Origin: Mobula hypostoma
Lineage: Eukaryota
Direction of reading: 5' to 3'
Assembly: GCF_963921235.1 (NCBI RefSeq)
Contig: NC_086097.1
Span: forward strand, 50,904,001 to 50,968,000
DNA: 64,000 nucleotides
In this document: positions 1-64,000 of the stretch, piece after piece
Numbering within the stretch: the stretch's first letter is position 1
Layout of the letters: each line of letters starts with the position of its first letter
Made by a program: the position numbers and the translations under genes
The notes under the pieces: model-generated
What the model saw: the letters and a program-made list of their open reading frames with translations, nothing else
What the model was told of the DNA's origin: nothing
The model's database searches: none

Positions 1-719
1 GGATCAGAGGGATCTTGGGGTCTGAGTCCATAGGACACTCAAAGCTGCTGCACAGGTTGACTCTGTAGTTAAGAAGGTATACGGTGTACTGGCCTTCATC
101 AACAGTGGGATTGAGTTTAAGAGCCGAGAGGTAATGTTGCAGTTATATAGGACCCTGGTCAGACCCCACTTGGAGTACTGTGCTCAGTCCTGGTCACCTT
201 ACTACAGGAAGGACATGGAAACCATAGAAAGGGTGCAGAGTTTTACAAGGATGTTGCCTGGATTGGGGAGCATGCCTTATGAGAATAGGTTGAGTGAACT
301 CAGCATTTTCTCCTTGGAGCGATGGAGGATGAGAGGTGACCTGATAGAGGTGTACAAGATAATGAGAGGCATTGATCATGTGGATAGTCAGAGGCTTTTT
401 TCCCCCAAGGGCTGAAATGGCTAGCAAGAGAAGGCATAGTTTTAAGGTGCTTGGAAGCAGGTACAGAGGAGATGTCAGGGGCAATTTTTTTTTTTTTTTT
501 TAAAATACGCAGAGAGTGGTGAGTGTGTGGAATGGGCTGCCGGCGGCGGTGGTGGAGGCGAAACGATAGGGTCTTTTTAGAGACTCCTGGATGGACACAT
601 GGAGCTTAGAAAAATAGAGGGCTATGGGTAAGTCTAGGTAGTTTTAAGTTAAGGACATGTTCGGCACAGCTTTGCAGGCTGAAGGGCCTGTATTGTGCTG
701 TATGTTTTCTATGTTTCTA
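1..719 (+). mobile_element. CR1-clade LINE 3' fragment
   Basis: [33 protein letters not shown]2 C-terminus; 3' end GAAGGGCCTGTATTGTGCTGTATGTTTTCTATGTTTCTA. Confidence 0.9.
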
Positions 720-917
720 ACATTAAATTCAATTTTCATGTGCTAACCACCATACATGATTTTTATATCTTGTGCACATTCACTGTTGAATTGCCTATAA
801 GAAAGGCTTGTGTGATCAGGCAATGAAATGGATACCCTTAACTTCTTCCTAAAGAGCCAATTATGGCATCATGCCATTAGGTATATTAAACAAAACAAAA
901 ATTAAAACTTTACTCAC

Positions 918-976
918 CAATGCAACATTTGTGGCAACCTTTAGTTTCAGGAATTTTTGTTGTTAAGGCAAATCTC
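918..976 (-). CDS. MAP4K5: MAP4K5 exon: (R)[19 protein letters not shown](V)
   Basis: 59 nt, CAG acceptor, GTGAGT donor, phase 2-1. Confidence 0.95.
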
Positions 977-3900
977 CTGCAAGTAGTATACAAGTCAATC
1001 TAAATTCTATTTGACAGCTTCATATTGTAACACATTAACACACCGTGTTTATTTCCAGTATTTAATATCCTGAACTATTCACTATTAACCAGTCATATTT
1101 TTTAATTTGTTGTTTCACCATACCATTCATTTCTATCTGTATTCCATGAGCACTTAACAGGTTATTCTCCATGATATGTTCATATTTTTCCATTATTTTC
1201 TTTTAAATGCAATTTATCAGTATGACCTTCAATTCTGATTAAGGGACTATGCATCCAAAGCAAAGTTCTCTGTGCTAATCCTATCTGAAAAGCTGCATTC
1301 CCTGTATTTCTAATACCATATTTTTTCAATCAGACAGACATTTGATTGCAGATGTTTCAGTACCAGTCATGTTTTACCTGGAGCTAATTGAAAAAGGAGA
1401 CTATAGAATGTGGAATAGCATTCCAGTATGAAGAAAGCAGACTTAACATTGTTTCAATCCTTAACAGTACTAGGTTTTAAACATTTTTAAACAACACTTA
1501 ATTCTACAAAATGAAGTTTCCTTACCTGGGTATTATCTTATCAGGAAAACGATGTGTTTGAATATGGGATGCTAACCCAGGTTTCTTTGCCTGTTCAAAT
1601 AAGCCAACTAGGTTGTGTGAATAAAGCTGAAACGTTTTACCTGCAATTGTAGAGAAACATGACCATTAATGTCAAAAAATTGACAACTAAAATCAAAATC
1701 TGGCAGGCAAAAAATGGCATAGAAAATTTAGACTTTGGTACAGGCTAGATGTAGCCACATGTAGAGAAAAGGCACAGCAAACAAAACCAGAGCTCACGGC
1801 ATCATGGCAAAACAAATGGAAAGTATGAGGCAGAAAGAGCAGACACATGACAGTGAGATCCAGATTGAACATACAATACTCAGAGGGAAGTGAAAAAATA
1901 AGGTTAGAGAGACAATGCAAAAATAGCTGCTAACATGATCTTCTGTCTACTTCTAATCAGTAAGTGACTAGGACAAGGACTGGGATTGATTCAGGACCTA
2001 ATCTATTCATGGAGGCTGGGGGCATGACTGAAATGTATAACGAGTCCTCTGTCCCTCTGTCTTACTAATAAAAAGGGCGCATCCAATGTAGAAATAAAGG
2101 ACATACTTATTATTTGGCAAGATTGTAGTATTGGAAAGGCTATAAAAGTCACTAGACCAAAAGGGTGCATCTTTGGTTGATGGAGGGAAGTAGAAAATGC
2201 AGGACTGCTAGCCATAATTGTAAAATCCTCCTTGAATATGTTCTTGTTTGAACTTAATATGTACAAGGACAAACTTACAGGATAGTTAGCTTAACCATGT
2301 TGGTGGGGAAAGCTTTAAAAAAAAAATCAGGGAAATGAATTAATTTGGAAAAATCTGAATAAACAAGGGGAGAACCAGCCGAGTTTGTCCTTGTACATAT
2401 TAAGTGTGCTGAGAATGGGTCCAGATTTCATGGTATTCCTTGTGTGAGATATGAGAACTCTGGGAAACCTCCAGTCTTCCTGATAACTACATCTCCATGA
2501 AGTGTACCAAGCTGCCAGTGGATGACCTTCAGCTCATACAGGAAAATAAAGAGGTGATAGATAGGAGCTACCTTAAGTTACAGGAGACAGGTACCTAAAT
2601 GAACATCAGGAGAGAGAAAAGCAGCCAGTCCAGTGCACCCCTATGAACATTCCCCTCCACAATAAGTATACCACTTTCCTTATGGTTGGGGGGGGGGGGA
2701 GGAGGAGGGTGATGACCTGCCAATGGGAAACCGCAGACACCAGGCCTCTGGCACTGAGTCTGACACTGTGGCTCAGAAGGACAGGTGGGGGCGGGGGGGC
2801 GTGGAATTAGAGGAGTGCAGTAGTAATAGGGATCCCATAATTAGAAGAGCAAAAAGCAGATTCTGTGGACATGAAAAAGACACCCAGATGCACGTGCCAG
2901 GATTGGGGATGTCTCAGATCAGGTCCACGGCATTCTAATGGGGGAAGGTGAACAGCCGGAAGTTGTGGTACATATAGGTAACAACAGTAGAATCATAGAA
3001 AAAGTACAGCACACACACAGCATCTGGTCCATGCCGAACCATTTAAACTGCCTACTCCCATTCACCTGGGTGACTATCAGGAGACAGAAAAGCCATAGCC
3101 CTCCATACCCCTACCATCCATGTACCTATCCAAACTTCTTGAACATTGAAATTGATCTTGCATGCACCACAACGATGCTGGCAGCTCGTTCCACACTTTC
3201 ATGACCTTCTAAGTGAAGTAGTTTCACCTCATTTCACCCTTTAAACTTTTCACCTTTCACCTCTGGTTTTCATCCCACCCAACCCATAGTGGAAAAAGCC
3301 TGCTTGCAGTTATGCTAACCATAAGCCCCATAATTTAGCATACCCCTATCAAATTTCCTATATTTTCCTACATAGGTAGGAAAAGGGAGGAGGTCCTGAA
3401 AAGAGAATATAGGGAGTAAGGCAGAGTGTCGAAAAGCAGGACATCCAGGGTAGTAATCTCTGGATTGCTACTTGTCCCACATGCCAACGATTTGGTAGAT
3501 GAATGCGTAGCTGACGAATTGGTACAGGGCAGGGCAGGGTTTCAGATATCTGGATCATTGTGATCTCTTCCACGGAAAGTATGACCTGTACAAAAAGGAC
3601 AGGTTACACCTGAACTCAATGGGAACAATATCCTTGTGGGCAGGTTTGCTGAGCTATTGGGGAGGGTTTAAACTAATTTGGCAGGGGGATACCAACAGGA
3701 GTAATTGGGCAGAGGATGGGGTAGTTACTATACAAGTAAATGCCGTGTGTAGTGAGACTGTGAGGAAGGACAGGCAGATGATAGGGCAAAATTAAAGTCA
3801 GTGGGATGAGTTAAAGTGTAACAGGGTCAAAATCAAAAAGGGTGATGAACACAGGATTGAAGGTGTCATATTTGAATGCATGCTCTATATGGAAAAAGTA

Positions 3901-6900
3901 GATGATTTTGCAGTGTAGTTAAAGATTGGCAGGTATGATGTTGTAGGCATCTGAGTTGTGGCTGAAGAAGATCATAGTTGGAAGCTTAACATCCAATACA
4001 TAGTATCAAAAGGACAGGCAACTAGGCAGAGGGGATAGGGTGGTTCAGTTGGGAAAAAAATGAAATCAAATCCTTAAAAAGAGGTAATATAGGATTGGAA
4101 GATGTCGTCGTGGCTATCTCTCGAGGTCAAGGATGATGGTCTTCGTTCTGTTGATCTACTTATGGGCTCTCAAGTGGCTTGAGTCCAACCTTGGCTTTGA
4201 AAGTTCTTCCGCATTCAGGACAGGTAGTTCCAGATGGCAGATCGCGCTTTGGTTGTTGCTGCCCCTCTTTCCATTTTCTTCTCTTTTCTTCTAATTCTGC
4301 ACATCTGTTGGCTTCGAAAGTTGCTGTTCTTTCTCGGATGATGGCTTGCCAGAGTTTCCTGTTCTTGGCATTGGTTTCCCAATTGTTGATGTCGATGCTA
4401 CATTTCTTCATGTTGGCTTTGAAGACGTCTTTGAATCTCTTCTGTTGTCCGCCTCTTTTACGTTTGCCTTCTTTAAGCTGGGAGTAGAAGATTTGTTTTG
4501 GCAGATGCTCGTCTTTCATCCGAACAACATGACCACTCCATCTTAGTTGGTTCTTGATGACATAGGCTCCAATGTTTGTTGTTTTTGCTTCATATAGCAC
4601 ACTGACATTGGTTCTTCTATCTTCCCAGCTGATATTTAAGATGTTTCGAAGACAGCATTGATGGAACTTTTCAAGTGCCTTCAGTTGTCGTCAGTATGTT
4701 GTCCAGGTTTCTGATGCATACAGGAGCGTTGGGATTATCACTGCTTTGTACACTAACATTCTGATGTCTGTTCGGATGTCACGATCATGAAAGACTCTTG
4801 TTTGAAGACGTCCAAAAGCTGTTCTAGCGCATTTAAGATGATGTTGGATCTCGTCATTAAGGTCGACACTGGAATCTTATGGATAGAGTTAAGAAACTGA
4901 TGGGAGTTATATATAGGCCTCTGGACAGTAGCCAGGATGTGGGCTACAAATTACGACAGGAGATAGAAAAGGTGTGTATAAGGAGCAATGTTGCGATAAT
5001 CATGGGGGAATTTCAATATACATATAGATTGGGAAAATTTGGTTGGTGCTGGATTCCAAGAGGTAACTTGTAGAATGCATATGAGATGACTTTTAAAACA
5101 GTTTGTAGTGAGTCCAATAGGGGACTGGCAATTCTGGATCAGCTGTTATGTAATGACCCAGATTTGATTGGGGAGCTTAAGGTAAAGGAACCCTTAGGAG
5201 ACAGTAATCAAAATGATAGAATTCACCCTGCAATTTGAGAAGCTAAAATCGGATTTATCAGTATTACAGTGGAGTAAAGGGGATAACAGAGGCAAGAGAA
5301 AGGAGCTGGCTGAAGTTGCTTGGAAGGGGACACTAGCATGGTTGATGGTAGAACAGAATTGGCTGCCAATACAGGGGGAAATTCGGAAGGCACAGGAAAG
5401 ATACATCCCAAAGATGAAGACGTATTTTAAAGGAAGAATGAGGCAATTGTAGCAGATAAGGGAAGTCACAGACATCTCTAAAGCAAAAGAGAGGGCATTT
5501 AATATAGCAAAAATTAGTGGGAAGATAAAGGATTGGGAAGTTTTTAAAAACCAACAGAAGGCAACTAAAAAGCTGTAAAGAGAGAAAAAATGCAATATGA
5601 AGGTAAGCCGCCCAATAATATAAAAGAGGATACAAAAAGTTTTTCAGATATACAAAGGGTAAAAGAGACAGAAGTTGATATTGGACTATTGGAAAATGAC
5701 GCTGGAGAGGTAGCTTAGGGGATAAAGAAGTGGAAGATGAATTTTGGGCCAGTATTCACTGTGGAAAACACAAGCAGAATGCCAGAAATGCGAGAAGTGA
5801 GGGAGCAGAAGTGAGTGTCGTACCTATTACTAAGAAGTGGCTTGGGAAGCTGGGAAGTCTGAAGGTAGATAGGTCACCTAGACCTGTGGACTACACCCCA
5901 GCGTTCTGAAAAGGTTGGCTGAAGAAATTATTGATGCAATAGTAGTGATCTTTCAATTATCACTAGATTCTGGAATGATTCCAAAGGACTGGAAAATTGC
6001 AAATGTCACTCCACTCTCTAATACTGGAAGGAGGCGGAAGAAAAGAAATTATAGGCCAGTTAGCCTGACTTCAGTGGTTGGAAAGATGTTGGAGTCTATT
6101 ATTAAGGATGAGGTTTTGGGGTACTTGGAGGCACATGATAAATAAGGCCAAATTCAGTATGGCTTTCTGAAGGGGAAATCTTGCTTTACAAATCTGTTGT
6201 AATTTTTTGAGGAAATAACAGGGTGGATAGTGGATATTGTTTATTTGCATTTTCAGAAGGCCTTTGTCAAGGTGCCGCACATGAGGCTGCTTAACAAGGT
6301 AAGAGCACATGATATTACAGGAATGGTACTAACATGAAAATCAGATTGGCTGCCTGGCAGGAGGCAAAGGTTGGAAATAAAGGGGCCTTTTCTGGTTGGC
6401 TACTGGTGACTAATAGTATGCCACAGTGGTTGGAGCTGGGATCGCTTCTTTTTACATTATATGTCAACAATTTGGATGAAGGAAATAATGGCTGTATGGC
6501 CAAGTTTGTAGACGATACAAAGATAGGTGGAGGAGCAGGTAGTGTTGAGGAAACAGGGTGTCTGCAGAAAGACTTGACTCAAATTGGGGTTAATGGGCAA
6601 AGAAATGGCAGATGGAATACAATGTACGGAAGTGCACGAACTTGGCAGAAGGAATAACGGCGAAGACTATTTTCTAAGTGGGTAGGAAATTTAAAAATCA
6701 GAGGTGCAAGAGGAATTGGAAGACCTCATGCAGGATTTCTTATAGTTCAACTTGCAGGTTGAGTCGGTGCTGAGGATGGCAAATGCGAAGTTAGCATTAA
6801 TTTTGAGAGGGCTAGAGAGCCAAAGCAAGGATGTAATGCTGACTCTTTATAAGGCATTGGTCAGTCTACACTTGGAGTACTGTGAGCAGTTTTGGGCTGC

Positions 6901-9900
6901 TTATCTAACAAATATGTGCTGGCATTGGAAAGAGCCCAGAGGTGATACACAAGAATTATCCCAGGAATATAAAGCTTAACATATGAGAAGCTTCTGATGG
7001 CTCTGGGCCTGTACTTGCTGGAGTTTAGAGGAATGGGGAGGGGGAAGGGGAAGGGGAGGGAGTAGTCTGGCTACCTGTCTCTACAGCAATAAGACTCAAT
7101 TGTGTGTCCCCATTTGGGACAGATAACAAAAATAGAGACTCCTTTTGCTTGCATTTAATCAGACTCTTAATAAGTATTTTATAACTGATTAAAAAACACT
7201 ACTATTTGAATTAATTGCTGGGTGGCAGTGTGCATACATTATCAAGAAATGAGGTTTCCATGCACTGATAATGTGGCTGAATCACAAATAAACAGAGGCA
7301 AGGACGTGGCTCTGAGATGGGCAGATGGGTGGATGGGACCTGAACTGGAGGCAAAAGCCCAGAGTGAACTCACTGAAAGCTGATGCAGTCCCAAACCAGA
7401 GCAAAACCCCTTCCACACTGTGGCTGGATACTGTTGTGCTGCTGAGATCAATACAGATATGGAATGTAACATTAATAGTTACACAATTTCTTCCCTTTTA
7501 CCAAAAATATTAGAGAACTTCCAAGTTTTTACAGAACTCCACTGTGAACAGTTAACAGAGAAATGTAATTGATCATTTAAGTGTACAATCTGGCAATGTC
7601 CAGGTGTCTCTCAACACAATGGGCCAAGAATGTTCATAAATATGCACTTCTTTGTACCACATAGAAATATAGCAAGTGCAATGTAATGTTCCACAAGTAA
7701 CATCTAGCACCCACACCCTAAATTGAGTTGATCAGCAAAACTTTAGTCCCAGCTCTCATGCTAGGATTAGGGTTAGTGCAAGTGTTTGGCAGCTGTACAG
7801 GTCCTGTAGACCTGGGCAGATCTCAAACAATGAAGATTGATGCTTCGAATCAAACCCATTGTCGTACTTGACAGACTGTAGTTACCTGATCCTATGCCCA
7901 ATAAAACCCAACAATTAGTTGGGCAGGGTTTGCTGAAGTTCAAGTCCAGGTCATTTCAATTTTGTACCAAGCAGGCATCTATGGTAGACAGCATTTATAT
8001 AGATTTACAGAAGGATTTGATGGAAGTTCCATATAAAAGTCAATTATCAAAATTGAAGCTAAAAAAGGGGGCCAGTTACAGAATGGAGGAGTAAGTGAGT
8101 TGGGGAAAGAAAGCAGATGCAGTAAATAGCTGTTTTCAGTCTAAAGGTTACTTTTTTAAAATATGTGATATTTGACCTTGAGTATGTCAGGTAAAATTTT
8201 AACATTTATGAGAAAACCTTAAAATGCAGTAAGAAAAGGGATTGTGACAGTGTTGAAGTGAACACTGGCTGATAGAAATGGCAAGCATATGGAATTATAT
8301 GGAAGTTAAATACTAGCTCACTGATATATCAAGTTCATTTAATCTTTCTACATCTCAATTTAACATAACGTTGATTTTCCAGTATCTGTCTATCCTCTTG
8401 TTTACAAGCAATGTCTCTTCCCCAATGCTACCTTCACTCCTCTTAATTCTCAGCAGTTCTGTTCTGCCATTCTCCTACTACCAAACATGATTCTTTATCA
8501 TAACAACATAATCTTTATTCCTGCACCATTTGCTTGTGCATTTTAGCAGCTTTTCTGGAAAGAGCCCATCACTTCTTTCCTGTTACACTGTTTGACACTT
8601 CTTTGGCACCCAGATACTTGATACTTCCAACAATTCCCACTATAACCAACCATTGTTTTTTAAAAAATAAATCCATAGTTACGTGACATCTTTTCAAGAA
8701 TCCAGTTTTGCCAATTTGCCTGCAAGATCTTCCAGAGATAACAAATACTTACCAACCACTTCCACAGAACCATATTTCCCCATGTGCATAAAAATCATGA
8801 ACTGTTTTATTTTGCTCATTTCTGCAGTTCCAAGTCTGAAACTCTCCAATCAGGTTTCTACACCTGCCTTGGTATTAAACAGTATCAGTCAGAAAAGTCA
8901 ATTTGTAGTTCTTCTTATGCTATGGAAGCCCCTGAAGCCTTTTATATGATTCAGGAGGATCATGGCTGATCAGATGTTTGGCTCAGCAAATTTTTGCTCA
9001 GTCCTAAAATTCATCTCAAGTTTGAAGCTCTCTGGGACAGAAAATTTCAAAAATAAATAACTCATTCCTTATTCAGTCCATCGCTCTTCCCAAGAGAACT
9101 CCACCAAAATAAGTATCCTCACAGCACTTACCACTTTGGAGTGTTTTCATTCAACATGTTCAATCTTCTTCAAAACTTAAGAATAAAGGTCTTTTGCTAC
9201 AGCCCTCATCCTAGTTATCAATTTAGTGACCTTCTGTCATGTTTCCACAGCAAAGATTTCTTTAATCAAATAGGATCAACACAGTGAATGTTGTTCCCTG
9301 AACCCCAAGTATATCTGTAGCACAATTTCCTTACTTGTATAGTCCAAGCTCCTTGCATTAGAACAATTTCCTTCATTATTTGTTGTACTTCACACCAACT
9401 TTGTATTTCTTATACGTGGACACCCAGTTGTCTCAAAAAAAATACAACAGTTGGTAGTCTCATCATTCTATTTGAATAACAATGCATTGCTATTCTGTTA
9501 TTCCTTGTTATTCTGGCCTCTATCCCAAACATCAACAGTTAATTTCCCTCCATAGATAATGCAAGACATACAGAGTTCCTCCAGCATTTTGTGTGTTGCT
9601 CAAAATTTCCAGCATCTGTAGAATTTATTTTGTCTCTGTTTTGTTATTCTTTGTCAAAATGACTAACATCATGTTTTCCCACTAAATATTTCACTTGACA
9701 TCCTTTTGCCCATTCACTGACACTAGTCATATTCATTTACAGACACAGTCCTTTTCACGGCCGAATCAAGTACAGTAATCTAATAGCGATGCTGGGATGC
9801 CACATCTGAAGAATAGGCATTTAACTGGAACATATTGACTCAATATAGTGACAGCAGAAAGACTTTAACCATACATACAAAATTTTAAAACTAATTTACA

Positions 9901-12900
9901 TACAGGAAATAGGAGTCTTATGCTTGAGACTAATATAAATATACCTAAAATGTGGACAAGGAGTTAGCTCACAACAATGACAAAAGTACTTTAAAATCCA
10001 ACACATTACTAAGACCTAACAATCAAAGAAGAACAGCATCAGGAAAAAGTGAGAGAAGGAAAAAATATACACAAGGAGGAAGTGAAGTGCACTCAAATAG
10101 AAGGTTAGGAACACACTATAGATTTAAATTCTGATTGATTTTTAGTTTTTGAATAACAACAGGATTGCTTTAGCTAAGGACATGAAATTGCAAGGTGTGT
10201 TTTAATGCTGTACTTTGATATGTGAACAGCTAAGGATTTCACATTAAAACATGCAAAAACACAGAAGACTGAAATTCTGATTACCTTCTGCACCCAGTGA
10301 TCAGTATGATTAGGAAACAAAGTGAAGCCATTGTGTGAAGAGGAAAACAAAAGACATTTGATTAAGTTCACACACACATATTTAGACAAACAGCTATCAT
10401 AAATAGTAAATGAAAAGCCCATGGATTATTTTGGATAAATCCACAAAACAAAACAGATTTTAAGGTCATAAATATACAAGACTGTGGATGTTCTTTAGTA
10501 CCTTAGATAAATTTCTTATCTTCTGGTAATTGCTTAATACAGGGGTCCCCAACCTTTTTTGCACCACGGACCAGTTTAATATTGACAATATTCTTGTGGA
10601 CCGGCCGACTGGGGGGGGGGGGGGGGTGTTCAAGTAGGGTTAAACTCACCTCAACATGTCTTCCACAGTTAGGGTTGCCAACTTTCTCACTCCCAAATAA
10701 GGGACAAAAGTAGCAATCAAATCCCGGGACACTTTACCCCAGGAATGAGTACCATGACACCTTGCGCGGGCACCTGTGTGTGCATGCGTGACGTGCAAAT
10801 GCGCGTACATGCCAATTTTTTTCCCCATTTGCCTTCATCTTCCCGACTATACTGTACATACATTATTTCTACTTTACATAGGCTGTGTATTTATCATATC
10901 ATTCCTGCTTTTACTATATGTTAGTGTTATTTATTTTCAATTTTGTGTGTTATTTGGTATGATTTGTTAGGTTATTTTTTGGGTCAGGGAACTCTCAAAT
11001 TTTTCCCATATAAATAAATGGTAATTGCTTCTTCGCTTTACGCCATTTCAGCACGAAAGGTTTCATAGGAACACTCTACCTTAGTGGGGGAAATGCAGGA
11101 CAAACCAATTTAGCCCAATATACAGGATGTCCCAGCAAATACGGGACAATTGGCAACACTATGTTCAAGTTCAACAGTGCCTGACAGGGAATGAGGAAAG
11201 GTGCAGCTGACACATATCGTTTCCTCACGGCCCGGTGGTTGGGGACCGCTGGCTTAATATAACACACCTTATAATTTAGCGTCTCAACCCAATCCATGCA
11301 GTACCTCTTCACTTGTCTGCTTCTCATATCATGTACTGACCCTGTCAAAAATATTTTATAATATGACCTTCTCTCATTGCTCTTCTTTACTGCACTGATA
11401 TCAAAGGCAAACTTGCCATGCATTTTAATTGCATAATGCATGTGAAAGACTGCAGGAACGATGTTTGGCCTCTGCACGTCAGCTGATATGAGGAGGTGAT
11501 AAGTTAATATGTTTTCATAAATAAGGGGCATAGGAGCTGGAGCTGCTTTTTAAAAATGCGTTTAGCATTTGATGGGGAGGATAGAGCTTGTTGCAGGATT
11601 GAAGTTAGTACTCCCATTCCCACTTCTGTCAAGTAAGTGACGTGTACTAATAGTTATTGTAGCTGACTTTAGTTTTGTTTCAATAAGCAATAATCGCGCC
11701 TCGGGTAAACCTCATCGGCTACGATATCCTATTCCTTTCATCTTGTTCCAGATGGCTACCTTTGATATACTGTTGTTTACAGTTCTGAATATCTGTAGAT
11801 TCTATAAGCTTTCATTGGATAACAGTCAGCTATCATTTCTCTTTACATTACTCCTTTGCATTTAAGAGATGCAAGCTGCTTAGTGCTGTCTTGTTTGAGA
11901 TAATAAAAATATTAGTTCAAACCATTCTTTTGCCAAAATCAGATCTCAAAATGCTAAATTAAAGGCAGAGGCTTCCTTGACTACATTTATAATTATCACC
12001 TTATGAGTCTTTCACACACAAATAGACTTGTTGGGTCAGAAAGTTGTACTTTTTGTAAAAATACAAATAAAACAATGTGACAAGTTAATTTTTAGTGTCT
12101 CAGGTCTTCCTCACCCTTTTCAATCAATTTCAATACCCTTAGTTTCTTTATCTTTGGAACAAAATTTACTTTTCCATCAAATATAGTTCATAATCAATCT
12201 GCAATGTATTTTTCAAAATATTCATGAAACATTGATATATTTATTAAGAAGATTTATTATGAAAAAGCAGGCACAAGAAATAACCATGCTTTTTGGTCCA
12301 CCATCCAACTAGATAACCTTGGTTAAAACCACTCAGGTTTTCCAAGATCTGTGGTCCAAAAATAAGTGGGCACCATCATAAAGCATATCACTTAAAAATT
12401 TTATTAGTGCCCCTGTCTGCAGAACACCTATCAGGGTCAATGCTGATCACAAACACAGCAAAGCAAGTGTTCTCAAACTGAAATTACTGAAAAGAGACCA
12501 GAAAACAATGATGCCCGACATTCCAGTATGTTTGTATAAGAAAAGAAGCCCAAAGTCACTGTGACTTTACTCATACACGTGAATTAATTCTGTGAATTAA
12601 ACTATCCATATTCCACATGATAGTTTATTTATATGAATCATGGGAATATTAAAAAAGCTGAAAAGGATAAGTAATAAATTATTAAAGAGGGAGGCGAAGA
12701 TGGCGGCGCGACGCAGCGCGCACAGCCATTCCGAATGATATCGTATTTGTGAAGTAGGATGCCGTGCATGATCCTGATTTCACAGAGACAGACGTGGAGA
12801 AGCACGGAGGAACATCTGCAGAAACTTCTGAAATGCCTGCTTCGTTGCCGCTGCTACTGTGCGATCGAGAATCTCCGGAGGGAAGGCCCCAAATCCTCGG

Positions 12901-15900
12901 CCTTGCCTATTGCCTGTTGCCGGGACTGGGGTCGAAGCACTCGGCCAAGATGGTGCTCAGTGCATCGGTGTCGGAGAGCTGGTCGGAGGCTCGGAGTTTT
13001 CGGACGGACTCGGAGTTGGACTGTGGTCGGATGTTTCCGGGATGCTGCACTGGCAAGTTTGCGGTGCTGGAGGTTTACCGTCTGTGTGAGATGATGGGAC
13101 TTTCGAGAGACTGAGACTTTACTGTGCCCATGGTCTGTTCTTATCAAATTATACGGTATTGTTTTGCACTGTTGTAACTATATGTTATAATTATGTGGTT
13201 TTTGTCAGTTTTTCAGTCTTGGTTTGTCATGTGTTTCTGTGATATCATTCTGGAAAAACATTGCATCATTTCTTAATGCATGCATTACTAAATGATAATA
13301 AGAGGACTGTGTATCCTCATAATCCAAGTCTAATCTAATCTAATCTAATCAATTTTTCATTGCCTGCAGTGAAAGAAATACACTATTTTCATAGGAAGTG
13401 AATTAAAGTGCCCTTATAAATTTCTAATTTTGCCTTTTTCATTTAAGCAGAAAACAATGACATGATATTAAATTTCAATAACCGAGCATAATTCATGTAT
13501 CATTCTTAGGCTCAGCCAAATGGATACACACCTGATAAAGACATTAAAATGTCATTGATCACATAAAGCCAGGTACATCTTCGAGGAAAAAGCTGGAAAA
13601 TACATCTGTATTAGTATGCGTTGAAAAATTCAAGAATAATTAAATGAAGCTTTTTTCGTGATTTTTATTAATGACCTGGATGTAGGGATAGAAGGGTGGG
13701 TTGGCAAGTTTGCAGACGACACAAAGGTTGGTGGTTTTGTAGATAGTGTAGAGGATTGTCGAAGATTGCAGACAGACATTGATAGGATGCAGAAGTGGAT
13801 TGAGAAGTGGCAGATGGAGTTCAACCTGGAGAAGTGTGAGGTGGTACACTTTGGAAGGACAAACTCCAAGGCAGAGTACAAAGTAAATGGCAGGATACTT
13901 GGTAGTGTGGAGGAGCTGAGGAATCTGGGGGTACATGTCTACAGATCCCTGGAAGTTGCCTCACAGGTAGATAGGGTAGTTAAGAAAGCTTATGGGGTGT
14001 AGGCTTTCATAAGTCGAGGGATAGAGTTTAAGAGTCGCGATGTAATGATGCAGCTCTATAAAACTCTGGTTAGGCCACACTTGGAGTATGGTGTCCAGTT
14101 CTGGTCGCCTCACTACAGGAAGGATGTGGAAGCATTGGAAAGGGTACAGAAGAGATTTACCAGGAACGTGCCTGGTTTAGAGAGTACGGATTATGATCAG
14201 AGATTAAGGGAGCTAGGGCTTTACTCTTTGGAGAGAAGGAGGATGAGAGGAGACATGATAGAGGTGTACAAGATATTAAGAGGAATAGACAGAGTGGATA
14301 GCCAGTGCCTCTTCCCCAGGGCACCACCGCTCAATACAAGAGGACATGGGTTTAAGGTAAGGGGTGGGAAGTTCAAGGGAGATATTAGATAAAGTTTTTT
14401 ACTCAGAGAGTGGTTGGTATGTGGAATGCACTGCCTGAGTCAGTGGTGGAGGCAGATACACTAGTGAAATTTAAGAGACTACTAGACAGGTATATGGAGG
14501 AATTTAAGGTGGGGGGTTATATGGGAGGCAGGGTTTGAGGGTCGGCACAACATTGTGGGCCGAAGGGCCTGTAATGTGCAGTACTATTCTATGTTCTATG
14601 TAACTAAGCTGGGGCACAAAACATCCCATTCTTCAAAATATGCTGTATTTCTAATTACCAACCCCTAACCACCATCACATCCAGACAGAGCAGAGATAAT
14701 CCATCATTCATACTCATCATGCTTACCTGCTCCATTGAAGCTTCATGAAGTTCATTCAGATTTAATGTATAAATGCCTTCATCAGTTCCAAAGATTAAGT
14801 ACTGATCTAATTTAAAGGGAAAAAAGACAGCATTCATGTATTTGTTTCAATACTATAAAACTACTTGATTAATATATCAATGCCAATGCAATCCCTGACT
14901 AGCTTTCATTACCTTTTGTCTCGGGATGTATCCAGGAGGTAGCACAATTTATCTTCAAAGGACACCCATCAAATACCTTAGTAAAACAGGCTCCCATCTA
15001 ATGTAAAACATATTGACACAATTGCAAATTTAAAGTCCAGAATAAATTTGTCAGTTAACAGTAAAGAATTGAAAGTGGTAGAAGACAAATGCATCTAATT
15101 AAGTCATAAAATACAGGACAAAAACAGGCCTTTCAGCCCAGCTTGTCCATGCTGACCAAGATGCCTATCTAAATCTAGTCCCATTTTTTGGCATTTTGCC
15201 CATTTTTCACTACACATTCTCCTTTTAAATGTTGCTGTTGTGCCTGGCTCAACCTCATTTCCTCTGACAGTTTGTTCCATATACACACCACTCTGTGTGG
15301 AGTTGCCCCTCAGGTCCTTTTTAAACCTTTCCCCTCTGATATTAAGCCCATGCACTCTCGCTTTTGATTCCCTTTCCCTGGGAAAAAAGACTGTATTCAC
15401 ATTATCTTTGCCCCGCATGATTTTATAAACCTCAATAAGGTCACCTCTCAGTCTCCTGTACTCCAAGGAACAAAGCCCTAGCTTGCCAAACTTCTCCCTG
15501 AAACTCAAGCTTTTTGAGCAATATTCTGATAATTTTTGTTTTGCACTCTTTCCAGCTTAATGACATCATTCCTAGAATAACCAAAACTATACAGAATATT
15601 CCAGCATCATCAATTACAACATAATACTCTTAACTCCTATACTTAGTGCCCTGACTCATGAAGGCAGCATGCAAACACCTTCTTCATTACCTGTTTACCT
15701 GTGATGCCACTTTCAGGGAACCTTGTACTTGTACTCCTGGGTCCCTTTACTCTATAGCACTTCTGAGCCCAAATTACCAACATGGCTATCATTAAAAGCA
15801 TATAATCACAATTTAATACTCCAAAGCACTGCTGAATTCAATATCAGAACATTTAATTGATTGCAGCATCTATTTATTTTCATTTGCCTGAACATTTTCA

Positions 15901-16391
15901 AACACTTCACACAAGTGAAATCAGCTGTACCTTGTTACAAGTTGAGAGGTGAGGGGGAGGGTGCAAGGGTGCTCAGGGAGGCATTTATATCAAATACAAA
16001 AGAGTGTTGCAGGTACTAGGGTAGGTAATGGAAACAGAAGAGAGGAAATTGTGTGGACTAGGTTAAGGCTGGGGCATTGTGCATTAAACAAAACATTGAA
16101 AATGATAGGGAAACACCAGACAGGATTGTGTGAGGAATGTCAGGAAGAGGAGTCAGTAGAACATGTAGTTTTGTGTTGCAGGAAGTATGGGAGACAGAGA
16201 GAGATGATGAGAATTAAACTAAGGGAGTTGGGGGTGCAGGAATTCACATTAAAAGGGTTGCTGGGCATGGGTGAGAGAGCACGTCCAGGTATTTTTAGCG
16301 TTTTTAAGGGGTACAGGGGTTTTTTATAGGATATGACGGATAAACAGGAATAGGGTACTAGGATGGTCAAAGATGGGAGGGTAAAGTGTAG

Positions 16392-16435
<44 letters not shown>

Positions 16436-19400
16436 ACGCGATTGGGTGAAGGAATTTAGATTATATGTCTAGTGCACATTCCGGAGCAGAGGGTGGCAGT
16501 AATGCACCATTAAGCTGGATGCCGACCTCCATAAAACAAGATACAGATAGACAGAGGGTGAAGGCAACAGGCAAGATGGTAGTGAAAAAGAAGATATGGC
16601 AGACATTGGAAGAAATTTGCATCCCTGTGCAGCTGTAATGACACGAAAGTAAGCTCCTAGACTGATCCCTATCTGAAGTAAGTATCTGTGTGACCCCTGC
16701 ATCTTTCCCAGTAAGTGTGGTGGGCCTTTACCCAAGGCCTTCAACTGGATGGGAGCTTCACTTTCTGTTAAAGCTATCATTTTTAATGATTTTTTAAAAA
16801 TAATTCTAACATCCAAAGCCATGCAAAAAAAATCCTATGCAATCATTTGGATGTGTACTGCATGCTACTTTGCACACCAGTGATGTAATTTCACCATCAC
16901 CCGACTCCCTCTTCAATTGGAGCCTTGATTTCCTGACCAACAGTCTGCAATCCGTAAGGAGAGTCAGCAACACCTCTACCATGATTATTCTAAACACTGG
17001 TGCACCACAAGGTTGCATCTTCAGCCCCTGCTAATCCCCCTGTGCACTCATGTCTGCATGGCAACTCTGCCCCAACTCAATTTACATGTTTGGAGGTGTA
17101 CCAAAATAGTGGGCCACATCTCAAATAACGATGAGTTGGAGTAAAGGAAGGAGATACAGAACCAAGTAACATGGTCATGACTACAACCTCAATATCAGCA
17201 AAACAAACTCTGACCTTTGACTTCACGAAAAGCATGGGGGTGGGGGATGCTCATTTCTACATCAATGGTGTTGAGGTTGAGAGGGCTGACAGCTTCAAGT
17301 TTCCTAGGAGTGAACATCACGAGTCTACCCTTGTCTAACCACATGGACATCATAGCAAAGACAGCTCAGCAGCAACTCTACTTCCTCAAATGATATGTCC
17401 CCACTGACACTTACCAAATTTTACCAATGCACCATGGACAGCATCCTATCTGGATGTATAATGGCTAGGTATGGCAAATGCTCTATTTGTGACAGCAAGA
17501 AACCGTGGACATAGCTCAGTACATCAAAGAAACCAGTCTTCTCTCCATGGACTCCGTCTATAATTCTCGCTGCCTCAATAAAGCAGCCAGCATAATCAAA
17601 GCTCCCACCTACTCCAGATATTCTCTCTTCCAACTGGCAGAAGAGAGAAAGGCCACAATTTACATACCAGTAAGCTCAAGGTGAACTTCTACTCTGCTGT
17701 TATAAAGACCATTGAATAGTTCCCTAGTGTGATAAATTGGACTCTTGACTTCACAATCTACCTTGTTAGGATCTTGCAGTTTATTGTTTACCTACACTGC
17801 ATTTTCTCTGTAGCTGCGCTTTATTCCGCATTATTGTTTTACCTTGTTCTACCTCAATGGACTGTGCTCTGATCTGATCTGTATGAATTGTATGCAAAAC
17901 AGCTTTTCACAAGTGATAATAATAAACCAATTCCAATTGTACTTAGGTACACATGGTGCCACTCATGATCTGTCTTTGTTGTATAGAAAAAGAAACATGT
18001 CAGTAAGTGAGGTGTAGCCTCCAACATCTCTATAGCAACAAATAATCTTCCAGTTCTTGTCCTGTCCCTAAGGAATGTTTTGTGCTGATAATTAAGGTAG
18101 GACATATACAATGAATTGCAAGGCACCAGAGAATAATATGAAACAGAGCAAAATTGACGTACAAGTTCAAGGATCCGGAAAAGTAGCAGCAGAGGTAGAT
18201 AAGGCAGTGAAAAAGGCATTATGGATGATTGCAGAGGAGTTTCACCAAGTTGTTCCCTGGGATGTCAGTTATAAGGAAAAACTGCGGGGATACCTGATAG
18301 AGGCATACATAATTATGAGGTAGATAGCAGAGAAAAAAATATTCCCACAGTGAAATCTCTAAAATTAGAGAATACAGGACTCGTGCAAGGGTAAGAAATT
18401 TAGAGGGGATCTGAGGGGGGATTTTTTCCAGTCAGCAGGTGGTTAGAATCTGAGAAGGTAATGACGCAGACAGAGACACTTACATCATTTATAGTATCTA
18501 GACAAGCACTTGAATTGCCAAACCTTGGGTAACCACAAACCAAATGCCAGTAATTAGATTAAGACAGATGCTAGATAAATGCCATGAACATGGTGGACCT
18601 GTTGCTCTGCTGAAACACTCCAAATATTGTACTTACATGGACTTTTGGTGTTGGAGGAAGACCATTGGTAGCTGGCTTCTAAATAATAATAAAAAAATAA
18701 ATATTTAAAGAGATTCAATAGTAACATTATTTTTATAGGTACAAAACAACCCAATGTAACATGCCAAACAGTACCAAATCAAACATCTGTCTAGCAGCTG
18801 AAATGTCTAATCTGGTTGCATTCCCTGTTTAGATTAGATTCAACTTTATTGTCATTGTGCCAAGTACAGATACAAAGCCAATGAAATGCAATTAGCATCT
18901 GACCAGAAACGCAAAGAATAGTGTTATTTACAAAATAACTGCGAATAAAAAAAGCGCTACAGCACACAAATATAAAAGTACTGAGACAGTACAATACGGA
19001 TGCAATACTGCTTAGCGCCGTGATGAGAGGTTCAGCAGTATCACAGCCTCAGGGAAGAAGCTCTTCCTATGCCTGCTGGTGTGGGAGCAGAGGCTCCTGT
19101 AGCTCCTACCGGATGGGAGGAGAGTAAAAAGTCCATGGTTAGGGTGAGATGCATCCTTGATAATGCTTTTCGCCCTGCCCAGGCAGCGTTTATGGTAGAT
19201 GTTCTCAATGGTGGGCAATTGAGTGCCTATAATCCGCTGGGCAGTCTTCACCACACGCTGGAGTGCTTTGCGGTCCAATAGGGGACAATTGCCATACCAC
19301 ACTGAGATGCAGCTGGTGAGTATGCTCTCAATGGTACAGCGGTAAAGCAGCTGTGAGGGAGACCACGTAGAAGATAATTTATTGCTTTAACATTTTTAAT

Positions 19401-22400
19401 TGTTTAAATTGATTTTGGGGAATTTTGGTGAAAAGTGAGGTGGAGTAGGTAGGCAATTCAAGCATTTAGGTCTTTGACAGATGAAGAGATGAGATAGAAA
19501 TTATATTTGGCAATGAAGGGGCATGACTTAATGCAGCACAGATACGTTTTGAGGTGCTTTACACTGTAAGTAATTGTAGAGATAGGGAAGGGAAAGGCCA
19601 CTAAAGAACTTGTAAACATAAATAAGGTATTTAAAATTAAGATGCTGCTGAATTGGAAACTGATATTGAATAGGGAAGCAAGGACTCATGATTGATGGGA
19701 AGCAAGGACTCATGATTGATGGGAAGATGTGAGGTAGGTCACATAGTGGTGTTTACACAACAGAATGAATGAGGCTGTAATAGTTAAGATGCATTCCACA
19801 AGCATCTCAGCAACACAAGCTGAGACAGGCTCGAGTCAGGCAACACTACAAAAGTGGAAATAGGCAATCTTATTCATGACATTGAAGCTAAACACAGGAC
19901 AAAACTCTAGAGTAAAAAGAATACAAAGGAAATGTATTACAAAAGGAATTGATGTTTATGATATGCTGCACCGATATTTCAACAGACGTACCGATCATGT
20001 TGAGCTAGGTAGTGGCTTGGCCTATAACCTGTGCTTGCCTCCTCCCCCGCAATCCCATCAGTGGCACTTCCAATTCGATCAGAGGCATGATTGCAACTGC
20101 AAGCCCATGAAGTGGAATGAACCAGCTATTATTCACGTTCATGATGGTCAAAGGCTGTTTTATCAATTCTTAGAATCTCTGAGGCAGACTATTTGAACTG
20201 GTATTAACAATTTAAATATGTTAAACACTAGAAAATAGTTAAAACTGCTGTAACCATCCATACAACTGCATGCCCTCACGTTCCACTGTGTTGCTTGTTC
20301 GTTTGTTAACAATCTTGCATGTGCCTTGGCCATTTTTTCCTTGAAGGCCCTACATAAGTATTATTGCTGCAAATAAATCAGAACGAAAACAAAAAGAAAA
20401 CTTCTTCCCATTGTAATTAAGATCAGCGAACCCACTGAAATGAAGAGGGCTTTACAGGCAGTTCTGCTATAATGTGGCAGTTGTATTCCTAAGAAACCTT
20501 GTGTTATAGAAAATTGTATTATAAAAATAATTGTGTCATGGGCTAAAGAGGGTTAGGGACTAATGAATTTCAGACTCGTAATAAATAGTTATTTTTCCCT
20601 GCGGGTTTACAAATGTAGGATTTAAAAAGCATAAGTTTATTTTGTTACTTCAAGCTAAGAGAACTAAAGGCGGTATGCTCCATTCTCTAATAGACCAACT
20701 TTGCCCAAGTATCAATAGAAGCAATTACTTGTCCTTTACCAAAGTAACTCTCACAAGGAAGGCTATCATGGATCTGGACCAGCTGGAAAAATGGGCTGAA
20801 AAATGGCAGACAGGGGCGAGGTGTTGCACTTCAGTAGGACCAATCAGGGTGGGACTTACACAGTGAATGGTGGGGCACTGAGGATTGTGGTAGAAAAAAG
20901 GGATCTGGGAATAAAGGTCCATAATTCACTAGAAGTGGCATCACAGATAGGGTGGTAAAGAAAACTTTTGGCACATTGGCCTAATGGACACTCCTTTGCT
21001 TGCATCTTCAGAAACAGTTCTATTTCTATATTTAATATCTCTTTTTTTTTTACCTTTTCAGGGTTCTTTTGAAAACCCTGACCTTGAGTTACATGCTGAC
21101 TTCGGTTCTTTGCGGAAATGGGACTTCATGACTAGCCGTTTTTCAATATGCCAAGGACGTGGCCGAGAAGACTAGTGTGCCTTCAGATTTGAGGCTCTGG
21201 AGGCGGGTGGACTTGAGGTTGGTGCCACTGCCTGGTGTGTCATGGGAGACGGAAGATCAAAAGCAGCAAGCTGGCTGCATGCCCAGAGACCCGAGTTCTT
21301 TGGGCACAGAGCTTGGAAAAAGTGATGCAACAGACTTTAAACACCATCAGTCGGTGAGTGGTTTTGTTAGGTCTCCCTTCTCACTGTGAAACAAGGGCAC
21401 CTCTTTTCCCTTAAGGGGAGAGGGAGATGGAGGGGGGGGGAGAGAGACACTGTGGTATGTCGAAATACTGGGTGAATGAGTAGTCTTTGGGGTACTGCAA
21501 GTGCAGTGTCTTTACTGATGCTTTGCTGCACGCTTGAGTGCTTGGGATGGTACTGATGCTTTTTTGCTAGTGGGGGGGTCATTGCTTTGCTGCTGCTTAT
21601 GCGTAGGAGGGAGGAGCTAGGGGACTTTGGAGTTCTAACATTTAATGTCATACACTCTTTGAGGCACTCCTCCGTTTTCGTGGATGTTTGTGAAGAAAAA
21701 GAATTTCAGGATGTATATCGTATACATTTCTCTGACATTAAAAGTACCTATTCACCTATTAAATCAAAGTATTGAGTACAGGAGATGGGATGTTATGTTG
21801 AAGCTGTACAAGACACTGGTGAGGCCTAATTTGGAGTATTGTGTGCAGTTTTGGTCACCTACCTATGGGAAAAATGCAAGTAAGGTTGAAAGAGTAGACA
21901 AAATTTACAAGGATATTGCTAGATCTGGAGGACCTCAGTTACAAGGAAAGATTAATAGGTATTTTTTTTTAAGAATGTTGAGAGGAGATTTGATAGAGGT
22001 ATACAAAATTATGAGGGGTATAGATAAGGTAATGCAAGCAGGCTTTTTCCACTGAGGTTGTATGGGACTACAACCAGAGGACATGGGTTAAGGTTAAAGG
22101 GTGAAAGTTTCAGGGGAACATGAGAGGAAACTTCTTCACACAGAGGGTCGCGAGTGTGGACTGAGCTGCCAGCACAAGTGGTGCATGCAAGCTCAATTTC
22201 AACATTTAAGATAAGTTTGAATAGGTACATGAATGGGAGGGACATGGGGGGGCTATGGTCCCGGTGCAGGTCCTTGAGAGTAGACAGTTTAAATGGTTTG
22301 TCACAGACTAGATGGGCCGAAGGGCCTATTTTTGTGCTGTACTTTTCTATGACTTTATGATTCTATTAATAGCCTCCTAGAAGGCTGTTTCCATAAGAGA

Positions 22401-25400
22401 AGATGGTGTCTGATAACTATAGGGCTAGTTCCCAATCAAAATTGTGTAATGACCAATTCAACCTACGTAGCACAAAGTTCCCTAATTCACCAATTGTGCC
22501 ATGTCTGATTTACATTATAACACAGGTACAGTAGTTACATAATGTAAATCAGAGCTGAAAGTGGGATGCAAATTGTAACCAGCCACAAGGTCATTTTTAT
22601 GTTCTACACCTGATCAGTGTTAACCCCATAAGTGGAGCAGAAGATCAGACATTGTAATAGCAAGTACATATTGGCCTATTGACTTTAGAAATAGCAAGAA
22701 CCTTTAACAGAAAAATTCATCTGAAACCTGAGAGCCAGTTGTTTCTATAATAAAAAAGGCATATGCAGAATTTATATATATATTGCTTCAAGAGATGCAA
22801 TGATTTTATAAGATTGTTTAAAAACTATGTAGAGACGTACAGGGAAATCTTTTTTTTCTTTTCTTCGAGGTAATACTGGAGGATGTTCACCATTTAAGCC
22901 TGAAGGACCTTCTGAAACATTTGAACAAATACAAAACATATTACTCGTGACTGACAATATTTCTAAAGAGAAATGAACTCTAAATTACGTTGAACATTTT
23001 ATCAAGCTCCATGTACAAAAGCAGTTTGATCTACACCTCCCCGTAAAACTGCTCACACACAACCACTAAGAAATGAATATCCACATACAAAAACCTGCAA
23101 CAGCTGCTTGAAAAACTTTACAATCAGAATCATGGAATAAAGATGGTTCTCAAGACATTTGGGGAGGGCAAGTTATAATCTTAAGTTTTTAATAAAAAGA
23201 TTGAAATAAATAAATATGTGGGCTACTTGTTCAGCACACTAGAATTTTGGTTTCTTAGCTTCACTGTTATCCAGAAAATCATTAATTGCTTAATGATTTA
23301 TTTGCTTAATGGTTAAACCTTCGCTAATCAAACTACATGGCATTTAAAATTTAAAAAAATACACAAAAACTGGGCATCACTGGCAGGACCAAAGTGTAAT
23401 GCTTAGAAAGAAGATCAAGGTGAGCAGAACAAAGCAATTAAACAAGATGTAACTTAAAATATACTTAATGTCTATAAAACTGCAAACATCTGTTCAACAA
23501 TAAAGACCAAAAGATTGGACACATTCCTGTAATATAAATTAGCAACAGCTCTGTAAGCAAAAAAGATTTTTATTCATTCATTGTTTAGCTATAATGGGTA
23601 CATGTTTCTTTTGGTATTGATTTATTACTGTCACATGTATCAAGATACAGTGAAAGCTTTTGTTCATGTGACATTAGCAAAAAAAAGGAAAACCAAATTC
23701 AGATCATAATGCTGTTTTTGATCTTTTATTCTGTGTATTCTGATAAAATGGTCAATTTGGTCCAAAAACAATAATGTGTAAAAACTGCTTTTTGATAATT
23801 GATTCCAAGGCAATTGAATTGCACTTTCTTTTCCTGAAAAGCAAACTTTGCATGTGATTCTCATTTTTTTTTCAATTATGTACAAGTTAGACTAGGTCTG
23901 ATGTACAAATCCTACACACAAAAAAAAAATCTGAAACTGTTCACAGAGGATGCAAAAGCTTTATAGGCTTAAGAAGATTTCCTGCACTTAACAAATTAAT
24001 GGACAAGTATTTTTGAAGGTTTATTAGACTATTAATGGAGGGAAACCAACATTAATGAATTCCAAGTGCAAGCGAAAATATTCCAAAGTGGTGACTTTGC
24101 TGTTTCTATTCATTAACACTATTACATCCAGCAACTTAAAATAGTATTCCTCAGGACTTCACCAGAATGTGTTACTTGAAATCAACTGCAAGACAGAGAC
24201 CATGATTAGGCCAATGACACTGTTCTCTTTTACTACCAAAAAGTTGGGATTATAATGGAATTTAAAGAATATCAAGGATGCCTATAAATCAATTTATATT
24301 AGTTTAAAACCCACTTATCCTGTGGTGAACAGGAAGTACTACATGCTGACTATGTAGAGATATAAATAGGTAAGCTGCTTTACAGTGATCTGTATAGTGA
24401 ACCCCTTTTCACATTTAATTTCTTTACCTAAATCACAGGTTCTGGTATCAAGCAATCCTGGGCTACTGACGCTGTTAGAAAGGGCTGATTCAACCATCTC
24501 TGATTGATATAAGGATGTTGGAGTACTCTGTCTTCTTGGCACAGCTGATGGTCCATTTTTGGTACAAGGCTGCCGCTTGATCGTCAGAGAACTCTCTTCA
24601 TCTGGAAGATCTGAAACACTGCGCATTCTTGGCTATAAAAGTAATAGGTGATTTTAAGAAGAGGAAATATCCAGCTCTAGCTGATTCAGTTTCTTAAGCA
24701 AACCCTTTTCCAGTGCACTTGTAATAACAGCCAACTAATGAGCGGATTAGATTTGTCTCCCATTAAAACTGGTGGAAAGGAAAATCAGCGATTTTCAACT
24801 ACCATTTTTATACTTGAAGTTGAAAGATTTTGCATTTCCCCAACTGCCCTGAGGAGGTGATGGTGAACCGCCTTGTTGAACCATTGCAGCATCTGGTGGA
24901 AACATCCCACAATATTATTGGGCAGGAAAATCCAGGATTTAGACCCAGGAATAAAAGCCAGGATTACAGAATTACAAAAATAGTTATGAGCATTAAGCTT
25001 AACAAATCCATTCATTAATTTGTTTTTTGCAAATATAAATGAGAATCTATTCAAATGTTATTTTGAATAGGCTACAGCTAATAATATTAAGTAGCAGTAC
25101 TACTAATAAAATGTAGCAGTAATATACAGTTGATTACAAATTTATCATTATAAATAACTCAAAAAAGCAAATCACTATTGATTGAAAATGGTTGGATGCA
25201 ACAAACAGAAATCTACTCACAAATGTACTTAACCACATTCTCTTTCAATGTTAAAAATTAACCAGCAAGTTAAAAGTTCCTCTGTGATTTATGGCAAGTA
25301 GACTCACCTTTGGTGGAAGTGGAGGTGGAGTTACAACTGCTCTTTTAAGTGTCGACCTTATGGAAAACAGCAAGTATTTTAATATTTATCAAAGAGTACA

Positions 25401-28400
25401 GCCAGAAAATAAGCAACTGAAAAGTGTTAACTATAACACCAAGCTAAAAATACTCAAAATTTTAATTCATTTTATCGGAAACATAATGAAACAATGGTGT
25501 GATAGTTACTCTACTAACCTAGAGGTGCAGATAACAAACAGGAGATGCAAATTCAAATACACCATGGAAACTTGATGTATTTCAACTCACATTTCCAGTT
25601 CCAAACTATTTACTTTACTGCATTTATATTCAGTTGCAGGATCCAAATTTTAGAACTTCCTACTCAACTGCTTTATGGATTTCTTTCATTCCATATTAAG
25701 GGGTACTTACAGTGCATTGTCAAAATCCTCCTCTTGGTGTGCTATGTGTCCCCTAAAACAGTGAATGAGCATTTTACTTTACTTTATATAAAAGTACTTT
25801 CCTTGGAACTAAATTAGCAAATAATAATGCAGTACTTCAAAGTAAAGCATACACTTTACCTTAATATTCACATGCATTTCAAAAAATCGCAATTTAAATA
25901 TATTGAGTAATCTATCTACCATCAAATCACGTCAATACACTCCATCTTGGGTACTAGACTACAAAGTACCCTGCTGCTAAGTTAACAAATTTCACGTCAC
26001 ATGCCTGTGATAATAAACCTGATTCTAGAATACTTACATATAAATGATTTAGAAAGATTTCACAACATCTGAACACACAAGGTTCTTTTTCTCCAAATGA
26101 AGTTTATGAATCCAAACAAGACCGTTATACAAAACAGTTATGCAGAGTTAATCTATATTTTGAAATTACTGTATACTACAGAACTTGTTTAGAGCCTTTC
26201 TATTAATGTTTAAAATAAAATTGTGCTAATTCTAATTCTACCCTGCTTTTTACAATTCGTGAGTTAGGAGGCATGCTGTTGCTCAAAACACCTTACAATG
26301 ACATACTAGATTAACACTTCAAGTTAATTAATTCACCTTCGCATTGGCCCTGTCTCAGAGATTGGATAACCATTTCAGAATCTGTTCAATTCACATGACA
26401 AGTAGAAAATTGAAAACCCAATTGTAGAGTCAACTGTTCAGGTGTTCTATGTTTTACCAAAATATAATTGATGGTGCTTTTTTTTTAAGCAATAAGTATA
26501 ACATTTCGTAACAGCTGTGAAAAGGATAAATATATTGCTTATAATCTAACCTTTTTGGCAGAACCACTCAAGTGTAGTTAGATCTTATTTAAAAGTTTTT
26601 TTTTGCTCAAACACAGTCATTAACAGAAAATTCTGCCTGGGTGTTGCTTGTGGTCACAGGATGCTTACAATACAAAATAACCACCCGAACCCCCTCTAGG
26701 ACCACCACTGAATCTGACATAAAACACAAATATATCAATGGAGACATTGCAGCCACGGATATAATTCTTGCTCAACAGATTTAAGACTACTACAAATTAG
26801 AACACGAGAAATGTACAAATTGTAGAGATGGACAAGGTACGCTTCAAACCATAGAGTCCCTTGCTTCACATTCAACTGTAACTGATCTCATAAAAAAAGT
26901 TCACTTTTCACTCAGTTAGGCTTTCTCCACATTTAAAAATCTCATAACCTCAAGCTAAGATTATAAGTGTTCTTTACATAACATTTCAAAAAAAATAATT
27001 ATTACAGTTTATGCTATTTGTATTTCACTTATTGTAATGCTAGAAAGCAACAGGTACCAGCACTGGTACCGTGGGTTGTTCTTTAAAGATGAAGGTGCAG
27101 ATCCTTATTGTGATCAAACTCCATGGCAAATGGGCAAGAAAATGAAACAATGGATTAATAAATATGGGTTAGGACTTGAACCGGAGAGCCACAGAGTTCA
27201 TGCAAAGAGTCAAATTAAAGATACAAATATGTCAAATGATGGATGACTGTTAATGAGTACATCATGGGTAGAAAATAATTCTACGACATATTCTATATCA
27301 AGTAACTGGAGGCTGAAAGAAATTAGTGGCATCAGACATGGTGTCAGGGATGGTTTGTGGCAAATATTTTGCTGAGTGAAAAGCTGCAGCTTCAGCAGAT
27401 ACTCTATGGAATCAAGGAAATAATTTAGCTGATATTTCAATACAGTGCTCCACTGTCCTACAGAATACATTTTAAGCATTTTGTTTTTATTTCAGTTTTC
27501 CAGTATCTAAGTATTTTCCTTAAAAGTCAACATACACAAAACTGATTTAAATGAGATTATTGTTGACATTCTTTTTGAAAGTGAATCAGATTGAGGAACA
27601 GGTTGTTGATTCAATAATGTAGTCAATGTTCTTTAGGTGGCTAGCCTGAAAAAAGGATCTAGAAAGGGAGATCCTTTAAAATAAGCACTATATTTAGAAA
27701 AAATTATATAGGTATAAAAATTTGTTAAGCAATTAATTTCCTGTAGTTGACACATGAATCTTATCCAAAAAGCAATGCCATCTTTAGTAGACTTTCTACC
27801 ATGCAATCATACAGTAAAATTGATACTATAACATTTTGTGATCGGACTTAAAATCCAGATGGATACAGTGAAAAGTCATGCACCAATTTTAAAATTTAAG
27901 TCACCGTACTTGCATTGTGTTCAATCACCCTTCAATTTCAATTCTTATAGTCTACATCACTAATTTAAGAAACAGTTGGGAAAATTTAGATCCCATTCCT
28001 TTCCCACAATTCATGCTGTGGCGTGAATGAAATCACCGGAGGGAGAGTTACTGGTATATAAAGAGCAGCTTCTTTATTCGACAAAACCAGGTTCAGCAGG
28101 CATCATACAGACAGAGATGCTTTCAGTGGAAAGGTCTGCTGCTCAACATGGGGCTTGATATTTATTTGCTACACACAAAGAGCAATTCATACTTACAAAG
28201 TATAGACAATGCTTTCTTTTGAAGCTACATACAAAACTTAACACCTGATTACATTCATTCGACAGATGCCAGCAGGTCTGCGCTGGTATTCAGTTTTTGG
28301 GAAATGCATTGCTACAAGCGGACTCGGATTCTGATATTCACAGCTTTTAGGAAATGCATTGTCACAGAAGACTGGTGGCTAAAGTCATTTGCTAAGTGTG

Positions 28401-31400
28401 AATGACTTAAACCCAAAAATTACTCTAACATACAATTTTACGGATCATTCGCCTGAAGAATTGACACATCCTTATATTAACTTACTTATTTCCTCCATCT
28501 GCAAATGGGCTCCACGATGACCCAAATCCTACGTCTTTGGTTACCTCCTGTTTAAAATATTTAGCAGTTTTCTTAAAACTTCTTTATTTTTATAGAAACA
28601 TTAACACACTGAAGAGTCCCTTTTCCAAAGAAAGCACATATTTGACATTTTTAAGCTGCTTAATATATTGTTTTTGGCAAATTAATTAAATTGTGCAGTA
28701 GATAGCTTTAGATCCATTAAATTCAGTTTATGTCACCCATTTACAATGACGCCATTTGCTAAGAGTAGATTTGCATTACCAAAGCAAAATGACACAACGT
28801 AAAAAGGATCTTAAACCATTGTCTAATTTTTATTTTGCCAAAATGTTCAAGACTGATACAGATAACTACTCTGGTCACCAAACATTGAGGAGAATGCAAT
28901 TTTGCAGAAGAGGAGATTCACCAGGATGCTGCCCAAATTGGAGAACTTTAGTTATAAAGGGTGGTTGCATAGGCTGGGCAGGTGTTCCTGGAGTAAAAGA
29001 GGCTGGTGGGTGACTTAATAAAGTACATAAGATTATGGGAAGAACAGATATGGTAGATAGTCTATCTTTTCCCTCCATAAAAACAGATGTTGAGATATAA
29101 AAAAAAACAGAAGAGCATAGGTTTAAAGCAAAAGGAAGGGAAGGGGTTTTAAGGGGATCAGAGAGGTAAGTGTTTTCTTTTAACAGAGTGGCTGATACCC
29201 AGAATATCTGACAAAGGTGATGTAATCAGATACAATTACTAATTTAATAGGCAAGACATCGAAGAATAGAGTCCTAATGTAGGCAAATGAGATTAATGCA
29301 AATAGTAAAAAAACATCAGCATGAACATAGTGGGCTGAAGTGCCCATTTCTGGATGCTCTATGACTCCAAAGGATTTCCTGGAAGGTGAAGTTTTGATTG
29401 TATACTTTTAGTGTGGGTGCAGAAAGGAATAATTGAATATGTTATGCAAAGCAACAAAATATTATATTTTATTGACAAAAATATGATTGCTGATCAATTT
29501 CTAAGAATCATCCAACAGTCCTGTGTAGCAAGTTGATTTGGTAAGAGCATACCCATGGGGAGAGGTAGAGAGATTTACTTGATTACAGAAATAATACACA
29601 AATTAACTTAATTTCTGAATAACTGAAGGATGAAATTCAGACCTTACCATTTCACAGTGAGCCTCAGTTTCCTTTCTCAAAGGAGGTTCAAACTGCATTT
29701 TGTCAACTGTAAAGATAATTTTTAAAAAATCAAATGCTAATTTCACAAAATGCAAAATGTTTTATGATACCCCTGTCAGTAGTTTGAATGGAGAGCATGG
29801 TTAATATGCACAGCCAAGCTGTGCACTGCAATATATTTATTCTCCAATGTCAAGAACACGTTATTGCATCAGATTGAATCTAAAACACCAGAATAAGTCC
29901 CTCATTCCTCTTTTGCTCTATTTACTTTTCTAAATTAGAGTAACTTTTATGCCTACAACTGCTACAAAACAAACTTCACGATGTGTGTCAGTAATGATAA
30001 ACCTCATTCTGAAGTTTGTAGATGGCACTAAAATAGTAAAGAAGAGAATTAAGAATTGCAGTAGGTAGGTGAACTGAGGAATGGCAAATGGAAATTAACA
30101 TAGATAAGTGTAAAGTTTGGAAGTAAACTTTGAAAGGACAAATGGTAGAAATTTTACATTGAACGGAATAACCCTGAGTACTGTTGTACAACAAAGGGAT
30201 CTTGGAGTACACGTGCATAATTCCCTTAAAGTGGAAGCACAGTTTGTACGGCCAGTGAAGAAGACACTTAGTATGCTGGTCTTCATCAGCCAGGACATTA
30301 AATACAGAAGATAGGAGGTTATGTTACAATTGAACAAGGCGTTGGTGAATCTACACTTGGAATATTGTGTTCAAGCAGACAGAGTTCAACCTGTAAAAGT
30401 GTGATGCAATACACTTTGGAAGGGCACACCAACAAACAGAGCACAAAGTTAATGGTAGGATTCCTAGCAGTTCAATCTATGGATCCCTCAAAGTTGTTGC
30501 GCAAGTTGATAGGATGGTTAAGGTGTATGTGTGCTGGCCTTCACTAGTCAGCAGATTGAGTTCAAGAGCTGCGAGTTAACGTTGCAGCTCTATAAAACCC
30601 TGGTTAGACCACACTTGGAATACTGTGTTCAGATTTTGTTACTCATCATAGAAAGGAAGTGGAAGCTTTAGAGAGGATGCAGAGGGAATTTACCAGGATG
30701 TTGCTCCAATTAGAGAACATATCTTAGGAGGAAAGGTTAAGCAAGCTAGGACTTCTCTCTTTGGAGCAACAAAGGATGAGGGATGACTTGATAGACGTCT
30801 ATATAATAAGAGGAATGGATTGGGTAAACAGTTATCAGGGCAGTATGGCAAATACAAGAGGACATACTTTTAAAGTGACTGGCCAAAAGTATAGGGGGAT
30901 GTCAGAGGTGGGTCTTTTATTAGACACAGAGTGGTGGGTGCATGGAATGCACTGCCAGGGTGGTGGTAGAGGCAGACGCAGACGCAATAGAGACATTTAA
31001 AAGACTCTTATAGACTTGAATGCCATTACCTTCTAAAAAGAAAAGCCAACAAATATAATTTACAAAGTTTCATTCCCAGTTGAGCTCAATGTCTTTTATA
31101 CTCGCTTTGATCAACAGAACAAAGTAAGCCCACATGAACCCACTGACTCAGTGATCTCAGTCTCTGAGGCCGATGTGAGAGCATCTTTCAGGAGGGCGAT
31201 TCCACAGAAGGCATTTGGCCCAGATGGTGGACCTGGCCTAGTACTGAAAACCTGTGCTAATCATCTGGAGTGCTTATGGACATCTTCAACTTCTTGCTTC
31301 AGCAATCTGAGATGCTCACCTGCTTCACGCAGACATCACCAAAAAGTATATGGTAATCTGCCTCAATGACTATCACCCAGTAGCACTTACATCTACTTTA

Positions 31401-34400
31401 ATAACGTGCTTTGCAAGATTGGTCATGAAGCTCATTAACTCCTGCCTGAGGAGTAACCTGTATCGTCTTCAATTTGCCTACCGCCACAACAGGTCAACAG
31501 CAGATGCCATTTCATTGGCCCTTCACTCAGCTCTAGAACATCTGGACAATGAAGATCATGACGCTCTTCACTGACTACAGTTCAGCATTCAACAGTATCC
31601 TCCTCTCGAAACTCACTTTTTAAACAATGGAACCACATGAGCAATACGCCAATCCTCCGGCACCATCCCCGTTTCCAATGATACTTGAAATATTTCTGTC
31701 AGAGCCCCTGCTATTTCCACACTACCTTCCCTCAAGGTCCTAGGGAATATCTTGTCCGGACCCAGAGACTTATCCACTTTTATATTCCTTAGAAGCGCCA
31801 GTACTTCCTCTTCTTTAATCGTCATACTTTCCATAACTACCCTTCTTGTTTCCTTTACCTTACACAATTCAATATCCTTCTCCTTAGTGAATACTGAAGA
31901 AAAGAAATTGTTCAAAATCTCCCCCATCTCTTTTGGCTCCGCACATAGCCGACCACTCTGATTCTCTAAGGGACCAATTTTATCCCTCAGTATCCTTTTG
32001 CTATTAATATAACTATAGAAATCCTTTGGATTTATTTTCACCTTTAAACTCTGATGTGAACATATATAGATTTTTTAAAATCTTCAACTTTGGAGCAACC
32101 AGTATAAATAACTGATGGAGGGAATAACATTGAGGTTTGAAATTAAGGTCAACAAGTTAAGAGATTTTTCTTATGCTTTTTTAATGACATAACAAAAAGA
32201 AGTTGAACAGGGAACCGAAATTGCGTGGAATTGAAAAAGCAAAATCTGATGGGATAATTGATGTCTGACAAATGATAACATGATCCCCAATACCATTACC
32301 TGTCATTATTGTAACTTCAGTTATTTGTGGGTAGCAACTTTTGAATTAATAATCTTGTTGCACCATATTAGAGGATTCAAATTCATTAGAGCTCCTTTAA
32401 ACTTATTTATAAGATGGAACACCAGGTGGCGAAAGTGCTTAAACATCCAACAAAAAAAAACCACAATCTCATTAATATCTGTCACACCAGTAAAAGATTT
32501 ATATGGCAGTATGTACAAGAAGCTTTGAAAATAAGATTTTAATTAATGGCCTGCATTGTGACTTATTTTCTGGCGCTAACATTCCTCTTTCATGCATCTA
32601 CTGGTAATTCAAATAATGTTGAAAAACAATGGGGAAAACGGCTTGATCAGATCAAGAAGTGATATAGAAATTCGGCCCATATTCTTCTAACAAGATAAAC
32701 AAGAATTAATTTCATTTCCTGATGTAGGTAATTTCAAAGCAAACTCTCACAGATAGCTTTAGCAGACATCCCACCCAGCAAAAACTCATTTCAGGGAGGT
32801 AGCACCCCCCGCCCCCCCATATCCCCACCCCCTCAGGTCAACCTCCAAGGGTGCATGTATACAGGATATTTGATTATAAAAGAACACAACAATTTATTTG
32901 ATCACATATTAAAACTATTTACACACACATATTATATATATATATATATATAAATATATAAATTCCTTGCTGAGTATTTTGTTGGCAGTCTCAATGCTAA
33001 CAGCTAAATGGTAATGCAAATAGCTTTTCTATTTCTTTTGCAAACTTTCCTTGTACTGTGATGTGGCTTGCTTGGCAGATTTGAGCATTTTGCCAGAAGT
33101 CTCAACCTCAGAGCAGTCTGTGTCAATGAATTTGTTAATTTTGCAAGACATCAGATTCGCAAGTGTTTTGTGAGACAGCTGACTTCTGAATTCTGTCTTA
33201 ATGTGACGCACCATGCTGAATGCCTTTTCTACATCACAATTAGAATTTGCCAGCACCAAAAGCAGCTTCATCAACTGGCAGAGCTCTTTGAATCTCAACT
33301 GCCTTGTGCTCACATATTTTACTTTGGACAGCTTCCCCCAGAACTCATCAACTGGCAAACTTTTGTAGTTTGGCACCAGTCCTTCAAGGTTAGTTGAGAC
33401 ATAATCCAGGACTTCCAAGTGGAGCTGTTCTCTTGCATCTGCCTTGATCACATTTGGAAATCTCTCTGCCAAAGTCAAAATCTGGTCTGGATTCACCTCA
33501 TCTTGGCTCTCTGTATTGACCACTGACAAATTTTTCACAAGATTTAGTCTCTCAAAAGAAACTTCTCCAAGATTTTTTGAAAGTACCTGACATGGAATGC
33601 TCTAGCATCTTTGAAGAACTGCTTTGTCTTGTAAGGGAGGATCTCTTGTGCTTACTCGCTTAGCAACTGCCTCCTTTCCAGGTACCCAGTAAAAAGCTCT
33701 TCATCTGGGCAGTAAATTTCAGGGTTGCTCACATCTATCTCCTGAATGTTCTGTTCTCTCAATACCTTTGGCTCAGTAAATCTCCTTGCTATGTCATGCA
33801 GGAGCTCTTCTACACTCTGATTCAACTTGAAGAGGATAGATGCCTTGTTTTGGAAAATCAAATTGAATTTGTCAAAACATTGTGTGACATTATGGAGAAA
33901 GCATGTGTATATTTTCATTTGGGGGTCTTTAAGCCTCTTCTGAATATGAGATGACTTCTGATTCTCACTCTGACTCAAAATATGAAATGAAGGCTGGCCA
34001 TTGGTAGAGCAGATGGTCCAAACTTTTTCCTAAAGAAAGCCAGCATATAAAACAATGCTTTTGTACTCTCTGCTGGGCAACATTGCAGAGCTCTTGAAAC
34101 TGTTTTAGGCCTTCTCTTTGTTTGGAACTTTTCTCAAAGTAGTAGTAGATGTCAATGAGCAGTTCTTCAGATGACGTTGAGAACTCCTTAGCAGCAGTTT
34201 TGGCACAAATGTTGACCAGGTGACTTGGACAGCCAATGCTGTAAATATGAGGAGCCTGTGCTTTCACTCTTGATAAGACAGAGTTGTTTTTGCCAATCAT
34301 CACATTGCAGTTGTCACTGCTAAATCCTACACAATTAGACCATTCAAGGCCTTTGTCATGCATGGATGATGCAATGCAGTTGAATAGGTTTTCAGCTTTG

Positions 34401-37400
34401 GCATCATTGCATGTCTACAAATCCAACTGTTCCCTAATCCTGAGTTTCATTCAAGTACCTGACTAAAATGGCACATGATATTGCTGCTTTCATCAACCAA
34501 AATACTGTATGGCCTTTTTTCTGTCCAGATGAACTTGTACGGATCCTCTGAACATACAGGTTCCAGTGCCATGTTCACAGTTGCTGCTGTCTTGGTTGAT
34601 GAGCAGGCACAGTTTTTTGCTATTTCTGTACTTATAGATTATATTATCAATAGACAATAGGTGCAGTAGGCCATTCAGCCCTTCAAGCCAGCACCGTCAT
34701 TCACTGTGATCATGGCTGATCATCCACAATCAGTACCCCGTTCCTGCCTTCTCCCCATATCCCTTGACTCCGCTATTTTTATCATGGAGTAGTTTTTTTA
34801 TTCTATTACAACTTTAAGCACGTCTACAGGGAGTTTAGCCTCATCACGTAGGACATCAATAGAGTGGCTCCTTAGCAGCTAGCCAGCTAGTTTAAATAAG
34901 GTTAGCTATGCTAATGAACGAATGACATCTGTTAAACTCACCTCAACATGTTTTTTACAGTCATCTGGGCAATAGAAAAGCCACTGTTGCAAACAGTGCA
35001 GCGAGCAACACTGTCATTATTTTTTACCCCTATTAGGCAGGGGTACACTTTAGTGCAGTCTGGGGTGAAGTGCATTTTATATATTTTTTTGAAACACTCT
35101 GCCATGGCGGTGCAGGACACGAAACTGAACTGATGGAGAGACAGAGGTCAACTGTAAAGCCCGCCCACAGAGAAAACTGATAGGTCTACTTAGCACAAAG
35201 ACAGACCAATTAGGATGCTCGCTCTCGATCTCGCTCCCGCTCTCCCTCTCAAAAAAATTAATTTCCGGGATATTGTATATAATTTGCGGGTGTCAGGGAG
35301 CTGCCATCAATATGCGGGAGACTCCCGGAACTTCCAGGAGAGGTGAGATGTCTGCTTTAGTGATAGGGGATTTATTACTTAGTGGAACAGACAGGAGTTT
35401 CTGTGGACAAAAATGAGATTCCCGGATGGCATGTTGCCTAGGGTGACGAGGTCCTACAAAGTGAGTTCAGAGAGTTAGGTGCTACTTTAAAGGACAGGAC
35501 CTCCAGGGTTGTGATCTCAGGATTGCTACCCATGCCACAGTGCGGCATATAATTTAACACGTGGGTAAGGAGGTGGTGCAGGAGGGAGGCCTTCAGATTT
35601 TTGGATCATTGGGTTCTCTTCCAGGGAACGTGGGACCTGCACAGATAGGATGGTTTGCACCTGGACTGGAAGGGGATTAAAATCCCTGCAGGAAAGTTTG
35701 CTAGAGCCGCACAGGTGGAGAAGAGCTAAACTATAGTTGCAGGGGGATAGAACCAGAGCCCCAAAACAGATAGTGGAGTAATTGTGAGGAAAGATGTTGC
35801 TAAGCCTACATATAAAAATCAAGAATCAAAAGATTGAACATGGTGGGATCAAGTTGTGTATTTTTCAATGCATGTACAAAAGGCAGATGAGCTTAAGGCA
35901 TTGATCTGCTTGTGGAATTATGACAGTGTAGCTGTCAGAGAAGCAGAGGCTGGAGAGATAGGACAGGCAGCTCGATATTCCAGGGTTCCATTGCTTTGGA
36001 CATGATAGAGTGAGGGGGATTAAAGGGGGGAGGGAATGTATTATTAGTCACAGAAAATGCCATGGCAGTGCTCAGATAGGACAGACTAAAGAGCATGTCT
36101 ACAAAGGCTATATAGGTGGAACTGAGGAATAAGAACACAAGAACATTATTGGGAATGTATCATAGTTAGTCTGTGAGATTTAAAGGAGCACATTTGTAGA
36201 GAGATCATGGTAGATAAAGCGAGAGACACTTAAGGAGGAAATCAGGAGGGCTAAAAGAAGACATGAGGTTACTTTAGCAGGCAATCCCAAGGGCTTCTAC
36301 AGATATATTAAAAGCGAAGTACAGCAAGGGACAAAATTGATCCTCTGGAGATCAGAGTGGACATCTATGCATGGAGCCAAAAGAGATGAGGGTGATCTTA
36401 AATGGATTTCTTTGGATCTGTATTTACTCAGAGACCATGTACAGGTAACAGAGGAGGTGGTGTTATTTGCCTTGAGGAAAATTAGAGTGGATAAATCCAG
36501 GGCCTGACAAGGTGTACACTTGGACTGTGTGAAATGCTAGCATAGAAATTGCAGGGACCCTAGCATACTTAGCCACAAGTGAGGTGCCAGAGGATTGGAG
36601 GATTGGAGGATAGCTAATATTGTTCCATTCTAAGGGCTCCAAGAATTAGCCAGGAAATTATAGGCCAGTAAGCCTGATATCAGTAGAGGGTTAAGTTATT
36701 GGAAAGGAATTCTAAGGGACTGGATATAACATTAATATAGGGATAGACAGAGACAGATTTGGGATAGTTAACATGGCTGTGTGCTTGGTAGGTCACGTCT
36801 AATCAATCTTACAGAGTTTTTCCAAAGAAGTTACTAGGAACCTTGATGAAGGCAAGGCAATGGATGTTGTCTACATGGGCCAGCAAGGCCTTTGACAAAA
36901 TCCTGCATGAGAAGTTGGTTAAGAAGGTTAAAAGGCTTGGCATTCAAGATGACATAGTAAACTCGATTAGACATTGGCTTAGAGGAAGAAGCAAGTGAGT
37001 GGCTGTAGTTACCTCTGACTTGTGGTGCGCTGCAGGGATCAGTGCTAGGTCCGTTATTATTTTTTTCATCTCTAATATCAACAATCTGAACGTTAATGTG
37101 GCACCAAGCTTAAGGGGTGAAGGTGTAGTGGACAGCTAGGAAGGCTATCAAAGTTGGACCAGCTGGAAAAAATGGCACATGATATTTAATGTAGACAAGT
37201 ATAAGGTGTTGAGGAACCAGGGCAGGATTTACAGGGTAAGCAGTAAGCCACTGAGGAGTGCAGTGGAACCGAGGGATCTGGGAATACAGATCCATAATTC
37301 CTTGAAAATGGCATCACAAGTGAATATAGTCATAAAGGAAGCTTTGGCACATTGGCCTTCATAAATCAAAGTATTCAGCTCAGGATTTGGGATATCATGT

Positions 37401-40400
37401 TGACGTTGGAGGGGCCTAATTTGGAGCATTCTGCTCAGTTTTGGTCACTTACCTGCAGGAAAGACATCAATAAGATTGAAAGAGTGCAGAGAAAATTTAC
37501 AGGGATGTTGCTGGGACTTGAGGACCTGAGCTACAGGGAATGGTTGAATAGGTTATAGGACTTTATTCCCCAGAGCGTGGGAAAATGAGGTCAGGGGAAC
37601 ATGAGTAATGAAGGGTACAAATAGGGTAAATGCAAGCAGGCTTTTTGGAGTCTCTGCTTCTGTCAAATTAAAATCCCCATGGCCTATGGGGAGCCTCCTA
37701 CGTAGTTTAGAACAAAACAAATGTAGTGCACTTTCTTATTTAACTCTAATTTGCATGCAACATTTCAGATTTATAGGTTGCTTCGTTACTAAGCTATGCA
37801 CAGGACCTAGAGACATTCTATTTTACTTCACATCTTTAGATCACTTCAAGAATGCAGAGTAAAGAGTTTCAGCAAGTTATCAGTGCAAGATACCCAAGAG
37901 TGATAATGACTTAATATTTCTGCAATTCAAATGTTCAAAATGATGCTGTGAACCCAATAACAAATGGTTTGCACAATAGATTCACAAAATATATTCATAA
38001 ATTTGGGAAAGACTACTTCATCACTAACGTCCTTTACAGGTTTGCATAAAAGTATAAAAAGCATTTTGGTCACAGCAATCACATGTTCTCTTACAATTTC
38101 ATAAATCAACAGTGTCTTGAAAAAGTATTCAGCTCTCACAACTGTTTTCACATTTTACTGTCTCATTTTCTAAATTTAAAATACATTAAAGTAGGATTTT
38201 TTTTAGCTAATCTACTAAACATGTCAAATCAAAAGAAAATTTCCAAAATCTGTCAAGAATTTAACAAAAATTAAAAACCAAACATGTGAGGGTGAAAAAG
38301 TATTCATCCCTTTTGTCATTACTATGCCAATTTTCCTCAGATGCAGTATATTACCTTACCAACTCACCCAATTTGTTGATGAAGAAAATTGAAAGATCAT
38401 TTACTTTCAAAGAATTCATAAGAATAAATACCCCCTCACTTGGCAAGGTCCAACAACGTGGTAGATTTTCAACAGACCAAACCAAAATGAAGACAAAAGA
38501 GCATTCAAGACAAGTCATGGAAATTATAATAGAGAAGCACAAATTTGGGGAAGTGTACAAGACCATCTCAAAGGCACTGAACATACCTCTGAGCTCAGTG
38601 AAGTCCATTGTAAACAAAGCTGAAACCACAAAAAAAATGAAACCAGTCACACTGTCTAGGTCAGGCTACCCCTCTAAACTTAGTTGTTGGAGTAGAATGG
38701 CACTTGTAAGGCAGGCTACTGTGATGCCAACAGTCACTCTGACTGAGCTGCAGAAATCAGTAGCTGCAATTGGATATGAAGTTCATGGCTACACAATCTC
38801 TTAGGCCTTGCACAAGAAGGACATTTTTGGGTGGCAAGGAAGAAGCCCTGGTCAAAAAAATAAAAGCATACCTTGCCAGGAAAGACTTTCCAAAGCATCA
38901 CTTAGATGCTGTAAAGATGCAGAAGGTCTTGGGGTAGGATGAGATAAAGCACAGTTTTTATGCTTTAGTTTTCCCTGTTTTTTTGAGCTCCACTGAGGAA
39001 AAAAATGAGCACGTGATTCACAAATAAAAATTCTTAATTAAATTGATCAAAATCACTGTTTGTAATACTCATTTATGTGAACAAAAGTTGGGGGCTGAAT
39101 ACTTTTACAAGGTACTGTAAATTCAGCAGTGCCATGTTAATCAATGGATATAAAATAGAATCATTTTCAGTGAAGGATATAGTCAAACAAGGCTATGTTA
39201 TTTCCCCAACACTTTTCTCAATGTTTCCTACTGCAATGTTGCATCTGAAATCACCATATTTTCTGTGGGAGTGGAATTAAACAGCTGAACTAATAAGAAG
39301 CTGTTCAACCTATTTCAACCACACTCAAAAGTACATTAGCAGGTATGTGTACAGTATACAAACCCTCAGATTTGTTCTCCTGCAGGCAGACACAAAAATA
39401 AATCAACGCCATGGAACCCATTTAAAGAAAAGGTCAAACATCCGACGCGTGATAAAAGAGCAAATCAAGCAAACAGCAAAAAGCAAGCAAATGACAAATA
39501 GAATCCTAAATATCAAACCGCAGAGTTCCTGAAACAGTCAAGGAGTAACTGCCACCAAGTCAGTTCAGTTTAGCGCTTTATTGATGACTCAGCCGCAGAG
39601 CCAGTTCTGCACTGAAGCGTCTCAATCAAATTGCACAAGTAGCAAAAAAAAGAGTAACAAGAAACATATGGAATGTGAAACGCTGCAGAATCCTCCAAAA
39701 ACAAGTCCACATCAACAGAGTACGTTCAGCGCTGAGGACACTTAACATCAAACTATTGAGTCCCAAAGGGAAAAAAAAAGTCCTACAGCCACAAGCTGGG
39801 GCAAGGTGAATGAACCTGTGACATCCTCTGGCAGCAGCAAGAGGGAAAACGATCAAATGTAGGCAGACAGTGCCGAACACCCGTTTGTCTTCTGCTCTTG
39901 TCCCTGTTGATTTCAATCTTGCTAAAACCTATAAATCGACAAGGAGTAATGGAGCAGACCATGGGTTGACATTCCACCATTAGGGAACGATGGACACACA
40001 CTCCACTCTCAACCTCGCCGACGTATGCCGTTGAGATGGCCATGGAACCATCTGAGCCATGAGGCCACACTGCAAAGGTGCCATTGATGTATCTGAAGCA
40101 GTATTTGGGGTGTAAGAGTGATTAACTCAGAGTCCGCTCCTCAAAGATCACCATGTAGAAATTAGCAACAGCCAGCGACAAGGGCGATCCTATGGCCACT
40201 CTGTCTGCTTGTTCATATTAGCTTCTCTTGTAGAAGATATATCCTCTGAACAGCAGACATCCAGACATTCAATTTACCATGGCGATGGAGAAGAATGGTT
40301 GCCTCCCGTTCCTGGACATTCTAATATGATGGAAACCTGGCAGTAGCCTCAGACGTGGTGTCTATCGGAAACCTACTTACACGGACTTGGACCTCAACAA

Positions 40401-43400
40401 TAACAGCCATCATCAGGCCTCCCAACAAAGAGCGGTTCTTTCTACTTTGATTAACTGTGCAAAAACTATTTCGGACCTGTAGAGTCTCCATGAGGAAATA
40501 AGACGATTACACACAATGTTCCTACAGAATGGCTACAAGGTGAAGGAAATCAATCTGACCCTTAAAGGGGCCAATGGAAAAAACCTGGAAAAAAACTCCT
40601 GCTACTGCTTGTCTCCCCAGTATTTCCGTGGTTTCTGGAAGGATCGTCAGGAACCTGAAGAAATACCAGATTAATACCACCCACTAACCCGTAAAAATGC
40701 TCCATTCACAGCTTACCATGTCAAAGATGACCTGGGCTTCAGGACCGCTGGCATTTTAGGATTCCGTGAATGTGGAGCAGCGTATATTGGCCAGACAGGA
40801 TGCACTGTGGAAATCCACATCAGGGGGGAGTGCAGGAGGTGTATCTGTTTGGGTTACTCGGAGAAATCGGCAGCAGCAGAACATTGCATTCGCTTTGACT
40901 TTGATGCCACAAAACTACTGTGCTGTGCCAATGGATTTTGGGACCGCCTGGTAAAGGAAGCCATTGAAATAAAACTAGAGGAAAAGAATTTTAACACGGA
41001 CAAAAGTCTCACTCTAAGTAAGAACTGCAATTCAATAGAAAACAAGGTGGGAGAGCGGAATCCTCATTGGATGACGACGAACCAATCAGGAGGATTAGAC
41101 AACGCTGGTATAACTACGACCAGAGTAGACATGTCCCAGCATCATCCCTAATGGGGATGGCAAAGTCTGTCATCAAAACATCAGTTAAAATCAATTTCTG
41201 TACCTGATTGGAAGCCCAAGAAGAGCACATTTGTCATATTCACCAGGAAAGCACTAGATCCCCCTTTGCAAATATCGTTCTCTTAAAGAACACTGCAAAC
41301 CAATATCAGTTTCCAATCCCAGGCCAATATCTCCAGTATTCAGGCTCCGGTACTCAGTCAAACATATTAGTCATGCTGATAACATGCCCAACACCAGGCT
41401 ATCAAAGCAGACATTCCACTCTGACCTCCATCGAGGGAGGACATCACCAGGCCTCCGGAAGAAATGAAACATACCACGGACTCCCAGGAATCACAGACCC
41501 ATGACTGTTCAAACTGAAGCAGCCTTTGGAATGGTATTGAGAACCTGGAAGCTACATATCAGGATTCCAGGAGGAGTGATCCACCTCAAACCATCCAGCC
41601 ATCATCTGCTCCATCTATGGAAGAGTCTATGGTTCCTACATTGGACTTCAAGCCTCACAAAACAATTCAGGAAGTAAGTGATCAATTCCAAGATACCAGG
41701 AAGAATATTTTCAGAGATAATGATTTCACTGTAATGTAGAATAATACTGACAGTGATTACCACTTTATTGTTGACCTCCTTTGAAAAAAAAAATCTCTTG
41801 CCATCAGGCACTGAATTATCTGGTTTTGTAGCAAAAATACTCCATAGACAGTAAATACTTACAGTTGATTTCCGATTGTGTCCTTTCTGCTCTTGTATTC
41901 TTGTTAGTGGATCGAATTGTATGAGGCACAGCAGAGAGAGGCTATAAAACAGCAGGAAAAAAAAGGGGAGACAAAAAAATCTGAACATTTTTAATAAATA
42001 AAATTACTTCAGAAATGAAACTAAGCTCATTGCCAGCAACAAATCTTTAGCCCACATAATGTCTCAACGGATAAAAACAAAATTCAATGTCTGAGACAAC
42101 TGAAAAGGTCCAAAAGTCTGCTGAACAGCTAAATTTTGTGTTGTATTAGTCTATCCACCTCAATATCTGCTGCAGGGCTTGAACTGAATTGTCCTGAATT
42201 CTTGATAGACTCATGGTGATTAAACTCTTTTAACAGTATGGGAAAAGGTGGCATATTTCATGCAGTAAATGGTAAATAAACAGATAAGTTGAAATTTCAA
42301 GTTTGGACATGACATGATCTAGTCTCATTTTGGATGTAGATAGTTATGGCACTCGAACAAAGCTTGATTTCATTCTCTGCTTTGTACTTTACTCATATCT
42401 TTGAATTTCTCTTCTATTGAAATTAATAGACATCTAGATTTTTATCTACATTTGATTTTTATACTTAACTGACATATAATCAGCGCACATGAATCTGAAG
42501 TGCTTGGGAGCTGATCAACCCAGGCATCCCACCTTGCAAAAACTCATTTCAGGGAGGCAGCACCATCAAATTCTGGGAGAGGTAGGATGTCTGTAATAGA
42601 GTAGCTCCTGAGCCAGCTAGTTTAAATAACGTTAGCTATGCTAAGGAACAAACGACACCTGTTAAACTCACCTCAACATGTTCTTTAAAGCCTTAATCCA
42701 CCATGGGCAATAGAAAAGTCACTGTTGCAAACAGTACAGCGAGCAATGCTGTCATTATTTTGACCCCTATTAGGCAGGGGTACACTTTAGGGTAGTCTGA
42801 GGTGACGTACATTTTATATTTTCTTTTTTTGGAACACTCTGCCATGGCGCGCTCTCTCTCTCTCTCGCTCGTGCGCTCTCTCGCTTGCTTTCTCTCGCTC
42901 TCGCTTGCTTGCTCTCGTTCTCTCTCTCTCTAGGTCACTCTCGCACTCTCTCTTGCTTTCTCTCTCTTGTTCATTCTCAAAAAAATGATTTCCGTGATAT
43001 TGTATATAATTTGCGGGCATCAGGGAGCCACTATTAATATGCGGGAGACTCCCGGAACTTCCGGGAGAGGTGGGATGTCTCTCAACCCAATTTACAAAAA
43101 GTGAAATATTACACAACTAATGTATCATACCTCAAGATCATCATCATCCGCCTCGTTGAAAAGATGGTGATTTTCAGGATTTTTGACTTTGTCCAATAAA
43201 TCTACTGCCAATGATCTGGATAAGGTTGATTGTGTTAAAAACGAATGCTGAAAAAAAAAAGACAATAAATAGAATTTTAAATTCTCAAAACTGTATATCA
43301 AACAAATATTGGAAGGTATATAAATATACATTTTATAATAAGGACTGAATTTTTTTATTATCTTAGTATGAAAAATGCTTTTTCTAAAATTTATAACAAT

Positions 43401-46400
43401 CTGAATACTGCAAAAAAACCCATAAAAAGTTTCCAATCTGCTTGCATAGAAAACAACTACACAATATATCATTAATCTATTTACCTATGCTACCTCAAAG
43501 TTATTTATATTCTGAAATACTTTGACAAAAATATAAAAGCCAAATTCAAGTTTTCAGATGCATATTTCTACTAAGCACTACTTAATTAAAATCAACAATA
43601 AAAGGTGTTTCCAGCCTTCAATCTCTTTTCCACTCTCCTTTTCTTATTACACTGTATGATATGGATCCCCTGAAAAGTTTGGGAAGGGGGAGCAAGGGTG
43701 AGACATTAGGACTTGACTGAAAAATTGTCAAGACCACACCTGGAGCAATATTGCCAAATGCTGTTCTGATCTTCACATTATAAGGAGGAAGTGATGCACT
43801 GAAGATTCACCAGAATAGTGTTGGAATTGCAGCATTTTTGGAGCGATTAGTCAGGCTGAGTTTATTTTCCCTAGAATGGAGGAGGCTAACAAGAAATATG
43901 CAGAAGTACAAGTGGGCAGATTGCATCATCCTGAATGCCTCCTAAATGCATCTTCTTTCTTTCTTTTCCAATATTTTTTATTAAATTTCATATACACAAA
44001 TACAGAATTCATAAGGATACTTATTATAAATCAAAATAAGGTAGCATAAAATACATTATATGTAAATCACAACGATACAATCACGGGTATCCAATATTCA
44101 TAATCAATCAAATAAAATAAATTAAATTATGAAATACAATATGGTTAATGATATTATAAACAAAATCTACACCCACTACCAAGACAAAGCTGGTTGGTAA
44201 AAAAAAACAAAAGAAAAAAAAAGTACTTTACATTATAGTATTTTATAATAGCCCAGATCTATATTTTAATAACAATAACAATTCAAAGATTTTCAAAATA
44301 GTTCAGAAAGGGTCCCCATAGCATTTGAAAATCTTGATTCGAATCAGAAATCGAACAACGAATCTTCTCTAAATTTAAACATGACATAACATCGCATAAC
44401 CATTGAGCATGTGCAGGGGGGCAAACTCCTTCCATTTAAGCAAGATCGCCCTCCTAGCCACAAGAAAAATAAAAGCCAGTACCCGCAAATGAGAAGGCTC
44501 CAAAATTATAGCTCTTTTCTCAACAATACCAAATAAGGCGGTCAAAGGATTGAGCTTAAAATTAACTTTAAAAAGTACAGAAAAAGTTTGGAATACATCT
44601 TTCCAATATGTTTCAAGGCTCGAACATGACCAAAACATATGAATTAATGAAACCTCTGATGACTCTGCCACAGTTGGATGCATCAGCAAGGGAGATGAGG
44701 TTGAGTACAGGGCTACGGTAGGAAACTTTGTCACATGGTGTGAGCAGAATTATCTGCAGCTTAATGTGAAAAAGACTAAGGAGCTGGTGGTAGACCTGAG
44801 GAGAGCTAAGGTACCGGTGACCCCTCTTTCCATCCAGGGGGTCAGTGTGGACATGGTAGAGGATTACAAATACCTGGGGATACGAATTGACAATAAACTG
44901 GACTGGTCAAAGAACACTGAGGCTGTCTACAAGAAGGGTCAGAGACATCTCTATTTCCTGAGGAGACTGAGGTCCTTTAACATCTGCCAGACGATGTTCT
45001 ACGAGTCTGTGGTGGCCAGTGCTATCATGTTTGCTGTTGTGTGCTGGGGCAGCAGGCTGAGGGTAGCAGACACCAACAGAATCAACTCATTCGTAAGGCC
45101 AGTGATGTTGTAGGGATGGAACTGGTGACTCTGACGGTGGTGTCTGAAAAGAAGATGCTGTCCAAGTTGCATGCCATCTTGGTCAATGTCTCCCATCCAC
45201 TACATAATGTACTGGTTGGGCACAGGAGTACATTCAGCCAGAGACTCATTCCACCAAGATGCAACACAGAGCGTCATAGGAAGTCATTCCTGCCTGTGGC
45301 CATCAAACTTTACGAGTCCTCCCTTGGAGGGTCAGACACCCTGAGCCAATAGGCTGGTCCTGCACTATTTCCTGGCATAATTTACATATTACTATTTAAC
45401 TATTTATGGTTTTATTACTATTTATTATTTATGGTGCAACTGTAATGAAAACCAATTTCCCCCTGGGATCAATAAAGTACGATTATGACTATTACATCTG
45501 TCACAATAAGGAGATATATCTGCAAAAAAATGAGAGAGCTTGTCTTTAGGCATATGAGCCCCATGTATCACTTTAAATTGTAGGAGGGAATGACAAGCAC
45601 ATAATGAAGAAGAATTAACCATTTTGAAAACAGCCCTCCAGGTCTCATCAGATAATGAAGTCTGTAAATCCTTTTCCCAATCTTTTTAAATTTTGTCTAA
45701 AGGAGCCATTCTCAGTCCCAACCAGAGATCATAAATATAAGATATTGAGCCATTATAGAAACATAGAAAATAGGTGCAGGAGTAGGCCATTCGGCCCTTC
45801 GAGCCTGCACCGCCATTTATTATGATCATGGCTGATCATCCAACTCAGAACCCAGCCTTCCCTCCATACCCCCTGACCCCTGTAGCCACAAGGGCCATAT
45901 CTAACTCCCTCTTAAACATAGCCAATGAACTGACCTCAACAGTTTGCTGTGGCAGAGAATTCCACAGATTCACCACTCTCTGTGTGAAGAAGTTTTTCCT
46001 AATCTCGGTCCTAAAAGGCTTCCCCAATATCTTCAAACTGTGACCCCTCGTTCTGGACCTCCCCAACATCGGGAACAATCTTCCCGCATCTAGCCTGTCC
46101 AATCCCTTTAGGATCTTATACGTTTCAATCAGATCCCCCCTCAATCTTCTAAATTCCAACGAGTACAAGCCCAGTTCATCCAGTCTTTCTTCATATGAAA
46201 GACCTGCCATCCCAGGAATCAATCTGGTGAACCTTCTTTGTACTCCCTCTATGGCAAAGATGTCTTTCCTCAGATTAGGGGACCAAAACTGCACACAATA
46301 CTCCAGGTGTGGTCTCACCAAGGCCTTGTACAACTGCAGTAGTACCTCCCTGCTCCTGTACTCGAATCCTCTCGCTATAAATGCCAGCATACCGTTCGCC

Positions 46401-49400
46401 TTTTTCACCGCCTGCTGTACCTGCATGCCCACTTTCAATGACTGGTGTATAATGACACCCAGGTCTCGTTGCACCTCCCCTTTTCCTAATCGGCCACCAT
46501 TCAGATAATAATCTGTTTTCCTATTTTTGCCACCAAAGTGGATAACTTCACATTTATCCACATTAAATTGCATCTGCCATGAGTTTGCCCACTCACCCAA
46601 CCTATCCAAGTCACCCTGCATCCTCTTAGCATCCTCCTCACTGCTAACACTGCCACCCAGCTTCGTGTCATCCGCAAACTTGGAGATGCTGCATTTAATT
46701 CCCTCATCCAAGTCATTAATATATATTGTAAACAACTGGGGTCCCAGCACTGAGCCTTGCGGTACCCCACTAGTTACCGCCTGCCATTCTGAAAAGGTCC
46801 CGTTTATTCCCACTCTTTGCTTCCTGTCTGCTAACCAATTCTCCACCCACACCAATACCTTACCCCCAATACCGTGTGCTTTAAGTTTGCACACTAATCT
46901 CCTGTGTGGGACCTTGTCAAAAGCCTTTTGAAAATCCAAATATACCACATCCACTGGTTCTCCCCTATCCACTCTACTAGTTACATCCTCAAAAAATTCT
47001 ATGAGATTCGTCAGACATGATTTTCCTTTCACAAATCCATGCTGACTTTGTCCGATCATTTCACCGCTTTCCAAATGTGCTGTTATCACATCCTTGATAA
47101 CTGACTCCAGCAGTTTCCCCACCACCGACGTTAGGCTAACTGGCCTATAATTCCCCGGTTTCTCTCTCCCTCCTTTTTTAAAAAGTGGGGTTACATTAGC
47201 CACCCTCCAATCCTCAGGAATTAGTCCAGAATCTAACGAGTTTTGAAAAATTATCACTAATGCATCCACTATTTCTTGGGCTACTTCCTTAAGCACTCTA
47301 GGATGCAGACCATCTGGCCCTGGGGATTTATCTGCCTTCAATCCCTTCAATTTACCTAACACCACTTCCCCACTAACATGTATTTCACTCAGTTCCTCCA
47401 TCTCACTGGAGGAACTGAGGTTATCAAAAGGTTTCAAATTAAAAATTACATCTATTATGTTCTTATCCGGGCTGGTAGGAAATATATGTAATTTAGATCT
47501 TAAAAAATCTCTAATCTGCAGATATCGAAAAAAGTGAGTATTTGAGAGGTTATACTTCACTGAGAGCTGCTCAAAAGAAGAAAGATTCCCTCCAACAAAC
47601 GGATTCTGAAATCATTTGATGCCTAATCTATCCCATTCTCTAAAAAACAGATTGGTTGTAGATGGTTTTAAAAAAAAAATTAGAAAAAAATAGGACTAGA
47701 AAGGAAAAATCTCAATAAACCGAAATGTTTTCTAAACTGTAGCCAGATCCTCAAAGTGTGTTTAACCACCAAACTTTCAGTTAATTTATTTAAAGATAAA
47801 GGAAGAGAGGATCCAAGAAGAGAAGTAATAGAAAATTTCGTAACAGAGTTGGCTTCCAAAAAGACCCACATTGGACAATTCTCACGATTTATATAATATA
47901 ACCAGAACGCAAGATTTCATATGTTAATTGCCCGATACTATAACCTAAATTGGGTAGAGCAAGGACTCCATTCTTTTTAATTTTTTGAAGGTGAGCTTGA
48001 TTTTCTGTTCTTCCATATATAGGAAGAAAGAATCGAATCTAAAGAATCAAAAAAAGACAGAAATAAAAACAGGTACGGCTTAACGGTACATAAATTTAGG
48101 TAAAATATTCATTTTAATAGAATTAATTCAACCAATGATAATGAGAGAGGCGACCAATTAGAAAGTGTCTTTTTCACATACGATGATCAGATCTGAAGGC
48201 TTCTTGATACAAAGGATTGACCAAACTACTGATTCGGAAAAGACAAAAGATGGAGATACAAGTTTCATGATAAACTCCCTGTGGTGGTCATTCTTCCGAA
48301 CTTGTGTTCCCCTGAACTTGAACACCTAACAATCAAATGCCATCCGCTCTACTTACCAAGGGAGTTCCTATCCGTGATCTTGTCTGCCGTTTAAATACCA
48401 GCAGCTGACTATAATCAAGTGCTTGAGATACTGCATGACGCTATCACAAAACAAGAAACAGTCCATCCTAGTGGACTATATCATAGTGGGGGATTTCTTC
48501 AAATGAGTTTGCTTAGCCCCCTACTCTATTTGCTTTACACTTATGACTACATGGCTAAGCACAGCTCCGATGGCATATTCAATCAAGTTTGCTGATGACA
48601 CCACTGCTGTAGGCCAAATCAAAGGTGGTGACAAATCAGTGGAGTGGTGCTACAACAACTACCTCTTACTCAATGCCAACAAGATGAAGGAGCTGATTTC
48701 TTGACTTCAGGAGGAGGAAACCAGAGGTCCATGAGGCAAGTCCTCAGAGTGTTCGGAAGTGGAGAGGGGCAGCAACTTTAAATTCCTCTGTATTATAATT
48801 TCAGAGGATCTGTCCTGGGCCCAGCATGCAATTTCTTATAAATTACAAAGAAAACACAGCAGCACCTCTACTTCCTCAGGAGCTTACGAAGATTTGGCAT
48901 GACAACTAAAACTTCGACAAACTTCTATAGATGTGTGGTGGAGAGTATATCGACTGACTGCATCACAGCCTGGTAAGAAATACCAATGCCCTTGAATGGA
49001 AAATCTGACAAAAAGTAGTGTAAAGCCCTCCCATCAGGGAGCATATCTACATGGAGTGTTGATGCAGAAAGCAGCATCCATCATCAAGGATGCCCACCAT
49101 CCAGGTCATGCCCTCTTCTCTCTGCTGCCATCAGGAAGCTGGTACAGGAGCCTCAGGACTCACACCACTAGGTTCAGGAATAATTAACACCACTCAACCA
49201 TCAGCATCTTGAACCAAAGGGGATAACTTCATTTAACTTCACCTGTCTGTCACTGAAATGTTCCCATAGCCTATGGATTCACTTTCAAGGATTCTTCATC
49301 TCACGTTCTGAATATTTATTGCTGGTTTGTTTGTTAATTAAGTATTTGTATTTTCTTTTTGCATTTGTAGTTTGCCATCTCTTGCACACTGGTTGTATGC

Positions 49401-52400
49401 CCAGTTGGGGCTATCTTTCATTGATTCTATCATGGATATTGGATTTCTTGAATATGCCCGCAAAAAGGTTAATCTCAGGGTTGTACTTTGACAACAAGTT
49501 TACTTTGAACAATATAGAATTATTAAAATATGCATTTGTTCTACAATTAGTAGTAGAATTTTATCCTTGAGGGCAGAGAAAAAAAATAGGTGAGCTGCTT
49601 TAAATGAAATCAACTAAAATTTACTTACAGTCAGTAGTTTCTCAGCTGTTGGTCTCTTCCTTGGATTTTTTGTCAATGCTATTTTGAGAAAAGAATGGAA
49701 TGTTGCAGTCCTGAAAGTAACATATTAAATTATTAGACATTTTTTGAAACTATAGATACTTTTTGTCACTTCAATTAATGTAACTATCACAGGGTTCTTT
49801 TTATGGCCTTAAACAGTAATTGTGTTAACTGTTCCTTCATAATTAAACTACAGTCAGAACAAATGCAAATACTATTATTTTATTATCTATCTGTAATAAA
49901 CAACTTAGCATAAAATCCATCAAAACTTAAAGATAAATATTTGCACCTTGAGAAAAATATACCTTGTGCCACAAGTGAAACTGGAAAGTTACAACACACA
50001 TCAAAGTTGCTGGTGAACACAGCAGGCCAGGCAGCATCTCTAGGAAGAGGTACAGTCGACGTTTCGGACCGAGACCCTTCGTCAGGACTAACTGAAGGAA
50101 GAGTTAGTAAGAGATTTGAAAGTGGGAGGGGGAGGGGGAGATCCAAAATGATAGGAGAAGACAGGAGGGGGAGGGATGGGGCGGCCCCACTTTCAAATCT
50201 CTTACTAACTCTTCCTTCAGTTAGTCCTGACGAAGGGTCTCGGCCTGAAACGTCGACTGTACCTCTTCCTAGAGATGCTGCCTGGCCTGCTGCGTTCACC
50301 AGCAACTTTGATGTGTGTTGCTTGAATTTCCAGCATCTGCAGAATTCCTGTTGTTTGCCTAAAAAGTTACAAGTTACATTTTTGTATTAGTGCTATTCAA
50401 TACCACTCTCACAACCTTCTAAAAGTCTGGAAGATGAAAACCAATGCTGCTGCTACTTTTAAAATATTAACTTGATGAAACGCATCACTTTAATTTCACC
50501 AGACTTTCTGTTTACTATTACATTAAGTTCCGTACTATATCTTTGGCTTCTCACAATTTCGAGTATGTAAACAAACTTTGAGACAACATTTGTAAAGCGA
50601 TGCACTAACAAAACATTAACAAGGAAATACAGACACGAGGAAATCTGCAGATGCTGGAAATTCAAGCAACACACACAAAAAAATGCTGATGACCACAGCA
50701 GGCCAAGCAGCATCAATAGGAAGAGGTACAGTCGATGTTTCAGGCTGGGACCCTTCGTCAAGACTAACTGAAAGAAGAGATAGTGAGAGATTTGATAGTG
50801 GCAGGGGGAGGGGGAGATCGGAAATGATAGGAGAAGACAGGAGGGGAGGGGTGGATCTAAGAGCTGGAAAGTTGATTGGCAAAAGGGATACCAGGCTGGG
50901 GAAGGAAGAGGATCATGGGACGGGAAGCCTGGGGAGCCCCTTCTCTTTCTCCCCAGGCTTCCCGCCCCATGATCCTCTCCTTTCTCCAGCCTCATATCCC
51001 TTTTGCCAATCAACTGTTCAGCTCTTGGCTCCATCCCTCCCCCTCCTGTCTTCTCCTATCATTCCAGCATTTTTTGTGTGTGTTACAAGGAAATACAGTA
51101 TATTCTGTAAGCTGAACTTAGACAAAGTTGAAAGGAGCTCACAATGCTCAGCAAATTTACCACATCCAATTGTCAGTCAAATGAAATATAATGCTGAACA
51201 ATATACACATGTACGTTACTACAATAAAATTACGGTCATGTTGTATGTATTCTGGTAAACTCCGACTTCAAGCCCTGCATTTATTTAACTATTTAGTGAT
51301 ATAGCACAGAGTAGGTCCTTCCCGCCCTTTGAGCCACACCGCCCTAGAAACACCCAACAATCCGTATTGACCCTAACCTAATCATGGGACAACCTTACAA
51401 TGACCAATTAACCTACTTGGTGTTGGGACGACAGGAGGAAACTGGAAAATCCCCATGCATTCCACGGGGAGGAAGTGCAGAGAGACACCTTACAGAACAG
51501 CACTGGAATGGAACTCCGAACTCTGGAATGCTCTGACCTGTAATAGCTTTCTGCTATCCACTATGCTACCAAGGAATTTTGGTCGTTAAAATAATTAAGA
51601 CTTGGAAGCAGCCACAAGAATAACGCTAAGTATGAATGTTTTAATTTTTGAGTGAAGACTTCCAATCTTAATAAGGTGAAAACAGAGACCAATCTTTTAA
51701 GTAAGATACTACATAAAATAAAACTCCAAGATAAATTGCAAAAGTAGGGCAAATAGAGGCACTAGTCAAAGTAATAAAAGCAAATCTGAACGCAAAACGA
51801 TCCCATATTCAATGATTAGTAAAACTGGATTCCAGATGAGAGTGCAAAACTAAAAATAGGCAACATACACAGGAGAAAATTTGCAGATGCTGGAAATCCA
51901 AGCAACACACACAAAATGCTGGAGGAACTCAGCAGGCCAGCCAGCATCTATGGAAAAGAGTATAGGTGCAGTGTAATTAATTGTTTAACTATATTAAGTA
52001 AAATGAACTAAATGGTAATGTTCCTTCATTTGTATTTATCCTATGAATTTAAGTTTAGAATGTTGTTACAACCGGTACCATTCAAGGTTAATACCCTGCC
52101 CTTATGAGATCAGCTATCTATCCACCCCCTTCCCTTTCCAGGAGGACAATCTCATGTCTCTCACAAATAAATTTCATCTGACATCACTCTATCCAATTCA
52201 ATATCTGACTGTATCATTCTGTATCCTAAATCTACGCTACCCAATATTAACATTATCAAGTTTCATGTCATTTGCAGACTTATTAATCAAACTCCTAAAT
52301 TCATATTTAAGTTGCTAATGCATACAACAAACAATAAGGATTCCAGTACTAATCATTGTGGTATACTGCTAATCATAAAAGCAACTTCAGTTAGGTGAGC

Positions 52401-55400
52401 CCTTATTCCAAGAAGCAATCAAACTTCTCTTTCTAGCCCCCTCCGAGCAGTATATCCTCTCATAAACAAGATGATCTAAACCAGATACAGTATTGCAGAT
52501 GTGGCTTCACCAAAGCTTTATTTAACTATTAATAGAAGCATACTCACCATTTCATTTTATCTTTCAGCTTAGGGGGTTGAAATCCACTCTTAGTCATTAA
52601 AAACAATGCCCTATGGTAGAAGCATAGTCACGATATTAAAATATATAAAGTCAGTAGGTTTGCACTGCATAACATTTAAACGTAAACAAGTCAACTCATT
52701 TAGCACAACAATACTTTAAACCTCTTCCCAATTTAATAATCTCAGAATCAGAATAAGGTTTATTATTACCTGTATTTATTGTGAAATTTGTTAACTTAGC
52801 AGCAGCAGTTCAATGTAATACATAATGTAGAAGAAAAAATAATACAATAATAAATTAGTAAATCAACTTACAGTATACATATATTGAATACATTAAAATC
52901 GTGCAAAAAACAGAAATAATGTACATTAAAAAAGTGAGGTAGTGTTCACTTGGTCAATATCTATTTAGGAAACGGAGAGCAGAGGGGAAGAAGCTGTTCC
53001 TGAATCGCTGAGTGTGTGCCTTCAGGCTCCTGTAACTCCTACTTGATGGTAACAGTGAGAAAAGGGCATGCCCTGGGTGCTGGAGGTCCTTAATAATGGA
53101 CGTTGCCTTTCTGAGACACCACTCCTTGAAGATGTCATGGGTACTTTGCAGGCTAGTACCCAAGATGGAGCCAACTAAGTTTACAAACCTCTGCAACCTC
53201 TTTCAATCCTGTGCAGTAGCCTCCCAAAACAGACAGTGATGCAGCCTTTCAGAATGCTCTCCACGGTACTTTTATAGAATTTTTTGAGTGTATTTGTTGA
53301 CGTACCAAATCTCTTCAAACTCAATGAAGTATAGTCGCTGTCTTGCCTTCTTTATAACTGCATCAGTATGTTGGGACCAGGTTAGGTCCTCAGAGATCTT
53401 GACACCCAGGAACTAGAAACTGCTCACTCTCTCCACTTCTGATCCCTCTATGTGGATTGGTATGTGTTCCTTTGTCTTACCCTTCCTGAAGTCCACAATC
53501 AGCTCTTTCCTCTTACTGATGTTGAGTGCAAGGTTGTTGCTGCGACACCACTCCATTAGTTGGCATATCTCACTCCTGTCTGTCCTCTTGTTTCTGTATG
53601 AGATTCTACCAATAATGATTGTACCACCAGCAAATTTGTAGATGGTATTTGAGCTATGCATAGCCACACAGTCATGGGTATATAGAGAGAATACAGCAGT
53701 GGGCTAAGCTCACACCCCTGAAGTGCAGCAGTGTTGGTTGTCAGCGAGGAGGAGATGTTATCACCAATCCGCACACATTGTGGTCTTCCGGTTAGAAAAT
53801 TGAGGATCCAATTGCAGAGGGAAGTACAGAGGCCCAGGTTCTGTAACTTCTCAATCATTATTGTGGAAATGGTGTTAAATGCTGTGCTGTAGTTGATGAC
53901 GTGGGTGTTTGTATTGTCCAGGTGGTCTAAGCCCATGTGAAGAGCCATTGACATTGCATCTGCCGTTGACCTATTGTGGCAATAGGCAAATTGCAATAGG
54001 TCCAGGTCTTTGCTGAGGCAGGAGTTGAGTCTAGTCATGACTAACCCCTCAAAGCATTTCATCACTGTAGATGTGAGTGCTACCAGGCGATAGTCATTTA
54101 GGCAGCTCACATTATTCTTCTTAGGCACTGATATAATTGTTGCCTTTTTGAAGTGGGAACTTCCATCCGTAGCAGCGAGAGGTTGAAAATGTCCTTGAAT
54201 ACTCCCGCCAGTTGGTAGGCACAAGCTTTGAAAGCCTTACCAGGTACTCCGTCTGGACCTTCCGCCTTGCGAGGGCTCACCCTCTTTAAAGACAGCCTAA
54301 CATCGGCCTCTGAGACAGAGATCACTGGGTCATCAGGTGCAGCAGGGATATTCACAGCCGTAGTTACATTCTCCCTTTCAAAGCGGGCATAGAAAACATC
54401 TAGTAGTGAAGCATTGCTGCCATTCATGCTACTGGGTTTCGCTTTGTAGGATGTAATGTCTTGCAACCCCTGCCAGAGTTGTCGTACATCCGATGTCGCC
54501 TCCAAGCTCATTCAAAATTGTCTCTTCACCCTTGAAATAGCCCTCTGTAAATCATACCTGGTTTTCTGGTACAGGACTAGGTAGCCAGACTTGAATGCCA
54601 CAGATCTAGCCTTCAGCAGACGACGTACCTCCTGGTTCATCCACGGCTTTTGGTTTAGGAATGTACAGTAAGGCTTTGCAGGCACACACTCATCCACACA
54701 GGTTTTAATGAAGTCAGTTACAACTGCATCTGTTAGCCTCTCCCTCTGTACTGCTCTGTTTCCTTATGTGGACATCAAAGATCCATCACATGTGGCAACA
54801 ATATACTTCAAACGCGCATAAAGGTATTCTTCCTAACATCTTGGTCTGACAATTTTACTCTTTTGCTGAAGCAAGATGTAACTAAGAGTTAGATAAGGGA
54901 CATACAATGTGGCTACTGCATTTAGAATTTTGGAAGGCTCAAATAAGACCTCAAATAAGAGATCATTACAGAAAATTAAAGTATGGGGGATTGAGAATTG
55001 GGTTGACAGACAGGAAACAGAGCAGGAACAAATGGGCACAAACATGAGATTCTGCAGATTCTGGAAATCTAGAGCAACACACACAAAATTCTGGAAGAAT
55101 TCAGCAAGTCAGACAGCACCTATGGAGGGAAATAAACTGTTGAAGTGTCAGGCTGAGAGCCTTCATCAGGAATAAAGGGGTCTTTATCAGGGTGGCAGAC
55201 ATGGCGTAGTGAGGTGCTACAGAATAAATATTTTGGTTCCAAGTAGTCACAATATTTATTCATGATTTGGATGAAGGACCTACAAGTAACGTCTTCAGAC
55301 CAGATAAAGCTGCAGAGATTGTGTATGGGTGGGAATGTGAGATACCAGGAGGAAGCAAAATCACGAATGTGTTTTGGCAATTTTGATAAGGGTGCACATG

Positions 55401-58400
55401 AATGGCTGGTGCACTAAGCTATGGACAAAGGCACAGTTATCCTCTGACTCCAAAAAATGATTATCTGAATGGCCATAGATTAAGAAAGAGGGGGATGCAA
55501 CAAGATCTGGGTATCCTTAGACATCAGATTCAAATTTCTTAGCCTTCTTTGTTAGAGATTTGATTATACAAGCCAAGATGTCTTGCTGCAGCTATACTGC
55601 ACCTTGGTGAAACCCCATCCAAAGTTTTATGTGCAACGTCTGGTTACTCAAGAAAGGATGTTCTTGCTATGGAAAAGCTACACAAAAGGTTTACTACACT
55701 AATTACTAGATCTGGTATAGTGTGACTGATACACGAGGAGACATTGGATGAATTAGGTCTATAGTTTGGCTAATTTAAAAGAGTGAGAGGAGAAATCAGA
55801 GAAAGCTATTTTAACATTACGAGGCAGATTAGATGCAGAGAAATTGCTCCCAGTGGCTGGAGAGTCTAGAACCACAGGACACGGAAGATGGCAATTAGAA
55901 CCAAGATCAGGAAAGATTCTTCACTTGAGGTTGGTGAACCTGTGGAATTTTCTTCCAGAGACAGTGGGAGTCAAGTCATTAAGTACATTAAAAAAGGACA
56001 AGGTAGATATAGTTCCTGATATTAAAAGGAACTGAGTGGTATGCAGGAACAGGATACTGAAACAGACAATCAACCTGGATGGCACTAGAAACCCCTTCCC
56101 ATCTGTTCCTGTTCCTTCAACACTCCCCTAATGGTTACTATTATCATCTTCCTTACATCAGATTCCATCAATGATAACTTTTGTGTAAATTATCACCCTC
56201 CAAGCTGCCTCTACCTTCATTGTCCATTCCACCACTCCCTGCTTTCCCAACCTGGCACTTCATGTCTACCTTCACATACTCTTATCTCCGAATATCACCT
56301 CCCCTGCCTGTCTGCCAATCTGTCATCCTTCACCTCTCCTCATTCCATCAATCATCCACTGACCCTGTCTTGACACTCCCCATCTCCTCTTTGTACTAGC
56401 TATCTTCTCTCTCTACTCTTAATTCTAATGCAGTTCCAACCCAAAACATTGACAATTTCTTTTTCTCAGCAGATGCTGCCTGACCTGTTGAGTTCCTCCA
56501 ACACATTACTTATTTATCAAGATTCCAGCATCAGCAGTCTCCTTTGTCTGTTTTTAATGTCTTGATATTTCTTGTTACCATTTTTTATTTTATTACTCAC
56601 TTCGACAACTCCAGTATCAACAGCAGACTCTGAACTCACATTTTCAACATGGCGCATAAAGTCAGGTCTGTACACTGTGAACAACACTACTTCTAATCTG
56701 CCAATCCAGAACATTTCTCACAATTTAGAGATTTTACTTCTGTTTTGTAACCATCATTCAATCCACCTGGTCCCTAACTCCTACAGCTAAACTCATTCTT
56801 TAATTGTAAATTAACTTACATTTAGATATTTCCCTGCAGTGTGGAGATATGGGATGCGCTGGGTGTACACAAGCCTGTCCTTTCACTCCAAATCTGTACT
56901 TGCAACTAGATCCAAGGTGTTGTGACGTACGAGGCAAAGATATTAGATTAATTATTGAAATCAGTTAAATATGTTATGTGAATTGTATTATATCCCCTCA
57001 GTCAGCATTAAAATTATTTTTAATCTTAATTCATTATGTACTCAAAAAAGAAAACAAAACAATTTGATTACTATTTTAACTATTAGCTTTGGTTCAGTGA
57101 TAGCACTCCCTCCCACTTCAGGTGATCAGTAGTTAATTCCCAGTCCAGGCATGAGGTCAATGAGGCATGTTGTCCTGCCAATTGTGTAATCTTTCATATA
57201 AAATATGGACTTTGGACAATTTTTCCCCCATTTTATAGTTGTTATATTCTGTGCTTTCACCTGTTCTTTTCTTCTTTTTTGTGAGGAGAGCAGCGGATTT
57301 GGGGGCTGATGTTTTTTGTTATTATTTTGTGCAGGGAGAGGAGGATTTGGAGGCTGATGTTCTTGTTGTTTATTATGCGAGGGGGTTGGGGGCCAATGTT
57401 CTTGTTGCATTTTGTGCAGGGGAGTGAGGTTTGGGGAGGGAGGGGTTGATAATCATGTCATTTTTTTGTGTGGGTGGGGGGTTCGGTTTGCTGTTTTCTG
57501 AACTGACTTCCATGTTTTTTCTTTGTTTCATGGCTATCTGGAGAAGAAGAATCTCAGTTGTATACTGCAGACATAATTTGATAATAAATGAATCTTTGAA
57601 AACATCCATCAAAAATCCTTTGTTTATCAAAGATGGTTGCAGAATTCTCATGAAATCATTCAAACAGCAAAATTCTCCAAGCATATTGAGTAACATTTAT
57701 CATTCAATCAAAACCAAAAGCAGATTTATATGTACTAACTGCTGGGTCTAATTAACACAAAACTATCCCTAGAAAATTTGAGGTTGAGGTAACAGAGATT
57801 GTAGTACCCTTTATTAAAAAAAATACTAATTACTGTTCCTCAGCGTGTCTGAGTTTCACTGGTAAAGTTTGGGAGGTGTGAGTCAGCAAGTGTTGGCAAA
57901 ATGTAGTTACCAGCAATTAAAAAGACTCAAGAGTGAGGCTTGAACAGAGCAATTACCTAAACTTTGTCTTGTCTCAAACATAATAGAGATCATATTCTTA
58001 GCAGTGAATGCAGATTGCTAAATTGAGTGTGCAAGTATATTCTGTTTCACATATGGAATCTGGATAAAAGAAAGAAAAATGGTGCAAAGACAGTTGTTCA
58101 TTATCTTGCATAGGAAGAGGGAGTTTTGGGGTTGGTTTTCACAAGCTTTGAGGGAAAAATACAAAATGCTTGGGTGATGGCAATGTATAGAGCTAGTAGG
58201 AATGCCTAAACATGATTCATTACATGCAAAGCAAATTGGGTTAGTTGAATGATGAGAGTTAAAGAGATGCTACTGCAATACTGCAATTCCCTTTGGGAGC
58301 AATAAAGTATCTATCTATCTATCTATCTATCTATCTAATGTCTCTACTTTCCTAAAATATCTTGCTATAATTTTTGAATATGAGAAAGCAGGAAAATCAA

Positions 58401-61400
58401 TAACATGAAATATAATTAAACCAGATATAATGTACTTTTATGGAGGATATCTAAACTTATTTGCTACAGAGCATAAATAACATTATTCACATCAATGTGG
58501 CTTTAAATCCTTCAGGCCTTTTCATCACCAAGTGCAAAAGAGAACTTGTCAACTTCACAGATTTAAAAAAAAACATAAAATACCTCATAGGATGCAAATC
58601 AAACATTGGAGGCTGCAGTTCAGCCAGTTCAATAGCTGTGATTCCAACTGCCCAGATGTCACATAGCTGATTGTAGCCACCATTTTTCTCTACTGCAGCA
58701 ACCTCTGGAGCCATCCTATAAACAAATATTCGCTTCAAATTCAATGAAACACACTTCAAAGAGCATAATTAACTTGTAGCTAAATGTCAACTTAGTTAGT
58801 TAGTTTAAAAGATACATGTGCCTGCTGAAATAAAATTGCAAAAGGTATAGATAGCCATTATAAATTAAGAGCTTATAAAATTCATAGAACTCAAAATAGC
58901 AACAAAATAATTCCATGAACTAAGTTACAAATATACTAGTTAATTAGTACATTAGTCATGGTGTTGTTCAGATATCATAGTAGTGAACACAGCAGTAATA
59001 CAAGTTTATAGTAGGTCTGGAATGTACTACTATAACATTGCAGCTCATTTGTACATGCATCTGGCTAATATATTAGCCACAGGCACGTGTGCTCATTAAA
59101 TGCATTTAAAGGCAATAACAAACTAAAATAAAATCTTGGCCCCCAACTATTAAAGTGAAATTAGGTACAGAATGCAATTGTGCAGGAACAGATACGAAAA
59201 GTTGGCTTCTCTCAACCATTCTTCAAATCTTTATTTCTATCACGTGAGTCAGTGAATGAGTGGCAGCTCCTTAGACTGGTTTTCGAATTATTTACTCCAG
59301 GAGGCAACTGCAAGGACTTTATTTACCAGTATGGGGTTCCAATGAAGGACTTCCTCTTGGCAATAGTTGCAGTTATTTTGGCAGCCACACCAAAGTCCGC
59401 TGAAATGTAAAATCAATATATTCACTTACTTTTTTTTGACAAAAGATCAGTATCAATGATTAGCTAAGTCAGTTTATTTAGTACAATGTCAGAATAGTGC
59501 TGATTACTGACAGTATCCACATAGAGAATCAAAAGGATTAAAGGATAGATTCATTTTATCCTATAACCATTTTTAAAGATGATGCCACCCAAAAGGGAAC
59601 CTGTGGCAGTGAAAGGGGCAAGCTGACCAGCAAATCAGATTAATGAATTTTCACAGAAAACAATGCAGAGAATATCCCAGCATCTATAGAGTACTTTGTG
59701 TTTAAAAGTCACACTTAATGATTTTAGAGAAAGAAAAAGTTGAGATAACTTACGATAAAGTAAAAATGTATAAATGACAAAGCTATTTGCAAGTGTTGCA
59801 GGAGGATGAGAGTTCACAATTATAAAATTTAATTTTTCCCTAGCCAATTTATAAAAATGTTCCCAAAACATTCTGGAATCAGTGAGAATAAATTGTTCAA
59901 TACTGTTTGAGAACTAGGTTAAACAAATACAAGCTAAACATTTTAGTGAGAATAATGGTCACATGGTTGAAGTTTTAAAAAGATAATGATTCTCTGTTAC
60001 AACAATGACAAGAAACTTACGGAAAAACAGCATTCACTAACAGCAAATTATGGAATGAAATAATTAAATACTTAACATTTTTACGTAGATTTGTTAATTT
60101 TATATGATTGTTTCTAAGCTGTTACTATTCCATGAGACCCTGGAATATTTTGGGCACCACACAATGATTCTACCATTTTACAAGACTGGCAATTTATTGG
60201 GCAAACTAAAGGAGAATTTTGGATGAATTAAGTCAAATTTTATTTAAACAAGATAGATTTCAATAATTCTGGTTAGATTTGGATTACACATTCTAATTGG
60301 ATTAGTTCTAGTTATTCATAAAAACTAGAGGTCTTACTGAATTAGGGGGAAAAAACAGCAGTAGATGATGCACTTTCCTTCCATTCTTTTGGAAAGTTGT
60401 GACTAAGCATTCTTGCATTGCTGGCATCAGGAGTTCCAAGTGCAGCTGTTTACTCATTCGAAGAACGTGGATTTCTCCTGTAATACCGCATTTAGTATCC
60501 ATTCCTAATTGCCTCTCAACTAAGCAAGCAGTTGCCTGAAAGAAGGCTTCCTGTTTATGTTTTTAAAATCATTGGAAAAGGGACAAGGAAACCACAAAGG
60601 CAAAAGAGAACTAATATGTACAGCAGAGTTTATCAAGTTGGAAATACTTTGAATTTTTACAATGAAACTAACATAGCATTGAGAAACACATGCAGTTATG
60701 CACAAATCCAATATTACCAGCCCAACTGATAATAAGAAACATTACAATCAATCCTATTTCTTTTAATCAATGATTACACTTTCCTGGGATCATACTGGAG
60801 TTTTGCCTTTCCCAACTTGACCACTAATAAGCAACCTGGGAGATCACCCATGTGAGATCTGCTAATTCAGCAGAGGTGTAAGACCAAACAAGAGATTCAC
60901 AGCAGCATAGCAGAAAGCTACTTGGGCAAGAACACAAAATTCAAAACAGCGTTCAGTAAATATGTACATAGTTATAATTACGATCCAAAACCAATGTATT
61001 AATTTAAAAATAACATATATTGAAGGTATTCTGTTTCAAAGGTTTTATAAAGTTCCATGTTGCCATCCTTTAAAATATACTTCAGCACCTTCTACTAAAG
61101 ACACTCCATCTATCAATTGATCCTCAAATGATTTTGATCATACCACCTTGTAGCCTCAAACATCCAACATATACATTACTCAAAATGCACCTTTATTGTA
61201 CTTTGCACTTGGTCAAGTATACATTTCCATAAATTTTCTGCAATGCAAAATTATTTTCTGATATTTTGTCACTAACTGCTTGATAAATGGCTGTTATTGT
61301 CTCAAATGATACTGATAACTAATTAACAATTCTCAAGAAAAGTCAATTGTGCATTTCGTAGTGGGTCTGAACCTGCATACTGATGTTATGTACTGACTTG

Positions 61401-61956
61401 ATCCTTTGGGGCAACAATAAATACATCATAGTAAATTCACCCAGTTCTGAACCTTGCAGGATCACATTGCCTTTTCAGCTTAAAAGGTAACATACTTTTG
61501 AGAAATGTCCTGAATCTCAAGCTATAATACTCACCCAGCTTTATGTCGCCATGATCTGTCAGTAAAATGTTGGCCCCCTGAAGGAAAACAGATCAATTTT
61601 AGAGGTCCAGTGGATAATTCCTGGTCAACAGCAACTAATAAGATCAGTACAGTTCTAAATTTTAATTTCCCTTCCCAGTCAAGGTATCTGATTGCCAGTT
61701 TCTATTAATACCACCTGATTCTTTTGTTTTACATATCAAAGGTTTCAACACGTATACTCGCTCAAAGACTTCATTTTCACTAACTTGATAGTTATTGTTA
61801 AATCAAACTTCACCAGTTTGATTTAACAATAAAAGACTTCTTTTTTTAAAAAAAGCTTGTTTAAAAACAGTTTCTAAATAAAATATAAATTTAGTAAAAC
61901 AAAGTCACCTTTATATCTCGGTGCATTTTTCCTTTGCTGTGCAAATAACCCAGACC
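918..61956 (-). CDS. MAP4K5: Mitogen-activated protein kinase kinase kinase kinase 5 (KHS1), partial multi-exon gene (19 core exons; 5' and 3' ends outside window)
   Basis: Spliced translation is continuous and phase-consistent: [79 protein letters not shown]...[49 protein letters not shown]...[58 protein letters not shown]. Motifs [24 protein letters not shown] and HRFPD match recalled MAP4K5 rather than MAP4K3. All core introns are GT-AG. Confidence 0.95.
1526..1640 (-). CDS. MAP4K5: MAP4K5 exon: (G)[37 protein letters not shown](R)
   Basis: 115 nt, CAG acceptor, GTAAGG donor, phase 1-2. Confidence 0.96.
2987..3356 (-). mobile_element. Short antisense CR1 3' fragment nested in ORF1 of the older CR1
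   Basis: Reverse-complement CR1 3' end (tagaatcatagaaaaagtacagcac...) interrupts the ORF1 reading. Confidence 0.7.
4104..4870 (-). mobile_element. RTE-clade LINE 3' fragment nested in CR1 ORF2
   Basis: [35 protein letters not shown] and C-terminal CPECGRTF motif typical of RTE; short (ACG)n-like tail. Confidence 0.85.
10540..11251. mobile_element. Composite non-autonomous hAT (Charlie-like) element with a nested second hAT derivative
   Basis: TIRs CAGGGGTCCCCAACC / GGTTGGGGACCGCTG; perfect 8-bp TSD GCTTAATA (10532-10539, 11252-11259); inner element 10635-11161 flanked by TGTTCAAG. Confidence 0.88.
11671..11726 (-). pseudogene. RNU4: U4 snRNA internal fragment (about nt 19-70: 5' stem-loop with K-turn plus stem I)
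   Basis: Minus strand TATCGTAGCCGATGAGGTTTACCCGAGGCGCGATTATTGCTTATTGAAA matches recalled human U4 nt 19-67 at 46/49; no stem II (nt 1-18), Sm site or 3' stem-loop. Confidence 0.85.
12689..13350 (+). mobile_element. Non-autonomous retroelement (CpG-rich AAGATGGCGGCG head, AT-rich 3' region, (TCTAA)n tail)
   Basis: Abrupt CpG-rich segment in an AT-rich intron, LINE-like simple-repeat tail, no credible coding ORF. Confidence 0.6.
13532..13592 (-). CDS. MAP4K5: MAP4K5 exon: [20 protein letters not shown](G)
   Basis: 61 nt, CAG acceptor, GTGTGT donor, phase 0-1. Confidence 0.94.
13655..14600 (+). mobile_element. Relatively young 5'-truncated CR1 LINE
   Basis: [41 protein letters not shown]; one stop; tail TTCTATGTTCTATG; begins about 60 nt from a MAP4K5 acceptor. 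Confidence 0.92.
14727..14806 (-). CDS. MAP4K5: MAP4K5 exon: (D)[26 protein letters not shown]
   Basis: 80 nt, TAG acceptor, GTAAGC donor, phase 1-0; 106-nt upstream intron. Confidence 0.96.
14913..14997 (-). CDS. MAP4K5: MAP4K5 exon: [28 protein letters not shown](D) (start of CNH domain)
   Basis: 85 nt, TAG acceptor, GTAATG donor, phase 0-1. Confidence 0.96.
15100..15770 (-). mobile_element. Decayed CR1 3' fragment
   Basis: [24 protein letters not shown] in ORF 15104..15508. Confidence 0.85.
15965..16545 (+). mobile_element. I-group (Nimb-like) LINE 3' end
   Basis: [17 protein letters not shown]...ESVEHV...C C-terminal zinc knuckle typical of I-group LINEs; 3' end GGTGGCAGTAATGCACC...ATAAAACAAGA; internal (GT)n. 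Confidence 0.7.
16394..16432. repeat. (GT)n microsatellite
   Basis: About 19-20 GT units read directly. Confidence 0.95.
16895..17940 (+). mobile_element. Decayed Rex1/Babar LINE fragment
   Basis: [26 protein letters not shown]; 3' end ATAATAATAAACCAATT. Confidence 0.8.
18100..18615 (+). mobile_element. Highly decayed CR1 fragment
   Basis: [20 protein letters not shown] remnants; ends just before the donor of exon 18637-18678. Confidence 0.6.
18637..18678 (-). CDS. MAP4K5: MAP4K5 exon: [14 protein letters not shown]
   Basis: 42 nt, TAG acceptor, GTAAGT donor, phase 0-0. Confidence 0.95.
18828..19346 (-). mobile_element. Rex1/Babar LINE 3' end
   Basis: [43 protein letters not shown]; tail (AATCT)n. 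Confidence 0.88.
19673..19726. repeat. 24-bp tandem duplication (2.25 copies of GGGAAGCAAGGACTCATGATTGAT)
   Basis: Read directly. Confidence 0.9.
20755..22365 (+). mobile_element. CR1 3' fragment split by an about 780-bp non-autonomous insertion (20983-21760)
   Basis: [13 protein letters not shown] before the insert and [19 protein letters not shown] after it; tail TTCTATGACTTTATGATTCTA. Confidence 0.8.
22841..22911 (-). CDS. MAP4K5: MAP4K5 exon: (E)[23 protein letters not shown]
   Basis: 71 nt, CAG acceptor, GTACGT donor, phase 1-0; matches recalled PQLPRKKDKRDFP. An upstream in-frame acceptor exists at 22962. Confidence 0.87.
24428..24632 (-). CDS. MAP4K5: MAP4K5 exon: [68 protein letters not shown](E)
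   Basis: 205 nt open frame, TAG acceptor, GTAAAG donor, phase 0-1; PDEE..TIK..RRQS motifs as in recalled MAP4K5. The donor position is less certain than the acceptor. Confidence 0.85.
25308..25356 (-). CDS. MAP4K5: MAP4K5 exon: [16 protein letters not shown] (proline-rich SH3-ligand motif)
   Basis: 49 nt, AAG acceptor, GTGAGT donor, phase 2-0; PPPLPPK conserved. Confidence 0.93.
25711..25752 (-). CDS. MAP4K5: Probable MAP4K5 cassette exon: [13 protein letters not shown](L)
   Basis: 42 nt, phase 2-2, TTTTAG acceptor, consensus GTAAGT donor; resembles recalled MAP4K3 GHVAHLEDDEGDDD. Confidence 0.75.
26757..26789 (-). CDS. MAP4K5: Candidate weak or vestigial MAP4K5 cassette exon: [10 protein letters not shown](P)
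   Basis: Pyrimidine-rich TTCTAATTTGTAG/TAG tandem acceptor, phase 2. Peptide resembles recalled MAP4K3 SLLKSVEEELHQR at the equivalent position. Donor is weak (CC|GTGGCT). Confidence 0.45.
28014..28430 (-). mobile_element. Putative solo LTR
   Basis: TG...CA ends, AATAAA on minus strand, internal duplicated motif, near-TSD TTCA/TACA; related sequence at about 63653-63755. Confidence 0.5.
28486..28547 (-). CDS. MAP4K5: MAP4K5 exon: [20 protein letters not shown](K)
   Basis: 62 nt, CAG acceptor, GTAAGT donor, phase 0-2; resembles recalled human WNPFVDGAN. Confidence 0.88.
28870..29370 (+). mobile_element. Decayed CR1 3' fragment
   Basis: Similarity to the other CR1 3' ends in the window (GGGCTGAAG..CC..TTCT..GCTCTATGACTC). 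Confidence 0.7.
29648..29706 (-). CDS. MAP4K5: MAP4K5 exon: (F)[19 protein letters not shown]
   Basis: 59 nt, CAG acceptor, GTAAGG donor, phase 1-0; conserved [10 protein letters not shown] motif. Confidence 0.94.
30060..31012 (+). mobile_element. Two adjacent or nested decayed CR1 fragments
   Basis: [27 protein letters not shown] [16 protein letters not shown]. Confidence 0.75.
31075..31612 (+). mobile_element. Rex1/Babar RT fragment
   Basis: [38 protein letters not shown]. Confidence 0.85.
31613..32045 (-). mobile_element. Internal CR1 ORF2 fragment (well preserved, no 3' tail)
   Basis: 142-aa open frame [42 protein letters not shown]. Confidence 0.88.
32763..35354 (-). mobile_element. 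hAT-superfamily DNA transposon, near full length, with disrupted spliced transposase
   Basis: TIRs CAGACATCCCACC / GGTGAGATGTCTG; flanking direct repeat CTTTAG; ORF pieces [13 protein letters not shown] (zinc-finger-like), [17 protein letters not shown] (DDE core, CxxH), [17 protein letters not shown] (hAT dimerization); CR1 tail inserted at about 34647-34778. Confidence 0.9.
35362..37640 (+). mobile_element. Decayed, internally deleted CR1 (ORF1 esterase-like plus ORF2 remnants)
   Basis: ORF1-type DNA similar to 3400-3700; NYRPVSL and [18 protein letters not shown] remnants. Confidence 0.8.
38110..39117 (+). mobile_element. Tc1-like transposon, internally deleted
   Basis: TIRs CAGTGTCTTGAAAAAGTATTCAGC / GCTGAATACTTTTACAAGGTACTG followed by TA; paired-like [40 protein letters not shown] from 38487; DDE domain largely missing. 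Confidence 0.88.
39125..39330 (+). mobile_element. Small RTE-type RT fragment
   Basis: [13 protein letters not shown] resembles the RT motif GVKQGCVLAPTLF. Confidence 0.55.
40265..41262 (+). mobile_element. Penelope-like retroelement 3' portion (RT C-terminus, GIY-YIG endonuclease, pLTR remnant)
   Basis: [59 protein letters not shown]. Confidence 0.85.
41863..41941 (-). CDS. MAP4K5: MAP4K5 exon: [26 protein letters not shown](F)
   Basis: 79 nt, TAG acceptor, GTAAGT donor, phase 0-1. Confidence 0.93.
42521..43081 (-). mobile_element. Deletion derivative (MITE) of the hAT element at 32763-35354
   Basis: Same TIRs and subterminal sequence, same transposase first exon; flanking repeat TCAACC; lies about 50 nt downstream of a MAP4K5 donor. 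Confidence 0.88.
43131..43247 (-). CDS. MAP4K5: MAP4K5 exon: [39 protein letters not shown]
   Basis: 117 nt, poly-T tract plus CAG acceptor, GTATGA donor, phase 0-0. Confidence 0.94.
44657..45492 (+). mobile_element. Rex1/Babar LINE inserted into the L1 zinc-knuckle coding region
   Basis: [42 protein letters not shown]; tail GGGATCAATAAAGTA. Confidence 0.88.
45757..47420 (-). mobile_element. Very young 5'-truncated CR1 LINE with intact RT frame, nested in L1
   Basis: About 520 uninterrupted codons with [36 protein letters not shown]; tail (TTTCTATG)n; short TTAT duplication at both flanks. Confidence 0.95.
48185..49510 (+). mobile_element. Decayed Rex1/Babar LINE with internal deletion
   Basis: Endonuclease-region DNA joined to KFADD.., then [18 protein letters not shown]. 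Confidence 0.75.
49629..49710 (-). CDS. MAP4K5: MAP4K5 exon: (W)[27 protein letters not shown]
   Basis: 82 nt, CAG acceptor, GTAAGT donor, phase 2-0. Confidence 0.95.
50054..50089 (-). ncRNA. Minimal type I hammerhead-ribozyme motif (sense to the MAP4K5 pre-mRNA)
   Basis: agtc-CTGACGA-agggtctcggtcc-GAAA-CG-TC-gact: helix I agtc/gact, conserved core boxes, palindromic ACGT helix III. Confidence 0.55.
50223..50258 (+). ncRNA. Minimal type I hammerhead-ribozyme motif
   Basis: agtc-CTGACGA-AGGgtctcggCCT-GAAA-CG-TC-gact; predicted cleavage after C50254. Confidence 0.6.
50633..51084. mobile_element. Second Penelope-derived inverted element
   Basis: 14-bp TSD ACAAGGAAATACAG (50619-50632, 51085-51098); inverted arms about 50826-50937 and 50950-51063; degenerate hammerhead at 50730-50765 (-). 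Confidence 0.75.
51283..51570 (-). mobile_element. tRNA-derived V-SINE (HE1-like)
   Basis: Minus strand GGTAGCATAGTGG (A-box-like), GAGTTCCATTCC (B-box-like), central CCCCGTG..TTTCCTCC..GGTTAATTGGTCATTGTAA domain, CR1-like 3' tail. Confidence 0.7.
52548..52610 (-). CDS. MAP4K5: MAP4K5 exon: (R)[20 protein letters not shown](W)
   Basis: 63 nt, TAG acceptor, GTGAGT donor, phase 2-2. Confidence 0.95.
52742..54730 (-). mobile_element. Rex1/Babar LINE, about 2 kb, 5'-truncated
   Basis: [61 protein letters not shown]; tail (TTCTGA)n. Confidence 0.92.
54740..56090 (+). mobile_element. Old CR1 fragment with a Penelope-derived insertion (about 55040-55170)
   Basis: Decayed CR1 ORF2 DNA; insert GCAGATTCTGGAAATC..GAGCCTTCATCAGG matches the family at 49992. 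Confidence 0.65.
56095..56545 (+). mobile_element. Decayed Penelope-derived element
   Basis: C-rich body ending GATGCTGCCTGACCTGTTGAGTTCCTCCA..TTCCAGCATC, same family as 49992 and 50633; further fragments at about 9510-9640 and 51865-51962. Confidence 0.6.
58308..58337. repeat. (TATC)n microsatellite tail of a LINE 3'-end remnant
   Basis: GGGAGCAATAAAGTATCTATCTATC... Confidence 0.85.
58584..58715 (-). CDS. MAP4K5: MAP4K5 exon: (W)[43 protein letters not shown](R)
   Basis: 132 nt, TAG acceptor, GT donor, phase 2-2; visible in ORF 58487..58759. Confidence 0.97.
59327..59399 (-). CDS. MAP4K5: MAP4K5 exon: (A)[23 protein letters not shown](W) (DFG and activation loop)
   Basis: 73 nt, CAG acceptor, GTAAAT donor, phase 1-2. 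Confidence 0.96.
61535..61577 (-). CDS. MAP4K5: MAP4K5 exon: [14 protein letters not shown](A)
   Basis: 43 nt, CAG acceptor, GTGAGT donor, phase 0-1. Confidence 0.95.
61909..61956 (-). CDS. MAP4K5: MAP4K5 exon: [16 protein letters not shown] (catalytic loop)
   Basis: 48 nt, phase 0-0, TAG acceptor and GTGACT donor. Confidence 0.95.
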
Positions 61957-62167
61957 CTACAAAGCAAGGTATATGTTGTTAACTACAAATAAAAGTATTC
62001 ACAAGGCAACACTGCAAAAACAAACACAGACAGGGACAGCCATTTGTCTCCTCTCATCCAAAAAAATCTGCAGTCTCTTGGAAAAATTCTCTTACAACTA
62101 TGTTTTTTGATTTCACTGCTCCAACAGAAAAGTTTCAAGTAACCTTTATGACATTACTCTTAATCAT

Positions 62168-62299
62168 CCCTTGAGTAAATACCTCTTTTAATATTAAAAA
62201 TAGTCAAATCTAAATATTGTGCTGCTCTTTAACCAGCCCTTGAGTAAATACCCCTTTCAATACTAAAAATAATCAAAACTAAATAGTGTGCTGCTCTTT
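62168..62299. repeat. Diverged 69-bp tandem duplication
   Basis: CCCTTGAGTAAATAC...TGTGCTGCTCTTT starts at 62168 and again at 62237. Confidence 0.85.
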
Positions 62300-62699
62300 C
62301 TATCACTGTTTTAATATACTATTTTGCAAACTATCTTACTTATTTAGCTATACAAAATTTCTATTTCTTTGCTAAATACTGTTACATAGTCAACTTTAGC
62401 CAGCCTCAGTTGACCAACTTAATTTCTACTTCCAAAACATAAACTCTATATACAAAATCAGACTAAAATTACCCAGGATCCTGTTTATTTCCAACCAGTA
62501 TCTAACCATTCTCAATTCCCCATTCAGTTCTGAACAATAGTTTCTTGGAATCCAGTTAATTTCTTTCACTTTTCTGGATTAAATCCTGCATTTCCACAGT
62601 GGTAACAGCATACCATGTAATCTTACACGCCAGTCTTTACTGACGAGCCACCTCAAAAATCTAGCAAAATTGTTAGTTTTTCCAACTCACTTAAAAAAA

Positions 62700-64000
62700 T
62701 GAAGTTAGATGTCTAAATATTTAAGCTTTGAGAGAGTACCTATTGTGATACCCCCTTAGGCAGTATATTCCAAATCCAACCGCTGAGTTTAAAAAAATCC
62801 TCTGTTCCCTGCTAAAGCTCTTGTCCCTTAATCTAAATTTACTCGTCTACTTTTGGACACTTCTGCTATCAGAAGCTTCCTACTATCAACTTTAAAAAAT
62901 GTCCCTCAGGTCTGTAAATTTCCATCAGCCTCATTGACTCCAAGGAGAACAGACTCAGCCTTTCCTTATAAATGAAGCACTCCTCCCAGGCAACATCCCA
63001 GGGAAATTCTACCGCACCCTCAAGTGTGGTCATAGACTTCCGATAATATGACAGTTAAAACGGTACAGGACTCCAGTGTCACCTTAAAAATGTTTTATAA
63101 ACTCGTACTACAACTTCTCTCAATATATGTAGTGTCCTGGCCAACGATGACAAATATCCATATGACTTCTATGTTGCTCCATCTCCATTGATCCTTGGAT
63201 TTGCACACCAAGATCCTTCTGACTTTGCTATCAATTCCTAACCCTTACTAATTCATCCAAAGTGCATCATCTTGCAATTATGAGGAATACTGCACACTTG
63301 TCCTGACAGAAACGTGGCTCCAGGACACCGCTGTTTATCTAGAAGATCTAGTCTCCTTTCGTGCAGACAGAATTGCTGCGACCTCCATAAAGACCCACGG
63401 AAGAAGTCTGTGCATCAATAAGAACTTGTGTGTGAATTCCTCAGTAGTAGGGCCCACTGCTCACCGCAAATAAGAGTTTTTAAATGGTGAAGTACAGACC
63501 CTTCTAATTCCGAGGGAGTTCACTCCCATGTGACTGTTGTTGTTGTTTACATCTCTGCTTGTGCTGGGGAAGGGCTGCAGCAGCTCTTCGGACCTCCAGA
63601 CTCAAAAACAGTTATTTTACCAAGCAGTCAGACTGATCAATACCCAGTTACCTGTTGCTGCAAGAATGAAGTCACTGGAGAAAGATACTGGTAGATTCAA
63701 AAGAGTGTCTTTATTCAACAAAACCAGGTATAGCAGGCATCATATGAGATACTACTTGGGCAGCGATTTGTTGGAAAAGTGATAGACTGCAGGACGTACA
63801 CCACAGTCTATTCGGCTATTTAAAAAATATTTTTGTATGCAATTATATATATTTGCCTTGAATATTAGCATAACATCACTACCTACAGAAAACATCCTAT
63901 CTGGATGCCTCACACTCCTATGGTAATCGCTCTGCCCGTGATGGCAAAAAAATTTCGGAAAGTTGTGGACACAGTTCAGTCCATCACAAAAACCAACCTC
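62700..64000. mobile_element. Mosaic of decayed CR1 (-), Rex1 (+) and LTR-like fragments
   Basis: Antisense CR1-like DNA 62700-63280; TETWL endonuclease-type motif near 63305; LTR-like piece 63653-63755; Rex1-like DNA after 63860. Confidence 0.55.

What the first reader, a model, noticed from the sequence alone, without database searches (positions are those of the whole stretch)
11671..11726. Isolated U4 snRNA K-turn module in sense orientation inside a MAP4K5 intron
Seen: a 49-nt minus-strand match to U4 nt 19-67 (3 differences from recalled human U4, at positions 29, 40 and 60), with its CpGs retained in a CpG-poor intron. No flanking TSD or poly-A is visible. Established: this part of U4 is the 5' stem-loop whose kink-turn binds SNU13/15.5K and PRPF31. 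Truncated U4 retrocopies usually keep nt 1, whereas this one lacks the U6-pairing stem II. Two of the changes fall in the K-turn bulge and terminal loop, so the hairpin still folds; the third breaks a stem I pair. Inference: either a recent templated insertion, part of an snRNA-derived repeat, or an exapted intronic protein-binding RNA element.
Basis: partly seen in the sequence, partly recalled or inferred. Interest (0 to 1): 0.7.

Follow-up and report, generated by a model that had tools for sequence, protein, structure and literature searches.

The report
Recent U4 snRNA fragment insertion
A 48-base piece of the splicing RNA U4 was recently pasted into an intron of a ray's MAP4K5 gene; related rays lack it at that spot, so it is an ordinary young pseudogene fragment, not a conserved RNA element.

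Summary
The U4 match is real (Rfam U4 37.1 bits, E 2.6e-6, below the gathering score of 46). It lies in sense in a MAP4K5 intron, and its K-turn is intact. The site is empty in 3 of 3 other organisms laid, 1.1%, 4.0% and 7.9% diverged. The insert is exactly 11678-11725 (U4 nt 20-67), blunt, with no duplication, deletion or tail.

The three 'differences' are not private. Multicopy contigs in this organism and a relative match with 0 differences, and each change scores neutral in human RNU4-2. The donor is therefore most likely the rays' own U4. Youth explains the retained CpGs. Each run holds 2-5 other dispersed U4 pieces, some also 5'-truncated, and the 3' end sits at the known nt-68 truncation hotspot (PMC8457000).

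Best reading: a neutral, probably RNA-templated patch of class 2 TSIP type. Side lead, untested: organism E carries a roughly 50-fold amplified sequence with the same U4 5' half and a non-U4-like continuation.

The parts
11678..11725 (-). Inserted DNA, 48 nt = U4 snRNA nt 20-67 (5' stem-loop, stem I strand, first part of the T-loop)
   Evidence: Rfam U4 hit; runs X5 and X18 join 11677 to 11726, skipping exactly 48 nt with no letters between
11694..11724 (-). U4 5' stem-loop with kink-turn: C-stem pairs 26-47, 27-46, 28-45; bulge nt 29-31 (11716-11714); tandem G32-A44 and A33-G43; NC stem 34-42, 35-41
   Evidence: Pairs read off the sequence; the same hairpin is the MFE alone (-11.2 kcal/mol, z -1.1 and -1.9, not significant) and within 111 nt of context
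11682..11689 (-). U4/U6 stem I strand (nt 56-63) with U at nt 60 (11685)
   Evidence: A60 in 40 of 40 U4-like loci kept; n.60A>T neutral in human saturation editing; U60 shared with multicopy contigs in runs X1 and X14
11726..11726 (-). Target-site base that also equals U4 nt 19: 1-nt microhomology at the 5' junction
   Evidence: Present in the empty site of X5, X18 and X14 and also matched by the multicopy U4-type contig of X14
11671..11677 (-). Pre-existing target sequence (not inserted); 11676-11671 equals U4 nt 65-70, one base away from the junction: possible annealing site
   Evidence: Present in the empty site of X5 and X18, and replaced by six other letters in X14; the hexamer lies within 0-2 nt of 27 of 11,878 possible breakpoints in this intron (post hoc)
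1641..13531 (-). Host intron of MAP4K5 (phase 1, about 11.9 kb, in the CNH-domain region)
   Evidence: tblastn of stored protein P0001; GT and AG ends printed
13532..13592 (-). Upstream MAP4K5 exon (about residues 573-593 of P0001)
   Evidence: 100% identity over 22 aa; ends read
1525..1640 (-). Downstream MAP4K5 exon (about residues 593-631 of P0001; low end approximate)
   Evidence: 100% identity over 39 aa

Best explanation
A neutral, lineage-specific U4 pseudogene fragment made by templated repair or trans-retroposition. SHOWN: after the split from organism B (1.1% diverged), 48 nt identical to a multicopy U4-type sequence of this genome entered a blunt site in the MAP4K5 intron, with no duplication, deletion or tail. 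INFERRED: the donor is the rays' own U4, which would carry G29, C40 and U60. INFERRED: a T-rich broken DNA end annealed to the A-rich single-stranded T-loop of U4 RNA (nt 63-70), slipped, and was extended by a LINE reverse transcriptase or a repair polymerase through stem I and the 5' stem-loop. Synthesis stopped at nt 19/20, where U4/U6 stem II begins, and end-joining used 1 nt of microhomology. The piece is now transcribed only as part of the pre-mRNA; it may fold a K-turn and bind SNU13 briefly, but is degraded with the intron and has no selected role. That it is recent and unconserved is about 0.95; the confidence given is for the whole account, including an RNA template and U4 itself as donor.
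For: Empty site in 3 of 3 other organisms (X5 and X18: skips 48, no letters between; X14: six letters for six). Flank divergence 15/1373, 31/769 and 106/1343. Multicopy identity: X1 45-nt contig, 0 differences, depth 69 against 17-18 for the locus; X14 48-nt contig, 0 differences over 46 nt, depth 355 against 6.05; X18 30 nt, 0 differences. All three changes are neutral singly in human RNU4-2 (+0.05, +0.02, +0.14); G29 occurs in 21 of 36 U4-like loci covering that position. The 3' end at nt 67 matches the truncation at position 68 seen in human U4 pseudogenes, with 51 of 97 lacking the 3' half (PMC8457000). Other dispersed U4 pieces: 5 in X1, 4 in X5, 3 in X18, 2 in X14. Junctions fit class 2 TSIPs (PMC5110952), and blunt joins occur among LINE inserts (PMC4245944). 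RT-bearing LINE fragments lie in the window (RVT_1 in 3 of 13 proteins scanned).
Against: No full-length ray U4 gene was seen. A60 is invariant in the 40 other U4-like loci kept. The 6-nt complementarity is one base out of register and was noticed post hoc. An RNA versus DNA template cannot be told from one junction. One individual per organism; contigs drop rare alleles. Expression was not tested.
Confidence: 0.65

Rival explanations
1. Same neutral, recent insertion, but copied from U4 gene DNA rather than RNA: a broken end invaded or annealed to a U4 gene, a repair polymerase (polymerase theta type; recalled) copied 48 nt, and the end was rejoined.
For: No TSD, no tail, short length, 1-nt microhomology and a nearby 6-nt match all fit end-joining with templated synthesis. 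Several donor copies exist.
Against: Both ends coincide with RNA-structure borders of U4 in the U4/U6 duplex (T-loop n.63-70; stem II n.3-16 per PMC13253345), and the 3' end matches the RNA-level hotspot. U4 pieces recur at many loci in every run, as an abundant RNA template would give.
Confidence: 0.17
2. The donor is not working U4 but a U4-derived repeat or variant family shared by these rays (a U4-headed SINE or LINE, or an amplified variant array), and the insert is a fragment of its transcript.
For: In organism E two contigs at 50-59 times locus depth (28 times the deepest other contig) are identical to the insert over nt 19-64. The 148-nt one continues 118 nt, and the 30 letters shown resemble U4 only to about nt 76, with changes at 65, 66 and 77 (compared by eye). 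n.66A>G (-1.15) and n.77A>T (-0.94) are damaging in human U4. A60 is invariant in 40 of 40 other loci kept. snRNA-headed elements exist (SINEU, Tx1-Mar; PMC4494074), and unchecked notes of this scan describe a U4-headed LINE in another genome.
Against: In organism A the multicopy contig keeps A65-A67 and is only 4-7 times single-copy depth, as a small gene family would be. No high-depth contig was laid in X5 or X18 (listed pieces account for all depth). All three changes are tolerated in human U4. The insert carries no element tail.
Confidence: 0.13
3. Exapted intronic element: the sense K-turn recruits SNU13/PRPF31 to the MAP4K5 pre-mRNA, or yields a stable small RNA, and is kept by selection in this one lineage.
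For: Sense orientation, intact K-turn and hairpin folding in context; no empty allele in the one individual of organism A (which may be the source sample).
Against: Absent in 3 of 3 relatives, including one 1.1% away. Identity to the donor is what age predicts (0.25-0.49 changes expected in 45 nt, P(0) 0.61-0.78). Sense orientation is a coin toss. The site is far from both splice sites, and there is no processing or stabilising 3' element.
Confidence: 0.03
4. Not an insertion: an assembly artefact, or an ancestral fragment deleted in the other lineages.
For: Run X1 may be the source of the window, so it is not an independent individual.
Against: Independently assembled contigs of X1 cross both junctions with 0 differences (11260-11707 and 11697-12680). 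Shared substitutions put B with A against F and E, so an ancestral fragment needs at least two independent precise deletions, and it would not be identical to the donor.
Confidence: 0.02

Closest known systems
Class 2 templated sequence insertion polymorphisms / endonuclease-independent retrotransposition (PMC5110952; passages seen)
   Same: Short copy of a distant sequence; no TSD, no poly(A); microhomology at a junction; donor intact elsewhere.
   Different: Described in humans as polymorphisms; the passages seen never mention snRNA (0 occurrences). Here there is no microdeletion, and polymorphism within the species is not shown.
3'-truncated U4 pseudogenes ending near position 68 (PMC8457000; passages seen)
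   Same: 3' end at nt 67, at the end of the U4/U6 pairing region; no 3' stem-loops or Sm site; many dispersed copies per genome.
   Different: The human examples keep stem II and often have oligo(A) at the break; this one starts at nt 19/20 and has no tail.
Tailless retropseudogenes (PMC5322556; abstract and passages seen)
   Same: 3' truncation in an A-rich single-stranded region, no tail, and a target with partial complementarity to the RNA at the truncation point; 5'- and 3'-truncated forms are said to be numerous.
   Different: Defined with 8-35 nt TSDs and therian L1; here there is no TSD, the complementarity is one base out of register, and the host is a ray.
SINEU and U1/U2-headed Tx1-Mar LINEs (PMC4494074; passages seen)
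   Same: snRNA-derived sequence dispersed by retroposition.
   Different: Those heads are U1 or U2 and are joined to an element body; this insert has no body. Only the amplified sequence in organism E might be comparable, and that is untested.
U4 spliceosomal RNA, Rfam RF00015
   Same: 5' stem-loop, K-turn and stem I strand.
   Different: Lacks stem II, the 3' stem-loop, Sm site and terminal stem-loop; 37.1 bits against a gathering score of 46.

Membership tests
Functional U4 snRNA gene (RF00015) | Rfam score at or above gathering (46 bits) | tested here: not met
   37.1 bits; no gathering-level hit
Functional U4 snRNA gene (RF00015) | Stem II strand (nt 1-18) | tested here: not met
   Upstream bases are host intron present in the empty site of relatives
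Functional U4 snRNA gene (RF00015) | 5' stem-loop with K-turn | tested here: met
   All pairs, bulge and tandem G-A/A-G present
Functional U4 snRNA gene (RF00015) | 3' stem-loop, Sm site, terminal stem-loop | tested here: not met
   Match ends at nt 67 and host intron follows
Functional U4 snRNA gene (RF00015) | PSE/DSE promoter and 3' box | not tested
   No scan run; the flanks pre-date the insert
Class 2 TSIP / endonuclease-independent insertion | No TSD and no poly(A) | tested here: met
   Empty-site joints skip 48 nt with nothing duplicated; no flush repeat
Class 2 TSIP / endonuclease-independent insertion | End-joining marks (microhomology, microdeletion or untemplated bases) | tested here: inconclusive
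   1-nt microhomology only, which chance gives about one time in four; no deletion
Class 2 TSIP / endonuclease-independent insertion | Templated from a distant locus that stays intact | tested here: met
   Identical multicopy contig at about 4-7 times single-copy depth in X1
Class 2 TSIP / endonuclease-independent insertion | Polymorphic within the species | tested here: inconclusive
   One individual laid, no empty allele seen; between species it is present/absent
Tailless retropseudogene | 3' truncation in a single-stranded A-rich region, no tail | tested here: met
   Ends at nt 67 within the T-loop n.63-70
Tailless retropseudogene | Target complementary to the 3'-terminal 2-18 nt of the RNA | tested here: inconclusive
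   Hexamer equal to U4 nt 65-70, one base out of register; 27 of 11,878 breakpoints would show it, post hoc
Tailless retropseudogene | Target-site duplication of 8-35 nt | tested here: not met
   None
Tailless retropseudogene | Made by L1 machinery | not testable with these tools
   No genome held; RT fragments in the window were not classified beyond RVT_1
SINEU-like snRNA-headed element | snRNA head joined to an element body and tail | tested here: not met
   For the insert: both flanks are host intron. For the donor and the amplified sequence in organism E: could not be tested
SNU13/15.5K-binding kink-turn | 3-nt bulge, tandem G-A/A-G pairs, flanking C and NC stems | tested here: met
   consensus recalled, region limits n.27-35 and n.41-46 from PMC13253345
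SNU13/15.5K-binding kink-turn | Protein binding in the cell | not testable with these tools
   Needs a gel shift or CLIP
Exapted conserved intronic element | Present and conserved at the orthologous site in related species | tested here: not met
   Empty in 3 of 3 other organisms

The most novel reading that the evidence does not exclude
The insert is a chip from a U4-headed mobile or amplified family in myliobatiform rays: a SINE or LINE whose head is the 5' half of U4, or an array of variant U4 genes with a rewritten T-loop and 3' half. It would be present at a few copies in this genome and about 50 copies in organism E. My searches found no such family for U4 in cartilaginous fishes.
Probability: 0.13. 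Interest if true: 0.55.

Novelty: new member of a known kind. Interest (0 to 1): 0.13.

Why it matters
As it stands it matters little: snRNA fragments of this kind are common in vertebrate genomes. It is a tidy example with a known empty site, and could serve as a presence/absence marker among devil rays and as one data point on how non-mammalian genomes capture snRNA without target-site duplication. Two by-products may matter more. The U4 of these rays appears to carry a stem I mismatch at a position that was invariant in the 40 other U4-like loci kept. A related ray holds a highly amplified sequence with a U4 5' half, which would be new if it proved to be a U4-headed retroelement or a variant-U4 array.

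Tried and rejected
Whole-genome copy count: no genome is held for this window, so copy number rests on contig depth only. Rfam at gathering level: nothing in 64 kb; the SNORD111, mir-9465 and psRNA6 hits (E 4.2-9.6) were rejected as chance. Repeat search around the site: no direct repeat flanks the insert; no tRNA and no tandem array at the site. Folding z-scores (-1.1, -1.9, -1.8) are not significant and were not used as evidence of selection. Metagenome scan with a 19-nt part: 44 loci, none a ray U4 with U60; 4 of 44 (L028, L031, L036, L043) were dropped for more than 6 differences before the column counts. X18 has no cover beyond about 12042, which proves nothing. Absence of high-depth U4 contigs in X5 and X18 is not evidence of absence, because the tool drops human-like contigs. 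Mismatch positions inside the short U4 pieces are not listed by the tool, so I could not tell whether the older copies carry G29/C40/U60. The alternative alignment (nick before 11677, 1-2 target bases lost, insert = nt 19-69 lacking one A) cannot be excluded but needs more events than the blunt 48-nt insert. Earlier findings by sequence, near this place, and by one word set returned nothing. The literature searches gave nothing on U4 in sharks or rays. The bioRxiv paper 10.1101/2025.02.02.635956 mentions U4 once and not as a chimera (passages; its supplements are closed and could list U4 cases).

Full report
1. Observation. A cmscan of 10700-12700 finds U4 (RF00015) on the minus strand at 37.1 bits, E 2.6e-6, under the gathering score of 46; three other hits are chance level. 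No Rfam family reaches gathering in the 64 kb. The confidently aligned core is 11726-11678, U4 nt 19-67. The numbering first came from memory; I checked it against the human RNU4-2 reference letters at positions 29, 37, 38, 40, 60, 61, 65 and 66 in a supplementary table of PMC13253345, and against 44 loci fetched with a 19-nt part of the fragment. The differences at 29, 40 and 60 hold. The fragment has 5 CpGs against a window o/e of 0.27, no flush repeat and no tail.

2. Host gene. An exon at 43131-43262 matched MAP4K3 and MAP4K1 in the PDB and retrieved one protein among 5 candidates, named MAP4K5 of Pristis pectinata. tblastn placed the exons on the minus strand. Of the 11 cluster members, P0002 (named Mobula hypostoma) matches 521 of 522 residues over 20 exon stretches, and two M. 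birostris isoforms match 520, so the window is a devil ray or very close. The fragment lies in sense in the intron 13531-1641, about 1.8 kb from the donor and 10 kb from the acceptor.

3. The site is empty in relatives. I laid 4 of the 21 runs found. X5 (organism B) and X18 (organism F) each have one contig that joins 11677 to 11726, skipping 48 nt with no letters between. X14 (organism E) joins 11671 to 11726 with six letters where the window has six others. Flank divergence is 15/1373 (1.1%), 31/769 (4.0%) and 106/1343 (7.9%). Many substitutions are shared by F and E against A and B, so absence is ancestral and the insert arose on the branch to A. X1 (organism A, possibly the window's source, so not independent) has contigs across both junctions with 0 differences and no empty-site joint. 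The insert is thus 11678-11725, nt 20-67, blunt, with nothing duplicated or deleted; base 11726 is a 1-nt microhomology. Limits: one individual each, contigs only, and organism names are coded.

4. The three differences come from the donor. In X1 a 45-nt contig (11678-11722) has 0 differences at depth 69, against 17-18 for the locus and about 10 for other single contigs, that is 4-7 copies. The contig ends fit 31-mer branching exactly at the insert's borders, and two unlisted records account for the remaining depth between 11692 and 11739. In X14 a 48-nt contig has 0 differences over 11681-11726 at depth 355, and in X18 a 30-nt piece has 0 differences. So G29, C40 and U60 are older than the insertion. 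Among 40 U4-like loci kept of 44 (4 dropped for more than 6 differences), position 29 is G in 21 of 36, position 40 is C in 1 of 40, and position 60 is A in 40 of 40. In human saturation editing n.29A>G, n.40T>C and n.60A>T score +0.05, +0.02 and +0.14, with depletion called below -0.302. A working U4 can therefore carry each change singly. I infer that the donor is the rays' own U4, but I saw no full-length ray U4.

5. No sign of selection. At most 0.25-0.49 changes are expected in 45 nt since the split from B (P of none 0.61-0.78). All 5 CpGs survive with P 0.31-0.57 under an assumed tenfold CpG rate. The K-turn is complete and folds in context (z-scores not significant), but that is inherited from U4. 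The fragment is also not alone: one search shows 5, 4, 3 and 2 other dispersed U4 pieces in X1, X5, X18 and X14, and three of them begin at about nt 29, 32 and 34 with unlike letters upstream, so 5' truncation is common here.

6. Mechanism. Shown: a blunt templated insertion without TSD or tail. Inferred: an RNA template. The 3' end at nt 67 lies in the T-loop (n.63-70; PMC13253345) and at the truncation point favoured in human U4 pseudogenes (position 68; 51 of 97 annotated genes lack the 3' half; PMC8457000; older reports of U4 pseudogenes ending at nt 67-68 are recalled, not seen, and one search found none). The target holds a hexamer equal to U4 nt 65-70 one base from the junction; 27 of 11,878 breakpoints in this intron would, but the test is post hoc and the register is off by one. 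The 5' end lies where U4/U6 stem II begins, a plausible block to synthesis. I propose annealing of a T-rich broken end to the T-loop, slippage, copying to nt 19/20, and end-joining. The enzyme is unknown. RT-bearing LINE fragments lie in the window, and unchecked notes of this scan report Keno-like Tx1 LINEs elsewhere in this genome. Blunt joins occur among LINE inserts (PMC4245944). A DNA template cannot be excluded (0.17).

7. Comparison with known kinds. It works like a class 2 TSIP or endonuclease-independent insertion (PMC5110952) and shares the 3' end rule of tailless retropseudogenes (PMC5322556), but it fails their TSD criterion, so I do not file it there. It is not a U4 gene and not a SINEU-like element (PMC4494074). 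What I saw of the papers: passages for PMC8457000, PMC4494074, PMC5110952, PMC4245944 and 10.1101/2025.02.02.635956; abstract and passages for PMC5322556; passages and supplementary table rows for PMC13253345; listings only for the rest. bioRxiv supplements were closed. Searches showed no paper on U4 or U4 pseudogenes in cartilaginous fishes; the library lacks most subscription papers.

8. The open lead. In organism E the sequence identical to the insert over nt 19-64 stands at 50-59 times locus depth (28 times the deepest other contig). Its commonest continuation (118 nt, 30 letters shown) resembles U4 only to about nt 76, with changes at 65, 66 and 77 (compared by eye). n.66A>G and n.77A>T are damaging in human U4 (-1.15 and -0.94). 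This could be an amplified U4-headed repeat or a variant U4 array. Notes of this scan describe a U4-headed or U4-tailed LINE in another genome (unchecked, genome unknown). Against it being the donor here: organism A's multicopy sequence keeps A65-A67 and is at low copy. I give this 0.13.

9. Verdict. Observation confirmed; interpretation partly supported (recent insertion yes, exaptation no). A new member of a known kind; interest 0.13. Expression, within-species polymorphism and the identity of the donor remain untested.

Noticed in passing
run X14 (organism E), records 12 and 13, laid on window 11681-11726: Contigs at depth 355 and 304.5 (locus 6.05) are identical to the insert over U4 nt 19-64. 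The 148-nt one continues 118 nt, of which the 30 letters shown resemble U4 only to about nt 76, with changes at 65, 66 and 77. Possibly an amplified U4-headed repeat or variant U4 array.
   Followed up: partly
runs X1, X5, X18, X14, records 2, 3, 5-7, 10, 11, 15-17, 21-24: Other dispersed U4 pieces with 0-9 differences. Two look orthologous in all four organisms (one reaching the U4 5' end, one starting near nt 29). One in X5 has a short U4 5' unit repeated head to tail upstream.
   Followed up: partly
window 10540-11251: hAT-like miniature element with an exact 8-bp target-site duplication (10532-10539, 11252-11259) and terminal inverted repeats matching at 14 of 17; the hAT label rests on recalled hallmarks.
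   Followed up: partly
window about 12686-13352 (+): SINE-like element with a GC-rich, CpG-rich head and a (TCTAA)n tail, antisense to MAP4K5 in the same intron; not classified.
   Followed up: no
window 45848-47611, 53559-54236, 13640-13999 (RT); 33032-33601 (hAT); 38265-38801 (Tc1-like HTH); 44643-45110: Decayed transposon ORFs in MAP4K5 introns: RVT_1 in three, a hAT dimerisation region, a Sleeping Beauty-type HTH, and ALKBH8_N on a LINE-like ORF.
   Followed up: no
L007, L018, L025: U4 nt 19-70 preceded directly by an inverted copy of the U4 5' region, in metagenome contigs of another animal: a 5'-inverted, 3'-truncated U4 retrocopy (read by eye). L014 and L023/L032 are 3'-truncated at about nt 77 and 67.
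   Followed up: no
window 24429-24632, 25308-25355, 25710-25751, 28485-28547 (-): Small exons of the MAP4K5 linker; the stored isoforms P0006 and P0007 mismatch whole exons here, as skipping would give.
   Followed up: no

Follow-up and report, generated by a model that had tools for sequence, protein, structure and literature searches.

Minimal hammerhead motifs in a MAP4K5 intron of Mobula hypostoma probably derive from two insertions of an amplified Penelope-like element

The DNA analysed here, referred to below as the window, is a 64,000-nt stretch of the Mobula hypostoma genome (contig NC_086097.1), and all positions are given in its coordinates. As a reading made earlier from the sequence only had proposed, the host gene of the motifs is MAP4K5, encoded on the minus strand. 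Proteins named MAP4K5 from sharks and other vertebrates match the exon at 58583-58717 (-) with 100% identity over 44 aa, and tblastn with four MAP4K5 proteins, shark and coelacanth among them, mapped about 20 exons to the minus strand. The motif cluster lies in a GT-AG intron of 2,837 nt (49710..52546, -) located between the kinase-domain exons 52612-52547 and 49709-49623. The splice joint from 49709 to 52547 is bridged by contigs of runs X1 and X4, which represent relatives and two studies and which we guess to be RNA.

Within this intron, a 36-nt motif at 50223-50258 (+) has an inverted twin at 50054-50089 (-). The motif consists of a 4-bp helix I, the CUGACGA core, one extra A, a 4-bp helix II closed by a 4-nt loop, GAAA, a palindromic ACGU and C17, the ACGU-C part forming no true helix III. 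Under the hammerhead numbering that we take to apply here, C17 corresponds to 50254 (+) and 50058 (-), and cleavage is predicted after these nucleotides; the site after C50254 is the one predicted previously, and this prediction is upheld. The core, defined as in PMC3088659 (C3 U4 G5 A6 N7 G8 A9 / G12 A13 A14 A15 / U16 H17), is complete at 50227-50254 (+) and 50058-50085 (-). The hammerhead pattern was matched twice in the window, whereas none of 100 shuffles contained any match. The initial identification of both motifs as minimal, dimer-type hammerheads of the Penelope-associated class is upheld. The palindromic ACGU would allow a dimeric helix III, the extra A lies between 9 and 10.1, and no pair is broken when the dimer is drawn. 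The plus copy, which is antisense to MAP4K5, represents the dominant form of the family (G10.1-U11.1), and both helices of the type I topology are present in its predicted optimum. The minus copy, which is sense in the MAP4K5 pre-mRNA, had been described as intact; this is true of its core but not of its helix II, in which a private change creates two adjacent G-U pairs, so that the helix is predicted to be unstable (the region alone folds to 0.0 kcal/mol).

Two further copies lack a complete core. The degenerate motif at 50730-50765 (-) carries C3U and G16.2A and lies 676 nt from the other minus-strand copy, as had been noticed. The decayed copy at 55038..55175 (-; motif at about 55135-55175), which belongs to an older subfamily and has both the GAAA box and helix I broken, is also real, but it is located in the previous MAP4K5 intron rather than in that of the cluster. 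An Rfam scan of the window yielded no hammerhead at E ≤ 10 among the 59 matches listed, only hairpin-driven miRNA matches below threshold, which we infer to be due to the missing helix III in the case of the hammerheads.

The cluster is made up of two separate insertions, with a different target-site duplication for each. Both insertions (49995-50362 and 50633-51084) are head-to-head pairs of pLTR ends with a tail on one arm. Insertion 1 is bounded by an exact 10-nt direct repeat starting at 49985 and 50363 (left duplication, 49985..49994; right duplication, 50363..50372). Its left arm (49995..50182, -), delimited by BLAST to the family reference, is a 5'-truncated 3' pLTR with the short end and no tail, and its right arm (50184..50362, +) is a 5'-truncated 3' pLTR with a tail, differing from the left arm by 3 mismatches in 135 nt. 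Insertion 2 is flanked by an exact 14-nt direct repeat starting at 50619 and 51085 (50619..50632 and 51085..51098). In this case, the left arm (50633..50936, -) is an older, more diverged pLTR end with a tail, about 81-85% identical to the reference, and the right arm (50937..51084, +), in which the hammerhead-bearing middle is deleted, has the short end and forms a hairpin with 50823-50936. The empty site is represented by a single 1047-nt contig (contig 9) from a single run, X11, which is about 95% identical to the window and runs unbroken through 49432-49984, 50363-50618 and 51085-51295, joining 49984 to 50363 and 50618 to 51085 without either insertion. Two other remnants were observed in the window, namely, a separate tail-only fragment of an older subfamily without a hammerhead at 51845..51958 (-), and a decayed end from an older subfamily of the same Penelope family, with the hammerhead mostly lost, at 9529-9652 (+).

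Elsewhere in the genome, copies of the repeat continue in the 5' direction into a reading frame that ends in a GIY-YIG domain. A genome search with the endonuclease region produced 227,960 first-look candidates, 150 of which were scored, and some of these lay in open frames as long as 1043 aa. Two full elements were retrieved; L069 and L070 share the organisation pLTR / 1043-aa ORF / pLTR, with pLTRs of 441 and 516 nt (97% and 99% identical, respectively) and the hammerhead motif in each. Pfam matches in the two ORFs (GIY-YIG, E 0.0011, in both; RVT_1, E 3.9e-6, in one) fell under the curated cut-offs. The ORF carries the DKG and YIDD motifs, a CX4CxxC linker (at aa 910 in L070) and two cysteines between GIY and YIG. 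[quoted passage not shown] The nearest named relative of the searched region is a bamboo-shark protein (72% over 76% of the region). An upstream ORF that would begin at an AUG and overlap the main start was ruled out, as the open frame contains no AUG. Exact copies of the plus motif, with U11.1, number 32,886 genome-wide and those of the form with C11.1 number 4,891, compared to 0 for the reversed controls. Because open 1043-aa ORFs occur with the same motif and the repeat is continuous with the GIY-YIG ORF, the family, a Penelope-like element (PLE), is autonomous, and its short copies are 3' ends that have been truncated on the 5' side.

The hammerhead class, the element architecture and the tail are already in print (parts of PMC4209133, PMC3846280, PMC8557442 and PMC11167929). 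The min-HHRs of metazoan PLE pLTRs, including Xena, Poseidon and Neptune of fish (Cervera and De la Pena 2014, PMC4209133), are, in the sections of that paper that describe them, likewise of type I with no real helix III, with palindromic 15-16 positions, an extra nucleotide between 9 and 10.1 and a 4-bp helix I. Like the present motifs, they are found in both pLTRs and mostly as single truncated copies, with opposite-strand pairs 100-700 bp apart. In contrast, the Schistosoma families have a helix II of 7-8 bp, compared to only 4 bp here; G10.1-U11.1 is the dominant form here; and with >37,000 exact copies the present family exceeds the 4,000-9,000 reported in coelacanth and Xenopus. Those sections name no cartilaginous fish among the min-HHR hosts. 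Neptune/Nematis-type EN+ PLEs, as characterised in portions of PMC8557442 and PMC3846280, share with this family the single ORF with RT and C-terminal GIY-YIG, the DKG motif and the CX2-5CxxC linker, as well as direct pLTRs, head-to-head inverted truncated copies, target-site duplications (8-10 nt in the rotifer examples versus mostly 9-15 nt here) and a one-ended tail of 30-40 bp. In Poseidon PAc of Anolis carolinensis (Frangieh et al. 2024; excerpts of PMC11167929), the tail is defined by two internal sites of RT start that lie downstream of the hammerhead, the targets are AT-rich and both target strands are extended, and the same would hold for the present family. However, PAc belongs to the Poseidon clade, which lacks the linker that is present here, and its ORF starts inside the hammerhead; counting downstream from C3, the ORF frame of the present family opens after 85 nt and reaches its first shared Met at 166 nt. 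Our literature search found no description of this family or of the U11.1 shift, although the query on cartilaginous fish was swamped by hammerhead-shark papers and supplements may list such families.

To assess how the copies are arranged, we examined the first 100 of 34,800 places. Seven neighbour pairs within 1 kb were found, all of them head to head, compared to 1.2 expected in any orientation, and there were 0 same-strand neighbours within this distance. Two classes of 3' end, separated by about 35-40 nt, were distinguished in the retrieved loci and the window. A sample of 21 head-to-head pairs was drawn from the same sources, with duplicates and the two full elements excluded and with the loci picked by similarity searches rather than at random; it comprised 16 long/short, 4 long/shorter and 1 short/short pairs, but no long/long pair (binomial p 1e-5). 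Exactly one arm bears the tail in 20 of these 21 pairs, and both arms never do. Most head-to-head pairs bear flanking repeats of 9-15 nt. The pertinent parts of PMC3846280 and PMC8557442 report inverted pLTRs together with target-site duplications and a tail on one side, and PMC4209133 mentions, in its treatment of min-HHRs in fish PLEs, opposite-strand pairs 100-700 bp apart. Thus, the palindromic insertion is the routine product of this family.

The two arms of a pair disagree at 29 of 298 subfamily-diagnostic sites (0.097), compared to 112 of 6,156 other sites (0.018) and a rate of 0.438 between different loci. Hypermutable sites could account for the discordance, and one direct pLTR pair also differs at 4 of 25. 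In about 8 of 50 listed cut-site palindromes (hand count), the arms carried different subfamily-diagnostic bases, a hint of two template RNAs. As a possible genomic footprint of cleavage, 651 copies diverge exactly at the cut site, versus 276 at a single control position 10 nt downstream, and 75 perfect fold-backs have the cut site as their centre; the copies involved make up a few percent at most. Approximately 38 of the first 100 cut-site matches (hand count) continue with triplets that repeat the 5' side of the motif itself (microhomology junctions); of the first 100 control-position matches, about a quarter share one triplet that resembles a subfamily variant. The head-to-head products could have arisen if a dimeric enzyme primed one strand at each start site and the resulting cDNAs were joined head to head, a proposal to which we give somewhat less than an even chance. 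PMC3846280, in the section concerned, instead proposes self-priming on an antisense template.

We consider it very probable that an autonomous PLE of a cartilaginous fish, of Neptune/Nematis type and hugely amplified, gave rise to the cluster by two independent insertions specific to the lineage, and that the copies decay neutrally and do not cut the MAP4K5 pre-mRNA. By analogy with published work on other PLEs (PMC11167929, in part), the GIY-YIG endonuclease of the element would cut AT-rich DNA, reverse transcription would begin internally on the RNA, at either of two sites that lie downstream of the hammerhead, yielding either the short end or the tail end, and both target strands would be extended. 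The cDNAs from the two sides would then meet in the middle, and uncleaved hammerhead motifs would be copied passively. Each copy that has an intact motif upstream of the start sites would have come from an RNA that was uncut there. As a ribozyme, the motif of the source element is probably slow and dependent on both dimer formation and protein.

Constraint on the motif was evaluated in four subfamilies defined by anchored patterns, with 34,800, 2,895, 2,829 and 1,110 places, of which the first 100 listed were examined in each case. In the majority forms (determined by eye), all twelve core bases are kept, and differences occur at N7, loop 2 and 11.1, whereas the adjacent 3' flank varies among the subfamilies. 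No compensatory change was detected in helices I or II among these four subfamilies of one genome, helix I being fixed by the search anchors; therefore, the fold is supported by its fit to the known consensus and not by covariation. Of the two checks that had been suggested, core conservation between subfamilies was seen and helix covariation was not. Among 54 inserted copies not chosen on the exact motif, differences amounted to 6/540 at non-CpG core positions, 10/540 at other motif positions and 52/2,900 in the flanks; this comparison gives no clear selection after insertion.

The G10.1-C11.1 pair, which PMC4209133, in its account of the class, calls highly conserved, is present in the minus copy, in the 4,891 exact copies noted above and in the majority forms of the older subfamilies. 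In the plus copy (window position 50246) and in the 32,886 exact copies of the same form, it is replaced by G10.1-U11.1. U11.1 is also found in 39 of the 54 inserted copies, a sample that is biased towards relatives of the query but agrees with the genome-wide counts, and in all 4 pLTRs of L069 and L070. Thus, the most amplified lineage lacks the highly conserved pair. In the contigs, C dominates position 11.1 in runs X9 and X11 and T in runs X1 and X4, a weak hint of lineage-specific expansion.

Folding energies were predicted with nearest-neighbour models, in which tertiary contacts are ignored. The designed double hammerhead has a predicted energy of -14.7 kcal/mol for pairs of C11.1 copies, -9.5 for pairs of U11.1 copies, -3.5 for a pair of minus copies and -1.0 for the degenerate copy with the intact one, and the corresponding inactive optima are -32.1, -28.3, -23.4 and -21.2 kcal/mol. 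U11.1 would thus cost about 5 kcal/mol in the active dimer, and in the predicted optimum of the monomer the core is paired with the cleavage strand. Taken with the excess of U11.1 over C11.1 and its occupation of every pLTR in the two full elements, this raises the possibility that in the dominant lineage the motif has ceased to work as a ribozyme and is kept for another role, such as RNA structure near the RT start or a promoter, or by inertia. Nor do the 5' ends of the genomic copies show a large accumulation at the cut site, and in Anolis, as described in part of PMC11167929, hammerhead mutants do not block insertion in vitro; both observations point in the same direction. However, the twelve core positions are kept in four subfamilies with differing adjacent 3' flanks, the G-U still pairs, and one natural hammerhead carries even a U-U mismatch at 10.1-11.1 (PMC3088659). 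We regard loss of ribozyme function as a serious but rather unlikely alternative; it bears on the source element and does not conflict with the preferred explanation of the locus as two decaying insertions. A fuller scenario, in which a dimeric RT-endonuclease makes each palindrome by priming both of the cut strands, always one per internal start site and sometimes with two template RNAs, and in which the top lineage fixed the weakened G10.1-U11.1 because cleavage was dispensable or costly, seems to us doubtful.

The short repeat had been interpreted as a ribozyme-bearing, non-autonomous, retrozyme-like Penelope family; a reading of this kind would be a distinct retrozyme- or SINE-like family mobilised by a PLE. 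In line with this, the window contains only short ends with almost no ORF sequence, and animal non-LTR retrozymes are reported, in part of bioRxiv 10.64898/2026.07.22.740005, to derive from pLTRs; they share with the present locus a type I hammerhead of pLTR origin and a lack of coding capacity. Those retrozymes, however, are defined in that text as tandem units, whereas the ends seen here belong to an autonomous element, are dispersed, and are either inverted or truncated to varying extents, with no tandem units and 0 same-strand neighbours within 1 kb among the 100 listed places. Moreover, the 5' ends are scattered, with no fixed unit length, many loci run into the GIY-YIG ORF, and intact ORFs carry the same motif. 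This interpretation is therefore largely refuted and, in our judgement, highly improbable.

It had further been suggested that the two minus-strand motifs form a double hammerhead in cis that could cut the MAP4K5 pre-mRNA, with the inverted arm acting as a built-in antisense lock. Both motifs are indeed sense in the pre-mRNA and lie in one intron, 676 nt apart, and the minus copy at 50054-50089 retains all core bases. However, in the dimer of the degenerate and intact copies, one core would contain U3 (a U3-G8 wobble) and the other a 15.2-16.2 mismatch next to A15.1-U16.1, and the active form is predicted at only -1.0 kcal/mol versus -21.2 for the inactive optimum. When the minus strand was folded from 51120 to 49900, the intact copy, which sits in a 135-bp hairpin, was 97% paired to the antisense arm (-273 kcal/mol for the hairpin); in a snapshot before this copy is transcribed, the degenerate copy was 91% paired to the same arm. 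The antisense arm is thus predicted to capture first one partner and then the other, so that the two would not be free together. The lock fared better as a fold, given that the inverted arm would sequester the minus copy in the model, but not as a built-in device: head-to-head insertion is routine in the family, which makes the arrangement a by-product with no need for an adaptive explanation, and the two motifs come from unrelated insertions, both absent in a relative. PLE minimal hammerheads, moreover, show low and slow activity even as dimers (PMC4209133, in the passage on activity); the Anolis hammerhead depended on protein for cleavage, was dispensable for insertion in vitro and gave rise to no RNA-seq ends at its cleavage position (parts of PMC11167929); and among the Xenopus retrozyme dimers covered in part of bioRxiv 10.64898/2026.07.22.740005, 1 of 9 cleaved. 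In contigs of relatives, furthermore, the intron is spliced. A cis double hammerhead in the MAP4K5 pre-mRNA is implausible and cleavage of MAP4K5 RNA by these motifs very unlikely, and the regulatory proposal as a whole is scarcely credible.

Under the preferred explanation, that of two neutrally decaying insertions, the locus itself matters little, being a set of dead transposon ends in an intron; had the earlier model been true, it would have amounted to a transposon-made RNA switch in a kinase gene, and the evidence is against it. The family, in contrast, offers a very large data set on the role of the pLTR hammerhead and on the origin of head-to-head, one-tailed insertions, and its natural pair of C11.1 and U11.1 lineages provides a ready comparison for cleavage. 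If priming at both start sites were true, the family would be a natural record of PLE integration in tens of thousands of copies.

The window contains several other features. A match to U4 snRNA at 11629-11747 (-) extends over the whole model with 37.1 bits, below the gathering score, and is probably a pseudogene or decayed copy. A 158-aa frame at 40675-41151 (+) had no Pfam match and no tblastn match to the ORF of the hammerhead family; we presume it to be a divergent GIY-YIG end of another Penelope-like family. The 588-aa open frame at 45845-47611 (-) is what we take to be a CR1-type LINE reverse transcriptase, and many shorter fragments, for example, at 26-415, 13640-14392 and 31613-32074, are presumably of CR1 type as well. 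Frames at 33029-34414 (-) and 38265-38804 (+) look to us like hAT-like and Tc1-like transposase remnants, respectively. Finally, the direct repeats D14, D19 and D20 link 34881-35353 and 42611-43080, which are about 7.7 kb apart.
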